Origin: Bradyrhizobium manausense
GTDB taxonomy: Bacteria > Pseudomonadota > Alphaproteobacteria > Rhizobiales > Xanthobacteraceae
Direction of reading: 5' to 3'
Length of the DNA: 32,000 bases
Assembly: GCF_018129685.1 (NCBI RefSeq)
Contig: NZ_JAFCLG010000002.1
Coordinates: 397,377 to 429,376 of the forward strand
In this document: piece after piece, positions 1-32,000 of the stretch
Numbering within the stretch: position 1 is the first letter of the stretch
How the letters are laid out: every line of letters starts with the position of its first letter
The notes under the pieces: model-generated
Seen by the model: only the letters and a program-made list of their open reading frames with translations
Database searches by the model: none
Told to the model about the DNA's origin: nothing
Made by a program: the position numbers and the translations under genes

Positions 1-970
1 GATCGGACCAGAACCACGCCGGCTCCTCGTAGCTGACGTTGAGCCCGATCATCGCCTTCGCCGCTGCCACGGCCTGGTTCTGGGCGTTGGCCCAGGTGTC
101 AACGCGGATCCATCGGTCGTGCCAGGGGCTGTATTGCAGCGCCGCGTCGCCGGCCGCATGGACGCCGTCGAAGGCCGTCGCCGTTGCGGAATCTACCCTG
201 AAGCTGTCGGCCGCCGGCAGGCCGAACGCCGACACGATCTCGGCAGAGGGCTCGACCCCGATCCCGACGACGATCAGGTCCGCCGGAAGGCGGGTGCCGT
301 CCGAAAGAACGACCGTCCCGCCTTCCACACCGGTGGGCGTGACCCCATAGCGGAACGACACGCCTTCCGCCGTGTGCAGAGCCAGCAGAAAACGGCCCAC
401 GACGTCGGGAAGCGCCCGGCCGAGCAGCCGTTGGGCGGCTTCCACCACCGTCACCGTGCAGCCCGCCGCAACCGCGGCGGCGGCGACCTCCAGCCCGATG
501 ACACCGCCTCCGACGACGACAATCCTGACGCCCGGCACGAGACGGTCGTGGATGGCCCGCGAATCCCCGATGGTGCGCAGGTAGCCGACTGGAATGGCCG
601 ATCCTTCCAGCGCCGCACACCGCCGCGGCGACATCCCGGTTGCCAGAAGCAGCCGGTCGAACCCCGCAGTGCGACCATCGGCGACACCCACCTCGCGACG
701 GTCCGGATCCACGGAGACCACGGCTGTGCCGCACCAGAGATCGATGCCCTGCGCAGCCCAGTGTTCAGCGGATTTGATGAACTGCACCGTCGCACCGGGC
801 TTAGTAAGCAATTCATTGGACAATTGCGGTCGTTCATGGGGCAGATGCGGCTCGGCACCGATCAGCGTGATCGAGCCCTGATGGCCTGCGCTGCGCAGCG
901 CGAGGGCTGCGCGAGCGCCCGCCTGACCGGCGCCGACGATCACGATCCGCACGCTTCCGCCTCCGGTCAT
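1..970 (-). CDS. FAD-dependent pyridine nucleotide-disulfide oxidoreductase (ferredoxin/rubredoxin reductase type). The C-terminus is cut by the window edge.
   Basis: This ORF is not in the track because it runs off the edge. My own translation from the ATG at 970-968 gives MTGGGSVRIVIVGAGQAGARAALALRSAGHQGSITLIGAEPHLPHERPQLSNELL.. The first GxGxxG (FAD) motif is there, and a second Rossmann motif follows later (RIVVVGGGVIGLEVAAAA). The frame stays open to position 1. The Arg-rich track ORFs here (99..734 -, 119..1018 +) are off-frame shadows. Confidence 0.8.
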   Translation of the reverse strand, partial: MTGGGSVRIVIVGAGQAGARAALALRSAGHQGSITLIGAEPHLPHERPQLSNELLTKPGATVQFIKSAEHWAAQGIDLWCGTAVVSVDPDRREVGVADGRTAGFDRLLLATGMSPRRCAALEGSAIPVGYLRTIGDSRAIHDRLVPGVRIVVVGGGVIGLEVAAAAVAAGCTVTVVEAAQRLLGRALPDVVGRFLLALHTAEGVSFRYGVTPTGVEGGTVVLSDGTRLPADLIVVGIGVEPSAEIVSAFGLPAADSFRVDSATATAFDGVHAAGDAALQYSPWHDRWIRVDTWANAQNQAVAAAKAMIGLNVSYEEPAWFWSD

Positions 971-1333
971 CCGGTCACCGTAACGGCAAGGCGGGCGATC
1001 GCCGCCCCCAGCGGATGATTGTCAATAGTCATTAGTCATTGCTCCTCCCCCCGAAGCACTTTCCGGATGCGCCTTTTCGGCATCGTCGTCAGGCCCCAAG
1101 CCTCGGGCTAGATATAAACAGTCTATCTTGCTTGTAAATAGAAAAATAGGTGGGTAAGATTGGGATCGCTAAAATCGTGATCGGGAATGGACGGCACGCG
1201 GCAAGCATCCCGAGCCGGCCACGGGGGGTAAAGCAGGCCGTACGCAAACCGATAGAAATCATGGCTTGTTGGATGCGCGTCGTCCTATCTGTCGCGGAGG
1301 TGAGCAATCACGCTGGAACGCGAGGGAGAAACG

Positions 1334-1813
1334 ATGATAGAGTGCTATTCGTGCCGACAGAGTTGCGAGATGGGTCTCGTTCCGCCGCGCACGCCCGGCA
1401 GGGCCGATGCCCAGGTGCCCCACAACCCGGCAAGCGGCAAGATCTTCTATGGGCGCATCAGCCATTTCTATTTCTACGAAAGGGGTGCAGCCGACGATCC
1501 GGCCTTCGGACTGATCGATATCGAGATCGCGGCGCAATATGCCGCCAGAAACTGTGTGTTGCTAGAAGCCTATTGTATCGGAGACGGGTATCAAAACTGC
1601 CGCGGCAGCGGCAAGCATGCGCCTCTCACCATCGAACTGCACGCGCGCAACGGGATCCTGGCCTCAACGCAATGGAAATATGACGATATCCTCTGCGGTC
1701 ATGCCGATCCCCTCAGCCTGAGTGTTGAATTGAACATGTCCCAAAGCGACTTCGATTCGATCGAACGTGCGGTTCTGCCACCTGTCACAGGAAAGGCTCA
1801 GGTCTGCGCTTGA
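1334..1813 (+). CDS. Hypothetical Cys-containing 159-aa protein, no family recognised
   Basis: Track ORF with a good SD (GAGGGAGAAACG-ATG) and non-degenerate amino-acid composition. I recognise no motif. Its 3' end abuts a CDF-transporter gene fragment on the other strand. Confidence 0.35.
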   Translation: MIECYSCRQSCEMGLVPPRTPGRADAQVPHNPASGKIFYGRISHFYFYERGAADDPAFGLIDIEIAAQYAARNCVLLEAYCIGDGYQNCRGSGKHAPLTIELHARNGILASTQWKYDDILCGHADPLSLSVELNMSQSDFDSIERAVLPPVTGKAQVCA

Positions 1814-2000
1814 GATGTCATCCTTACGTCCCGAGGCGAAGAGCAACGCAGTAGAACCATTGATGATGATGCCAATGGTGGCAACGATCATTACGGTCTG
1901 GCCGGCGACGGGTTCCGGATGAGCAACGAGCTGAACTGCCTCCCAGGCTATTGCACCTACTGCCACCAGCAGAAATATTGCATTGAAGACTGCTGCCCGT
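1808..2000 (-). pseudogene. Roughly 60-aa internal fragment of a cation diffusion facilitator (CzcD-type) transporter gene
   Basis: The minus-frame translation ..RAAVFNAIFLLVAVGAIAWEAVQLVAHPEPVAGQTVMIVATIGIIINGSTALLFASGRKDD matches the TM3-TM4 region pattern of CDF proteins. There is no N- or C-terminal remainder. Confidence 0.55.
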
Positions 2001-2420
2001 GGCGATCCAGACCCTGACGCCGCTCGGAACAGGGATCATTGTCGGCTCAGAAAATCGAGAACCCGTCCCAACGCCTCAGCGTCGACATTCTCATCAACGA
2101 TGACGCGCTTGCCGTCACCGAGTTCGATCTCGATCAGGCCGCGTCGCTTCCGGGCCGGCATCGCCCCTGGCTTCAATCGATCGGACGCTTTCGACCGAAG
2201 GCGCCCGCCTGCAGACTCGCCGAATCGATCCCGGACGCAACGCGAACCGTGGCCGCGCCGATCACGATCTCGATCATGCCTGAAGCAATTGATGCCGCTG
2301 GCGCAACCGGCGCCTCCTTCACCAAAAGGCGTTCTTCGACAACAACCGGCGCAAAAGCCGGGCCGCTCTCCTGCGTCTCGTAACGCCTGCCGCCGGGCGT
2401 CACCATTTGAGCGCCAGGAT
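1993..2420 (-). mobile_element. IS66-family remnant: frameshifted orf1 (TnpA accessory) plus only the first ~15 codons of orf2 (TnpB)
   Basis: Two IS66 orf1-type C-terminal motifs are present: GMIEIVIGAATVRVASGIDSASLQA and GLIEIELGDGKRVIVDENVDAEALGRVLDFLSRQ*. The second stop overlaps (ATGA) an MIPVPSGVRVWIATG.. start, which is the typical IS66 TnpB N-terminus. That start breaks off at about 1995. Confidence 0.65.
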
Positions 2421-2599
2421 CCCCATATTCATGTCGATGTCGGTCTTGGCGGCGCCGACGTGCGCACCTGGTACGCATGCAGCACCTCAAGCTGTGCCCG
2501 CCCATGGGAGCGGGCACCCTGCCTCAGCTAAAGGCGAACGCTTCGTAGCGGGCGCTCCTGACGGTATCGAGTTGCTGCCGGTCGCCACCGATGCCGCGA

Positions 2600-3355
2600 T
2601 CAGGTAGCGACATAACCGCCGTCAACTACAACTTCCGAGCCGCAGAAGAACGATGACTCGTCCGAAGCGAGGAAGAGTATCGCCTGCGAGACTTCGATGG
2701 GCTGGCTGGGGCGGTTCAACAAGGTCGGCCCAAGGATCGCCTTGCGTGTCTCCGGATCGGCGTGAAGAAGATCCTTGGTCATGGGGGTATCGATCACCCC
2801 CGGGTGAATCGAATTCACCCGGATGTTGAAGGGCGCAAGGTCCACTGCACAGGACTTGGTCAGAAGCCGGACGGCCCCCTTGGACGCGATGTAGGCGCCC
2901 GCCGACGGCGCAGCGATGATCCCGTAGATCGACGAGATGTTGATAATGGACCCGCTACCGGACTCTTTCATCAGCGGCACGCATTCACGGATACCAAGGA
3001 AAACACCCCGAACATTGATGTTGAAAATACGATCCCATTCCTCGTTCGTCGTCTCGTGCGCAGGCTTCAGGATCAGGATACCGGCATTGTTCACCAGAAC
3101 ATCCAGCCGACCGGTCTTTGCCTTGACCGACGCAACTGCTGAGTGCCAGTCGGCCTCGCTCGTCACGTCTAGCTTGATGAACTCGGCCGTGCCGCCCCTG
3201 CCGCCGATGTCGTCGACCACCTGGCGGCCCTTTTCTGCGTCGATGTCGCAAACGAACACATGTGCGCCCTCGGCGGCCAGAAGCTCGGAATGGGACTTCC
3301 CCATTCCCATTGCGCCACCGGTGACCAGTACCACTTTCCCATTGACTCTGCCCAT
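2600..3355 (-). CDS. Classical short-chain dehydrogenase/reductase (SDR)
   Basis: Motifs: TGGAMGMG (TGxxxGxG), NNAG, the S..YIASK catalytic set and PGVIDTPM. I prefer the ATG at 3355 (MGRVNGKVVLVTGG) because it sits behind AGGGAGGAACTAC. The track start at 3391 adds 12 codons. Confidence 0.9.
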   Translation of the reverse strand: MGRVNGKVVLVTGGAMGMGKSHSELLAAEGAHVFVCDIDAEKGRQVVDDIGGRGGTAEFIKLDVTSEADWHSAVASVKAKTGRLDVLVNNAGILILKPAHETTNEEWDRIFNINVRGVFLGIRECVPLMKESGSGSIINISSIYGIIAAPSAGAYIASKGAVRLLTKSCAVDLAPFNIRVNSIHPGVIDTPMTKDLLHADPETRKAILGPTLLNRPSQPIEVSQAILFLASDESSFFCGSEVVVDGGYVAT

Positions 3356-3449
3356 GTAGTTCCTCCCTGGCTTTCTTAGTTCTCTTGACATGGATGGGAC
3401 AGGGCCGGGCCAGTTGACCCGGCCCTGTCCAGACGTAGTTCGAGGTAGA

Positions 3450-5069
3450 TCAGCGGTCGAACGACAGGGTCGAATAGCCGCTGTCCGCTACCGCCTTCAG
3501 TTCATTCCGGTAGCCCCCGATGCCGCCCATGTAGAACATCACGGTGTTCTTCTTGCCGGGGATGTTGGCGCCGAAGATCCACGACTGCACCTTCGGGAAG
3601 AGCGTCATGTTGGCGATCTCCTGGCAGGTCTTTGTCCAGCTCTCCTCGGCCTGCCGGGTCGGCTCTACTGTCAAGGCACGTGAACGTTCAGCATGGCCGA
3701 TGAGGTCGCCGATCCACTCCACCTGCGTCTCGATGCTAGGGGGCAGGTTCGTGAATGGGCCGTTCGGTCCGAGGATCATGAACATATTGGGAAAGCCGTG
3801 CGTGGACAGCCCCAGGTAGCTGGTCGGTCCGTCGCCCCAGTGTTCGTTGATGTGCCGCCCGCCGCGTCCGCGCAGGTCCATGGAACGATAGTTGCCGTCG
3901 ACCGCGTCGAAACCGGTCGCGAAGACGAGCACGTCTAGCTTGTGCTCGACGCTGTCGGCCGTGCGCACCCCGGCGGGCGTGATCGCCTCGATCGGATTCT
4001 CCTCGATCGAGACTAGCGTGACATTGTCGCGGTTGAAGGTTTCGTAGTAGCCCTCGTTGCACAGCGGGCGCTTGGCGTACAAGCCGGTCGGGGTGAGCTT
4101 GCGCGCGGTCTCCGGGTCCTTGACGATTTCCTTGATCTTCGAGCGGATGAACGCCGCCGCGGCCGCATTGGCCTCCGGGTTGGTGGCGATATCGCAGAAC
4201 GTGCCGAACATGAACCGGAAGCCGTTGCCCTTGTCCCAGTTCTCCTGGAAGACTCGGCGCCGCTCCTCCTCGGAAACGCTCATCGCCTCGACGCCGCTTT
4301 CCTGGAAGCCAAAGGCGACCACCGAGTTGCGCACCTGCTGCCAGATCGCGTCGAAGTTCTTCTTGGTCTCGACGACCTCGGCCCGATCGACCGGGCCGTT
4401 GCCGGACGGCACGCAGTATTGTGGCGAGCGCTGGAAGACTGTCAGATGGCCGGCCTGCTTGGCGGCGGCGACGATGAACTGAGTTCCCGTGGAGCCAGTA
4501 CCGATCACGCCGACCCGCTTGCCGGTGATGTCGAGGTCGCGCGGCCAGGCGTTGGTGTGCACGAGGATGCCGCCGAAGCTGTCTCGTCCGGGAATGTCGG
4601 GCATGTTGCTCTTCGCGAGGAGCCCGAGCGCCGTCACCAGGTAGCGGCTCGTGAAGGCTTCGCCCGTGCTCGTGCGCACCTGCCAGAGGTTACGCTGCTC
4701 GTTGAATACCGCGCTCGCGATTTCGGTATTCAGCTGGATGTCGCGGCGAAGATCGAACCGATCGACGACGTGGTTAAGGTACTGCTCGATCTCAGATTGC
4801 TCCAGGTAACGTGTGGTCCAGTCCCACTCCTGCAGCAGATCCTTGTCAAAGGAGTAGCGGTAGACGAAACCCTCGGTATCCGACTTCGCGCCGGGGTAGC
4901 GGTTGAAGTACCAGGTGCCGCCGATGCCGCCGCCCTTTTCGAACGCCCGGACCTTGAGCCCAAGCTCATTGCGCAGCTTGTGAAGCATGTAGATGCCGCC
5001 AAATCCGGCGCCGATCACGATAGCGTCGAAGTCAGCTTCCGTTCTGGATTTCCTGGCAAGATTGTTCAT
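3450..5069 (-). CDS. Type I Baeyer-Villiger monooxygenase (FAD/NADPH-dependent, cyclohexanone/acetone monooxygenase family)
   Basis: Motifs: GAGFGG (FAD), the BVMO fingerprint FGGILVHTNAWP (FxGxxxHxxxWP), GTGSTG (NADPH) and ATGFD. The start is at M60 of the track ORF (MNNLARKS..), behind GGAGAGAGCCA. The upstream 59 codons are Arg/Pro-rich and non-coding-like. Confidence 0.92.
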   Translation of the reverse strand: MNNLARKSRTEADFDAIVIGAGFGGIYMLHKLRNELGLKVRAFEKGGGIGGTWYFNRYPGAKSDTEGFVYRYSFDKDLLQEWDWTTRYLEQSEIEQYLNHVVDRFDLRRDIQLNTEIASAVFNEQRNLWQVRTSTGEAFTSRYLVTALGLLAKSNMPDIPGRDSFGGILVHTNAWPRDLDITGKRVGVIGTGSTGTQFIVAAAKQAGHLTVFQRSPQYCVPSGNGPVDRAEVVETKKNFDAIWQQVRNSVVAFGFQESGVEAMSVSEEERRRVFQENWDKGNGFRFMFGTFCDIATNPEANAAAAAFIRSKIKEIVKDPETARKLTPTGLYAKRPLCNEGYYETFNRDNVTLVSIEENPIEAITPAGVRTADSVEHKLDVLVFATGFDAVDGNYRSMDLRGRGGRHINEHWGDGPTSYLGLSTHGFPNMFMILGPNGPFTNLPPSIETQVEWIGDLIGHAERSRALTVEPTRQAEESWTKTCQEIANMTLFPKVQSWIFGANIPGKKNTVMFYMGGIGGYRNELKAVADSGYSTLSFDR

Positions 5070-5163
5070 TGGCTCTCTCCGTTGTCCACGCGAGGAATGG
5101 TGCCGCTGTTCATGATGTTGTGGGGTTGGGTCGCGAACCGGCGTGCCGGTGCGCGTGACCAAA

Positions 5164-6066
5164 TCAGAGGTTCTTGTACCAGGCGGCGATGCGGCCGAGT
5201 TCCTGATCTGCCTCGGGTGCGCGGCCGGCCAGCGCGGGAAAGACATGTTGCATGCCGGGGACCACTGACAGCACGGTCTTCACCCCTTGGGCTTTCGCCT
5301 TGGCATGAAGCGTTTCGGAATCGCTGAGCAGTGTCTCGTTCCCGCCGGCGTTGATGTAGAGCGGCGGAAAGCCCTTGAAGTCGTTTTCGAGAGGGTTCGC
5401 GAGCGGATCGTGCGGATCCGTCTTGCCGCCGAGGAACATGCCAGCCATTGCTTCGAGAATCGGCCGGCCGACCAGCGCGTCGGTAGCTGAATTGGTCTCG
5501 AGCGTGGGTCCGCGTAGGGCCATATCGAGCCACGGAGAGAAGGCGATCACGCTGCCGGGCAGTGGCAGGCGAAGATCGCGCATCTTGAGCACGCTCGCGA
5601 TAGCGAGATTGCCGCCCGCGCTGTCGCCCGCGGTCGAGATCTTCTTTGCATCAAAGCCCTTCTCGAGCAGAGCCTTGTAGGCGGCGACGGCATCCTCGAT
5701 CTGGGCGGGGAAGGGATGCTCGGGCGCTCGCCGATAGTGGAGCACAACAGCAGTGACATTGAGGGCCTTAGCCAGATGTCCCGCGAGTTTCCGGTGGCTG
5801 TCGGCCGAGCCGACTGCAAAGCCGCCGCCATGAGTGTAGACGATTGCGCGCGAGTTATCGGCGCCAACAGGAAGCGCCCAGATGGCCTCGACACCGCCGA
5901 CGCGATCGCTCTTGTAGCAGACATTCTCTGGTTCCAGCGCCGGCTGACCCCATTCGTCAAACATACTACGCAGGTTCGCGATCGACAAATTCGGATCGGC
6001 AACCATGCGGTTGGTCCAATCCTGATAGAGTGCACGCAGAAAATCAGCTTGCTTGCTCGAAGCCAT
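5164..6066 (-). CDS. Alpha/beta-hydrolase esterase, hormone-sensitive-lipase (family IV) type
   Basis: HGGGF oxyanion-hole motif, GDSAGG nucleophile elbow and a C-terminal ..GMQHVF.. His. Strong SD GGGGAGGAAAACCT-ATG. Confidence 0.9.
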   Translation of the reverse strand: MASSKQADFLRALYQDWTNRMVADPNLSIANLRSMFDEWGQPALEPENVCYKSDRVGGVEAIWALPVGADNSRAIVYTHGGGFAVGSADSHRKLAGHLAKALNVTAVVLHYRRAPEHPFPAQIEDAVAAYKALLEKGFDAKKISTAGDSAGGNLAIASVLKMRDLRLPLPGSVIAFSPWLDMALRGPTLETNSATDALVGRPILEAMAGMFLGGKTDPHDPLANPLENDFKGFPPLYINAGGNETLLSDSETLHAKAKAQGVKTVLSVVPGMQHVFPALAGRAPEADQELGRIAAWYKNL

Positions 6067-6268
6067 AGGTTTTCCTCCCCTTGAAAGACCTCGGCGTCGC
6101 CGCGTGCGCCGGAGATCTCTCTCGCGGAAGATGGCGCTACGGACGGGCCTGTTTTGGTCGTCTTGTCCAGGAAAGATAGCGCAGCGGGGTGAGCCGGTAT
6201 TGGACCGGCTTGCCCCGCTTCATGGTAGAATCTTGCTGGCGCCTACCAAGGGCGCGCACAGAGAACCA

Positions 6269-7147
6269 TCAGGCGCTGTTGCGGAAATTGTTTGGGGTAA
6301 CACCCAAGTACTTGCGGAATACGCGGATAAGGTGGCTCTGATCGGTGAAGCCACATTCGGCGGCAATCAATTTCAGCGGGAGGCGGCTGCTCTTCAGCAA
6401 GCACTCGGCCCTCTTGATGCGCCGCGAAAGAACATAAGAGTGCGGGGCCACTCCGAGATCAGCCTTGAATTTGCGCGAGAAGTGGTAGCTGCTCAGTCTG
6501 GCAAGACCCGCCAGATCGTCGAGCGTGATGTTTTTCGTAAGATTCTGGTCGATGAACTCGGTCATCATTCGCCGTAGGCGAGGACTGAACGAGCCCAGCT
6601 TGGGTGGCCTAAACTCCACCTTGGCATAGTGGCGCAACAGATGGATGGCGAGCTGCGTCCGGATCGAGTCAATATAGAGTCTTTCGCCGAGCCCCTCGCC
6701 CTGGAGTTCACTCTCCAGCATTTTCAGGTAAAGAGGGATGATCGGGTCCTCCGCCCGGACCCGATCATCCATTCTCACCCGATCGAGATCCTTTTCGAAG
6801 ACCTGGTTGGCGGTCTGTTCGATAATCTCGTGGCCGATGTAGATGTGCTTCACCCGGATCGGGCGATCCCATCGCCAAACCGACTGTTCGGCACGAGTCA
6901 GGAGCGAGATCACTCCCTTTTCTACGGCATCGCTGTGCCAAGGCCCGCCGCTGCTGCGTTGCATGATCGCTTTCGCGCCTTCATAGATAACGATCATGTA
7001 GTCGCGCATTAATGGAATCTTCGCTTCCTGGTCAGGATAGTGATACCCCTTGAGCGTTAGGCCGCTCCAGTCAAGATGAGAACTGTCCGCGATCTTCTCG
7101 CCGGGTATCCAGTTTGGGATCAGATCCGGCGGCACAAGCGCTGTCAT
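6269..7147 (-). CDS. AraC/XylS-family transcriptional regulator
   Basis: The C-terminal double HTH reads ITLDDLAGLARLSSYHFSRKFKADLGVAPHSYVLSRRIKRAECLL...ECGFTDQSHLIRVFRKYLGVTPNNFR. I prefer the ATG at 7147, behind GGGAGGATACAGA. Confidence 0.88.
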   Translation of the reverse strand: MTALVPPDLIPNWIPGEKIADSSHLDWSGLTLKGYHYPDQEAKIPLMRDYMIVIYEGAKAIMQRSSGGPWHSDAVEKGVISLLTRAEQSVWRWDRPIRVKHIYIGHEIIEQTANQVFEKDLDRVRMDDRVRAEDPIIPLYLKMLESELQGEGLGERLYIDSIRTQLAIHLLRHYAKVEFRPPKLGSFSPRLRRMMTEFIDQNLTKNITLDDLAGLARLSSYHFSRKFKADLGVAPHSYVLSRRIKRAECLLKSSRLPLKLIAAECGFTDQSHLIRVFRKYLGVTPNNFRNSA

Positions 7148-7369
7148 TCTGTATCCTCCCATGCTCGGCGCGCGATCCTCTAACGGGTTCTCTCAGAGCA
7201 AATGGCAGATTCTAACATACTGTATTTGCGACTAATAGTTAAGCGCATCGCGCAGCGCCTGAATTGGGCAATGTCTGCGCCTGCCTTGCGTCTCAGGCCT
7301 CGACCAGAATGGCTTCGAGGTCATCACGGATTTCGCCCAAGCGTCCGAGCGGTGGTACAAACTTGGTGC

Positions 7370-7565
7370 AGTGCACCGAAACACAATCCGGCAGCAGCTC
7401 AATCGTTCGTGCCAGCCAAGCGACCGCTTCAGCCAAGACTGGTACATGGTGCAGCGCGCCCGCGACAGGACGTTGAAAACTATCGCCCCGATCGGCGATG
7501 ATCCCGCCGTCAGCCTTCCGGCATCGCCAGCCGACCTGCCCGCAACAGACCGGCAGTCGCGGTGA
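7370..7565 (+). pseudogene. IS256-family transposase C-terminal fragment
   Basis: ..DWYMVQRARDRTLKTIAPIGDDPAVSLPA.. resembles the conserved IS256 C-terminal block (..NDEWAVQRARYMTLE.IAP..). There is no upstream catalytic region in frame. Confidence 0.45.
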
Positions 7566-7689
7566 CCTGCCGCCAACTACACCACGCCAAGCGGACACGA
7601 ATTGCTCAAAAATGTGCGCATCGAAGTCACTAAGAAGAATGATCAGGCGGTCTGTCTTAGCTGCGGTAGTTTGTTTTGTGCTCGCGATG

Positions 7690-7915
7690 GCAAATTCGCA
7701 TTTGACGTGATCCCGCGGCGGCCTTAATGCCTTCGTGGGCGTCGGACATCACCAGCTTGATGCCGCGCAGGCCGCGGCGAACGAGCTTGCGCAGGAATGT
7801 GCAGAACGTCTCGGCCTCGCAGGGGCCGATATCAAGCCCGAGTATCTCGCGCCGTCCGTCGCTGTTGATGCCGACCAAAACGATCACGGCGACCGAAACA
7901 ATTCGGCCGGCCTAG
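7690..7915 (-). mobile_element. IS256-family transposase internal fragment (remnant)
   Basis: ..RIVSVAVIVLVGINSDGRREILGLDIGPCEAETFCTFLRKLVRRGLRGIKLVMSDAHEGIKAA.. is the conserved central block of IS256/Mutator transposases. It is preceded by a stop and truncated after about 75 aa. Its orientation is opposite to the 7370-7565 fragment. Confidence 0.7.
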
Positions 7916-8399
7916 CGCACACGCTCTGAGATGTATCGTTGTTGAGACGTGCGAACTCTCCGCTCATGTCGTCAAGGTCGCGTGGAGAGATGCGGTAAGC
8001 CGCGGCAAGCGCCCGGCGGTGAATCTTAGAATCGGCTATCGTCTTTTGCGGATGGCAGCACCAGACCGATTACAGGCGTTCCTCGTAGCTCACCAGGGTA
8101 GATAGATGGTACCGGACCTAAGAAATCGATTGGTCGGCGATCACCGACGGCGAAGATGCCAGTTGCCAAAAAGCCGGAAAAGGCGACCGCTGCTGCGGTT
8201 AATGCCCAAGTTGCGAACAACGGCGAACATGGGGTCTAGCTAGCCGCGCCGTCCACCGGCTTGAGCGCGGAAAGAAAGGCGTGCGCGATGCCTCCTCGAT
8301 CTTCGGGCCGCGCGACTTTCCCCTGCGGCCTAGCAACGTCATTCTCTGCGGCCGAGCCTCATCGGCGATGTCGCCTGGTCTGGCTTCAGTGCCGCCACC

Positions 8400-10406
8400 T
8401 CAAGCGGCGCGAATCTTCTCGAGGAAGCGGTTGACATCGGTACGCAACGTCTCGGACTGACGGCCGAGCTGCTCGGCGGAGGACAGCACCTGGCTCGCCA
8501 CGGCGCCGGTCTCTTCGGCGGCGCGGTTGACCCCGGCGATATTGGCTGAGACCTGCTCTGTCCCCTTCGCCGCCTCCTGGGTATTGCGCGCGACCTCCTG
8601 CGTCGCGGCCCCCTGCTCCGCCACCGCGCTGGCGATCGCCGTCGAGATCTCTTTGATCAGCCCGATCGTTCCGCCGATCCCCTGGATCGCCGTCACCGCC
8701 TCGCCCGTCACCGACTGGATGGAATCGATCTGCGCCGCGATGTCCTCAGTCGCCTTCGCTGTCAACGTCGCCAGCGACTTCACCTCCGAGGCCACCACCG
8801 CAAAGCCCTTGCCGACATCGCCGGCGCGTGCCGCCTCGATCGTCGCGTTAAGCGCCAGCAGGTTGGTCTGGCTGGCGATGTCCCGGATCAGCTGCACCAC
8901 CTCCCCGATCTTCTGCGCCGAGTCCGCCAGTGTGTTCACCGTGCCATTCGTCCGCTGCGCGTCCTCCACCGCCTGCCGGGCGATCTGCGACGCGTGCGAC
9001 ACCTGCCGGCTGATCTCGCTGATCGAACTCGACATCTCTTCCGAGGACGCCGCCACTGTCTGCACATTGGCCGAGGTTTCCTTCGAAGCCGCCGCCGCCC
9101 CCCTGGTCTGGCGCTGCGTCTCCTCCGCCGTCGCCGACATGCCGGTGGCGGTGGCGCGCAGCTCGGTCGAGGCCGAGGCTATGTTCTCGAGCGCCTGGCG
9201 CACCGAGCGATCGAACTCGACAATATAATCCTCGATAACCTTTTGCCGCTGCTCCTTGCTCTCCTGCTCCGCGCGCCGCTCCGCCGCCAGCCGGTCCGCG
9301 TCGATCATGCTGCGCTTGAACACCTCGACGGCCCTCGCCATCTCACCGATCTCGTCCTTGTTGTTCAGCGCCGGAACGTCGACGGATTTGTCGCCGCCCG
9401 CCAGCTTCTTCATAACCGCGGTCATGCCGGAGATCGGAATGACGATGCCACGGTCGATCACATAACCCAGAAAAATGACGATCAGCACACCGATTCCCAC
9501 CAACAGGCTCAGTCGCGTCATGGTGTTAGAGACGGCCTCGTCCGTGTCCTGCGCCGTACGAACGAGATCAGCATCGAGCGTCTGCTGTGCCGCGGCTCCG
9601 AGCTCCTTGATTTTCAGGAATTGCGGCACAATTGTCTTCTCGTAAAGCTCGTCCCCCTGCAGGGCCGCTTCCGAGGCCACGGCGAAGCTTGCGCTATAAG
9701 CATCGAGCGCCGCTTTGACCGCCGGCAGTAAATCGTGAATGCCCGCCGCCGCCGTGTTCTTCTGCAGAGCGCCCAGCGCCGCCATCGCTTTCTCAACATT
9801 GGTCCTGACGCTGGCGGGGCCTTTCACGTCATGAGTGGCGAGAAAGCGCCAATTCGCAAGGCGGGCGAGAAGCACCGCCGTCTCCACCTCGTTCGCCTGA
9901 CGATTGACGGCGATCTCGCCCTGACCGCGTACCGCATCGAGCAACTGCGCCACCGCAGCCGTCAGCTCGTCACCGCGGGAGAACTGCTTGGCTCGTGCCG
10001 CGGCAAAGTTGGTGCCGACCGCGACGAGCTTATCGAAATTCTGCTTGGCGGAAGTGATGGCGTCCGAGGTTTCGTCATAGAGGCGACGGCGCTCAGAAGA
10101 GACTGACGCTTGCTTCGCCGCGGCCAGCAACTCGATCGCCTTCGTCTGCTCGGCGTCGAACGCCTTGATGGTCGCTTCGTCCTGATCCGTCTGGAACTTG
10201 AGGGCGTTTCGCAGCATTTGCCCGGCGACGTTCTGTACCTCGAGATTGCGCGTGGCGTTGCTCGTAATGCCGGCGAACCACGCTATTTGGCGTTCGACGC
10301 CAATGAGCTGAAAGACCCCCACGGCGATCAGCCCGCCGGCGATCATCAGCAGTCCACCGAGGCCGGCATAGGCCCTCGACCGGATCCGAAAGTCGCTGAG
10401 ACGCAT
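8400..10406 (-). CDS. Methyl-accepting chemotaxis protein (two TM helices, periplasmic helical-bundle sensor, HAMP, MA signalling domain)
   Basis: N-terminal TM, a ~270-aa periplasmic region, a second TM and then HAMP (..[37 protein letters not shown]). The highly conserved MA core is present: [53 protein letters not shown]. Confidence 0.92.
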
Positions 10407-10835
10407 CTGTTCGCTCCATCGTGCGCCGTTGGCGAGGCGGAAGGGTTATGCCGGACGAAATCACCCGGCGGCCTGGCCAGCTCGTCATTTTCCTTGCCTC
10501 GAATCGCTTGAAATGTACGAGATGCCTGTTAAGACTTAGCTAAACTAGCGCCAAAACGCCTTGGCCGGAAAGCGACGTCCGGATCACTCATGGCGCGTGC
10601 TGAGCACATTGCCGGCGCTAACTGTTCGACGTGTTCGAGGCGAAAAAGTCGCCGACCACCCGGAGGGTGATCGTGGAACATCGCTTACGGTCAAAGGGAA
10701 TCAACCCTTCTTATTCAGCTTGGAAGTTTTCTGATTTTCGCAATGTTTTCGAAAGTCGTTTGGTATCCGACGCCAGCGGCTGAATGGCCGGCTTGAGACA
10801 CTGCATATCTTCCTGGAATTCACTTGCCGAGCCCC

Positions 10836-11681
10836 TTACCGCGTCTCTTGGGATCCGGCAGATCCGAAAAATCGCAATATCTGATTTTGCATGGGCGGCC
10901 AGTCATTATGCGAGCCGCCTCCCTCACAGTAAACGGTCATCCCGTTGGGTGCGCAACCTTCGAATGCTAGGCAGCCACTGGCTTGCGGTGCGGGCGGTTT
11001 TGCGATGTCGCAGGCATTGCAGCGCGCCCACCACAGGGCGGCTTCCTTTCCCCAGCCCGGAAAATGTGTGTCCTGCTTGCCGTGCATGACCATCACCGGA
11101 ATGGGCTTCGGGCATCGAAAGGCTTCGAGGTCTTTCCGAGAGAAGCCCGCGGCGCTCGGAGCAATTGCCGACACGGTGCCTGTAGTCTCTTCCAGAACGG
11201 CGAGCGCAATCGACACCGTTCCGCCATCGGAGTGGCCGGTCGCATACACTCGATTTGGATCGACGCACCAAACGGCGGCAACTTCTTTAGGTAGCTGCGC
11301 AAGCTTTTCTATCGTCTTCACCGATAGAGGACGGCTACCGACATAAACCACGACGAAGCCGCTGCGGGTTGCCTCGGTGGTGAGGCGGGTGAGGGATTCG
11401 CTCTGTTTCGCATCATAGCCCGCCGGCGCATAGACGACGAGCAGCGGATGCGCATAGGTCGGATCGAGGTTTGCAGGCGCCCTCACGTTATAATGAAAGC
11501 CATCGCGCGATGTAAGGCCGTCGGTGGCACCTGGTCCGGCCGGCTTGCTGCCGGGGGAACAGGAGCCGCGGCGCACAGCGTGCGCATAGTCGAAGCTGAC
11601 GACCGAAGTCCCCTCCGGCGGCTCCGATGATCCGGAGCATCCAGAACACGATGCCACCACAAGCGCAATTACAACGCGCAT
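10836..11681 (-). CDS. Secreted or lipoprotein alpha/beta-hydrolase, PHB-depolymerase/feruloyl-esterase-like (LpqC-type)
   Basis: GHSDGG nucleophile elbow in the context ..DPNRVYATGHSDGGTVS.., and a Cys-rich C-terminal region. MRVVIALVVASCSGC gives a lipobox-like VASC. The start is uncertain (ATG 11681 versus GTG 11765). Confidence 0.7.
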   Translation of the reverse strand: MRVVIALVVASCSGCSGSSEPPEGTSVVSFDYAHAVRRGSCSPGSKPAGPGATDGLTSRDGFHYNVRAPANLDPTYAHPLLVVYAPAGYDAKQSESLTRLTTEATRSGFVVVYVGSRPLSVKTIEKLAQLPKEVAAVWCVDPNRVYATGHSDGGTVSIALAVLEETTGTVSAIAPSAAGFSRKDLEAFRCPKPIPVMVMHGKQDTHFPGWGKEAALWWARCNACDIAKPPAPQASGCLAFEGCAPNGMTVYCEGGGSHNDWPPMQNQILRFFGSAGSQETR

Positions 11682-11779
11682 CCTCAGCTTCGCCTCGCCG
11701 GTCGCGCTAGCTCTCCTAGCGAGGTTGGCGGCAAGGCCCGTTCCCCCTCCTGGCCAAACAATCACCGGCCTTATCCCAG

Positions 11780-12388
11780 CTAGTTTGGTGGTATGCTGAG
11801 GCGGGCGTCCAATTTCTTTCTGACACGTGCCGAATAACGATATAAGGCAAATCCTACCAATGGAACTACGATGAAAAGCAGGTATTTCTCGTAGAACGAC
11901 TTTCCAGAAGCCACACTGAAGGGAAACCGTGAGACGTATTCGCCCTTTGCGCCCGCGGTAACCAGTCCGATAAATTTTCCAGCCTTATCGAACGTATATT
12001 CCAAGGCAATGCTGCCAGAGGGGTAAACTTTGGGCTGCAGGTGCACAACGGTGATGGTCTCCAAATTGCTGTTGTCTCCCGTATCCCGCACGATTCGCAC
12101 CTCGATCGGGATGTCGCGCAGAGCATCATCAACCGCGTCCAGCACCACCACCGTTTTGCCGGTCTCCGGAATGTCTTCGCAGAACTCCCTGCTGCCGGTT
12201 GCTTGCGGCTGGTACCCGGTAAAGTGCATGATGTATGCTCCCAATCGGAGCCTACACACGTCATTTTCCATACTGACGCCACCGTGGGAAGAGGCCGGCT
12301 GGGACGACAAAACCAGCAGAGGCACTGCAAACGAAAGGCCGCGCAATGCCGATCTGGAGTACCTCCTGATCGTGAGCTTATCGACCAT
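11780..12388 (-). CDS. Exported protein with a C-terminal membrane anchor, in the PmoD/AmoD position of the CuMMO operon. Family not verified.
   Basis: Signal peptide (..FAVPLLVLSSQPASSHG), a ~140-aa soluble domain with a single Cys (ENDVCRLRLGAYIMHF), one C-terminal TM (LLFIVVPLVGFALY) and a basic tail. It starts 29 nt after the pmoB stop on the same strand. Confidence 0.6.
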   Translation of the reverse strand: MVDKLTIRRYSRSALRGLSFAVPLLVLSSQPASSHGGVSMENDVCRLRLGAYIMHFTGYQPQATGSREFCEDIPETGKTVVVLDAVDDALRDIPIEVRIVRDTGDNSNLETITVVHLQPKVYPSGSIALEYTFDKAGKFIGLVTAGAKGEYVSRFPFSVASGKSFYEKYLLFIVVPLVGFALYRYSARVRKKLDARLSIPPN

Positions 12389-12417
12389 CGCGCAGCTTCG
12401 TCCTATTAAACCTGGCT

Positions 12418-13677
12418 TCAGATCGTCTTTTTGAAGACTGGAACAATGGGCCCGTATACTTCGCTCATGGAGCGGTTGCCTTTCCCGTCATAGAAAAACA
12501 GCAATCCGCCCATTCTACTGTCAACGTTAGAAAGAAAGCTCACCAAACGTTCTACTTCCCATGCCGCATCCGTTGTATCCAGGTTCACCAGACGGCTTTC
12601 ACCAGGTGCAAGCGGCTCCGGATGGTCGATGACAAGGCCGTTCCGGGGGACCAGCTCCTTCGGAAATTTCGAACTGACTGCCGCCACCGCCGCAGGAAGA
12701 CTCTTATTTATGAAACGCAGGTTAGCGGTGGTGAACTCGCCAACGCTCACGGGTTGATCGGACGTATTGGTCATCTCTACGCTCAGGCGCATGGACCGAC
12801 CGGGAACGTCGTACTCGGCCCTCTTGAACTTGATTTCAACCGCGTGGGGCGGCTTGGGCAGTGGTGGAGTGGAAAGAGACCCCGATTGAAGCGGAACCAG
12901 TTCTGGAAACTCGGACGTCGTTCTGGTGTATCCGACCAGCACCACGATCGCCAAAAGGACCAGCAGGGCCGCCGCAACTTTGTCGTCCATCGGCGTGATG
13001 AGAAGGTCCTCTCGCCCCTTCTTGACCACGAGCCAGCGCGAAATGATGAGGGGCCTGCGCAGCCACCATAGGATCCACACCGCGGCAATCAGCCCGAACC
13101 CAAACTGCCACATCTGCACGCGTGAAACGCCAAACGTTTGCAGATCGTCGATCTTGTTTCCAGTCAAGGTCGTGAGCGGATCCTTGAAATCCGCTTCGTT
13201 GCCGCTGACAGTTATCCATTCTCCCGGCCCAACGACCGCCCCGGCCCCATGGATGTTCATGACCGGATGAAGGTGCCACTGTCCCACCTTACGCGCCTTC
13301 ATAACGAGTTTGAAGTCATAATCCCGTCCGACGATCAAACCCTTGGTGGACTGCCGTGCGGGAATTTCGTTGATGTACGATTCTACGCGGGTCATGACGG
13401 CGCCGGGCGAGCCGTTGGAAAGGAACACCAGATTGGGCAGACTCACCGAATCCGGCCAATCGTTCAATAAGTGAAACTTGCCCTGGACGGTTACTGTATC
13501 GTTGACGTTAAGCGCATCGGTTGACCAAGTGACGTCATACCAATGCACAGTGCGCGTTCTGATGTAAGGCTCGGTCGCCCGCTCGCCGTGCGCGAATGCG
13601 GCCTGATCCATAAGGGAAAATAGCAATGTCGTCGCGGCCCAAACGAGCAACGTCGCCTTTTTCATTATCTTGCTCAT
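12418..13677 (-). CDS. pmoB: Copper membrane monooxygenase subunit B (PmoB/AmoB family)
   Basis: The signal peptide ends AFA, so the mature N-terminus is HGERATEPYIRTRTVHWYDVTW (compare PmoB HGEKSQAAFMRMRTIHWYD). The WHLHPV HxH motif, two central TM helices and a C-terminal cupredoxin-like domain are present. The start overlaps the pmoA stop (ATGA, 13674-13677). Confidence 0.9.
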   Translation of the reverse strand: MSKIMKKATLLVWAATTLLFSLMDQAAFAHGERATEPYIRTRTVHWYDVTWSTDALNVNDTVTVQGKFHLLNDWPDSVSLPNLVFLSNGSPGAVMTRVESYINEIPARQSTKGLIVGRDYDFKLVMKARKVGQWHLHPVMNIHGAGAVVGPGEWITVSGNEADFKDPLTTLTGNKIDDLQTFGVSRVQMWQFGFGLIAAVWILWWLRRPLIISRWLVVKKGREDLLITPMDDKVAAALLVLLAIVVLVGYTRTTSEFPELVPLQSGSLSTPPLPKPPHAVEIKFKRAEYDVPGRSMRLSVEMTNTSDQPVSVGEFTTANLRFINKSLPAAVAAVSSKFPKELVPRNGLVIDHPEPLAPGESRLVNLDTTDAAWEVERLVSFLSNVDSRMGGLLFFYDGKGNRSMSEVYGPIVPVFKKTI

Positions 13678-14477
13678 AGAGCACCCGCATCGATTTTAGC
13701 GCCATAAAGCTCCTTGAAGCGGTATCCCACCGGTATGTATTTGGGTGTGCAGGCGACCACACCCATCAACCAGAACACCGAGTAGGCGAACATGCAAACG
13801 AACGCAGAAAAGAACGCTGAGACCCAGTTGGCGGAGTCGCCGAACGTGCGCAAGGTTCCGCGTTCGATAATTCTTATGTATTCAGGCGTGCCGGAACGAG
13901 GGAAGACGTAGCCGATGATATCGGCAACAGACGCCATCTCACCCATATGCTCTGCTGGCTGGAAATATGGCGCCAGATAAATCCAGTTTGTCGGAAAGAA
14001 CGAGAGACCATAAATAACGCCGCCGAACACGGCCGTTATAACCCAGCTTCGGCTCAGCACAAGGATGAAGTCGAGTGCCATCGCTCCGACTAGACCGGTC
14101 GCTGGAACAACGAGACTGAGCGGGAAGTAGGCCATGCCTTCCCAAGCATGGTATCTGACAATCCAGACGCCGATCAGAAACAGAAGTGCGCTAGCTGTCG
14201 CTCCGATTGGCAGGCGAAATAGAGTCCAGAAGATCGCCTGAAATGCCGCGGCCGACATTATGGAGACTATCGGCGTTATCAGAATCCAATACTGTCTGTC
14301 TTTCCAGTCAATAAAAAAATCCCAGTCCCCAGCGAAAAGGAGAAAATGGATGTGCGTAACGGACCATACAAGGAAGGCAGCTATGACGACAATCAGGTAG
14401 TCGAAAGTTCGTGAATAGCGCGCTATTCTTGGCGACATTTCTGCCGCAGCTAAAATTGCTTGATCGTTGTCAGTCAT
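13674..14477 (-). CDS. pmoA: Copper membrane monooxygenase subunit A (PmoA/AmoA family)
   Basis: Blocks GDWDFFIDWKDRQYW, FRLPIGAT, VRYHAWEGMAYFPLSLVVPA, SWVITAVFGG and GTPEYIRIIERGTLRTFG are collinear with conserved PmoA/AmoA blocks. Confidence 0.92.
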   Translation of the reverse strand: MTDNDQAILAAAEMSPRIARYSRTFDYLIVVIAAFLVWSVTHIHFLLFAGDWDFFIDWKDRQYWILITPIVSIMSAAAFQAIFWTLFRLPIGATASALLFLIGVWIVRYHAWEGMAYFPLSLVVPATGLVGAMALDFILVLSRSWVITAVFGGVIYGLSFFPTNWIYLAPYFQPAEHMGEMASVADIIGYVFPRSGTPEYIRIIERGTLRTFGDSANWVSAFFSAFVCMFAYSVFWLMGVVACTPKYIPVGYRFKELYGAKIDAGAL

Positions 14478-14480
14478 GCT

Positions 14481-14490
14481 CCCCCCCCCC
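14481..14490 (-). repeat. G10 homopolymer (C10 on the + strand) 3 nt upstream of the pmoA ATG, occupying the SD position
   Basis: Read directly: 14471 cagtcatgct cccccccccc ggtaattc. On the mRNA strand this is ..ACCGGGGGGGGGGAGCATG. Confidence 0.9.
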
Positions 14491-14532
14491 GGTAATTCGT
14501 ATTCTTATGATTAGGCAACGGTTCTTTGCCGA

Positions 14533-14580
14533 AGGCGGTGTCCTACCTGTCAGTCAGTCGATTCAGCAGAGACACCGCCT
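14533..14580 (-). promoter_or_regulatory. Perfect 10-bp stem with a 28-nt loop in the pmoC-pmoA intergenic spacer (candidate mRNA processing or stability element)
   Basis: AGGCGGTGTC (14533-14542) is the exact reverse complement of GACACCGCCT (14571-14580). No U-tract follows on the mRNA strand, so this is not a classical intrinsic terminator. Confidence 0.4.
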
Positions 14581-14620
14581 ACAGTCGCATTGTCCGCCAT
14601 CGCCGGCATCAGCCAAGGCG

Positions 14621-15400
14621 TCAGGCTTTCGCCAAGTTTGCGCCATCGATCTCTTTGAAAAGCTCCGCCATCCTCATGGTCGCCTGAAGAAGGACGCCGC
14701 CAAGAGCAAAGCCGGTCCACCCAAGAACCGGGAAGCCCCAATGGAGCGGATGGCTGAAGATTTCTTCAGTGAGCCAGAACGCGTGGCCCCACTCGTTATA
14801 GCCAAGGTTCGGCAGAATGAGCCCGGGCCCGAGCACAGCCATGATGAGCGGCACCGAATAGCCTTTTGAGAATTTGGGAATCCGCGTGGTAGCATATAGA
14901 AGGCTGCTAACGCCCAAGATGATATACAGTGGAATACAAGCGTAAAATACGACGATATGGCTGGGAGTAAGCGCGGTGTCGCGAATCACGGTTTGATGCC
15001 AAGTGGCATCGCTCTCACCAAAGAAGCTAGCGATCCAAAGAAAAGAAAACGTATACAGCAAGAACCACGCGACGAGGCTAAAGTAGCGGCGCAGTTCCGT
15101 TTCGGCGTCGATTTTGTCGAGGTTCTTATCCCGGGTGAGCCAAAGGTAGGCCCAAATGGCGAAGCCCACCCCGAAAATAAGCGGTACCTCGACTTTGAAC
15201 AGCGTCAGCCAGTAGGTCGCAAATTCGGGGGATGTCGAATCCAGGCCGTACTTGAATGCAAATGCCTGCTGGTAAAGCCGAAGCCCTACGTAGATGGCGA
15301 GCAGCACTCCCCAGGAGATGGCCACCGGCACGAGATTGATAAGCTTTTTCGTATGTTGCGGGTCAGCCGCCCGCGGCTCAGATTCTAAGATGGCATGCAT
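14621..15400 (-). CDS. pmoC: Copper membrane monooxygenase subunit C (PmoC/AmoC family)
   Basis: ESDATWHQTVIRDTALTPSHIV contains the D..H..H metal site. NEWGHAFWLTEEIFSHPLHWGF contains the N..H..H site. I prefer the ATG at 15400 (MHAILE..), 8 nt behind GAGGAGG. The track start at 15436 adds 12 codons. Confidence 0.92.
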   Translation of the reverse strand: MHAILESEPRAADPQHTKKLINLVPVAISWGVLLAIYVGLRLYQQAFAFKYGLDSTSPEFATYWLTLFKVEVPLIFGVGFAIWAYLWLTRDKNLDKIDAETELRRYFSLVAWFLLYTFSFLWIASFFGESDATWHQTVIRDTALTPSHIVVFYACIPLYIILGVSSLLYATTRIPKFSKGYSVPLIMAVLGPGLILPNLGYNEWGHAFWLTEEIFSHPLHWGFPVLGWTGFALGGVLLQATMRMAELFKEIDGANLAKA

Positions 15401-15581
15401 AGTCCCGCCTCCTCTCGCTGATGATAACTTAGTCAACTATTGTCCTATGACTTGGGATACGGTCCTTTAGTATTAGGGTCCCACCTGCCCGCGGTCGTTG
15501 CTGAAGCGCCTGACGGACCTATCCGACTGGCGTCCGGCCCAAGGCCCTGATCCCGGAAAGTGGATTCCGGTATCTTGGCCT

Positions 15582-15599
15582 TGTCACTGTAGAGTGACA
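15582..15599. promoter_or_regulatory. 7-4-7 perfect palindrome TGTCACT-GTAG-AGTGACA about 180 bp upstream of pmoC (candidate operator)
   Basis: Read directly at 15582-15599. It lies between pmoC and the IS110 remnant. Confidence 0.25.
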
Positions 15600-15719
15600 G
15601 GCGAAGCAGACAGCTCGTTGGATTCCTGGTCGCGGGCGCGGTCGTAGCCCGGCAACGGCGTCTGCGTCGGGTCTCTCGATCGAACAGTCGCAAGGACGGC
15701 GGCCTGGCGCTGCAAGTCG

Positions 15720-16160
15720 GCATACAAGTCTAATCCATGACAGCAGCCTCGTTCGCGCAGCAAGCGCCTTCGCTTACCATCGCCGATGGCATCCGCAGGC
15801 TCCGGCACGAGGGTGTTAGCCGCCTCATGTTGGAGGCGATCGGCATCGTTAATCCGCGCCGCATCAAGGCCTTTCCGCGAGACCGGGGGGCGGCGCGCCA
15901 AGACCGACAGGCTGGACGCGCGGCTGATTGCGCGCTTCGCTCTTGTCATGATCGACGAGATCCGCCCGCTGTCTTCCGCCGAACAGCAAGCCCTGAAGGC
16001 GCTGTCGCCAGTCGACCGAGATGGTCGCGATAGAGAAGACGCGGCTCAAGCAGGCGGTCGAGCCCATGCTGTTGGCAAGCCGCCGCACCCTTTACTCGAT
16101 GAGGTTTGCGAGAGGATAAGAAGAGATGCAGGATCGGTCTTACCGGCGCATGCGACACTG
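15720..16160 (+). mobile_element. IS110-family transposase fragment, multiply frameshifted (remnant)
   Basis: The pieces ..IVNPRRIKAFPRD.., ..GRRAKTDRLDARLIARFALVM..IRPLSSAEQQALKAL.. and ..EKTRLKQAVEPMLLAS.. sit in three different frames. They match the conserved IS110 N-terminal/central blocks. Confidence 0.65.
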
Positions 16161-16617
16161 GTGACCCAAATGGCCCGTTGAGGCCTGTCCATTAATGAGA
16201 TCGCACGCGCGCGCGCTGATATCCATATTGGTCCGGAGCAAAACTCGCTCCAATCAGAGACCGGATACATTGATACAAGACCGCTGACGCCAGCTCGACG
16301 AAAACCTCTTGCGACGCGCGGCCGGAGGCGCCACGAAGGTTGTGCGCGCCTGAACCCTGCAATCTCAAACCCGCAAGCGAGCCAAAAACTGACTCGCGCT
16401 CAATGGCTTAGAAATTTTTCACGCACGACTTTGTATGTCGTCGTCTATCAGCTCAATGGCAGGGTGTTGCCGTGACAACGGCTGGCGTCTGCTTCGCTAA
16501 TGTTTGCATCGACGGCGAAGGCTTCGCCCTTGATCAGGCCGGCATTCATGCATGCCGTACAGTCTCAAAAATGTATCGGAGAATGTCACTATCGCGGAAT
16601 CGAAGTTCAAGCCACGC

Positions 16618-18303
16618 TCAAGCGACATCGACCATGACAGAGTTTCTCAACATCAACATCACAGCTTCGCTTGCCGGCCGTGGCGGGCTGAACAAATATC
16701 CCTGCATTTCGGTGCAACCCTCGGCACAAAGGCGGTCGAACTGTTCCTGTGTTTCGACCCCTTCCGCCGTCGTCGTGATGCCAAGACTCGTTCCAAGGCC
16801 GGCAACCGCGCGGACGATTGCCATGCAATCCGGCCGTTCCGTGAGCTCGCGCACGAACGACTGATCGATCTTGATCTTGTCGAACGGGAAACTGCGCAGA
16901 TAGCTTAGCGAAGAATAGCCGGTGCCGAAGTCGTCCATCGAAATGTGCACGCCGAGTTTGCGCAGTTGATGGAGGGTGGCCAAATTCGCGTCGGTGTCGC
17001 CTAGAAGCACGGTTTCGGTGATCTCCAACTCCAGCCGCTCGGGTGGCAGCCGCGAATAAGCCAGCGCGGTCAGAACCGCCTGGACCAGATTGCGGCTCTT
17101 GAACTGGACTGGCGAAAGATTTACGGCCACTTTAATGGGGAGCGGCCAGGTGATCGCTTCGGCGCAGGCTTTGCGCAAGACCCATTCGCCCAGCGGAATA
17201 ATGAGGCCTGTTTCTTCGGCGAGAGGAATGAACTCGGCTGGCGAAACCATGCCGCGCTCGGGATTATGCCATCGCAGCAAGGCCTCGAAGCCGCTGACGT
17301 CGCCACTTCGCAAATTGACCACCGGCTGATAGTAGAGTTCAAACTCGCCGTTGCTCAAGGCTTTGCGAAGCTCGAGCTCGAGCGTCCGCCGCGCCTGGAT
17401 ACGCCGATCCATTTCCGGCTCAAAAAAGCTAAAACGCCCGCGGCCATCCACCTTGGCACGGTACAAGGCAATGTCTGCATTGCGCAGCATCCCCTCGGTG
17501 GCATCGCCATCGCGTGGTGCAATCGCGATGCCTATGCTGGCCCCGACAATGATCTCTTGCCCCTGGATTTCGTAAGGGGAACCCAGAACATCAATCAGCT
17601 TGCGCGCCAGCCCTTCGGCGTCGCGATCTCCATCTATTATCGGCATGATAACCGCGAACTCGTCGCCGCCGAAGCGCGCGACGACATCGGTGTCGCGCAA
17701 ACAATTGCTGAGCCGTTCCGCCACCATTTTGAGCAGCACGTCCCCGACCGGGTGACCGAGCGTATCGTTGACATTCTTGAAGTGGTCGAGGTCGAGACAT
17801 AGCACGGCGAGATTGCCACCGCGGGCGATGCGCGCGAGTTCTTCGCCCAGGCGTTTATGAAACAGCACGCGATTTGGCAGTTCGGTCAACGCGTCGTGAT
17901 GGGCCATGTGTTCGATGCGGGCTTCATTGCGGCGCCGTTCTGTCACGTCGATATATGTTGTGACGAACCCGCCGCCTTCGACCGGAGCGCCCCGGACCTC
18001 GATGGTAATCCCGTCGGGACGTTGGCGTTCGAATACGTGAGGCTTTCGCGCCTTCGCCAGTTCCATTCGGGCCGAAACCTGTTGTTCGACGTCGCCGGGT
18101 CCGTATTCGCCGCGGCGTGCGTTGAAGCGGAATATTTCTTCGAGAAAGGGCGGATCACCGACAAACATGCTGTCCGGCAGATCGAGAACTCGGCGCGCCG
18201 CCGGATTGGCAAAGATGATGCGCAGGTCGCAATCCATGACCGAGATCCCGCCGGGGAAATTGTCAAGGATGGCTTGCAGCAAATAGTTTTGATCCGAACG
18301 CAC
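16618..18303 (-). CDS. PAS-GGDEF-EAL signalling protein (diguanylate cyclase/phosphodiesterase)
   Basis: N-terminal PAS-like region, then the GGDEF site RFGGDEFAV. EAL motifs: FEALLRW, ..ELEITE.., DDFGTGYSSLSYL and QGYLFSPP. GTG start at 18303. Confidence 0.92.
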   Translation of the reverse strand: MRSDQNYLLQAILDNFPGGISVMDCDLRIIFANPAARRVLDLPDSMFVGDPPFLEEIFRFNARRGEYGPGDVEQQVSARMELAKARKPHVFERQRPDGITIEVRGAPVEGGGFVTTYIDVTERRRNEARIEHMAHHDALTELPNRVLFHKRLGEELARIARGGNLAVLCLDLDHFKNVNDTLGHPVGDVLLKMVAERLSNCLRDTDVVARFGGDEFAVIMPIIDGDRDAEGLARKLIDVLGSPYEIQGQEIIVGASIGIAIAPRDGDATEGMLRNADIALYRAKVDGRGRFSFFEPEMDRRIQARRTLELELRKALSNGEFELYYQPVVNLRSGDVSGFEALLRWHNPERGMVSPAEFIPLAEETGLIIPLGEWVLRKACAEAITWPLPIKVAVNLSPVQFKSRNLVQAVLTALAYSRLPPERLELEITETVLLGDTDANLATLHQLRKLGVHISMDDFGTGYSSLSYLRSFPFDKIKIDQSFVRELTERPDCMAIVRAVAGLGTSLGITTTAEGVETQEQFDRLCAEGCTEMQGYLFSPPRPASEAVMLMLRNSVMVDVA

Positions 18304-18689
18304 GACAGTATCCCCAGACGGTATTTATCCGCGCTCGAATACAAGCCTGATCTCGATGTATCCTTCGTGCATACGAGACCTGCGCGGTTGTTAAAACATA
18401 ACGATGGTAAGCATTTCGTGAATTTCTGCGGTTAATAGGCAGGCGGAAGGCAGCGGCCCGAGGCGGCGGCTTCACTATAAGTCGTCCAGCTTGGCAGGTT
18501 GGTCCAAACCGCAGGCTCAACCCAGCCCCATCCCGCAGCCAGATCCCGCCGTCCCTGCCCGACCCGCGTCCTCCGCAGACAGATTGACCTTGCGTCACGG
18601 CAGTTCAACCCGGCTGGCCCGCACTGGGCCTGATCGTTACCTTCACGTCAAAGGAAAGCCTCTCAATTTCTCCGCGGATAGCACCAAGC

Positions 18690-18965
18690 CGACCGTCTTG
18701 AGCTCATCGACGAATTGGTCGCGCCAAGATGGCCGCCTTAGTCGTGTCGAGCCGGGAACGGAGTTTGTCTCACGCGACCTCGATCTGTGGGCCTGTCAAC
18801 GAAGCGTCACGCTGGACTTCAGCCGGTTAGGCAAGCCGACGCGACAACGCGTTCATCAAAACCTTCAACGGGTCCATCCGCGCGGAGTGTCTGATACATC
18901 ACTCGGCAACTTGACGCCGCACGAGTTCGCACAACAGACTCAAACAGCCCGAGAAATTGCCTAGC
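18690..18965 (+). mobile_element. IS3-family transposase (orfB) 3'-terminal fragment with frameshift and internal deletion (remnant)
   Basis: ..GTEFVSRDLDLWACQRSVTLDFSRLGKPT.. followed, after a 1-nt shift, by DNAFIKTFNGSIRAECL. This matches the IS3 integrase-core C-terminal block (DNGPEF.S..L..WA...GV.L.FSRPGKPTDNAFIE.FNG..R.ECL). Confidence 0.65.
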
Positions 18966-19074
18966 GCTACTTTGGCAGATTTTTTGGTTTGATCGGCGCA
19001 ACTGGATTCCCGAATCAGGTTTTCAATGATCCATGGGTGGTCGGCTTTTGGACGGCCGACCATGTTGGAAAAAG

Positions 19075-19530
19075 TCGAGGTGGGAAGAAGAGCTTGCGCG
19101 CTGGCTTGAGCCGTTCCTGGATTGCCTGGGTCACAGGGCGCGCCGAGCGATCGCAAGAGCGTCCAGCCTATGGCGGCGCGGCTGGCGCCGGGCGACTATG
19201 ACCAGTTGCACCATTTCATCGCTGATGGCGTCTGGGATGCGGCGCCGTTGGAGTCGGACCTGTTGATTCAGGCCGACCGCCTCGTCGGCGGCAAAGATGC
19301 GGTGCCGGTCATCAATGACACAGCGATTCCGATGAAGGGCGATCGTTCGGTTGGTGTCGCTCCGCAACATGTCTCATCTCTCGGCAAGATGGCCAATTGC
19401 CAAACATTGGTGTCGCTGACGCTTGCGCGGGGTGAAGTGCCGGTAATGGTGGCATTACGTCTCTTCGTTCCCGGGAGCTGGACGAGCAATCCGGTGCGTT
19501 TGAAGCGTGCGGGCGTTCCAGTCTAGCACC
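19075..19530 (+). mobile_element. IS701-family transposase 5' fragment (~150 codons, frameshifted, truncated)
   Basis: WEEELARWLEPFLDCLGHRARR.. is followed, after a frame change, by DRKSVQPMAARLAPGDYDQLHHFIADGVWDAAPLESDLLIQADRLVGG..VINDTAIPMKGDRSVGVAPQ..GKMANCQTLVSLTLARGEVPVMVALRLF.P.SWTS. This is the typical N-terminal region of IS701-type DDE transposases. Confidence 0.65.
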
Positions 19531-19743
19531 GCGCGGCACGACCCCCTAGCAGGCCAGTCACCGGCAGCGCAATCGGAAGAAGCACCGTCAGAAGATATGG
19601 ATGGCGGCCTTTGAGCAGTTCCGCCTGCAGGGCAACCTGCCGAGTTTTGTTGCATATTCTTGCGGTAGTCGGAAGAAAGCCCTATCATCCAAAGAAAAAC
19701 GCCTTGGCAACGCACCAAGGCTGACGAGAGAGGGATCAACCAG

Positions 19744-20919
19744 GTGGGTAGGACCGATCACCGGTTCAGCAATGAATCTGGCGTCGCCGTCGTCCAGGCG
19801 AAAGCGTCGTCGGCAGTCGAGGCGGCGGCGGAGATTGCCCGGCAACTGCCCAGGGACGGACTGGCGATTGTTATCGTCTTTTGTTCGCCTTGCTATGATC
19901 CGCACGAGTTTGCCGCTGAAATCGCTGAAATCTATGGACCCATTCCGGTCTATGGCTGCACGACTGCTGGCGAACTTGCGCCCGGAGGCTGGGATGACAA
20001 CAGCGTTGTCGCGCTGGGATTTAGCGCGCAGGACTTTAGCGCAGTCGCGAGGCCATTACTCGATCTCGCCCAATTTCGGGTCGAGGATGGCCGCAGAATT
20101 GGCGCCGAGCTGCGGCAAGAATTTACACGATGTTCGCCAGAAGTAGCGGATCGACAATCCTTTGGACTTTTGCTGATTGATGGCATGTGCAAACGCGAGG
20201 ATGTGGTGATGTCGGCGCTCTACGCGTCGCTCGATAATATTCACGTCGTTGGAGGATCCGCGGGCGACGGTCTGCGTTTTGGACAGACGTGGGTCTTTTG
20301 CGACGGCCAGGCCCATACCGACGCCGCGGTGCTGATCATTCTGACAACGTCACTGCCCTTTCGCCTATTCAAATGCGATAACTTCGAGCCGACATCGACA
20401 AAGATGGTGGTAACCGAAGCTGATATAGAATTGCGCGTTGTCAAGGAGCTGAATGCGGAGCCGGCTGCCCAGGAATATTCGCGTGCAGTTGGAATCGGTG
20501 ACACCCACCTTGATATGTTTTCGTTTGCTTCTCATCCCGTTCTTGTCCGGGCCGGCGGCACGTACTATGCACGCTCGATCCAGCGGGTAAATCCTGACGA
20601 CGGATCTCTCAATTTTTACTGCGCTATCGATGAAGGAATGGTCCTCACCGTAGCGAAAGCCCGTAATCCGATCGGAGCAATGCTCGAGCTGTTTGCTGAA
20701 ACACGGGCAGAGATCGGCGAGGTCTCGCTCTATATCGGCTTTGAATGTCTGTTTCGGCGGCTGGATGCGGAACAGCATCAATTCGCCCGCGACATGTCTG
20801 AACTTTATCGCGAAAATCGGGTGGTCGGGTTTCACACCTACGGCGAACAGTACCGCGCAATGCACCTGAACCAGACATTGACCGGAGTTGCGATCGGCAA
20901 GAGGCCGGTTTCGCCATGA
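19744..20919 (+). CDS. FIST-domain sensor protein (FIST_N/FIST_C, NosP-like architecture)
   Basis: Soluble 391-aa protein with FIST-type blocks: ..IVFCSPCYDPHEF..PVYGCTTAGEL.. and ..IHVVGGSAGDGLRFGQTWVF... Its C-terminal block is ..LYIGFECLFRR......NRVVGFHTYGEQ. GTG start behind GAGAGAGGGA. The stop overlaps the kinase start (ATGA). Confidence 0.85.
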   Translation: MGRTDHRFSNESGVAVVQAKASSAVEAAAEIARQLPRDGLAIVIVFCSPCYDPHEFAAEIAEIYGPIPVYGCTTAGELAPGGWDDNSVVALGFSAQDFSAVARPLLDLAQFRVEDGRRIGAELRQEFTRCSPEVADRQSFGLLLIDGMCKREDVVMSALYASLDNIHVVGGSAGDGLRFGQTWVFCDGQAHTDAAVLIILTTSLPFRLFKCDNFEPTSTKMVVTEADIELRVVKELNAEPAAQEYSRAVGIGDTHLDMFSFASHPVLVRAGGTYYARSIQRVNPDDGSLNFYCAIDEGMVLTVAKARNPIGAMLELFAETRAEIGEVSLYIGFECLFRRLDAEQHQFARDMSELYRENRVVGFHTYGEQYRAMHLNQTLTGVAIGKRPVSP

Positions 20920-22268
20920 TGCCGCAAGATCAAGATTCCGTAGAGGCGCTGCAACGGGAGACCACGAAACTCAGGAAGATCAACGCCGCGCTGATGTCAC
21001 GCGTGGAACGGTCGATGGATCAGCAATCCAATGCGTTTTCATTGTTCGAGACGGCTATCGCGCTGGATCATCAGGTTCGCAGCCGAACCCAACAATTGCA
21101 GGAGGCGTTACGTTCGATTGAGCGCACCAACGGCTATCTCTATCGTGCCAAACAGCAGGCCGAGGCGGCCAGTTCGCTGAAATCTTCCGTGTTGATTTCC
21201 GTAACCCACGATCTCCTACAGCCGTTAAATGCGGCGAGGCTGACGCTCTCGGCGTTCGCAGAGATGGCTGTTTCGGAACAGGGAACCGCGCTCATCGAGC
21301 AAGTTGACCGGTCCTTGCTTACGCTTGAGGATTTGCTAAGAACACTGCTCGATATTTCCAAGCTCGACGTCGGCGTTTTGAAGCCGGAACCGCGTCCGCT
21401 ATTGATTTCGTCCTTGTTCGACCCGCTTAAACAGGAATTCGCGCCGTTTGCCGCGAAGCGAGGCTTGTCATTGACGATTCAGCCGTCGTCCCACGCGGTG
21501 ATTTCAGACCCGATGATGCTTCGCCGGATTTTGCAGAATCTGTTGGCCAACGCCCTCAGGTACACTCAGAAAGGCAGAGTCCTGATGGGTTGCCGGCAGA
21601 AGGGCGACAAACTCCAGATACAAGTTCATGATACCGGACCTGGTATACCCGAAGGCCAGCGGCAAGCGATCTTTCTGGAATTCCAGCGCGGTGAAGCAGG
21701 CGACGGAGATGAAGCCGGTTTCGGGCTTGGTCTATCGATCGTGCGCCGCTTCGCGACGGCTCTCGGCCATGAAATTCATCTTGCTTCGCGCGTAGGTCAC
21801 GGCTCGTCCTTTTCTGTCACCCTGCCTCGTACAGAACTCGAGGCGTACCCGGAGACGGGGCGCGAGCTTCAATATGTCGACTTCCAATACAGCGGACTCG
21901 AAGGTGCAAAAATACTGCTCGTTGAAAACGATTCATCGAGCGCGGAGGCGATGGCCTTCCTGCTTGAAGAATGGGGATGCGACGTCGCCAAGACGATATC
22001 CGCAGCAGATGCGTTGGAGCGAATCGGAGCACTCGGCGGCGCGCCTGATGCGATCATCGCGGATCTTCATCTAGACGGCAATGAAAGCGGTCTGGAGGCC
22101 ATCAGTGCGGTACGCCAGCAGGTCAGGATCGAAATTCCCGCCATGATAGTCACTGCGGACTATTCGGTAGAGGCAGCGAGGGAGGCTTCGATCTACGGCA
22201 TTGAACTCCTTAAGAAGCCTGTCAAACCCGCTGAGATGCGATCTCTGTTATCATTCCTGTTGGCTTGA
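20916..22268 (+). CDS. Cytoplasmic hybrid sensor histidine kinase (coiled coil, HisKA, HATPase_c, receiver)
   Basis: H-box SVTHDLLQPLNAARL, N-box LLANALRYT, G1 HDTGPGIP and G2 GFGLGLSIV. The C-terminal REC domain reads KILLVENDSS...DAIIADLHLDG...KKP. No TM segment is present. Confidence 0.9.
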   Translation: MMPQDQDSVEALQRETTKLRKINAALMSRVERSMDQQSNAFSLFETAIALDHQVRSRTQQLQEALRSIERTNGYLYRAKQQAEAASSLKSSVLISVTHDLLQPLNAARLTLSAFAEMAVSEQGTALIEQVDRSLLTLEDLLRTLLDISKLDVGVLKPEPRPLLISSLFDPLKQEFAPFAAKRGLSLTIQPSSHAVISDPMMLRRILQNLLANALRYTQKGRVLMGCRQKGDKLQIQVHDTGPGIPEGQRQAIFLEFQRGEAGDGDEAGFGLGLSIVRRFATALGHEIHLASRVGHGSSFSVTLPRTELEAYPETGRELQYVDFQYSGLEGAKILLVENDSSSAEAMAFLLEEWGCDVAKTISAADALERIGALGGAPDAIIADLHLDGNESGLEAISAVRQQVRIEIPAMIVTADYSVEAAREASIYGIELLKKPVKPAEMRSLLSFLLA

Positions 22269-22322
22269 GATGGGCTCATTCGAATCGCGTTGTATCGGTC
22301 GATCAAGCGGCCGCAAGGCCTA

Positions 22323-23018
22323 TTACGTCTCGATACGCTCAGATACCTGATGCTTGACCGGAGGAGAACAGATCAGACTCGCAAAATCGATTTTCGAGAT
22401 TTCTATGATGGCATTGGTACGGCTAAATACGTTCAATTTGCGTAAAATATCCGACACATGAACCTTGACCGTAGTTTCGCAAATCTTAAGTTCATAAGCA
22501 ATTTGCTTGTTCTGTAGACCCCTGCGCAACATGTCCAGTACACGCAGTTGCTGCGGCGTCAGATCGTGAAGGCTTTTAAGCAGCTCCCGATTGTCGACCC
22601 TGGGTCGTCGCGTTCTTGCCGCTTCCCGATAGCGCTTGGGAAGATAGATGGTTCCTCGCAATACTTCACCAATGGAGTCCGTGAGTTCGCGCTTCGATGT
22701 CGATTTGGGAATGTAACCGGAGACCCCGAGCGCGAGAACGCTCTGGACAATTTCCAAATCCTCGTAGCCAGAAACGATCACGATGGGACTCTTCGGAAAT
22801 GCTTTCCGAATGCGCATGACACCGGAAAGCCCGATGGTGCCGGGCATCGAAAGATCGAGCAGGACAAGGTCTATTTGATGGGTCGAAGAAAGCACTTCCA
22901 ATGCCTCGTCGATCGACGCTGCTTGGAAGATTTCCGCGTCGGGTATGGCGACGCAAACGGCGCTTTCCAGCGCTTCGCGAAACAAGGGATGGTCTTCGAC
23001 AATCAAAAATCGCGTCAC
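22323..23018 (-). CDS. LuxR/FixJ (NarL)-family response regulator, paralogue 1
   Basis: REC domain (RFLIVEDHPLFREAL..LVLLDLSMPG..IPKS) plus a LuxR HTH (LTPQQLRVLDMLRRGLQNKQIAYELKICETTVKVHVSDILRKLNV). I prefer the GTG at 23018. The 51 upstream codons of the track ORF look non-coding. Confidence 0.88.
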   Translation of the reverse strand: MTRFLIVEDHPLFREALESAVCVAIPDAEIFQAASIDEALEVLSSTHQIDLVLLDLSMPGTIGLSGVMRIRKAFPKSPIVIVSGYEDLEIVQSVLALGVSGYIPKSTSKRELTDSIGEVLRGTIYLPKRYREAARTRRPRVDNRELLKSLHDLTPQQLRVLDMLRRGLQNKQIAYELKICETTVKVHVSDILRKLNVFSRTNAIIEISKIDFASLICSPPVKHQVSERIET

Positions 23019-23286
23019 GTTGCAACGATCCTTGTATCGGTCACAATATATCCGGAACGAAATAATGCAGAACGTCCCTCCATATAGCCAGTTGCGACCT
23101 GTGGCGGAAGTCACTTTTTGGAGCTGGCCGTAAGCTGCGAACCATCGTTTGCCGGGGCCGTCCGAGGCCATTGATCGATGCAGGACGGCATTCGCGACCT
23201 ACTACCATGTAGTCCTTGCGTCATGGTAAGTCTTGTAGATCATAAAGGAAAATCCCCGCAGGCTGGGGAAATACTCTGGTGCCGAT

Positions 23287-24017
23287 TTACGATTTGGAGG
23301 CTGGATAGGAGGGGCTGCCGCACTGCGAGAGCCGCAGCGGAACTTGCCCCCCGAAATCACCCAAGTAGCGCACTCTTGCACCGTTTTTGCCCTGCCGTTG
23401 GCGCGATCCTTCTGGGGGACCTGCGTATGTCTTGGCGCGCAACCCTTGCAAATCAAGATCGGCTAGCTTCACGAAGTGCCGTCGAAGAATAGAATATCTG
23501 TCAACGGCGGAGAGGATCTTGGCCAGCGCGGCGGAGTAAAAGCAGGCGAGTGAGGCGGCGTCGAGAGAGAGTGTTCTGAGACTACCGGGTGACGCCCCTG
23601 CGTATCAGCAGCCTGAACGACGAGCCAACCCTTGTCGAGCAGCCCGCCCGCGATAGACAGCGTGCGGCCCTTGAGGTCCGCGATGTCATGAATCGGCGAA
23701 TCCCTTCCGATCATGATCGCGCCGACAGACGTGGAATAAGGGTAGAATTTTATTTTTGTTCCAAGCGCGCCCCAGAGCCAATCAACGACCGCCAGGTCGA
23801 CCGAACCAGAATTGAGCGCGAGCTTGCCCGCATCCGGCGAGGCGAATTCCTCGCTGGTCAAATCCAGGTTCGCGGCGCCGGCAAGATGATGGCGACGGAT
23901 AACGTCCAGTTGTCAGGCAAACGTACCGGTTTTTTGCAAACCGATTCGCCATTGATCGGCCGCGAACGTTTGAGAAGCGCCAACGATAAGAAAAGCCGCG
24001 ATGAGAACCCGGAGCAT
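23287..24017 (-). pseudogene. Periplasmic substrate-binding protein gene (NMT1/SsuA-like SBP), inactivated
   Basis: My translation from the ATG at 24017 is MLRVLIAAFLIVGASQTFAADQWRIGLQKTGTFA-TGA-QLDVIRRHHLAGAANLDLTSEEFASPDAGKLALNSGSVDLAVVDWLW.. The in-frame TGA is at 23913-23915, where I would expect Trp (not verified against homologs). The C-terminal third continues only in other frames (..LAKILSAVDRYSILRR.., ..ARVRYLGDFGGQ..). Confidence 0.55.
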
Positions 24018-24134
24018 TCTGTCATTCCCGGGGAAAATCCTCCCTCAACTCGAAACGGGCCAGCGATTGCGGCGATAGTTTTGAAGGTCCGTTCGCTTGA
24101 GAAGAACATCCGGTTTGTCTGCCGTCAGGGCTCA

Positions 24135-24818
24135 TCATGTCGGCTTCGCGCGATCAAGCCGAGAGGCTTGCTGTTTCGGATCCGACAAATTGATCTTGCC
24201 AATCTCGATGATGGCCTTGTTGCGGCTGAAGAGCTTCAGCTTGCGCAAAATCTCCGTAACATGTCCCTTGACGGTCGATTCTGCGAGTTTGAGTTCGACG
24301 GCGATGTGCTTGTTCTGAAATCCGCACCGGATCAGATCCAGCACGCGAAGCTGCTGGGGGGTTAGTTCCCGCAGCCGCGCGCGCAGAACCTGCGCGAAAT
24401 CTGCGTCGCATGGCTCGTTTCGAACCACAAAATTTTTCGGAACGGAAATCGAACCACTGAGCACGCGCGCGATGGAAAGGGCCAATTCACTCTTTGACGT
24501 CGATTTCGGTATATATCCGGCAGCACCGAGCGAAAGCGCTTCACGAACGATTTTCTGGTCCTCGTCGCTCGATACGATCGCGACAGGCAATCGAGGATAG
24601 GTTTCGCGCAGGCGCAAAAAGCCCGAAAATCCTGCGGCATCCGGAAGGCAAAGGTCGAGCAGGGCGAGGTCGATTCCTTGTTCAGACGAAAGGATATCGA
24701 GCGCACCCTTGATCGACATCGACTCGAGGATCCGGGCATCCGTATGAGCCAGACGCACTGCGTTGCCCAGGGCTTCGCGAAACAGTGGATGATCGTCGAT
24801 AATCAGAAAGCTCGTCAT
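24135..24818 (-). CDS. LuxR/FixJ (NarL)-family response regulator, paralogue 2
   Basis: MTSFLIIDDHPLFREAL..LALLDLCLPD..IPKSTSKSEL.. plus LTPQQLRVLDLIRCGFQNKHIAVELKLAESTVKGHVTEILRKLKL. By eye it is roughly half identical to the 22323-23018 product. Confidence 0.9.
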   Translation of the reverse strand: MTSFLIIDDHPLFREALGNAVRLAHTDARILESMSIKGALDILSSEQGIDLALLDLCLPDAAGFSGFLRLRETYPRLPVAIVSSDEDQKIVREALSLGAAGYIPKSTSKSELALSIARVLSGSISVPKNFVVRNEPCDADFAQVLRARLRELTPQQLRVLDLIRCGFQNKHIAVELKLAESTVKGHVTEILRKLKLFSRNKAIIEIGKINLSDPKQQASRLDRAKPT

Positions 24819-24951
24819 GTCCTTGCCTCGGCCCTCAGGAGAAACCTGCCAGTCGCCACCATGCTTTGCCCTTGCCTTAGGATGGATACGAATAAGCCTC
24901 TCAACCTAGTGAGCTTCCGATACCTGTTCGCAGCGTCAAATTCAGTTCAGG

Positions 24952-26163
24952 TTATTCCGCGGGGCTTTGTACGGTCATCAGATAAGCGTACACGTTGTTA
25001 AGCTGGTTATCTTTGAATACTTCGTTCCATGCGGGCATCCCCTTCGCCGGGCGTCCCTCGTGAACGGTCTTCCAATACGTATTGCGCATGTTATCGCCAT
25101 ACCGAACTCGTAGCCGTCGAAGGTCGATGCGACGTTCGCTCTGTACGGCGTCAGGACCGTGGCAGTGTGCGCACGTACCGTTGAAAATTTCGCGCCCCTC
25201 GCTCACCGCTTCAGGAGTTGCTACGGGCGTCTCGGCTGCTGAATTGGCCGCCGTAAGGGTGGCTGTCGCCTGTGCCAGAACGACGGGTAGCGCCGGTGTG
25301 TCCAAGGCGGCATGCATGACCGCTGGCTGCGCGACTGCGCTCAGCTTGATTGGGATGTCGGTCGGAAAGCCATACTTGGCCGAGAGGTCGGGAATCAGTG
25401 CTGCCAGCCCCGGGATCTGCGCATCAACCTGATCCCGCAATTCCGTTGAGCCTTTTGCAAAGCCAATTGCCACGGGCCACAGCAGGCCGTCGCCATCGGT
25501 GCTCTGGATATCGTAGCGGCCGCCATATTCGGTCTTGTTGAGCCAGCCTGCGACGGGACCCCAGATGAACGTGACATCGACCTTGCCCTCGTCGAGCGCC
25601 CTCATGCCTTCTTCGGGGCTAAGTACGGTTTTCTTTTCTATATCATCGCGCAGCGCAAGAATATTTTGGGGCGTCGATTGATATTGCACCGCCACGCGGA
25701 GTTGTTTGAGATCGTCGATGCTGGAAACCTTGCGTCCCTTTGCGGTCACCAGCGCATAACCTTCCTTGATGATCGGCTTCGAGAAGATGACCGCCGGCCC
25801 CATGAAATCCTCGCTGGGCGTCAGGCCGATCATGGCATCGCATTGTTTGCCCAGCAGCGTGACGCGTACTGTGCGTTTGCCGAAATAGGATTTGTACCAG
25901 TCATAGCTGACCGGACGCCCCAGCGCCTTGCCGAGAGCCTGCCCAATTTCCAGGTAGACGCCCGGCATCGAGGGATTATCGCTTGAGAATGGCAGATTGG
26001 TCGGATCGGCGCAAAGCCGCAGCGGCTGCGCGTCGTCGGCGCCGGCCTGTGAAGCCGGCGCCAGAAGCGTGAGAACGACAACAACAGCGGGGATACTCGC
26101 GTGGACACAAGCGTTGCATTTGTCGCTGGACGATCCACGTGTGCCCAGTAGCTTTGCTAGCAT
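24952..26163 (-). CDS. Fusion protein: MoxJ/XoxJ-like periplasmic SBP domain, Ala/Pro/Thr linker, C-terminal mono-haem cytochrome c (XoxG / methanol-metabolism cytochrome c type)
   Basis: Signal peptide, then ..LRLCADPTNLPFSS..GVYLEIGQALGKALGRPVSYDW..VDVTFIWGPVAGW.. (type-2 SBP, MoxJ-like). A ~45-aa low-complexity linker (AVAQPAVMHAALDTPALPVVLAQATATLTAANSAAETPVATPEAV) follows. The cytochrome part is GREIFNGTCAHCHG....GRPAKGMPAW, with the CAHCH codons at 25159-25173. I prefer the ATG at 26163, behind GGGAGTTGAGG. It starts 24 nt after the xoxF stop. Confidence 0.8.
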   Translation of the reverse strand: MLAKLLGTRGSSSDKCNACVHASIPAVVVVLTLLAPASQAGADDAQPLRLCADPTNLPFSSDNPSMPGVYLEIGQALGKALGRPVSYDWYKSYFGKRTVRVTLLGKQCDAMIGLTPSEDFMGPAVIFSKPIIKEGYALVTAKGRKVSSIDDLKQLRVAVQYQSTPQNILALRDDIEKKTVLSPEEGMRALDEGKVDVTFIWGPVAGWLNKTEYGGRYDIQSTDGDGLLWPVAIGFAKGSTELRDQVDAQIPGLAALIPDLSAKYGFPTDIPIKLSAVAQPAVMHAALDTPALPVVLAQATATLTAANSAAETPVATPEAVSEGREIFNGTCAHCHGPDAVQSERRIDLRRLRVRYGDNMRNTYWKTVHEGRPAKGMPAWNEVFKDNQLNNVYAYLMTVQSPAE

Positions 26164-26187
26164 CCTCAACTCCCTGTCGTTTAGTTT

Positions 26188-27906
26188 TTATTGAACCGCA
26201 AAGACGAACAATGCGCCGCCTTCTGGCGCGGCGGCAGTCATTTTCTTGCCCACATCTCCAAGGAACGCCGGAAGAGATGCGGTACGGCCAACGACCACGG
26301 CTACATATTGCTTGCCGTCCACCGAATAGGTGACCGGACCAGCGCCGATACCAGAACCAAGGTTTTTCTTCCAGAGAATCTTACCATTTTTCGCATCGAT
26401 CGCGTGGAAGTCGCCGTGCAGGTTGCCGTAAAATACAAGGTTGCCTCCGGTCGCCAATGTACCGCCGTTAAAAGGCAGGTCCTGCTTGATCGACCAGACC
26501 TTCTTGCTGTTCACCGGATCCCAAGCTACGAGTTCGCCAAGGAATCCGCCTGGGCCTTCCTTGGTCGGAAATTCGGCGCCGAGGTAGAAGACGCCGCGCT
26601 TGTAGGAGACATCGCTCACCGACCAATCCATGCAGACGTTGTTGGTCGGAATATAGACGAGGCCGGTTTCCGGACTGAATGACATCGGCTGCCAGTTCTT
26701 GCCGCCGATCAGGTTTGGACAGATGTCCTTGGCGGGATGGCCGGGACCTGGGCGCTTGTCAGGATCCTCGACCGCTCGCATTGTGGTTACGTCCCATTTC
26801 TTGGCCCAGTTGGTCGAAGCGACGAATTTTTCCGCCGAAAGAACCTTTCCGGTATCGCGATTGGCGACGAAGAAGAAGCCGTTGCGATCCGCCTTCATTA
26901 ACGCCGGAACTTCCTTTCCATCCATTTTCAGGTTGGCAAGGACGAGTTCGTTCACGCCGTCATAATCCCAAGCGTCAGCGGGAGTCTGCTGAATGTGCCA
27001 CTTGATCTTGCCGGTGTTGGGATCGAGCGCAAGCGTCGACGCCGTGTAGAGGTTTGTCAGCTTGCCGAAATTGCCATCACCAGTGGACCGAACGCCAGTG
27101 TTCCAGGGGCCAGGGTTGCTGGTGCCCCAGTAAACCGTATCGGATTTGGCATCATAAGAGCCGACCAGCCATGCAGCACCACCACCATGCAGCCCGGTGT
27201 CGCCCTTCCATGTGTCGCTGCCAGGCTCGCCTGGTGCCGGAACGGTGAAGGTCTGCCAGACCTGTTTGCCGGTGGCGATGTCGAACGCCTGAAGCGATCC
27301 GCGAACACCATATTCGCCGCCGCCAAAGCCGGTGATGACCTTATCGCGCACCACCAACGGCGGCGATGTGATGACCGATCCCTGCTTGTAATCGACAACG
27401 GTCGTGGTCCAGATCGCCTTACCTGTCGCGGCATCAAGCGCCGTCAGCTTACCGTCAAGGCGCCCGACAAACAGCTTGCCGTCGGCATACGATACACCTC
27501 GATTATTCACGTCGCAGCAGGCGTATTGCAGCACGTCATCGGGAATTTCCGGCTCATAGGTCCACTTGCGCGCGCCAGTCGCGGCATCGAGCGCATAAAC
27601 GTATTTCGGACCCCACGATGTGGTCACATAAAGCGTATTGCCGATGACGAGCGGCGAGGACTCATTCGAGCGCAATGATGCGAGTGAGAACGAATACACC
27701 AGCGACAGCTTGCCGACGTTCTCGGCGTTGATTTGCTTAAGCGGGCTGAAGCGCGTGTTGGCGTAATCGTGCCCTGCGACGGCCCACTGATTAGAATCGG
27801 ACACTGCTTTGACGACCGAGTCGTTGGCGCTTACGCTAAACGTCCCGGCAACCAGACTGGCGACGATGGACACGCCGGCCAAGAATCCCCTGCTCCTCAA
27901 CGTCAT
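26188..27906 (-). CDS. xoxF: PQQ-dependent methanol/ethanol-family dehydrogenase, XoxF-type (lanthanide-ligand Asp present)
   Basis: Signal peptide, then ..NQWAVAGHDYANTRFSPLKQIN... Vicinal Cys pair at YACCDVNNRG, plus GGGEYGVRG and WGTSNPGPWN. WDYDGVNE carries the D-Y-D motif (codons 26959-26967). The second Asp distinguishes Ln-dependent XoxF/ExaF/PedH enzymes from Ca-dependent MxaF (D-Y-A). SD GGGAGGATACAG-ATG. Confidence 0.88.
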   Translation of the reverse strand: MTLRSRGFLAGVSIVASLVAGTFSVSANDSVVKAVSDSNQWAVAGHDYANTRFSPLKQINAENVGKLSLVYSFSLASLRSNESSPLVIGNTLYVTTSWGPKYVYALDAATGARKWTYEPEIPDDVLQYACCDVNNRGVSYADGKLFVGRLDGKLTALDAATGKAIWTTTVVDYKQGSVITSPPLVVRDKVITGFGGGEYGVRGSLQAFDIATGKQVWQTFTVPAPGEPGSDTWKGDTGLHGGGAAWLVGSYDAKSDTVYWGTSNPGPWNTGVRSTGDGNFGKLTNLYTASTLALDPNTGKIKWHIQQTPADAWDYDGVNELVLANLKMDGKEVPALMKADRNGFFFVANRDTGKVLSAEKFVASTNWAKKWDVTTMRAVEDPDKRPGPGHPAKDICPNLIGGKNWQPMSFSPETGLVYIPTNNVCMDWSVSDVSYKRGVFYLGAEFPTKEGPGGFLGELVAWDPVNSKKVWSIKQDLPFNGGTLATGGNLVFYGNLHGDFHAIDAKNGKILWKKNLGSGIGAGPVTYSVDGKQYVAVVVGRTASLPAFLGDVGKKMTAAAPEGGALFVFAVQ

Positions 27907-28064
27907 CTGTATCCTCCCGATATGATTTGCCGCGTTCGCAACTCGATGAACTGGGTTCGCGGGGTGCTTATGCTAAGCTTCGACGTGCACGCTTGCGGCG
28001 CGCCGTCGCGCCGGAATTACAGCATCAGAATTTGGTACATCGTATAGGCAGAAGGTAGTAGTCT

Positions 28065-28076
28065 CGATTATAATCG
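28065..28076. promoter_or_regulatory. 12-bp perfect AT-rich palindrome CGATTATAATCG containing TATAAT, about 160 bp upstream of xoxF
   Basis: Read directly. It is followed by GGAATTGTTCC (a GGAA/TTCC inverted repeat). I found no convincing -35 element on either strand. Confidence 0.2.
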
Positions 28077-28129
28077 GGAATTGTTCCTGCCGTCGAACGA
28101 GGAGAAGCTCGCGCGCGGTTGCTTTTTGA

Positions 28130-28820
28130 TAGTGCAGTGCAGCAAGATGAAGCCTGAAGCGCGAATTGTTGCCTCCTTACCATCGCTTCGGATTCATCGC
28201 GTTGGTGTTGTTCGTGCTCCCCCCGCAACCGGCAAGGCCGATGGCTTCGACACCGAGCATCTGTTCGGATTTACAATCGGAACCGACGTCGGCAATGTTG
28301 GCGAGAGGGAGGTCAAGGGATCAACGACGGCGCGTTTGGCAAAACAACCGGTTCGTATGGTAGCGCTGTGTCCCAGACGCTCTCCGCAGAATTCGTGCCT
28401 TTCGAGAAATTCCGGACCGAATTTTGAGCAGCGATCAATCCTCGCGATATTGCGGGCGTAAGCGGGCTCGAAGACCGGCGACAGGTTGCCTTCGGCGGCT
28501 TTTCCGCCGACTTTAGGTACTGGCTTCTCGACCGCGCGACTGCGGCATTCGGATTGGCTGTCGGTGCGGAGTCGCATTCGGGAGCCGCGCCATAGCGAGC
28601 AACTGCTGCACGAGTCGGCCGATTCGATCGACGGACGCGACAATATGACGAAGCGCCCTCTCTCGTGCCATTGGGCGGCTCAACCTTGGACCCTTGACGG
28701 TCGCTATAGCTACTCTACCGAGAAATGGAACGCGGTGGACAAGCTTGCGGCACTTGTGGAGCTCATTCTCAATCCCATTGTTGACAACATCGTAGAGTTT
28801 AAGGGCGAGCGAATGTGAGG
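28130..28820 (+). pseudogene. Decayed gene for an exported protein of unrecognised family (several frame changes and stops)
   Basis: A signal-peptide-like piece (..RFGFIALVLFVLPPQPARP) lies in one frame and ADGFDTEHLFGFTIGTDVGNVGEREVKGSTTARL in the next. After that, GSYGSAVSQTLSAEFVPFEKFRTEF-TGA-AAINPRDIAGVSGLEDRRQVAFGGFSADFRYWLLDR.. continues in a third frame. No single frame is intact. Confidence 0.3.
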
Positions 28821-29280
28821 TAAGCCACCTGATAGCGGAATTAAAATAGGCGAGGTGCTATTCTTTGGTCCTGGTTGCATCGGATGCTGGGCCTTGCTAT
28901 CTGCCGAATACTTGAAGTTTTACTCTCACATTCTCAACCGACAATGTCGTCTTCGCTGATGGCAATCGCGAGCATGAAATCCTGCGCATCCAGCGCGAGA
29001 TTGCACAGCGCATCAAACTGCGCCTCGTTGAACGCGTCACGGAGAATGTCACCGATCTATGCCTGCAGTGCAGCGACACTGCTAATGGCTGAGCTGATGC
29101 CCAAAGCGGGTGACGATGCCGCGCTTGCACGACCGATCAGCCTGCATTGTCCTGGGCTAGACATATGCCGGCGGCACGTAGTGACTTTGATGCCAATTGA
29201 CGTTTCGACGACGCTTTTCGGCAGCGTCTGGTTCGCCCGCATGCATACAGAGAAACCACAATACGGTGGAGAAGAATGAG

Positions 29281-29652
29281 ATGTCGCTTCGTACTCTCCT
29301 GACCGTCGCTGCTTTTGCAGTATGGCCCAACTGGGCGTTTGCCCATGCCGCGCTGGTTGGATCGAGTCCTGGCAGCAGGGCTGTGGTCACTCACATGCCC
29401 GATCATATCGATCTTTGTTTCAATGAGCCTGTCGAGGTCAAGTTCTCCACCGTGCAGATCACAGATGAAAAGGGCACGACCATACCTATTTCGGAGCTTA
29501 AGCACGGCGCCGACCCCAAGTGTCTTAGCGCTACCGTTCCGCCAGCGGCTGCAGGGATTTATACAGTGAAGTACCGCGTGCTCTCTCAGGACGGTCATGT
29601 GGTTAAATACGGCTTCCAGTTCACGGTGAGGGAAAGACAGCCTGTACCGTGA
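29281..29652 (+). CDS. copC: Periplasmic copper-binding protein CopC
   Basis: The signal peptide ends WAFA, so the mature N-terminus is HAALVGSSP. This is followed by ..IDLCFNEPVEVKFSTVQITDEKG..GIYTVKYRVLSQDGHVVKYGFQFTV, the CopC/YobA pattern with an N-terminal His. The ATG at 29281 sits behind GGTGGAGAAG. The track start at 29197 adds 28 codons. Confidence 0.88.
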   Translation: MSLRTLLTVAAFAVWPNWAFAHAALVGSSPGSRAVVTHMPDHIDLCFNEPVEVKFSTVQITDEKGTTIPISELKHGADPKCLSATVPPAAAGIYTVKYRVLSQDGHVVKYGFQFTVRERQPVP

Positions 29653-31646
29653 CAATCGTTGCCTTCATCGCAGTTTGGAAGACTTTAGGAACCCTGTGCC
29701 TTGCGTGGTTGATCGGCGGGCCCGTTTTCGTCTGGTTGAGCGGACGCTCCAAAGAAAAGGTCATTTTGTCATGGCGTTCTGTTGTCAGAAGAAGCTTTCC
29801 GTGGGCAGTGCCCCTGTTCATTCTGTCAATCATTTTTGTCTTATTTGCTGAGGCTGCGTCGACAGCTGAGCTATCGCTTATAGAGAATCTTGCCCGCCCC
29901 GATGTGCTGAGGACTTTCGCGTTTCAAACACGGGTAGGCCAGTTGTCTATGTTCAGACTGATCGCAGGTATGGCGTTGTTTGCGCCGACGATGTTTCTGG
30001 CAAAAGCCGCGACCGACCACGCAGAAGAGACCGGGCTGTTTTTGGTGCTGGTGGTCGCCGCCGTGGTCTGCGCAATGGGGCCGTTGAACGGACACGCTGG
30101 TGCGGACATCGGATGGTCAACAGCCTGTCGTATCATTCACGTATGCGCCGTCAGCATATGGATTGGGGGCCTGCCTGGTTGGCTAGGGCTCGTATTTTTG
30201 GTCGCAAAGGCTCCAGACATACACCGTTGTGCCTACGCCTTCTCCGCCATGCTCCAGTTCTCTCGTTTGGCGATCATCTGTATGGCTACGACGATCGTTT
30301 CGGGGGCATTTATTGCTTCTGAATATGTTGGCAGTCAGGGCGATCTTTTGGGCACTCCCTATGGGCTCGCGATTTGCGGTAAAGCGCTGCTATTGCTTGG
30401 CGTATTAGCGATTGCGAACCTCGTCCGCGCGGTGCTGCTGCCGCAGCTTCGGTGCGCTGAGCCAACGACTGCCTTTCATATGACGGCGGTACGCTGGGTA
30501 ACTCTCGAATTTACATTGGCGGTGGGTATTGTCGGCTTGGCCAGCCTTCTCTCGCAACTGACGCCTGCGCTCCATGATCAGCCGTATTGGTGGTTACCGC
30601 TGCGTATATCGATTGCCGCAACTTGGCCAGTCCCTTCTACTCGGATGTTTGTTGCGGGAGGGCTGCTGATTGCGGTCGCCGGATCTTTGATTGCGTGCCG
30701 TTACTTCGCGCCTGGCCTCTGGCGGCGCTCCGCGTTAGGTGTCTCCGTATTGGCAGGGGGCGCCGTGGCTCTGTCGCAACTCGCCGTGCCGAGTTTTCCA
30801 GATACATTTCGCCGATCTGAAGTTCCTTACCTGACATTGTCCATTTTCAGGGGAAAACAACTCTTCGAAGATAATTGCACTGTCTGTCATGGAATGGGCG
30901 GGCGCGGCGACGGACCAGGTGGAAAGTCGTTGAGGCGACCACCAGCCGATCTCACTGCGCCGCATACGGCGCTTCATACTGCGGGAGACATGTTCTGGTG
31001 GATCTCCAATGGAATACCAGAAAGCGGAATGCCGGGATTTTCCACGGCCTTTACGGAGCTGGACCGCTGGGATGTAATCAACTTCATGCGCGCATTTTCG
31101 CAAGGCTTCGAGGCACGCGTGCTTTCGCTTTCTATTATACCATTGCGCCCCTGGGTCGGTGCACCGAACTTTTACTTCGAAAGAGTTGGAGGCGAACCAA
31201 AGGCGCTGAGTGATTATCGGGACCACACCAATGTGCTTCTTGTGTTCTTTTCCCCCGAGAATAAACAAGATCTTGAAAGGTTGCACACCTTGGCATCGGC
31301 GCGGGTTAAGCTGCTTGCTGAGGGGCTGGAAATACTCGTTGTTGCTCGTAGCGAGAAGCCATTTCCGAACAATGGCCTTACGGTGGTCGACGACTCAACT
31401 GGGGAGGTGCGGGAGAGCTATTACCTTTTTGCTAGGACCTTGCAAGATCAGGGCGATGGAGAATCAATAGAGATGAAAAAGGACCGCATTGAGTTTCTCA
31501 TCGATCGGTTTGGTTACATCCGGGCTCGATGGATTCCCCAAGACGAAAAAGAAGGGTGGTTCAATACCGAGCGTTTGAGGGAGGAAATCGCCAAACTAAA
31601 TACGGAGCCGCGCATATTCCCGCCGCCCGACGATCATGTCCATTGA
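29649..31646 (+). CDS. copD: Three-domain fusion: CopD polytopic membrane domain, mono-haem cytochrome c, and a Cys-less thioredoxin/peroxiredoxin-like domain
   Basis: The GTG start overlaps the copC stop (GTGA). The first ~390 aa form multiple TM helices with CopD-like blocks (..IHVCAVSIWIGGLPGW..). The cytochrome part is GKQLFEDNCTVCHGMGGRGDG....IPESGMPGF, with the CTVCH codons at 30876-30890. The tail is ..KALSDYRDHTNVLLVFFSPENKQDLERL...LEILVV....FLIDRFGYIRARW.., a redoxin fold pattern lacking CxxC. It ends PPPDDHVH. Confidence 0.85.
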   Translation: MTIVAFIAVWKTLGTLCLAWLIGGPVFVWLSGRSKEKVILSWRSVVRRSFPWAVPLFILSIIFVLFAEAASTAELSLIENLARPDVLRTFAFQTRVGQLSMFRLIAGMALFAPTMFLAKAATDHAEETGLFLVLVVAAVVCAMGPLNGHAGADIGWSTACRIIHVCAVSIWIGGLPGWLGLVFLVAKAPDIHRCAYAFSAMLQFSRLAIICMATTIVSGAFIASEYVGSQGDLLGTPYGLAICGKALLLLGVLAIANLVRAVLLPQLRCAEPTTAFHMTAVRWVTLEFTLAVGIVGLASLLSQLTPALHDQPYWWLPLRISIAATWPVPSTRMFVAGGLLIAVAGSLIACRYFAPGLWRRSALGVSVLAGGAVALSQLAVPSFPDTFRRSEVPYLTLSIFRGKQLFEDNCTVCHGMGGRGDGPGGKSLRRPPADLTAPHTALHTAGDMFWWISNGIPESGMPGFSTAFTELDRWDVINFMRAFSQGFEARVLSLSIIPLRPWVGAPNFYFERVGGEPKALSDYRDHTNVLLVFFSPENKQDLERLHTLASARVKLLAEGLEILVVARSEKPFPNNGLTVVDDSTGEVRESYYLFARTLQDQGDGESIEMKKDRIEFLIDRFGYIRARWIPQDEKEGWFNTERLREEIAKLNTEPRIFPPPDDHVH

Positions 31647-31681
31647 AGGCTGTGTCTAACCCAGCAAAAGGAAGAGTCATC

Positions 31682-32000
31682 ATGAAAACCCAGCTGAAAA
31701 TTGTTATTGGTGTCTGTTTGTTCGCTACTAACCCGATGCAGGGGTCCTTTGCGCTTGCACAGGGTCATCGGCATGAGGGCTCCCCCACCATTCCGGTGCA
31801 AGGCGCGCTCCCCCGACAGACCTCGCCGTTGAAAATCTTGCTGCCTCGAACCGGCGACGAAGTCGGAACCCGACTTGCAATCATCTTCGAGACGTCCGCG
31901 AACTTGACGGCGAGCACTGAGTTAGCAAACGGACAGCACCTTCACATCGAATCTGACGACACCATGATGATGCCCGTCGCCGATCAGTTGATTCGGCTTG
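31682..32000 (+). CDS. Exported His/Met-containing protein (possibly DUF4399-like), 3' end beyond the window
   Basis: This ORF is not in the track because it runs off the edge. My translation is MKTQLKIVIGVCLFATNPMQGSFALAQGHRHEGSPTIPVQGALPRQTSPLKILLPRTGDEVGTRLAIIFETSANLTASTELANGQHLHIESDDTMMMPVADQLIRL.. SD AAAGGAAGAG. It starts 35 nt after copD. Confidence 0.5.
   Translation, partial: MKTQLKIVIGVCLFATNPMQGSFALAQGHRHEGSPTIPVQGALPRQTSPLKILLPRTGDEVGTRLAIIFETSANLTASTELANGQHLHIESDDTMMMPVADQLIRL

Follow-up and report, generated by a model that had tools for sequence, protein, structure and literature searches.

A divergent copper membrane monooxygenase operon in Bradyrhizobium manausense, probably of hydrocarbon type

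A 32,000-nucleotide stretch of the Bradyrhizobium manausense genome, hereafter the window, carries what sequence comparison suggests is a functional, horizontally acquired copper membrane monooxygenase (CuMMO) operon, probably of hydrocarbon type and with a short-chain alkane as substrate. We favour this reading because the A subunit, XmoA, nests among betaproteobacterial CuMMOs, relatives of which have been tied to alkane use; because the neighbourhoods of the clade are carbon-catabolic, and in B. diazoefficiens SZCCT0138 the operon adjoins an AlkS-like regulator, AlkB and rubredoxin; because the window itself holds a Baeyer-Villiger monooxygenase (BVMO)/esterase/SDR/AraC cluster and a PQQ alcohol dehydrogenase (PQQ-ADH); and because related loci lack an HAO-like ORF. 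The host, Bradyrhizobium, is a soil and legume-nodule bacterium, in line with the rhizobium-like, non-methanotrophic background proposed in the first-pass annotation of this DNA.

Operon structure and integrity

The operon consists of five co-oriented minus-strand genes in the order xmoC-xmoA-xmoB-xmoD-orf5 (Table 1). XmoC, XmoA and XmoB cover their Pfam models nearly end to end, and Methylococcus capsulatus PmoB aligns with XmoB at E 8.7e-107. We place the xmoC start at the ATG at 15400, which is preceded by a ribosome-binding site, GAGAGGAGG; the same 259 aa protein was called by gene callers on 5 metagenome contigs, and the alternative is a longer TTG ORF that reaches 15436. The xmoA/xmoB junction reads TCTATGAGCAA, an ATGA overlap. 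Copper ligands are located throughout: CuB in XmoB (H30, right behind AFA, with H135 and H137 in WHLHP), and CuC (D131/H135/H148, spacings 4 and 13) and CuD (N202/H206/H220, spacings 4 and 14) in XmoC, where they are kept in 28-29 of 29 clade members. These spacings correspond to those of M. capsulatus PmoC (D156/H160/H173 and N227/H231/H245). Between the window and SZCCT0138, two diverged strains, xmoCABD shows a pN/pS of 0.16-0.27, zero indels and no frameshifts, and is thus under purifying selection. The first-pass annotation had described an intact operon of PmoC-, PmoA- and PmoB-type ORFs in C-A-B order, with an ATGA overlap at the A/B junction and conserved PmoB and PmoC metal-site motifs, and on each of these points it was right.

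The fourth gene, which that annotation left anonymous, is real and conserved: XmoD is homologous to PmoD/AmoD and falls in the AmoD-type Cx8MH class (C45-x8-M54-H55...C70). It is predicted to be periplasmic and cupredoxin-like, carrying a signal peptide and, at the C terminus, a membrane helix. Its family profile matches PmoD (6CPD) at E 3.9e-30, its AF2 model (pLDDT 84.8) superposes on 6CPD with a Foldseek TM of 0.84, and a homologue adjoins xmoB in almost every clade locus of sufficient length. The Nitrosospira homologue, 53% identical, sits at the amoD position of an amoCAB-E-D-copC-copD operon. The fifth gene, orf5, went unmentioned in the first-pass annotation; it begins 14 nt past xmoD in the same operon and encodes a predicted lipoprotein-like secreted serine hydrolase of the PHB-depolymerase/CE1 esterase type. 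It hits the NCBIfam model e_dPHAscl_type1 at 1.5e-11, which is below cut-off, and Pfam AXE1 at 1.2e-05, and the best folds for its AF2 model (pLDDT 80.6) are acetyl-xylan and feruloyl esterases and PHB depolymerase. About 17 loci have orf5 homologues near xmo, and G-H-S179-D-G, D232, H286 and 9 Cys are invariant.

Table 1. Features of the window (positions within the window)
Feature	Position	Strand	Basis
chn-like ketone/cycloalkanone cluster	2600..7162	-	Pfam
SDR dehydrogenase (chn-like cluster)	2600-3391	-	Pfam
Baeyer-Villiger monooxygenase (chn-like cluster)	3450-5069	-	Pfam
Alpha/beta-hydrolase esterase (chn-like cluster)	5164-6066	-	Pfam
AraC regulator (chn-like cluster)	6269-7162	-	Pfam
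Mutator-family transposase fragment, 76 of about 379 aa	7657..7887	-	Pfam Transposase_mut 2.4e-14
Methyl-accepting chemotaxis protein (MCP)	8400..10406	-	Pfam MCPsignal + HAMP
orf5, 309 aa (GTG start) or 281 aa	10836..11765	-	
xmoD, 202 aa, PmoD/AmoD family	11780..12388	-	Profile match to PmoD 6CPD
xmoB, CuMMO B subunit with signal peptide, 419 aa	12418..13677	-	Pfam Monooxygenase_B 7.2e-132
xmoA, CuMMO A subunit, 267 aa	13674..14477	-	Pfam AMO 2.2e-80
xmoC, CuMMO C subunit, 259 aa	14621..15400	-	Pfam AmoC 3.6e-87
IS110-family transposase fragment	15786..16181	+	Pfam DEDD_Tnp_IS110 6.9e-07, profile 80-130 of 155
DDE_5 transposase fragment	19122..19526	+	Pfam DDE_5 4.5e-38, profile 25-152 of 272
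MoxJ-like binding protein fused to cytochrome c	24952-26169	-	TIGR03871, below cut-off
PQQ alcohol dehydrogenase, methanol/ethanol family	26188-27906	-	TIGR03075 5.8e-207
copC	29197-29652	+	NCBIfam CopC 2.8e-20, below cut-off
copD-cytochrome c fusion	29649-31646	+	NCBIfam CopD 2.7e-24, below cut-off; Pfam CopD and Cytochrom_C above theirs

Relatives and gene neighbourhoods

XmoA exactly matches the B. manausense protein WP_249125015.1, which RefSeq already lists under a generic pmoA/amoA name, and is 98% identical to its SZCCT0138 counterpart. With 42-43% identity to AmoA and 47-49% to PmoA among the solved enzymes, it bears out the earlier claim of divergence and shows none of the close similarity to methanotroph or nitrifier clades that would have contradicted that claim. 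Against both NCBIfam equivalog models it also falls short of the cut-off (AmoA_BACT, 276.7 versus 290; CH4_NH3mon_ox_A, TIGR03080, 262 versus 318). The XmoA tree places it, at 100% bootstrap, inside an 8-taxon betaproteobacterial clade apart from the AmoA and PmoA references; the earlier view that the operon falls outside the well-studied methanotroph and nitrifier lineages holds up. Identities within the clade run from 69 to 79% (Burkholderiaceae MAG 79%, Sterolibacterium 75%, Rhodoferax OTU1 and Methylibium each 72%, Acidovorax 70%), and a second Bradyrhizobium CuMMO lineage stands apart at 65%. Because hmo, bmo, emo and pxm reference sequences were left out of the tree, its tie to the 'alkane' CuMMOs comes from the taxon names in it.

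Although the first-pass annotation called such operons essentially uncharacterised in rhizobia-like backgrounds, this lineage has been noticed before: Bradyrhizobium sp. ERR11 and Solimonas aquatica were noted in 2018 to carry CuMMOs of unknown function (PMC6215863), and Rochman et al. 2020 tied Rhodoferax and Polaromonas CuMMOs to alkane use.

Neighbourhoods across the clade contain PQQ-ADHs, aldehyde dehydrogenases, acyl-CoA synthetases or transferases, and copC-copD. At the closest non-Bradyrhizobium locus the order is MimR_N/GAF regulator, xmoCABD-orf5, aldehyde dehydrogenase, acyl-CoA synthetase and acetyl-CoA hydrolase/transferase; in the other Bradyrhizobium lineage, AraC, aldehyde dehydrogenase and quinohaemoprotein PQQ-ADH genes lie directly upstream of xmoC. 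The Solimonas locus has a PQQ-ADH, a Zn-ADH, an esterase and a sigma-54 activator, and that of a marine gammaproteobacterium PrpD, CoA-transferases and acyl-CoA dehydrogenases. In SZCCT0138, the AlkS-like regulator, AlkB and a two-domain rubredoxin follow within 5 kb of the operon, and the AlkB is bona fide (HELGHK, EHNKGHH, LQRHSDHHA, NYIEHYG). The substrate, listed as unknown in the first-pass annotation, can be narrowed by these neighbourhoods, which favour short-chain hydrocarbons.

Genomic setting

Three transposase fragments (IS110, Mutator-family and DDE_5), all truncated, flank the operon within 12 kb. Although this supports part of the earlier description of the operon as 'IS-bounded', the elements are decayed, and a search for matching repeats bounding the operon found none. 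The segment 7414-10861, which includes the Mutator-family fragment, is missing from SZCCT0138. Similarly, the 'AT-richer island' stands on one side only: G+C is 54.3% in xmoCABD against 61.3% in the left flank, but 56.6% in the right flank (58.1% in the whole window), and there is no sharp boundary. Since the right-hand 16 kb has nearly equal G+C, the operon lies within a larger lower-GC stretch. The four 60-nt spot counts behind the island claim (25, 25, 46 and 43) were exactly reproduced on recount; they are, however, extremes.

Upstream of xmoC, neither a convincing sigma-70 or sigma-54 promoter nor a dedicated regulator was found, and the IS110 fragment, 390 bp upstream and also present in SZCCT0138, occupies the position at which relatives carry a divergent regulator; the operon may therefore be poorly expressed. 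Downstream, the co-oriented MCP gene lies 430 nt beyond orf5, in this lineage only, and is absent there in SZCCT0138. The BVMO of the chn-like cluster is 78% identical to the cyclohexanone monooxygenase of Thermocrispum municipale (E 2e-290). Among solved structures, the PQQ-ADH is closest to the XoxF-type methanol dehydrogenase 4MAE. CopC and CopD of the window share 56% and 41% identity with the products of the copC and copD genes that stand behind xmoD in a Bradyrhizobium MAG.

Weighing of alternative functions

Besides the want of a promoter and a dedicated regulator upstream of xmoC, several observations count against the hydrocarbon reading. XmoC and XmoB exceed the NCBIfam bacterial equivalog cut-offs for AmoC (AmoC_BACT, 335 versus 319) and AmoB (AmoB_BACT, 533 versus 336), and an amoD-type gene, copC and copD-cytochrome c make up the extended architecture known from betaproteobacterial ammonia oxidisers; in Nitrosospira, copC and copD-cytochrome c follow amoD, and xmo relatives share the order xmoD-copC-copD(cytochrome c)-small ORF. 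Together with the resemblance of XmoD to the Nitrosospira protein, these features would suit an ammonia monooxygenase in a heterotroph, which would form hydroxylamine from NH3 by heterotrophic nitrification or co-oxidation; XmoD and CopCD would then have the roles that AmoD and CopCD have in Nitrosospira or Nitrosomonas. We nevertheless consider this very unlikely, given that XmoA groups apart from AmoA and falls short of its cut-off, that the operon lacks amoE, which beta-AOB operons carry as a second PmoD-like gene, and that the host genera are heterotrophic, with genes for alcohol and aldehyde dehydrogenases, as well as for acyl-CoA enzymes, adjoining the operon. In 640 kb of related loci, no ORF with at least 3 CxxCH haem motifs (HAO-like) was found, and no locus has a multi-haem protein; this is weak evidence, since the Nitrosospira locus also lacks hao within 8 kb. 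A particulate methane monooxygenase, which would make this Bradyrhizobium a facultative methane oxidiser passing methanol to the XoxF-like PQQ dehydrogenase 11 kb away, is about as unlikely. The pMMO copper ligands are all kept, and the dehydrogenase comes with a MoxJ-like protein and a cytochrome c; however, XoxF is common in Bradyrhizobium whether or not a CuMMO is present, XmoA lies outside the PmoA references and below the TIGR03080 cut-off, and the clade genera are non-methanotrophic. The aldehyde dehydrogenase, acyl-CoA synthetase, PrpD and AlkB neighbours also suit substrates of C2 or larger, and carriers of related operons reportedly assimilated 13C-ethane and 13C-propane, with induction by propane, but not methane.

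Some other small molecule is a less remote, if still unlikely, substrate: acetone, as for PmoCAB3 of Methylacidiphilum, an alkene such as ethylene, in the manner of Haliea, or cycloalkanes that would feed into the adjacent cyclohexanone-monooxygenase-type cluster. MimR controls acetone/propane monooxygenase, and a regulator with a MimR_N domain stands at the closest non-Bradyrhizobium locus; the BVMO, with its esterase, SDR and AraC partners, recalls chnBCAR. Furthermore, a verrucomicrobial CuMMO oxidises acetone (PMC8630023). However, the chn-like cluster is linked to xmo in this strain lineage only, with the MCP gene and a transposase fragment between them (a restriction that also weakens its use for the hydrocarbon reading), the annotated neighbourhoods contain no epoxide-handling genes, and aldehyde dehydrogenase and acyl-CoA synthetase neighbours are better suited to terminal alkane oxidation. 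Finally, the operon could be a silent passenger, brought into Bradyrhizobium by a mobile island, stripped of its regulator by IS activity and by now unexpressed or useless. The IS110 fragment in the regulator's place, the want of a convincing promoter, the three nearby IS fragments and the rarity of the operon across Bradyrhizobium species representatives would all fit, but we regard this as the most improbable account: the ligands are intact, the genes are constrained and frameshift-free between the two strains, and the exact XmoB and XmoA sequences occur on 22 and 85 metagenome contigs, respectively.

Under the hydrocarbon reading, XmoCAB would form a membrane enzyme, with copper sites in XmoC (CuC/CuD) and XmoB (CuB), that hydroxylates a short-chain hydrocarbon. 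Its likeliest substrate would be a C2-C4 alkane, with larger or cyclic alkanes as further possibilities. The alcohol product may then be oxidised by alcohol dehydrogenases of the PQQ or SDR type and by aldehyde dehydrogenases, and enter acyl-CoA metabolism. XmoD, together with the nearby CopC and CopD-cytochrome c, may serve copper supply or electron delivery, roles that we infer, as we do expression in the host.

An intact CuMMO operon

Four open reading frames in a row occupy positions 11780–15400 of the minus strand. The first three match the Pfam profiles of copper membrane monooxygenase (CuMMO) subunits over nearly their whole length: AmoC (E = 3.6e-87; 292 bits against a cut-off of 26.7; profile positions 14–243 of 245), AMO (2.2e-80; 270 against 27.5; 3–237 of 238) and Monooxygenase_B (7.2e-132; 441 against 22.7; 1–380 of 380). 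With its genes in C-A-B order and each subunit above the Pfam gathering score, this is a CuMMO operon. Translation of xmoC most likely begins at the ATG at 15400, preceded by GAGAGGAGG, and a length of 259 aa also appears in gene calls from independent metagenome contigs; xmoA and xmoB are joined by an ATGA overlap, seen in the junction sequence.

As the ligand signature of a CuMMO we took an N-terminal His plus HxH in subunit B, and D-x3-H-x12-H plus N-x3-H-x13-H in subunit C. XmoB, which carries a signal peptide as PmoB does, has H30 straight after its AFA cleavage site, H135 and H137; XmoC has D131/H135/H148 and N202/H206/H220, which are kept in 28–29 of 29 relatives of the clade. Both proteins hold the full set of CuMMO copper ligands, spaced as in CuB, CuC and CuD of Methylococcus pMMO. 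Since the reading frames, their order, the overlap and every ligand are present, the C-A-B operon with conserved metal-site motifs that the first-pass annotation had described is confirmed at exactly 11780–15400.

The CuB ligands are replaced in XmoB of the second Bradyrhizobium lineage and of an alphaproteobacterial MAG (Leu stands for the N-terminal His and Gln for the second His of HxH); both keep all six XmoC ligands, whereas XmoB of the window keeps all three of its own. CuB loss is known in Verrucomicrobia, and these changes mirror it. Directly 5′ of the xmoA start codon, in the ribosome-binding region, lies a homopolymeric G tract (CC-G10-AGC-ATG), whose length is ten G in the window and on four metagenome contigs, eleven in locus L002 and six in B. 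diazoefficiens SZCCT0138; this variation may reflect slippage or sequencing error.

Positions of the operon and of other features in the window
Feature	Positions	Strand	Remarks
xmoC	14621–15400	minus	AmoC family
G tract	14481–14490	minus	5′ of xmoA
xmoA	13674–14477	minus	AMO family
xmoB	12418–13677	minus	Monooxygenase_B family
xmoD	11780–12388	minus	fourth gene
orf5	10836–11765	minus	fifth gene
Methyl-accepting chemotaxis protein (MCP) gene	8400–10406	minus	just downstream of operon
AraC gene	6269–7162	minus	chn-like cluster
Esterase gene	5164–6066	minus	chn-like cluster
Baeyer-Villiger monooxygenase (BVMO) gene	3450–5069	minus	chn-like cluster
SDR gene	2600–3391	minus	chn-like cluster
Long ORFs	119–1018, 1150–1683, 1983–2531, 23589–24365		no Pfam or NCBIfam match
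PQQ dehydrogenase gene (methanol/ethanol family) and single ORF fusing a MoxJ-like binding protein with cytochrome c	24952–27906	minus	
copC and 665-aa CopD-cytochrome c fusion	29197–31646	plus	14 kb from operon
Segment colinear with SZCCT0138	10861–24442		98.3% identity

Genes downstream of xmoB

The fourth gene, xmoD, has no match in Pfam or NCBIfam and more than 560 homologs. A profile built from 49 of them matches the PmoD crystal structure 6CPD (E = 3.9e-30), and an AlphaFold model (AF2, pLDDT 84.8), comprising an N-terminal signal helix, a beta-sandwich (residues 45–159) and a C-terminal membrane helix (165–197), aligns with 6CPD in Foldseek with a TM score of 0.84 at 33% identity. The motif reads C45-x8-M54-H55...C70, with C45 and C70 invariant in the 49 homologs. 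Judged by profile and predicted fold, XmoD belongs to the PmoD/AmoD family as defined by Fisher et al. 2018, who found CuA formation in the Cx7MxH class only. XmoD lacks the CuA-forming Cx7MxHxnC motif and carries instead that of the Cx8MHxnC class, which is annotated amoD in ammonia oxidizers and typically operon-linked (Fisher et al. 2018). A 53%-identical homolog sits at the amoD position of the Nitrosospira amoCAB-E-D-copC-copD operon, and of the clade loci that extend far enough, nearly all contain xmoD.

His35 of XmoD (HGG), the first residue past a predicted AxA cleavage site, is invariant in 49 of 49 aligned homologs, so that AmoD-type proteins might have a copper site at their amino-terminal His; AlphaFold models residues 32–40 with low confidence. 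In one JGI contig (3300012981) that is otherwise identical to the window, the gene call for xmoD gives 149 aa and the MCP falls into two pieces of 505 and 166 aa, probably through assembly or frameshift errors, or else as real lesions in one population.

The fifth gene, orf5, begins 14 nt after xmoD and encodes a lipoprotein-like alpha/beta hydrolase in which the G-H-S179-D-G elbow, D232, H286 and nine cysteines are invariant. Its predicted structure is similar to those of CE1 acetyl-xylan/feruloyl esterases and PHB depolymerases, and others have annotated it ‘PHB depolymerase’. Homologs lie near xmo genes at ~17 loci in several arrangements, at least four of which combine orf5 with xmoCABD and copCD. 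In Nitrospira, ~50%-identical homologs adjoin housekeeping lipid-synthesis genes, not amo, which rules out orf5 as a universal CuMMO accessory gene; it is instead a recruited esterase.

Phylogeny and acquisition

Loci were surveyed with one genome per species (27 loci), and a neighbor-joining tree of XmoA was built from 261 columns with 100 bootstraps, with solved PmoA and AmoA as reference enzymes. The XmoA proteins of the window and of SZCCT0138 nest within a betaproteobacterial clade of eight taxa with 100% bootstrap support, where the window protein is 69–79% identical to its betaproteobacterial relatives, among them a Burkholderiaceae MAG (79%), Sterolibacterium (75%), Rhodoferax OTU1 and Methylibium (72% each) and Acidovorax (70%). 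The second Bradyrhizobium lineage (P0057), with an XmoA 65% identical to that of the window, falls in a different subclade with Solimonas aquatica. By this pattern the operon was acquired horizontally, from a betaproteobacterial donor and independently of the second Bradyrhizobium lineage.

The divergence from Methylococcus/Methylosinus sequences that the first-pass annotation had noted also holds: XmoA lies in a 30-taxon group (85% support) on a branch separate from solved PmoA (47–49% identity) and AmoA (42–43%). It scores 262.3 bits against a cut-off of 318.15 for the NCBIfam model CH4_NH3mon_ox_A (TIGR03080), and so falls below that cut-off as well as outside the branch of the two solved PmoA; against AmoA_BACT it is likewise below threshold (276.7 versus 290) and outside the branch of solved AmoA. 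XmoC and XmoB score above the cut-offs of AmoC_BACT (335 versus 319) and AmoB_BACT (533 versus 336). The Rhodoferax-type grouping of XmoA and the pmoD-like gene after xmoB place the operon, by these sequence characters, in the xmoCABD lineage of Betaproteobacteria/Nevskiales.

Within the host genus, XmoA is identical to RefSeq WP_249125015.1 of Bradyrhizobium manausense, is seen on 85 contigs, and is 98% identical to the SZCCT0138 copy; 22 metagenome contigs carry an identical XmoB in the same gene order. Colinearity with SZCCT0138 breaks right at the end of orf5. The genes xmoC, xmoA, xmoB and xmoD are under constraint, with pN/pS between the two strains of 0.18, 0.18, 0.27 and 0.16, respectively, and zero indels. 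A 75-aa piece of the window XmoA is deposited as WP_306460189.1 of ‘Acinetobacter baumannii’ on a 227-bp contig, almost certainly a contamination of that assembly.

Genomic setting

The operon had also been described as lying in an IS-bounded, AT-richer island, a claim that stands in part. Three truncated transposase fragments of three families do flank the operon, and xmoCABD has a lower G+C (54.3%) than the left side of the window (61.3%); however, the fragments are truncated, a search for repeats bounding the operon found only short, chance-level pairs, and the right side is itself at 56.6%. The four 60-nt G+C counts quoted in the first-pass annotation are accurate and represent extremes. 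GC3 is 59–68% in the xmo genes, 70–83% in left-hand genes and 58–69% in right-hand genes, so that the right two-thirds of the window as a whole has the look of an accessory region of lower GC. The first kilobase of the window has 67–70% G+C. A tRNA scan and an Rfam search of the window gave no match, and a plasmid search returned only 180-bp, 70%-identity matches, to Methylocystis amoC. The window thus shows no intact IS, terminal repeats, tRNA or sharp composition break of a composite transposon or mobile island, and the evidence for transfer is phylogenetic, not structural.

Promoter searches were likewise negative. With up to two mismatches, the sigma-54 motif TGGCAC-N5-TTGC matched 35 times in the window against 34.9 expected, none of the matches falls within 320 nt ahead of xmoC, the relatives share no conserved motif, and a sigma-70 scan found no site upstream of xmoC.

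Left of the operon, the BVMO shares 78% identity over 522 residues (E = 2e-290) with cyclohexanone monooxygenase from the actinobacterium Thermocrispum municipale (PDB 5M0Z), and no gene in the window has a higher GC3 than its 83%. Together with the adjacent genes for esterase, SDR and AraC it resembles a chnB/chnC/chnA/chnR-type cluster, which may have been acquired separately. An acetone pathway (acmAB-like) conserved with xmo was considered for this cluster and rejected, because the cluster is linked to the operon in this strain lineage only and the BVMO is of the cyclohexanone-monooxygenase type. The co-oriented MCP gene, found beside the operon in this lineage only, resembles alkN of the Pseudomonas putida alk cluster. 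In SZCCT0138 the place of the MCP gene and BVMO cluster is taken, downstream of orf5 (15231–20014 of that locus), by genes for an 867-aa LuxR/MalT (AlkS-like) regulator, an AlkB alkane hydroxylase in which every His box is present, and a rubredoxin of two domains. Beside orf5 there lies a 465-bp stretch matching the 5′ region of the window AraC gene (6975–7414, 83% identity).

To the right, sensor-kinase, LuxR and PQQ-ADH genes stand between the operon and copC/copD, which are homologous to genes directly after xmoD in Solimonas and a Bradyrhizobium MAG, and after amoD in Nitrosospira. The CopD fusions of these three show weak to faint AhpC/TSA-like C-terminal matches. The PQQ dehydrogenase, whose best solved relative is Methylacidiphilum XoxF (4MAE), carries a WDYDG motif, the lanthanide-type signature.

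Probable function

The annotated neighborhoods of the clade are consistently carbon-catabolic. In the Burkholderiaceae MAG a MimR_N/GAF regulator lies upstream, and orf5, aldehyde dehydrogenase, acyl-CoA synthetase and acetyl-CoA hydrolase/transferase genes downstream; the second Bradyrhizobium lineage has AraC, aldehyde dehydrogenase and quinohemoprotein PQQ-ADH genes upstream and copC and copD-cytochrome c downstream. Neighbors in Solimonas aquatica are PQQ-ADH, Zn-ADH, esterase, copCD and a sigma-54 activator, and in a marine gammaproteobacterium TetR, enoyl-CoA hydratase, PrpD, CoA-transferases and acyl-CoA dehydrogenases; in SZCCT0138 the AlkS-like regulator, a textbook AlkB and rubredoxin lie within 5 kb downstream. 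CuMMOs of Rhodoferax and Polaromonas have reportedly been linked to ethane and propane use, in work by Rochman and colleagues from 2020. Taken together with that report, these neighborhoods make a short-chain alkane monooxygenase the best explanation, and we consider the operon probably to encode such an enzyme, possibly with a broader hydrocarbon range.

Other substrates fit parts of the evidence. Some other small molecule, for example acetone, an alkene or a cycloalkane, would suit both the MimR-like regulator of the nearest relative and the chn-like cluster adjoining the operon in the window lineage, and is somewhat unlikely. A wider reading, unlikely as a whole, has the host using the acquired xmoCABD-orf5 set for growth on or scavenging of gaseous alkanes, or alternatively for heterotrophic ammonia oxidation; in it orf5, a conserved secreted serine hydrolase, would be a so far unrecognized accessory of this CuMMO lineage. 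Oxidation of ammonia, to which the AOB-like extended architecture and the AmoB and AmoC model scores might point, is made improbable by the phylogeny, the missing amoE and the neighboring genes. ORFs with three or more CxxCH motifs (HAO-like) were absent from the 32 kb window, 21 kb of the sister genome and 38 other loci, a weak and uninformative test because the Nitrosospira amo locus, our control, also has no hao nearby. Methane oxidation is very improbable: all the evidence apart from the intact copper ligands and the XoxF-like dehydrogenase in the window speaks against it. The operon is, finally, very improbable as a silent passenger, since the purifying selection seen in pN/pS opposes what the empty promoter searches upstream of xmoC, and the IS110 fragment in place of the relatives’ regulator, might suggest. 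If XmoCAB is a short-chain alkane monooxygenase, PQQ or SDR dehydrogenases would remove the alcohols it forms. The substrate, expression in the host and what XmoD and orf5 do are inferred.

Relation to known systems and significance

Among the closest known systems are the Rhodoferax/Polaromonas-type xmoCABD loci of alkane-using Betaproteobacteria, which share with the window the C-A-B-D order, orf5 after xmoD (~50% identical) and carbon-catabolic neighborhoods. They differ in that the window host is an alphaproteobacterium and in that the window has an IS110 fragment and an MCP gene instead of the divergent MimR-like regulator and downstream aldehyde dehydrogenase/acyl-CoA synthetase. The beta-AOB amoCAB-amoE-amoD-copC-copD operon resembles the window in its three-subunit core with identical copper ligands, its AmoD-type (Cx8MH) protein, copC and copD-cytochrome c, but the window lacks amoE, its copCD is not contiguous with the operon, its host is heterotrophic, and its neighbors are alcohol/aldehyde enzymes, in addition to the low identity of XmoA to AmoA. 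The pMMOs of Methylococcus capsulatus Bath, Methylocystis and Methylotuvimicrobium share fold families, gene order and ligand spacing, yet PmoA forms a separate clade and the window host is not a methanotroph.

For non-methanotrophic, non-nitrifying proteobacteria, as here, Khadka et al. 2018 (PMC6215863) reported CuMMOs with no known function from Bradyrhizobium sp. ERR11 and Solimonas aquatica DSM 25927. Solimonas has xmoD and an XmoA 65% identical to that of the window, whose lineage is separate from the Solimonas/Bradyrhizobium-MAG subclade; Bradyrhizobium XmoB of that subclade lacks two CuB ligands that the window keeps. In the tree list of Khadka et al. (PMC6215863) ERR11 is not beside Solimonas, so ERR11 may be yet another lineage. 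Mycobacterium NBB4 hmoCAB and Nocardioides CF8 bmoCAB, compared here by description, are CuMMOs acting on C2–C4 hydrocarbons in heterotrophs, the function proposed for the window, although Mycobacteria and Nocardioides encode no PmoD (Fisher et al. 2018) and the window has a PmoD homolog.

Burkholderiales and Nevskiales CuMMO operons have been catalogued in groundwater MAGs, PmoD-type fourth genes are known (Fisher et al. 2018), and RefSeq already lists the window xmo genes with a generic name; the literature on SZCCT strains and Bradyrhizobium pmo genes contained nothing on this operon. Added here are the betaproteobacterial ancestry of this Bradyrhizobium lineage and its independence from the second, the AmoD-type fourth gene, the conserved fifth esterase gene and the consistent hydrocarbon-catabolic neighborhoods.

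Methane and ammonia oxidation depend on CuMMOs as key enzymes, whose non-canonical relatives are largely uncharacterized. The strains here can be cultivated and possess an intact operon in which no copper site is missing, together with an AmoD-type partner and CopCD. Bradyrhizobium is genetically tractable, and a better system than uncultured Betaproteobacteria for the substrate of the lineage and the role of PmoD/AmoD. The main value of the finding is this cultivable system for the substrate of a CuMMO lineage. In soil metagenomes, a generic ‘pmoA/amoA’ label could be mistaken for a sign of methanotrophy or nitrification; for the second Bradyrhizobium lineage alone, the assembly collection has 456 indexed blocks. 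C2–C4 alkane oxidation, if true, would add trace-gas hydrocarbon oxidation to a dominant soil genus.

Follow-up and report, generated by a model that had tools for sequence, protein, structure and literature searches.

The 32,000-nt stretch of Bradyrhizobium manausense DNA analyzed here (the window) carries a CuMMO operon in which xmoC, xmoA, and xmoB all lie upstream of a fourth gene on one strand (Table 1). This fourth gene, which we refer to as the D gene, is separated from the pmoB stop (12418) by a 29-nt spacer and is read from the same strand; the ORF and the spacer agree with the position that an initial annotation, made from the sequence alone, had assigned to it. Comparison with related sequences indicates that the D ORF is a real gene rather than a chance frame, considering that a large-database search yielded 563 homologs at E ≤ 1e-3 and that dN/dS is 0.17. 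The latter value was obtained against the 76% identical gene of the metagenomic contig L091 and drops to about 0.07 in the soluble domain, suggesting that the D gene is functional and constrained; the two proteins are 87% identical in the soluble domain versus 61% in the transmembrane (TM) segment and tail. A profile search of 1.84 billion representatives retrieved 798 clusters at 50% identity, and a one-genome-per-species scan identified 454 loci. The genome itself (7.48 Mb, 58 contigs) encodes, according to an own-genome search, exactly one PmoD-family protein and one PmoB, the latter from a single PF04744 locus directly upstream of the D gene. A second, degenerate amoE-like copy in the genome was ruled out by the single match in the same search.

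The N-terminus of the D protein comprises, according to a hydropathy scan, a basic n-region and a hydrophobic core at approximately residues 13-28, followed by A32-S33-S34↓H35, a site consistent with the signal peptidase I rule. A twin-arginine signal was considered because of R8-R9 and rejected: the n-region is variable among homologs, and the S/T-R-R-x-F-L-K pattern is missing from it; we therefore assume export by the Sec route. In the AlphaFold2 (AF2) model, helices span residues 13-27 and 165-197. Hydropathy and AF2 thus agree with the initially described order of signal peptide, periplasmic domain, one C-terminal TM helix, and basic tail.

Table 1. Coordinates of the D gene, its predicted protein features, and associated genes in the window
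Feature	Position	Strand	Basis or remarks
xmoC	14621-15436	minus	Pfam AmoC/AMO/Monooxygenase_B matches for xmoCAB (E 1e-80 to 1e-132); also NCBIfam
xmoA	13674-14477	minus	Pfam and NCBIfam, very strong
xmoB, 419 aa	12418-13677	minus	Pfam and NCBIfam, very strong
AGGA ribosome-binding site	12401-12404	minus	12 nt 5' of the ATG, within the pmoB-pmoD spacer; read from sequence
xmoD/pmoD gene, AmoD-type	11780-12388	minus	ORF, 202 aa plus stop, ATG start
Signal peptide, Sec-type, residues 1-34	12287-12388	minus	Hydropathy and sequence; cleavage A32-S33-S34↓H35 predicted by rule
H35, predicted first mature residue (H-G-G)	12284-12286	minus	Invariant in 19 and 92 homologs
Periplasmic cupredoxin-like beta-sandwich, residues 35-164, ~130 aa	11897-12286	minus	AF2 strands 38-159, pLDDT mostly >90
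C45-x8-M54-H55, candidate copper-ligand motif, AmoD class	12224-12256	minus	Sequence; C45 and H55 invariant, M54 at least 90% conserved
C70, second invariant Cys (CxnC)	12179-12181	minus	Alignments
C-terminal TM helix, residues ~166-185	11834-11893	minus	Hydropathy peak 2.34 at residues 169-183
Basic cytoplasmic tail (RYSARVRKK)	11783-11833	minus	Sequence
PHB-depolymerase-like lipoprotein esterase, lipobox VASC	10836-11681	minus	Pfam and NCBIfam; directly downstream of the D gene
copC	29344-29628	plus	
copD-cytochrome c fusion, 665 aa	29649-31646	plus	Follows copC

Family membership and motif class of the D protein

The D protein had been described as unrecognizable in sequence, yet a plain phmmer search against PDB sequences returned a single match, the soluble domain of PmoD (6CPD; E = 2.8e-19, query residues 43-157). 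Scans against Pfam and NCBIfam, the kind of profile search that the initial annotation had proposed, produced no family match, only a chance similarity to UL21a (E = 0.1), and the relationship to PmoD came from phmmer instead. These libraries hold no model for the PmoD/AmoD family, which accounts for the absent match without any lack of homology; the orphan appearance of the D protein is probably due to this empty result. The AF2 model, built on 92 homologs with a mean pLDDT of 86.9, consists of a beta-sandwich (residues 38-159) and a long C-terminal helix. When the model was compared with PDB structures using Foldseek, 6CPD ranked first (E = 2.4e-12, target TM 0.83, rmsd 2.7 Å over 128 columns, 34% identity), with the runner-up eight orders of magnitude weaker; the predicted structure thus resembles the PmoD fold.

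The defining features of the PmoD/AmoD family, according to Fisher et al. (2018, PMC6189053), are a signal peptide, two invariant Cys residues within a periplasmic domain, a C-terminal TM helix, and a CuMMO-encoding genome. All features that lend themselves to analysis in silico were found in the D protein: a leader (by sequence rules), a single TM segment, located at the C-terminus (hydropathy and AF2), the CxnC motif, homology to 6CPD, the cupredoxin-like fold, and a CuMMO encoded in the genome. Judged by sequence and modeled fold, the D protein genuinely belongs to the PmoD/AmoD family, in the AmoD (Cx8MHxnC) subclass, and thus represents a known family rather than a new kind of subunit.

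The assignment to the subclass depends on the arrangement of the conserved residues. Only one Cys had been noticed in the soluble domain, and the copper site initially suggested was built on that miscount. The domain contains two, C45 and C70, neither of which varies across 19 and 92 aligned homologs or among 139 cluster representatives, and the actual signature is C45-x8-M54-H55-x14-C70 together with H35, as in AmoD. The invariant residues in the alignments of 19 and 92 homologs include H35, G36, D43, C45, H55, and C70. The family has been divided by motif into a Cx7MxHxnC class, which comprises the crystallized PmoD and AmoE, and a Cx8MHxnC class, to which the annotated AmoD of ammonia oxidizers belong; a CuA-like dimer is formed by the Cx7MxHxnC class only (Fisher et al., PMC6189053). 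Counted from the first Cys, the CuA-class motif has its Met at position +8 and its His at position +10. In the D protein, position +8 is occupied by Ile53, with Met at +9 and His at +10, and C45, M54, H55, and C70 make up the C-x8-M-H...C motif of the AmoD subclass. The equivalent Cys pair of 6CPD, Cys41 and Cys65, is disulfide-bonded in the crystal (PMC6189053).

Signature columns were read from all family members in 87 fetched loci. In the D protein, these columns read HGG / D / C / x-M-H / C / H116, and the AmoD proteins of Nitrosomonadaceae and Nitrosospira show the identical signature. The AmoE signature includes HG(K/N) and M-x-H. The protein encoded at locus L087 of the Methylocystis-like genome G409, which corresponds to the 6CPD sequence, shows E-G-G and M-I-H at these positions. 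This locus (G409:C6:1011857-1015405) matches the 6CPD chain over the stretch of about 32 residues in the motif region that was compared. G409, which belongs to the same order as the window genome, encodes at least eight PmoD paralogs.

Phylogeny and operon context of the D protein

A phylogenetic tree of 158 family members was built using FastTree. The D protein belongs to a 27-leaf clade (support 0.94), all leaves of which correspond to genes located after xmoB in non-nitrifiers. This clade is nested within a 115-leaf group that also includes AmoD of ammonia oxidizers and the second and third copies of comammox Nitrospira, and the AmoE-type sequences fall outside this AmoD-type group (support for the split, 0.98). 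Support is weak (0.42) at the node that unites the window clade with AmoD of ammonia oxidizers. By phylogeny and signature columns, the D protein groups with AmoD, not with AmoE or the PmoD of alphaproteobacterial methanotrophs. Comammox Nitrospira (L027-L081) encode three tandem PmoD-family genes, one AmoE-like followed by two AmoD-like, which lie approximately 4-5 kb from amoC and not after amoB. In the second and third comammox copies, the position of His55 is often occupied by Tyr, and the N-terminal His is kept.

For the analysis of gene order, we selected from 79 genome loci the 37 found in organisms that are neither Nitrospira nor Nitrosomonadales, a set that includes Nevskia, Panacagrimonas, Polycyclovorans, Sterolibacterium, Rhodocyclales, Rhodoferax, Acidovorax, Methylibium, Hyphomicrobium, and several Bradyrhizobium species. 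A PmoB homolog ends 12-186 nt 5' of the D gene on the same strand in 36 of these loci, and in the remaining one (L021), xmoB and the D gene overlap by 12 nt. The order xmoC-A-B-D is retained wherever the flank is long enough. The co-occurrence of this gene with CuMMO operons, which the initial annotation had singled out for examination together with a possible absence from orthologous operons, thus extends to all 37 related non-nitrifier operons: a D homolog lies directly after xmoB in every one of them, and none lacks the gene. The name "xmoCABD" gave no match in a full-text literature search.

Taken together, sequence, fold, motif, and synteny bear out the main proposal of the initial annotation, that of a PmoD/AmoD-type copper protein, as far as family membership is concerned.

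The candidate copper site and the proposed role

The initial annotation had pointed to a His immediately after the predicted cleavage site. The HGG is indeed present there, with H35 and G36 invariant in 92 homologs. Residue counts at the level of clusters were obtained for 139 of the 150 best representative clusters, namely those that cover both Cys columns. In these, the H35 column is His in 119 of 139 clusters (86%), with Ala at -1 in 111 of 139 (an A-x-A↓H-G pattern, the cleavage being predicted); the H55 column is His in 103 of 139 (74%); and the M54 column is Met in 86 of 139 (62%). Conservation across the family is thus higher for the predicted mature N-terminal His than for the Met and His residues published as ligands. 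The crystallized PmoD (6CPD sequence, L087) has Glu at the position of H35. Only about three residues precede the first Cys in the 6CPD construct, and every published construct had an additional Ser-Met at its N-terminus; a histidine brace goes unmentioned in the main text of Fisher et al. (PMC6189053). Given these extensions and the start of the 6CPD construct near the first Cys, the in vitro work could not have revealed a site involving the N-terminal His.

In PmoB (CuB), CopC, and lytic polysaccharide monooxygenases (LPMOs), the copper site has an N-terminal His as its hallmark, and the window's own PmoB has HGE directly after the leader. These parallels turn a brace-like site in AmoD-type proteins into a testable hypothesis, which we put forward tentatively, as a possibility with the balance still against it: the copper site that matters physiologically in AmoD- and AmoE-type proteins, the D protein included, might have the mature N-terminal His (H35) as a histidine-brace-like ligand, with C45 and H55 possibly contributing. 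If so, the CuA dimer observed in vitro would be an exceptional case, and the general chemistry of the family would be that of a mononuclear copper-transfer site. The strongly conserved N-terminal His offers a concrete and cheap test for the long-open question of PmoD/AmoD function.

Several published observations bear on this function. PmoD domains bind copper, and amoD and amoE are co-transcribed with amoCAB (PMC6189053). When the in-operon pmoD of Methylosinus trichosporium OB3b was deleted, a growth defect appeared only under copper-replete, pMMO-dependent conditions, and the pMMO subunits were still made (PMC6189053). Actinobacterial CuMMOs work without any PmoD (PMC6189053), indicating that PmoD is not an obligatory catalytic component. 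PmoD-family proteins have not been observed in purified pMMO and AMO structures (PMC13058606); the "AmoD" and "AmoE" of recent AMO cryo-EM papers are unrelated small subunits, and these papers offer no sign of PmoD-family proteins in the complex (PMC12804982).

Against this background, the explanation that, taken as a whole, we hold with high confidence is that the D protein is an AmoD-type, membrane-anchored periplasmic protein whose gene is linked to xmoCAB. The D gene would be co-transcribed with xmoCAB, and its product would serve the CuMMO encoded there. Following export and cleavage of the signal peptide, the protein would be held at the periplasmic face of the inner membrane by its one C-terminal helix. 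C45, M54, H55, and C70 on the cupredoxin-like beta-sandwich would be the candidates for binding copper, perhaps joined by the newly formed N-terminal H35. The protein would acquire copper, probably Cu(I), and transiently insert it into the CuMMO or repair the copper site, in a manner akin to chaperones of the Sco or PCuAC type, and CopC and the CopD-cytochrome c fusion of the same island could act alongside it.

We infer copper binding and, from gene neighborhood and analogy, a chaperone function; transient copper handling in the periplasm in support of the CuMMO is the likeliest specific role, to which we would give an even chance. This role is favored by copC and the copD-cytochrome c fusion in the window, whose homologs are neighbors of the operon in L091 and another related locus, L092, and by the copper-dependent growth defect of the M. 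trichosporium pmoD deletion; the failure to see PmoD-family proteins in purified complexes favors a transient partner. However, in the window itself, copCD lies 17 kb from the D gene, following IS-associated rearrangement, and the formation of a CuA-like redox center in vitro by the related Cx7MxH class points toward electron transfer instead of the delivery of copper.

This last observation underlies the foremost alternative, in which the D protein would dimerize around a CuA-like dicopper center and act as a periplasmic electron donor or relay to the CuMMO. PmoD Met49242_1452 indeed makes a mixed-valent CuA site to which two monomers contribute Cys, Met, and His (PMC6189053). The corresponding Cys and His are invariant among D homologs, the modeled fold is cupredoxin-like, and the island encodes, besides the CopD-cytochrome c fusion, another c-type cytochrome. 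However, CuA is, according to Fisher et al., confined to the Cx7MxHxnC class, and the Cx8MH motif of the D protein shifts Met by one position, out of register for the sole class shown to form CuA, which makes a CuA donor less likely. The PmoD CuA site is, moreover, unstable in oxygen (PMC13058606), and actinobacterial CuMMOs need no PmoD. On balance, we regard the CuA donor as unlikely.

A structural function appears considerably less plausible still. Under this scenario, the D protein would be a stable stoichiometric subunit whose C-terminal helix packs on XmoC and stabilizes the trimer or membrane arrays, in keeping with the conserved operon position, the invariable presence of the TM helix, and the earlier proposal that an unassigned helix beside PmoC/AmoC is PmoD (PMC13058606). 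That helix has since been given to other small proteins, however, and modeling PmoD at that site lent the idea no support (PMC13058606, PMC12804982); furthermore, the TM segment and tail form the less conserved part of the D protein, at the above 61% identity versus 87% in the soluble domain. Finally, the distinct accessory subunit that the initial annotation had kept as its alternative, unrelated to PmoD and mimicking only position and topology, would accord with the empty Pfam and NCBIfam scans but is refuted by the phmmer and Foldseek matches to 6CPD and the common motifs, as well as by 46-54% identity to AmoD of Nitrosomonadaceae and Nitrosospira, and can be set aside for all practical purposes.

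Genomic setting and comparison with known systems

No D homolog was found in any of 36 congeners or in 7 more searched subsequently, and among about 400 genomes of the order, family members were detected in only one other, the Methylocystis-like G409. Vertical inheritance within the genus was considered and appears unlikely in view of this distribution. The G+C content of the operon is 53-59% versus 62-69% in the left part of the window, and transposase remnants at 7657-7887 and 15786-16181 (IS110-type) bracket a block consisting of MCP, the esterase, and xmoDBAC. Given the lack of homologs in the sampled congeners, the flanking remnants, and the lower G+C, horizontal acquisition of the operon looks like the simplest reading. 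Several Bradyrhizobium species (L030, L032, L039, L044, and L058) carry another xmoCABD lineage that is 45-50% identical in all four proteins; the presence of this divergent lineage in named Bradyrhizobium suggests that CuMMO operons have entered such genomes more than once.

Of 35 loci that could be assessed, 9 have an esterase homolog immediately 3' of the D gene and in the same orientation; L091 and L092 also have one, with 72% and 55% identity, respectively. The esterase thus looks to be a recurrent fifth gene of this type of CuMMO operon. In L091 and L092, which are close relatives, copC/copD homologs adjoin the xmoCABD-esterase block, so the island in the window appears to derive from an extended xmoCABD-esterase-copCD cluster by rearrangement. 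The window also contains genes for a FIST sensor, a hybrid histidine kinase, and a LuxR-type response regulator (19744-23171), which are syntenic with a trio adjoining the operon in L091 (L091:5882-9223) at 38-52% identity and may constitute the regulator set of the operon.

Two further gene groups bear on the substrate. Positions 2600-7162 (minus strand) hold a cluster encoding an SDR, a 598-aa flavin monooxygenase of the Baeyer-Villiger type, an alpha/beta-hydrolase, and an AraC regulator. An SDR, a Baeyer-Villiger monooxygenase, and a hydrolase form the classical set for conversion of a secondary alcohol to a ketone, an ester, and finally an acid plus an alcohol; this cluster would fit sub-terminal alkane oxidation by the CuMMO. 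Positions 24952-27906 (minus strand) encode a PQQ-dependent alcohol dehydrogenase (572 aa) followed by a fusion of a solute-binding protein with cytochrome c (405 aa), an arrangement that resembles xoxF-xoxJ/G.

In the NCBIfam "bacterial ammonia monooxygenase" equivalogs, XmoB (533 bits, cut-off 336) and XmoC (335 bits, cut-off 319) score above the thresholds and XmoA below (277 bits vs. 290), and automatic annotation would name the operon AMO in an apparent heterotroph. The closest CuMMOs occur in Nevskiaceae, Sterolibacterium, Rhodoferax, Acidovorax, and Methylibium, with 64-81% identity for subunit C and 64-77% for subunit A. They are of the kind that Rochman et al. (2020, ISME J 14:714; cited in PMC9562985 and PMC8630023) reportedly attributed to alkane-using Betaproteobacteria, among them Rhodoferax and Polaromonas. 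The neighborhood, with the 2600-7162 set, the PQQ dehydrogenase with its cytochrome c, and the lipoprotein esterase, favors a hydrocarbon-type substrate over ammonia, and the associated CuMMO is probably an alkane monooxygenase.

The gene product, at present a "hypothetical protein," should be named a PmoD/AmoD-family protein; with no model in Pfam or NCBIfam, the family is routinely missed. First described as specific to methane and ammonia oxidizers (PMC6189053), the family is, as the present result adds to the evidence, not confined to them. In many heterotrophic proteobacteria, the hosts probably being oxidizers of short alkanes, the D gene is fixed as the fourth member of xmoCAB operons. 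Its fixation there implies that the function of PmoD is general to periplasm-facing CuMMOs and is not tied to methane or ammonia.

Among characterized systems, AmoD (orf5) of ammonia oxidizers and comammox AmoD1/D2 come closest to the D protein. They likewise consist of a leader, a cupredoxin-like domain, and a C-terminal TM helix; AmoD has the identical signature (A↓HGG, D43, C-x8-M-H, the second Cys, and H116), falls in the same clade of the tree, and is encoded after the B gene. Identity between the D protein and AmoD of ammonia-oxidizing bacteria and comammox amounts to approximately 45-59%. Unlike the AmoD hosts, the window genome is of the large heterotroph type (7.5 Mb), with a single copy and no amoE partner directly upstream, and the neighborhood of the operon suggests a CuMMO of an alkane or ketone pathway rather than AMO. 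AmoE (orf4) of betaproteobacterial ammonia oxidizers belongs to the same family and shares the topology and the N-terminal A↓HG, but has the Cx7MxH motif, is only about 30-35% identical to the window protein, and lies outside the AmoD-type clade. PmoD Met49242_1452 of Methylocystis sp. Rockwell (6CPD) similarly conserves both Cys residues and the His and is encoded directly after pmoB; it differs from the Cx8MH protein of the window in belonging to the CuA-forming Cx7MxH class, and the gene for the 6CPD sequence (L087, G409) encodes Glu in place of the invariant His35.

Sco and PCuAC are small beta-sandwich proteins, membrane-tethered or periplasmic, that deliver Cu(I) to a membrane oxidase by means of Cys, His, and Met residues. 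The parallel with the D protein is one of functional analogy only: no sequence relationship was detected, and neither protein was among the Foldseek fold matches. At the level of the whole operon, the Rhodoferax/Polaromonas CuMMO clusters offer the nearest counterpart. The locus of Rhodoferax ferrireducens isolate OTU1 (L015) has the same xmoC-A-B-D order followed by the esterase, with CuMMO subunits 66-72% identical and the D protein 56% identical to those of the window; the differences lie in the host lineage and in the island of the window being flanked and broken up by IS remnants.

Follow-up and report, generated by a model that had tools for sequence, protein, structure and literature searches.

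A J-type binding protein fused to a class I cytochrome c beside a lanthanide-type PQQ dehydrogenase in Bradyrhizobium

Results

Genes and features of the locus

We analysed a stretch of 32,000 nucleotides from Bradyrhizobium manausense (contig NZ_JAFCLG010000002.1, positions 397,377 to 429,376), referred to below as the window. One minus-strand gene in it encodes both a periplasmic binding domain and a cytochrome c domain. The features discussed here are listed in window coordinates.

19744..22268, plus strand: genes for a FIST sensor protein (19744-20919) and a hybrid histidine kinase (20916-22268), assigned by Pfam
22323..23171, minus strand: second ErdR-like LuxR-type response regulator (Pfam, NCBIfam)
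24135..24818, minus strand: LuxR/NarL-type response regulator, best NCBIfam match ErdR (Pfam, NCBIfam)
24952..26163, minus strand: complete gene of the fusion, encoding 403 aa and ending in a stop codon at 24952-24954; Pfam matches two domains in its single frame
24955..25233, minus strand: mono-haem class I cytochrome c domain, residues ~311-403 (PF13442, E = 2.7e-10)
25234..25338, minus strand: Ala/Pro/Thr-rich flexible linker, residues ~276-310 (AlphaFold2 pLDDT <50)
25339..26031, minus strand: MxaJ/XoxJ-type periplasmic binding domain, residues ~45-275 (TIGR03871, PDB profile matches, Foldseek)
26041..26163, minus strand: Sec-type signal peptide, residues ~1-41, read from the translation
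26170..26174, minus strand: Shine-Dalgarno sequence GGGAG, 6 nt upstream of the ATG at 26163, read from the sequence
26188..27906, minus strand: PQQ-dependent methanol/ethanol-family dehydrogenase, 572 aa, with a WDYDG lanthanide signature and vicinal Cys-Cys (ACCD)

According to the list of open reading frames and the translation, the frame at 24952-26163 ran without a stop or frameshift. It begins with an ATG at 26163; two codons before this, at 26169, there is a TTG in the same frame. A preliminary description of this DNA had placed the start 24 nt after the dehydrogenase, with which the end of the upstream frame at 26188 agrees. It had also divided the single frame into a signal peptide, a domain of MoxJ type, a linker of Ala, Pro and Thr and a cytochrome with one haem, and this layout was borne out by the translation and by Pfam, which matched SBP_bac_3 at residues 48-250 and Cytochrome_CBB3/Cytochrom_C at residues 319-398. 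A scan for promoters and terminators gave no signal above chance level.

The signal peptide has a basic N-region and a hydrophobic core (IPAVVVVLTLLAPA), and judging from the translation it is likely to be cleaved after SQA. Among homologues it varied in length and was poorly conserved, and residues 1-42 were modelled by AlphaFold2 at pLDDT <50. The same model gave a confident binding domain (residues 45-275, pLDDT ~90) and a folded cytochrome domain; the stretch it left disordered between them, residues 276-310 (25234-25338), agrees with the junction proposed earlier at about 25203-25344. In this protein the linker is ~35-46 aa long and predicted to be disordered. Across 114 family members it ranged from 27 to 82 aa (median 44) and was rich in Ala (27%), Pro (11%) and Thr (9.5%), without sequence conservation.

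Conservation of the fusion

The fusion is a large, widely conserved two-domain protein family. An identical 403-aa protein was found on 69 public contigs from NCBI, JGI, ENA and Logan assemblies, and in all 80 loci from related species both domains lay in one frame with exactly one CxxCH. The carriers among these loci, complete chromosomes included, were many Bradyrhizobium together with Rhodoblastus, Roseiarcus, Rhodopila and Rhizobacter; culturable Bradyrhizobium strains, Ce-3 and S58 among them, also carry the gene. Cys51, Cys108, the CxxCH motif and Met376 did not vary among 37 diverse representatives with identities as low as 25%, and 117 of 118 family sequences had a single CxxCH and an xMP motif. 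Both domains were conserved, and the linker differed in length by whole codons only. The claim of an uninterrupted junction was thus confirmed: an assembly or annotation artefact, in which a missed stop or frameshift had joined two genes, has practically no chance of being correct and is refuted by the identical protein on independent contigs, the single frame across both domains in 80/80 species genomes and the whole-codon variation of a linker between two conserved domains.

The preliminary description had set this locus apart from canonical clusters, where J and G are separate genes. The fusion stands, but it is a feature of the whole family and has a precedent in Methylacidiphilum.

In one public variant a frameshift interrupts the binding domain, away from the junction, and one MAG copy (L114) had an internal TAA. 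Three 50%-identity representatives first taken for stand-alone cytochromes (P0252, P0264 and P0266) were fragments or chimeric contigs, not split genes. The fusion had no match in a plasmid collection.

The partner dehydrogenase

The gene upstream of the fusion matched TIGR03075 at 688 bits (cut-off 480), and its translation carries a further Asp two positions beyond the catalytic one (D-x-D). With the WDYDG signature, the TIGR03075 match upholds the earlier statement that the fusion lies directly behind a lanthanide-type PQQ dehydrogenase. The name xoxF given to that gene needs qualifying, as the enzyme is not a core XoxF. Against solved structures the enzyme reached 457 bits at best (SolV XoxF), followed by XoxF1 (408) and XoxF5 (393), with ethanol dehydrogenases at ~400, whereas the host genome's true XoxF5, to which it is 40% identical, scored 588 bits or more against each of the solved methanol dehydrogenases and no higher than 385 against ADHs. 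By comparison with these solved methanol and ethanol dehydrogenases and with the host's XoxF5, the partner lies outside the XoxF1/2/5-MxaF core.

An orthologue of this dehydrogenase stood directly upstream of the fusion in 79 of the 80 loci. The two genes also had identical presence and absence, occurring in the same 5 of 201 genomes of the family sample, and a fusion family member of only 27% identity likewise follows a PQQ dehydrogenase. For a paralogous PQQ-ADH in the host genome, the cytochrome and binding-protein genes are separate.

The binding domain

The N-terminal domain matched TIGR03871 (MoxJ_2) at 91.3 bits over positions 2-230 of 232 (cut-off 212) and TIGR03870 (MoxJ) at 37.5 bits (cut-off 258); the host genome's own XoxJ, 25% identical to it, scored 302 bits in the profile search. 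Because the domain falls below both curated J cut-offs, a conserved ability to bind the dehydrogenase is an extrapolation. When the PDB was searched with a family profile, the top matches were XoxJ 6ONP (5.7e-21), MxaJ 5SV6 (3.3e-17) and MxaJ 9ISM_B (5.1e-17), and the next binding protein came at 1e-10. Foldseek paired the domain with XoxJ at a TM score of 0.78 (rmsd 3.0, 25% identity, the highest identity found), and amino-acid-binding proteins scored similarly. The domain carries the motif RLCADPTNLPFS and the Cys51/Cys108 pair; this CADPxNxPFS-type motif and both cysteines align with XoxJ 6ONP and with the host genome's own XoxJ. On these matches the J assignment holds, the J domain is full length, and the MoxJ-type label given earlier is supported by XoxJ and MxaJ being the best solved-structure matches of the family profile.

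Two unfused J-like proteins of ~48% identity (P0139 and P0164) are complete, 267-271 aa long, with their own signal peptides. Another type of J-cytochrome fusion, P0243/P0268, has a bona fide TIGR03871 domain. Public annotations name the fusion a 'polar amino acid transport system substrate-binding protein'.

The cytochrome domain

The haem-binding motif CAHCH occupies residues 331-335 (25159-25173), and the axial Met376 lies in GMPAW (25036-25038). The fusion (P0001) had no match to TIGR03874 (XoxG) or TIGR03872 (cytochrome cL) at E values up to 0.01, and only 2 and 3, respectively, of 37 family representatives matched these models, weakly. The host genome's own XoxG scored 247 bits on TIGR03874 and shares only the haem motif with the fusion. 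Profile matches of the domain were instead to CcoP haem domains, cytochrome c6 and the haem domain of quinohaemoprotein ADH (1YIQ, 5.9e-11; 1KV9). The PedF model was matched weakly by all 37 representatives, at 32 bits for the fusion (cut-off 122). Modelled in isolation, the domain had a pLDDT of 85.5 and its Foldseek matches were class I cytochrome folds; the best E value was 2.6e-3, XoxG and cytochrome cL came at ranks 24-45, and class I cytochromes were not separable at this level.

At family level, the profile matches place the domain outside the XoxG/cL type and closer to CcoP, cytochrome c6, PedF-like proteins and the quinohaemoprotein ADH haem domain. Of the earlier label 'XoxG-like cytochrome', the class I mono-haem cytochrome with CxxCH and Met ligands is retained, and the likeness to XoxG falls with the missing TIGR03874 and TIGR03872 matches.

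Neighbouring genes

The regulator gene at 24135..24818 had the same position in Bradyrhizobium relatives and is likely to control the dehydrogenase-fusion cassette. The FIST and kinase genes were syntenic with the cassette in Bradyrhizobium at ~50 of the 80 loci. The conserved cassette contained neither ABC permease nor ATPase genes, and no other small cytochrome gene adjoining the dehydrogenase was noticed in the window or at two annotated Bradyrhizobium loci. Relatives encode other c-type cytochromes nearby, such as a 126-aa protein near pqqA in relative L017. In other Bradyrhizobium, COXG and Mo-hydroxylase genes lie upstream of the cassette; they were absent from the window, where the 149-aa frame at 28194-28643 is unrelated. 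One distant family member lies in a ped-like gene set with SoxYZ-like and SoxH-like genes.

Discussion

What MxaJ, XoxJ and PedG do has been debated for decades; suggestions have been a further subunit, a docking factor and a regulator, and the latest is a chaperone that inserts PQQ. In the family described here a covalent link joins a J domain to a cytochrome c, and the fusion is inherited strictly with one dehydrogenase lineage. This link and the strict co-inheritance are natural genetic evidence for a working site on the enzyme that J shares with the electron acceptor. The family also offers a tractable proteobacterial system in culturable Bradyrhizobium, the characterised fusion of a thermoacidophile being harder to handle, and it flags an uncharacterised lineage of lanthanide-type dehydrogenases in common soil and nodule bacteria.

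We put at roughly 0.6 the probability that the fusion is a periplasmic accessory protein, acting as tethered helper and electron acceptor of the adjacent dehydrogenase. The preliminary description had likewise proposed a J-G tether in the service of the dehydrogenase: to act as its tethered partner is the most plausible function, but the G part is not of XoxG type. The protein would be exported through the Sec pathway, and the cytochrome c maturation system would place haem on Cys331 and Cys334, with His335 and Met376 as axial ligands. The N-terminal MxaJ/XoxJ-type domain would bind the dehydrogenase and, by analogy with MxaJ, may help to load PQQ and metal. The disordered tether of 27-82 residues could then hold the small class I cytochrome c domain beside the enzyme, where it would take single electrons from reduced PQQ and pass them to the respiratory chain. 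Dehydrogenase and fusion would together amount to a quinohaemoprotein alcohol dehydrogenase assembled from two chains. The intact frame, the identities of both domains, the conserved haem ligands and the strict adjacency and co-occurrence with the dehydrogenase are direct observations; that the J domain binds the dehydrogenase and that electrons reach the cytochrome domain is our inference, and so are the substrate alcohol and any part played as a chaperone.

Two observations sit uneasily with this picture. The family to which the fusion's cytochrome belongs differs from the proven acceptors XoxG and cytochrome cL, which counts against the acceptor model. In the published account MxaJ binds apo-MxaF, mediates PQQ insertion and is then released from the mature enzyme (PMC12276312), and such a transient chaperone has no obvious fit with a permanent docking role.

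That account lends itself to another explanation, which we regard as unlikely: the J domain could be a transient PQQ- or metal-insertion chaperone on the apo-enzyme and the cytochrome could act as if free, fusion giving only co-expression and 1:1 stoichiometry. The departure of MxaJ from MxaF after PQQ loading (PMC12276312) would suit it, as would the existence of the unfused J-like proteins P0139 and P0164 and the separate cytochrome and binding-protein genes of the host genome's paralogous PQQ-ADH. Against it stand the retention of the fusion in 80/80 loci, down to 25-28% identity, and at least two further types of J-cytochrome fusion, P0243/P0268 and Methylacidiphilum XoxG:J. Since an operon already gives co-expression, the repeated fusion argues for an advantage of physical linkage beyond it.

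There is only a slim chance that the haem domain is a redox-control module, which during activation would reduce or re-oxidise the cofactor or the disulfide of the vicinal Cys-Cys pair, or would sense redox state, another cytochrome carrying the respiratory flow. Such a role would accommodate a cytochrome outside the XoxG/cL family and the other c-type cytochromes encoded nearby in relatives (the 126-aa protein near pqqA in L017, for example), and PedF- and PedG-like proteins have been proposed to be regulatory (PMC12997753). It is opposed by the likeness of the domain to the haem domains of quinohaemoprotein ADHs, which are true electron acceptors, and by the surroundings of the dehydrogenase, where no further gene for a small cytochrome was noticed in the window or at the two annotated Bradyrhizobium loci.

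That the binding domain captures a small ligand on behalf of a transporter or sensor, with the cytochrome incidental, is very improbable, whether the ligand be, for example, PQQ, an alcohol, an aldehyde or a lanthanide chelate: the public annotation as a polar amino acid transport substrate-binding protein, the XoxJ-like Foldseek scores of amino-acid-binding proteins and the adjoining FIST, kinase and regulator genes would agree with it, but the conserved cassette lacks ABC permease and ATPase genes, profile searches rank XoxJ and MxaJ clearly above amino-acid binders, and J proteins have no known transporter partner (PMC12997753).

Beyond the tethered helper and acceptor proposed here, J proteins in general may be more than transient chaperones and serve as stable adaptors through which a cytochrome is offered to PQQ dehydrogenases, so that dehydrogenase plus J-cytochrome would form a 'quinohaemoprotein in trans'. 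We advance this wider idea tentatively and think it rather doubtful. If it is true, the repeated independent fusions record a ternary complex of J, cytochrome and dehydrogenase that would exist also where the genes are unfused. Three types of J-cytochrome fusion are in view, namely the Bradyrhizobium-type family, P0243/P0268 and Methylacidiphilum XoxG:J.

Comparison with known systems

A J-cytochrome fusion is already known from volcanic methanotrophs, as Methylacidiphilum XoxGJ. In the published accounts, this XoxG:J fusion (cytochrome cGJ) is characterised as the physiological electron acceptor of XoxF (PMC8498564, PMC6688271), and its hosts are given as Methylacidiphilum fumariolicum SolV, M. 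kamchatkense Kam1 and M. infernorum V4 (PMC6688271, PMC8498564, citing Versantvoort et al. 2019). Both it and the Bradyrhizobium fusion are single periplasmic chains that combine a c-type cytochrome with a XoxJ-type domain, and the gene of each shares an operon with that of a lanthanide-dependent PQQ dehydrogenase. They differ in domain order, which to go by the published name and description is apparently cytochrome then J in cGJ and is J then cytochrome in Bradyrhizobium. The J part of cGJ is described as truncated and accompanied by a separate full xoxJ (PMC6688271), whereas the Bradyrhizobium fusion has a full-length J domain and no adjacent J gene. Its cytochrome, in the same descriptions, is related to XoxG/cL, unlike the ~90-aa CcoP/cytochrome c6/PedF-like domain found here. 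The hosts belong to different phyla, Verrucomicrobiota for cGJ and Pseudomonadota for the present family, and the comparison is with cGJ as described in print.

The separate XoxJ and XoxG proteins of XoxF5 clusters are likewise accessory proteins of a lanthanide-type PQQ dehydrogenase, encoded by two genes and not one. The host genome's own XoxJ (L101:5662-6540) and XoxG (L100:10452-10970) are such separate genes, unlike the fusion. XoxJ (TIGR03871) and the J domain of the fusion agree in their J fold, and both have the CADPxNxPFS motif and the pair of cysteines.

In Methylosinus trichosporium OB3b, MettrDRAFT_1694, which adjoins xoxF3, is labelled 'XoxJ' yet described as 'cytochrome c' (PMC12482762); should it belong to the fusion family, the published proteomics would already show induction by lanthanides. 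Neither a search with a Rhodoblastus member of the fusion family nor one across 151 genomes of Methylosinus's family gave a named Methylosinus match. No pmoA-family match was found in five fusion-carrier genomes, in a search run without a positive control.

The ped cluster of Pseudomonas putida encodes PedF (cytochrome c550) and PedG (a periplasmic binding protein), and exaF of M. extorquens is flanked by PedG/PedF-like genes (PMC12997753). As at the Bradyrhizobium locus, a PQQ alcohol dehydrogenase there comes with a small cytochrome of class I, a J-like protein and, alongside, ErdR-like regulators, but cytochrome and binding protein are separate genes, in that order. In type II quinohaemoprotein ADHs (1YIQ, 1KV9, 1KB0), a class I haem domain on a flexible linker accepts electrons from the PQQ propeller. 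These enzymes carry the haem domain on the same chain as the dehydrogenase, whereas in the fusion family it is joined to a J-type domain and the dehydrogenase is a separate chain.

Architecture of the fusion gene

A 24-nt gap separates the end of a 572-aa ORF (26188-27906) from the fusion gene, which has the following features.

26163 (ATG) to 24952-24954 (stop), minus strand: fusion ORF, 403 aa, without interruption (ORF list, translation)
26170-26174, minus strand: GGGAG, 6 nt before the ATG (from sequence)
Fusion residues 48-250, minus strand: family-3 binding-protein domain (Pfam)
Fusion residues 319-398, minus strand: class I cytochrome c domain, same chain as the binding domain (Pfam)
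25159-25173, minus strand: CAHCH (from sequence)
25036-25038, minus strand: Met of GMPAW (from sequence)

An alternative in-frame start, TTG at 26169, lies two codons 5' of ATG 26163, which is the likelier start. An AlphaFold2 model with 33 homologues as input gave a confident binding domain (residues 45-275, pLDDT ~90), a disordered stretch (residues 276-310; window 25234-25338) and a folded cytochrome domain. The preliminary description had a XoxJ-like and a XoxG-like protein fused into one polypeptide after xoxF; because ORF, Pfam domains, motifs and model agree, all elements of that fusion were located where it had placed them.

Within the final 45 nt of the dehydrogenase coding region there is a GC-rich hairpin followed by a weak T tract (26214-26233, minus strand). 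Attenuation of read-through towards the fusion gene is conceivable, but terminator-like sites in the scan were only modestly above chance (7 found vs 3.7 ± 2.2 expected).

Conservation of the junction

The identical 403-aa protein was found on 69 contigs from NCBI, JGI, ENA and Logan assemblies, with near-identical 403-aa variants on dozens more. Among ~5.8 billion protein clusters, >120 (357-438 aa) matched at E ≤ 5e-158, many from named Bradyrhizobium species, and a search of 50%-identity representatives returned 115 at E ≤ 1e-30, dozens of which span both domains (table read by eye). Species-representative genomes were scanned as well; the best 80 of the 501 candidate loci were retained, and all 80 have a single open frame across both domains and exactly one CxxCH. 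Both domains are conserved and the linker is not (27-82 aa, median 44; 27% Ala, 11% Pro and 9.5% Thr in 114 sequences). Cys51, Cys108, Met376 and the residues of CxxCH are among the columns that do not vary in 37 representatives, down to 25% identity. Lesions were limited to two, neither at the domain junction: a frameshift within the binding domain in metagenome sequence (P0353 plus P0347, from two JGI contigs), and an internal TAA in the fusion gene of a fragmented MAG (locus L114, G727:C468:6043-7191).

This comparative evidence argues strongly that the junction is real. The earlier observation of no stop or frameshift there holds on the 69 contigs and in 80/80 of the best 80 of 501 loci, and the survey of domain architectures proposed with it finds the two-domain chain widely conserved. 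An assembly artefact is excluded by the identical protein on 69 contigs and the one frame in the best 80 of 501 loci.

Identity of the two domains

The best NCBIfam match of the binding domain was the XoxJ-type model TIGR03871, over its full length, at 91 bits against a cut-off of 212; the own-genome XoxJ, 25% identical to this domain, scored 302 bits. Searching solved structures with the family profile placed XoxJ first (6ONP, 5.7e-21), followed by two MxaJ entries (~1e-17), with amino-acid-binding proteins starting at 1e-10. Foldseek found the same fold, with XoxJ highest in sequence identity. Since these results agree, assignment to the MxaJ/XoxJ (J) type is sound, as a divergent branch of the XoxJ/MxaJ family, and the XoxJ-like label can be kept in that sense.

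The XoxG-like label could not. The fusion cytochrome matched neither the XoxG model TIGR03874 nor the cytochrome cL model TIGR03872, aligned with own-genome XoxG at the haem motif alone, and has ~90 residues, compared with 150-170 in XoxG and cytochrome cL. Its profile instead resembled CcoP haem domains, cytochrome c6 and the haem domain of quinohaemoprotein ADH (1YIQ, 5.9e-11; 1KV9, 2.5e-6), and the PedF c550 model matched weakly in 37/37 representatives. A free-standing own-genome cytochrome of 117 aa shares 24% identity with it (E 8e-10).

The own-genome locus L100:14997-18211 (G000 contig C34) carries a paralogous PedE/PedH-like PQQ dehydrogenase, then the 117-aa cytochrome c and a separate 312-aa binding-protein-like gene, so that the two parts are unfused and their order is reversed. 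Also on this contig are the canonical XoxF5/XoxG/frmA cluster, a TIGR03871 XoxJ and a third paralogue of the PQQ dehydrogenase.

The partner dehydrogenase

The upstream gene encodes a methanol/ethanol-family PQQ dehydrogenase (TIGR03075, 688 bits) with the lanthanide-associated WDYDG motif and a vicinal Cys-Cys. The own-genome XoxF5, whose neighbours are XoxG, XoxJ and a glutathione-dependent formaldehyde dehydrogenase, scored 1068 bits against XoxF5 structures, 588 or more against all solved XoxF1, XoxF2 and MxaF, and no more than 385 against ethanol dehydrogenases. The window enzyme scored 457 bits against SolV XoxF, 408 against XoxF1, 393 against XoxF5, 312-360 against MxaF, and ~400 against ExaA, PedE, PedH and quinohaemoprotein ADHs. 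Because this profile differs from that of own-genome XoxF5, to which it is 40% identical, we class the window enzyme on sequence grounds as a separate lanthanide-type lineage between the methanol and ethanol dehydrogenase groups, and not as core XoxF; XoxF3 or a Keltjens PQQ-ADH type is a possible clade. Thus, of the xoxF originally described, the lanthanide-type PQQ dehydrogenase 24 nt upstream stands, and the core XoxF identity fails on the score profile.

Coupling and neighbourhood

In 79 of the best 80 of 501 loci, the gene immediately upstream, in the same orientation, is a dehydrogenase orthologue (58-92% identity); in the exception, the MAG locus L085, ~1.7 kb separates the two genes (gap 4273-6039). 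In an even sample of 201 host-family genomes, the fusion and a dehydrogenase orthologue (the latter at 87-100% identity) were present in exactly the same five. The pair has a sparse, patchy distribution, occurring in 6/401 genomes of a phylum-wide sample and 8/151 of the family containing a Rhodoblastus carrier.

A 27%-identity fusion member, found in a different family within the order, likewise follows a PQQ dehydrogenase (574 aa), which is closest to PedH/PedE, so J-cytochrome fusions partner with at least two dehydrogenase lineages. Its locus (L106:6294-14969, genome G396) continues with a YVTN beta-propeller, a second PQQ dehydrogenase, a TPR protein, a SoxH-like metallo-beta-lactamase (metallo-hydrolase) and a fused SoxYZ, a set similar to the accessory genes in the ped cluster of Pseudomonas. 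As adjacency, co-occurrence and this distant member repeat the pairing, the fusion and dehydrogenase genes behave as one inherited unit.

In P0234, a 150-aa metagenome representative, linker and J domain are missing, and the C-terminal strands of a PQQ dehydrogenase orthologue pass straight into cytochrome c. P0234 represents either a chimeric contig or a natural, quinohaemoprotein-like product of deletion within the two-gene cassette.

Behind the pair in Bradyrhizobium, as in the window, come genes for two ErdR-like LuxR-type response regulators, a hybrid histidine kinase and a FIST protein. Ahead of the dehydrogenase, loci of other Bradyrhizobium (L017, L019) have a COXG-family gene and a divergent three-subunit molybdenum hydroxylase. 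In their place the window (~28000-31650) holds a CopD::cytochrome c fusion gene (29649-31646) and short, unrelated ORFs, so synteny is lost immediately upstream of the cassette. One further operon lies ~10 kb from it.

12418-15436, minus strand: copper membrane monooxygenase operon of AmoC-, AMO/PmoA- and Monooxygenase_B-family genes (strong Pfam matches)

Because many Bradyrhizobium carry the cassette with no such operon seen in the fetched 13-17 kb loci, an obligate pairing of cassette and operon is improbable.

Proposed function

The architecture, haem-ligand conservation and strict genomic coupling are established. We favour, at a probability of about 0.6, a tethered accessory protein of the adjacent dehydrogenase, for which we infer the binding, electron transfer and substrate. 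The J domain would recognise the dehydrogenase and may help to load its cofactors; the linker would hold the haem domain at high local concentration, where it could take electrons from reduced PQQ, so that dehydrogenase and fusion protein would jointly act as a quinohaemoprotein ADH does.

MxaJ binds apo-MxaF and mediates PQQ insertion (PMC12276312), and earlier proposals had J modulating dehydrogenase-cytochrome contacts (PMC12997753). That J here is a chaperone and nothing else, joined to the cytochrome as a fusion of convenience, seems unlikely; that the haem domain serves redox control is more doubtful still, and a ligand-binding or signalling role is very improbable.

Comparison with known fusions

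In Methylacidiphilum the gene order is xoxF-xoxJ-xoxG:J, and the G:J product, cytochrome cGJ, is the XoxF electron acceptor; it has a truncated J part, and the strains retain xoxJ as a gene of its own (PMC6688271, PMC8498564). The J-cytochrome fusion as such is therefore already known, and this verrucomicrobial case alone was returned by our open-literature search for such fusions. In Methylosinus trichosporium OB3b, MettrDRAFT_1694, beside xoxF3, is called 'XoxJ' and described as 'cytochrome c' (PMC12482762, Table 1), and is induced by cerium (PMC12482762); it may be a J-cytochrome fusion related to the window's family.

Two metagenome representatives, P0243 and P0268, are J-first fusions with J domains at 270 and 295 bits, above the TIGR03871 cut-off, and cytochromes for which TIGR03874, the XoxG-type model, is the best match. 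Both appear to be genuine XoxJ::XoxG-like fusions outside the window's family, and this pairing of domains suggests more than one origin for J-cytochrome fusions.

The window's family is real and conserved, and represents an undescribed form of the J-cytochrome fusion, of value mainly for the natural evidence that it offers on what J proteins do and as an accessible experimental system. Unlike Methylacidiphilum cytochrome cGJ, it has the reverse domain order, a complete J domain, a cytochrome of a different family, a host in a different phylum and a partner from a different dehydrogenase lineage.

Follow-up and report, generated by a model that had tools for sequence, protein, structure and literature searches.

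The right end of the window (the whole stretch of Bradyrhizobium manausense DNA that was analysed, 32,000 nucleotides) carries copC, followed by a gene of 665 codons and by a small gene that runs over the edge (Table 1). The predicted copC product is a periplasmic Cu(II)-binding protein, with a signal peptide ending in ...WAFA ahead of HAALV. Its mature form starts with His and contains a D-x-H motif, and a Met-rich loop for Cu(I) is lacking. Gene callers give copC a length of 123 aa in a 97%-identical strain. The GTG start codon of the second gene (29649-29651) lies on the TGA stop codon of copC (29650-29652), forming a GTGA overlap, and copC is translationally coupled to the 665-aa gene. A preliminary description had reported the N-terminal His of mature CopC, the GTGA overlap and the 665-aa frame, all of which we found again in the list of open reading frames and in the raw sequence.

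Table 1. Coordinates (in the window) of the copC module, its predicted domains and motifs, and the operon of the copper membrane monooxygenase (CuMMO).
Feature	Position	Strand	Basis
copC	29281..29652	+	ATG start 29281; Pfam CopC E 7.5e-23
Long-form CopD, 665 aa (CopD::cytochrome c::thioredoxin-like)	29649..31646	+	GTG start
CopD core, residues 1-306, eight predicted TM helices	29649..30566	+	NCBIfam CopD match residues 17-306; hydropathy
His149 to His164 codons (predicted periplasm-side His pair)	30093..30140	+	invariant in 91/91 family members
Predicted periplasmic loop and two extra TM helices, residues 307-383	30567..30797	+	hydropathy, K/R counts, conservation
Predicted mono-haem class I cytochrome c domain, residues 384-484	30798..31100	+	Pfam Cytochrom_C
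CTVCH codons, residues 410-414	30876-30890	+	haem-attachment motif
PHTALHT, residues 438-444	30960..30980	+	H439 100%, H443 98% conserved
Met461, candidate haem ligand, within GMPGF	31029-31031	+	M461 98% conserved
Cys-less thioredoxin-fold domain (predicted), ResA/TlpA/AhpE type, residues 485-657	31101..31619	+	profile, Foldseek
Flexible C-terminal tail PPPDDHVH, His-x-His-COOH end	31620..31643	+	pLDDT <50 for residues 662-665
Third module gene	31682..32000 (window edge; ends at window-equivalent 32137, L001:2183-2638)	+	synteny
CuMMO operon xmoC-A-B and PmoD-like fourth gene	11780..15436	-	Pfam

The motifs CTVCH, GMPGF, VLLVFFSPENKQD and the terminal PPPDDHVH were all present in the 665-aa frame. 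Pfam, a family profile and Foldseek agreed on the succession that had been proposed for it, i.e. a CopD domain, a mono-haem cytochrome c and a redoxin-fold domain. The AlphaFold model of the protein has a pLDDT of 84.6. Hydropathy analysis predicts ten transmembrane helices, the first eight of which align with the CopD model. Together with the positive-inside rule, it predicts a periplasmic position for both the haem domain and the thioredoxin-like domain, in line with the topology suggested earlier. Compared with an 87%-identical relative, the whole gene showed a dN/dS of 0.22 (CopD part 0.29, cytochrome 0.10, thioredoxin-like domain 0.18). Each of the three domains evolves under purifying selection.

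The CopD core was recognised by Pfam (PF05425, 58.5 bits for a cut-off of 32.1). Its score with the NCBIfam equivalog model NF033808 was only 86.3 bits for a cut-off of 195, indicating that the protein is not a canonical CopD equivalog. The core shares the motifs GH...H...W...FS...K...E with the YcnJ-like CopCD encoded elsewhere in the same genome, and His149 and His164 align with the GH...H motif of that protein. From this motif alignment, His149/His164 are likely the equivalent of His135/His154 of E. coli YebZ, which mutagenesis has shown to be essential for copper import (PMC11923076). The loop that follows the core carries His309, Trp314 and Arg319, and the two extra helices are predicted to bring the chain back to the periplasm.

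By its CxxCH motif, its distal Met and its profile match (Pfam Cytochrom_C, 53.5 bits for a cut-off of 21.3), the next domain classifies as a putative class I c-type cytochrome, and Foldseek matched it to cytochrome c552. C410, C413 and H414 were conserved in all 91 family members. The PHTALHT motif within this domain is nearly invariant in the same 91 sequences, partly by selection because it served as search pattern in the collection scan. Its His pair was found in CuMMO-linked relatives and was absent from L106 and L107, the two long-form sister CopDs that we examined, both from genomes without a PmoB match.

The C-terminal domain scored below threshold with Pfam AhpC-TSA (17.2 bits for a cut-off of 26). 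A profile built from the family matched AhpE (E 4e-7), ResA and TlpA, with E-values from 4e-7 to 4e-4; this profile also matches ordinary thioredoxin-fold proteins at E 1e-4 to 1e-10. Foldseek aligned the AlphaFold model with ResA, DsbE and AhpE folds with a probability of 1.0 and target TM-scores of 0.72-0.79. The domain contains no Cys, hence neither a CxxC motif nor a peroxidatic Cys, as had been described for this redoxin fold. Among the 91 family members, 69 lack Cys in this domain and none has CxxC. The corresponding position is a shortened and variable loop, whereas Arg544, Arg596, Asp619, Arg625 and Arg627 are invariant. We considered a Sco1/SenC-like chaperone and rejected it, as the domain has no CxxxC and no Pfam SCO1-SenC match and no Sco protein appeared among the top 50 Foldseek matches. 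In a set of 1.84 billion representative proteins, the domain was found solely at the C-terminus of such fusions. Matches of about 205 aa that could have represented a standalone form all begin at the internal Met of GMPGF and are therefore truncated gene calls. In the flexible tail, H663 is 94% conserved and His occupies the last position in 83% of aligned columns; the Beijerinckiaceae variants also terminate in His (HSQH or HDH).

The third gene codes for an exported protein of 151 aa with a His-rich N-terminus and a predicted Ig-like beta-sandwich, in which H-L-H, M-P and His135 are invariant. No Pfam match was obtained for this protein, nor any PDB sequence match beyond His-tags, and Foldseek returned generic Ig/FnIII sandwiches. 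An identity as PCuAC/DUF461 was rejected on these grounds.

The copC-copD genes lie on the same contig as the xmoCAB operon and on the opposite strand, about 14 kb from that operon and 17.5 kb from pmoB. Signalling genes and IS remnants occupy the DNA in between, while the neighbourhood on the copC side is identical in the 97%-identical strain. In seven other PmoB-positive Bradyrhizobium genomes, the fusion is only 3-4 kb away from pmoB. An IS-mediated rearrangement has split the module from xmoCAB, leaving it intact and conserved, and co-regulation cannot be assumed because the two are unlinked in this genome. The module and xmoCAB have equally low G+C contents (54.7% and 54.3%) compared with the genome (63.6%). 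This agrees with the similarity in base composition noted in the preliminary description, whose count of 26 G+C in 60 nucleotides at 29821-29880 (0.433) was also correct. A separate housekeeping system of the ycnI/ycnJ type is present in the same genome.

We next consider the distribution of the fusion. PmoB was present in 66 of 78 genomes carrying a relative and in 0 of 14 control genomes, the former figure leaning towards CuMMO-linked members because the scan loci had been selected with patterns from the PHTALHT region. In two unbiased samples, the fusion was found in 11/11 PmoB-positive and 7/390 PmoB-negative genomes of Burkholderiales (n=401), and in 8/8 PmoB-positive and 1/193 PmoB-negative genomes of Bradyrhizobium (n=201); Fisher p-values overstate this association, since genomes of related lineages are not independent samples. 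In the later samples the fusion was counted at E 1e-20 or better, and for Burkholderiales the matches with E below 1e-30 were separated by hand. In Methylococcales, only 8 of 217 PmoB-positive genomes contained the fusion. The usual gene order in other genomes is xmoCAB, PmoD-like gene, copC, fusion and small His/Met protein, observed at about 45 loci, and copies linked to amoB were present in genomes resembling ammonia oxidisers. Nitrosomonas europaea has two copies. A homologue search seeded with a Nitrospira protein retrieved close Nitrospira relatives alone. Pairwise identities of PmoB and of the fusion gave a Pearson coefficient of 0.77 and a Spearman coefficient of 0.19. The two trees are only partly congruent: Rhodoferax forms the sister of the window's PmoB, and the fusion of the window clusters with loci of Solimonas and of Alphaproteobacteria. 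Sister long-form CopDs also occur in copper clusters of CuMMO-free genomes. One of them accompanies a CusF-like protein and lies near a cupredoxin gene, neighbours which fit a role in copper handling.

Taken together, we give slightly better than even credence to the reading that copC, the 665-aa gene and the small gene form a periplasm-facing module for copper acquisition and hand-off, belonging to the accessory set of the CuMMO. The most likely function appears to be redox-assisted acquisition of copper and its hand-off for the CuMMO. We infer that parts of the module bind copper, that haem is attached, that a redox step takes place and that a recipient takes over the metal. In such a scheme, CopC would capture Cu(II) through its N-terminal His brace and hand it to the His149/His164 site of the permease core. 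The tethered mono-haem cytochrome c could then exchange an electron with the bound copper, probably from Cu(II) to Cu(I), so that the metal would have the right oxidation state when it is moved or released. The Cys-less thioredoxin-fold domain, the flexible His-x-His tail and the His pair of PHTALHT may provide ligand or docking surfaces, from which copper would be handed on, possibly to the His/Met protein, to a PmoD-like protein or to the monooxygenase. CopD fused to assembly domains specific for an enzyme has precedents in YcnJ-YtkA and CtiP, which supports the copper-module reading; against it stand the copCD mutant of M. trichosporium OB3b discussed below and the canonical gammaproteobacterial pMMO, which works without the module, as 209 of the 217 PmoB-positive Methylococcales lack it.

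A more specific version of the copper-module reading, which we regard as tentative and rather unlikely, makes the tethered haem an integral cupric reductase or a redox gate for copper that would link respiratory electrons to copper loading of the CuMMO, with the PHTALHT pair and the His-x-His tail as hand-off site to a PmoD-like protein or to the enzyme. One objection concerns the redox step of the copper-module reading as a whole. The potential of class I haems with His/Met ligands typically lies above that of tightly bound Cu(II)/Cu(I), so that reduction of CopC-bound Cu(II) would not be obviously favourable.

The same genes could belong to a CopCD system for general copper homeostasis or resistance without any CuMMO-specific task, the neighbourhood reflecting high copper traffic and the extra domains tuning the permease. 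Databases name the protein 'copper resistance protein D', the PmoB-free sisters adjoin a CusF-like gene and lie near a cupredoxin gene, and seven Burkholderiales carriers have no PmoB match, although several of the PmoB-negative carriers are incomplete metagenome bins (e.g. G443, 1.3 Mb). A review places the only reported mutant of a family member, the copCD mutant of M. trichosporium OB3b, outside the copper switch, its uptake of copper reportedly not being critically impaired (PMC7558416); this strain possesses a methanobactin-based copper uptake. CopC and CopD are treated elsewhere as common in other prokaryotes (PMC6189053). However, every PmoB-positive genome of the two unbiased samples has the fusion, the operon arrangement recurs at about 45 loci, PHTALHT sets the CuMMO-linked members apart from the two CuMMO-free sisters examined, and a YcnJ-type CopCD is already available in the genome. 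Such a general role in homeostasis or resistance is improbable in our opinion. The preliminary description had proposed a copper-supply module dedicated to the CuMMO: the link with the CuMMO stands, on the Bradyrhizobium and Burkholderiales counts and the shared operons, whereas the term 'dedicated' does not survive the Methylococcales counts, the CuMMO-free sisters and the OB3b mutant. Its further proposals, a Cu(II)/Cu(I) redox coupling and a chaperone role of the Cys-less domain, are tentative.

We consider it quite improbable that the protein is primarily an electron-transfer component, whose membrane-anchored cytochrome c would supply electrons either to the CuMMO or to a PmoD-like CuA-type protein while the CopD-like helices would mainly act as anchor or docking platform. 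Such a role would account for the invariant haem motif, for the strongest constraint being on the cytochrome domain and for the operons shared with xmoCAB and a PmoD-like gene; it is not settled what reduces CuMMOs in vivo. On the other hand, invariance extends to the His pair of copper import and to the remaining motifs of the CopD core, every copy is coupled with copC, CuMMO-free genomes encode proteins of the same architecture, and canonical gammaproteobacterial methanotrophs do without the fusion. As for an assembly or annotation artefact joining three separate genes by a sequencing error, which the preliminary description had named as fatal to its proposal, we found no point in favour and the comparative data refute it, leaving it a negligible probability. 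More than 90 independent genomes, finished chromosomes among them, have an uninterrupted frame of about 640-700 aa, the 97%-identical strain and metagenome contigs show an identical arrangement, and purifying selection extends over all three domains.

Nitrification and the turnover of hydrocarbons are governed by the monooxygenases of ammonia, methane and alkanes, and the route by which copper reaches the active sites of these enzymes, as well as its oxidation state on arrival, are unresolved. The long-form CopD family is a concrete and widely conserved candidate for this delivery. If the redox-gate version were true, it would identify a missing metallation step of ammonia and alkane monooxygenases. 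The His149/His164 pair, CxxCH, PHTALHT and the terminal His-x-His tail offer targets for mutagenesis. Our sampling delimits the family, which is present in every sampled PmoB-positive genome of Burkholderiales and Bradyrhizobium and in nearly none of the canonical gammaproteobacterial methanotrophs. The locus itself adds modestly to this picture, as a module kept intact under selection though parted from its monooxygenase operon.

Several known systems share parts of this organisation. TlpA, ResA and AhpE have the thioredoxin fold and periplasmic location predicted for the C-terminal domain, which differs from them by the absence of CxxC or peroxidatic Cys and by the added His-x-His tail. Bacillus subtilis YcnJ (CopC-CopD-YtkA) and Corynebacterium glutamicum CtiP (CopD-CtaG) are likewise fusions of CopD with extracytoplasmic domains. 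Their appended domains serve haem-copper oxidases (PMC13344008 and PMC9145763, respectively), and no reductase is known for YcnJ according to its authors (PMC13344008). These domains are of other types and haem-free, whereas the target here would be the CuMMO. The E. coli YobA-YebZ-YebY system (AZY) also combines a CopC-type Cu(II) binder, a CopD core of eight transmembrane helices with two His on the periplasmic side and a small third periplasmic protein whose gene lies downstream. However, YebZ is devoid of the extra helices, the haem domain and the thioredoxin-like domain. The third protein here, without Pfam match and of generic Ig-like fold, is not a DUF2511 protein as in AZY, and AZY is tied to MarR signalling rather than to a monooxygenase.

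The closest counterpart is the long-form CopD of extended pmo/amo operons, such as CopD of M. trichosporium OB3b. Compared by description, it has the same CopD part, a cbb3-type cytochrome c and a Sco1/thioredoxin-like C-terminus, and it shares the copC partner and the association with a CuMMO. This three-part architecture has been published for about 4% of proteobacterial CopDs, in a single sentence limited to the architecture (Commun Biol 2025, PMC11923076). The placement within an extended CuMMO operon that goes with long-form CopD is not found here, where the module is detached and belongs to a Bradyrhizobium with a CuMMO of the alkane-type lineage. The locus is a further member of the known long-form CopD type accompanying CuMMO genes in nitrifiers and alkane oxidisers.

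The preliminary description reported a copC gene followed by a gene encoding a CopD, cytochrome c and thioredoxin-like fusion protein. This observation as a whole was confirmed by the ORFs, Pfam, the fold and more than 90 genomes. The most plausible copC start is the ATG at 29281, which is preceded by a Shine-Dalgarno-like box (GGAGAAG). Given this start, the proposed N-terminal His of mature CopC was found in the raw sequence, directly after a signal peptide ending in ...WAFA. The GTGA overlap is also real, as the long ORF starts with a GTG (29649-29651) that shares bases with the copC stop codon (29650-29652).

Features of the copC-fusion locus and of related loci (window positions unless a locus is named)
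Feature	Position	Strand	Basis or remark
copC	29281-29652	+	ORF list; Pfam CopC, E 7.5e-23
Fusion ORF, 665 aa	29649-31646	+	ORF list
Third module gene	from 31682, extends past window end	+	exported 151-aa protein
xmoC-A-B, PmoD-like and hydrolase-like genes	10836-15436	-	Pfam
Hydrolase-like ORF, 309 aa	10836-11765	-	weak AXE1 match; downstream of PmoD-like gene
Transposase fragments	19122-19526		between CuMMO operon and module
PQQ-dependent dehydrogenase	26188-27906	-	window
Transposase fragments	L001:2650-3117 (window-equivalent 32149-32616)	-	just downstream of module
YcnJ-like CopC-CopD gene	L002:556-2160		source genome (G000), contig 1

Pfam recognised CopD at residues 201-301 (58.5 bits) and Cytochrom_C at residues 401-481 (53.5 bits) of the fusion, while the final ~180 residues gave only a sub-threshold match to AhpC-TSA. 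The NCBIfam CopD model spans residues 17-306, with a score below its equivalog cut-off. The AlphaFold model, based on 28 homologues, reaches a mean pLDDT of 84.6, with disorder in the last four residues. Foldseek matched the haem domain to cytochrome c552 and the C-terminal domain to ResA, DsbE, TlpA, AhpE and Bcp (probability 1.0, target TM-score 0.72-0.79). A profile built from 33 such C-terminal domains matched Mycobacterium tuberculosis AhpE (E 4e-7), ResA (2e-5) and TlpA (4e-4), so that Pfam, Foldseek and the profile search together bear out the order CopD, cytochrome c, redoxin fold. In the profile alignment, the position of the peroxidatic Cys is a variable residue beside a three-residue deletion. 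Ten transmembrane helices are predicted from hydropathy. Since the first loop (residues 31-48) carries six Lys/Arg, the N-terminus is predicted to face out, and with ten helices the cytochrome and redoxin domains (residues 384-665, after helix 10) would be periplasmic, as a c-type cytochrome requires; this is the location that topology prediction was expected to verify.

That the fusion might be an assembly artefact is ruled out by a continuous frame of ~640-700 aa, without any break between domains, in more than 90 genomes, finished chromosomes among them. The copC module has the same surroundings in a Bradyrhizobium strain of 97% identity. When the C-terminal domain was searched exhaustively against 1.84 billion representative proteins, only 304 clusters were found, with nearly all matches at the very C-terminal end of proteins of ~640-700 aa. 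Matches of ~205 aa were rejected as a separate form: all start at the internal Met of GMPGF and are truncated gene calls. All three domains are constrained: in a comparison with an 87%-identical relative, dN/dS was 0.22 overall (CopD 0.29, cytochrome c 0.10, thioredoxin-like domain 0.18).

Among 91 full-length members, the CopD part with the loop that follows helix 8 has invariant His149, His164, Trp171, Ser205, Lys245, Glu287, Trp314 and Arg319, the cytochrome domain Cys410, Cys413, His414, His439 and Asp447, and the thioredoxin-like domain Arg544, Arg596, Asp619, Arg625 and Arg627. His443 and Met461 (98% each), His309 (96%) and His663 (94%) are nearly so. The alignment ends in His for 83% of members, and Beijerinckiaceae variants also have a His-ended tail (HSQH or HDH). 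As first described, the redoxin domain is Cys-less: 69 of the 91 members have no Cys there, and CxxC occurs in none (0/91). Beijerinckiaceae/Methylocapsa-type members (L052, L056-L058, L060, L063, L065, L066, L068-L071, L074, L076, L079, L083, L084) have two Cys 38 residues apart, one in the former active-site loop, and may still be redox-active. Residue 613 (codon 31485-31487), aligned with a conserved peroxiredoxin Arg, is Arg here and His in 79/91 members.

The PmoB Pfam family was found in 66/78 genomes with a motif-selected fusion relative versus 0/14 controls, a figure biased by the use of PHTALHT, the His-pair motif of the cytochrome domain, as one of the collection-scan patterns. Unbiased samples were searched with the C-terminal-domain profile. 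The fusion was present in 11/11 PmoB-positive Burkholderiales (401 genomes), in 8/8 PmoB-positive Bradyrhizobium (201 genomes) and in 8/217 PmoB-positive Methylococcales (251 genomes), and without PmoB in seven, one and no genomes, respectively. Fisher tests (Burkholderiales p ~3e-17, Bradyrhizobium p ~2e-13) are descriptive only, related genomes not being independent. Five of the 11 Burkholderiales have multi-copy amoB and resemble ammonia oxidisers; where both positions were listed close together on one contig (two genomes, G097 and G247), amoB and a fusion copy are ~3-4 kb apart. Among the seven Burkholderiales without PmoB, several are small bins or have sister forms that score lower, and all eight Methylococcales carriers belong to the divergent, Cycloclasticus-type PmoB score class.

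In ~45/80 related loci, xmoC-A-B, the PmoD-like gene, copC, the fusion and the small protein gene lie on one strand, an order found in Bradyrhizobium, Solimonas and other Nevskiales, Aquabacterium, Methylibium, Polaromonas and Rhodoferax; in Nitrospira loci, copC is preceded by two or three PmoD/AmoD-like paralogues. Gene distribution and synteny support the proposed CuMMO association well, but it is neither universal nor exclusive. Long-form CopDs also exist without CuMMO. In Bradyrhizobium G813, which has no PmoB match, a CuMMO-independent sister module (L106, G813:C38:139500-152500) comprises copC, a long-form CopD and a CusF-like gene and lies near a cupredoxin gene; its CopD matches AhpC-TSA at 46 bits, above threshold, yet has no Cys there. 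G348 has an 853-aa version. Both versions are Cys-less, end in His-x-His and lack PHTALHT, so that this motif sets the CuMMO-linked members apart from the two. PmoB and fusion trees are only partially congruent: the window PmoB is sister to that of Rhodoferax, whereas the window fusion falls together with Solimonas, Nevskia and alphaproteobacterial loci, and the Rhodoferax fusion with Polaromonas and Methylibium.

In the source genome the fusion lies 17.5 kb from pmoB on the opposite strand, versus 3-4 kb in seven other PmoB-positive Bradyrhizobium genomes. The xmoCAB cluster is followed by signalling genes, IS remnants, a cytochrome-fused XoxF-type PQQ dehydrogenase, and the copC module. Transposase fragments lie on both sides of the module, those downstream being followed by coxS-like CO-dehydrogenase-type genes. 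This layout fits IS-mediated separation of the module from the CuMMO cluster. The noted resemblance in base composition holds (module 54.7% G+C, xmoCAB 54.3%, genome 63.6%) and fits a shared foreign origin. The third-gene protein combines a His-rich N-terminus with an Ig-like sandwich and has invariant H-L-H, M-P and one more His; no Pfam or PDB relatives were found. The 309-aa hydrolase-like ORF recurs beside CuMMO/copCD clusters (71-73% identity in L006-L009; also L019, L024, L036, L049, L055, L067, L080) and is a possible additional accessory gene. About a dozen loci (source window, L017, L022, L029-L031, L038-L042) have a PQQ-dependent dehydrogenase within 10 kb of the module, in Polaromonas between the PmoD-like and small His/Met protein genes. 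These cases suggest that alcohol oxidation is repeatedly paired with the CuMMO cluster.

The source locus is an intact, though rearranged, representative of a known family. Location of copCD beside amo/pmo operons is long known (PMC6189053; PMC5960693; PMC13374858), and copC and pcoD correlate with the origin of ammonia oxidisers (PMC11135946). The three-domain architecture occupies one sentence in PMC11923076: in ~4% of proteobacterial CopDs, M. trichosporium OB3b included, a cytochrome cbb3 domain is joined to one resembling Sco1 or thioredoxin. According to a review, the OB3b copCD mutant is outside the copper switch and copper uptake is not critically dependent on these genes (PMC7558416). 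We found no functional studies of the haem or thioredoxin-like domains in the literature. The redox and chaperone mechanisms are inferred. The authors of the YcnJ study report no known reductase for YcnJ (PMC13344008). In B. subtilis YcnJ and C. glutamicum CtiP, CopD cores are fused to oxidase-specific assembly domains (PMC13344008; PMC9145763), and copper import by E. coli YebZ depends on its two conserved histidines at the periplasmic side (PMC11923076). The source genome itself has a gene for a YcnJ-like CopC-CopD protein, extended at the C-terminus, directly downstream of the gene for a YcnI-resembling protein with an N-terminal His; the pair looks like a separate housekeeping copper import system. 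The CopD core of this YcnJ-like protein shares the GH...H...W...FS...K...E motifs with the fusion.
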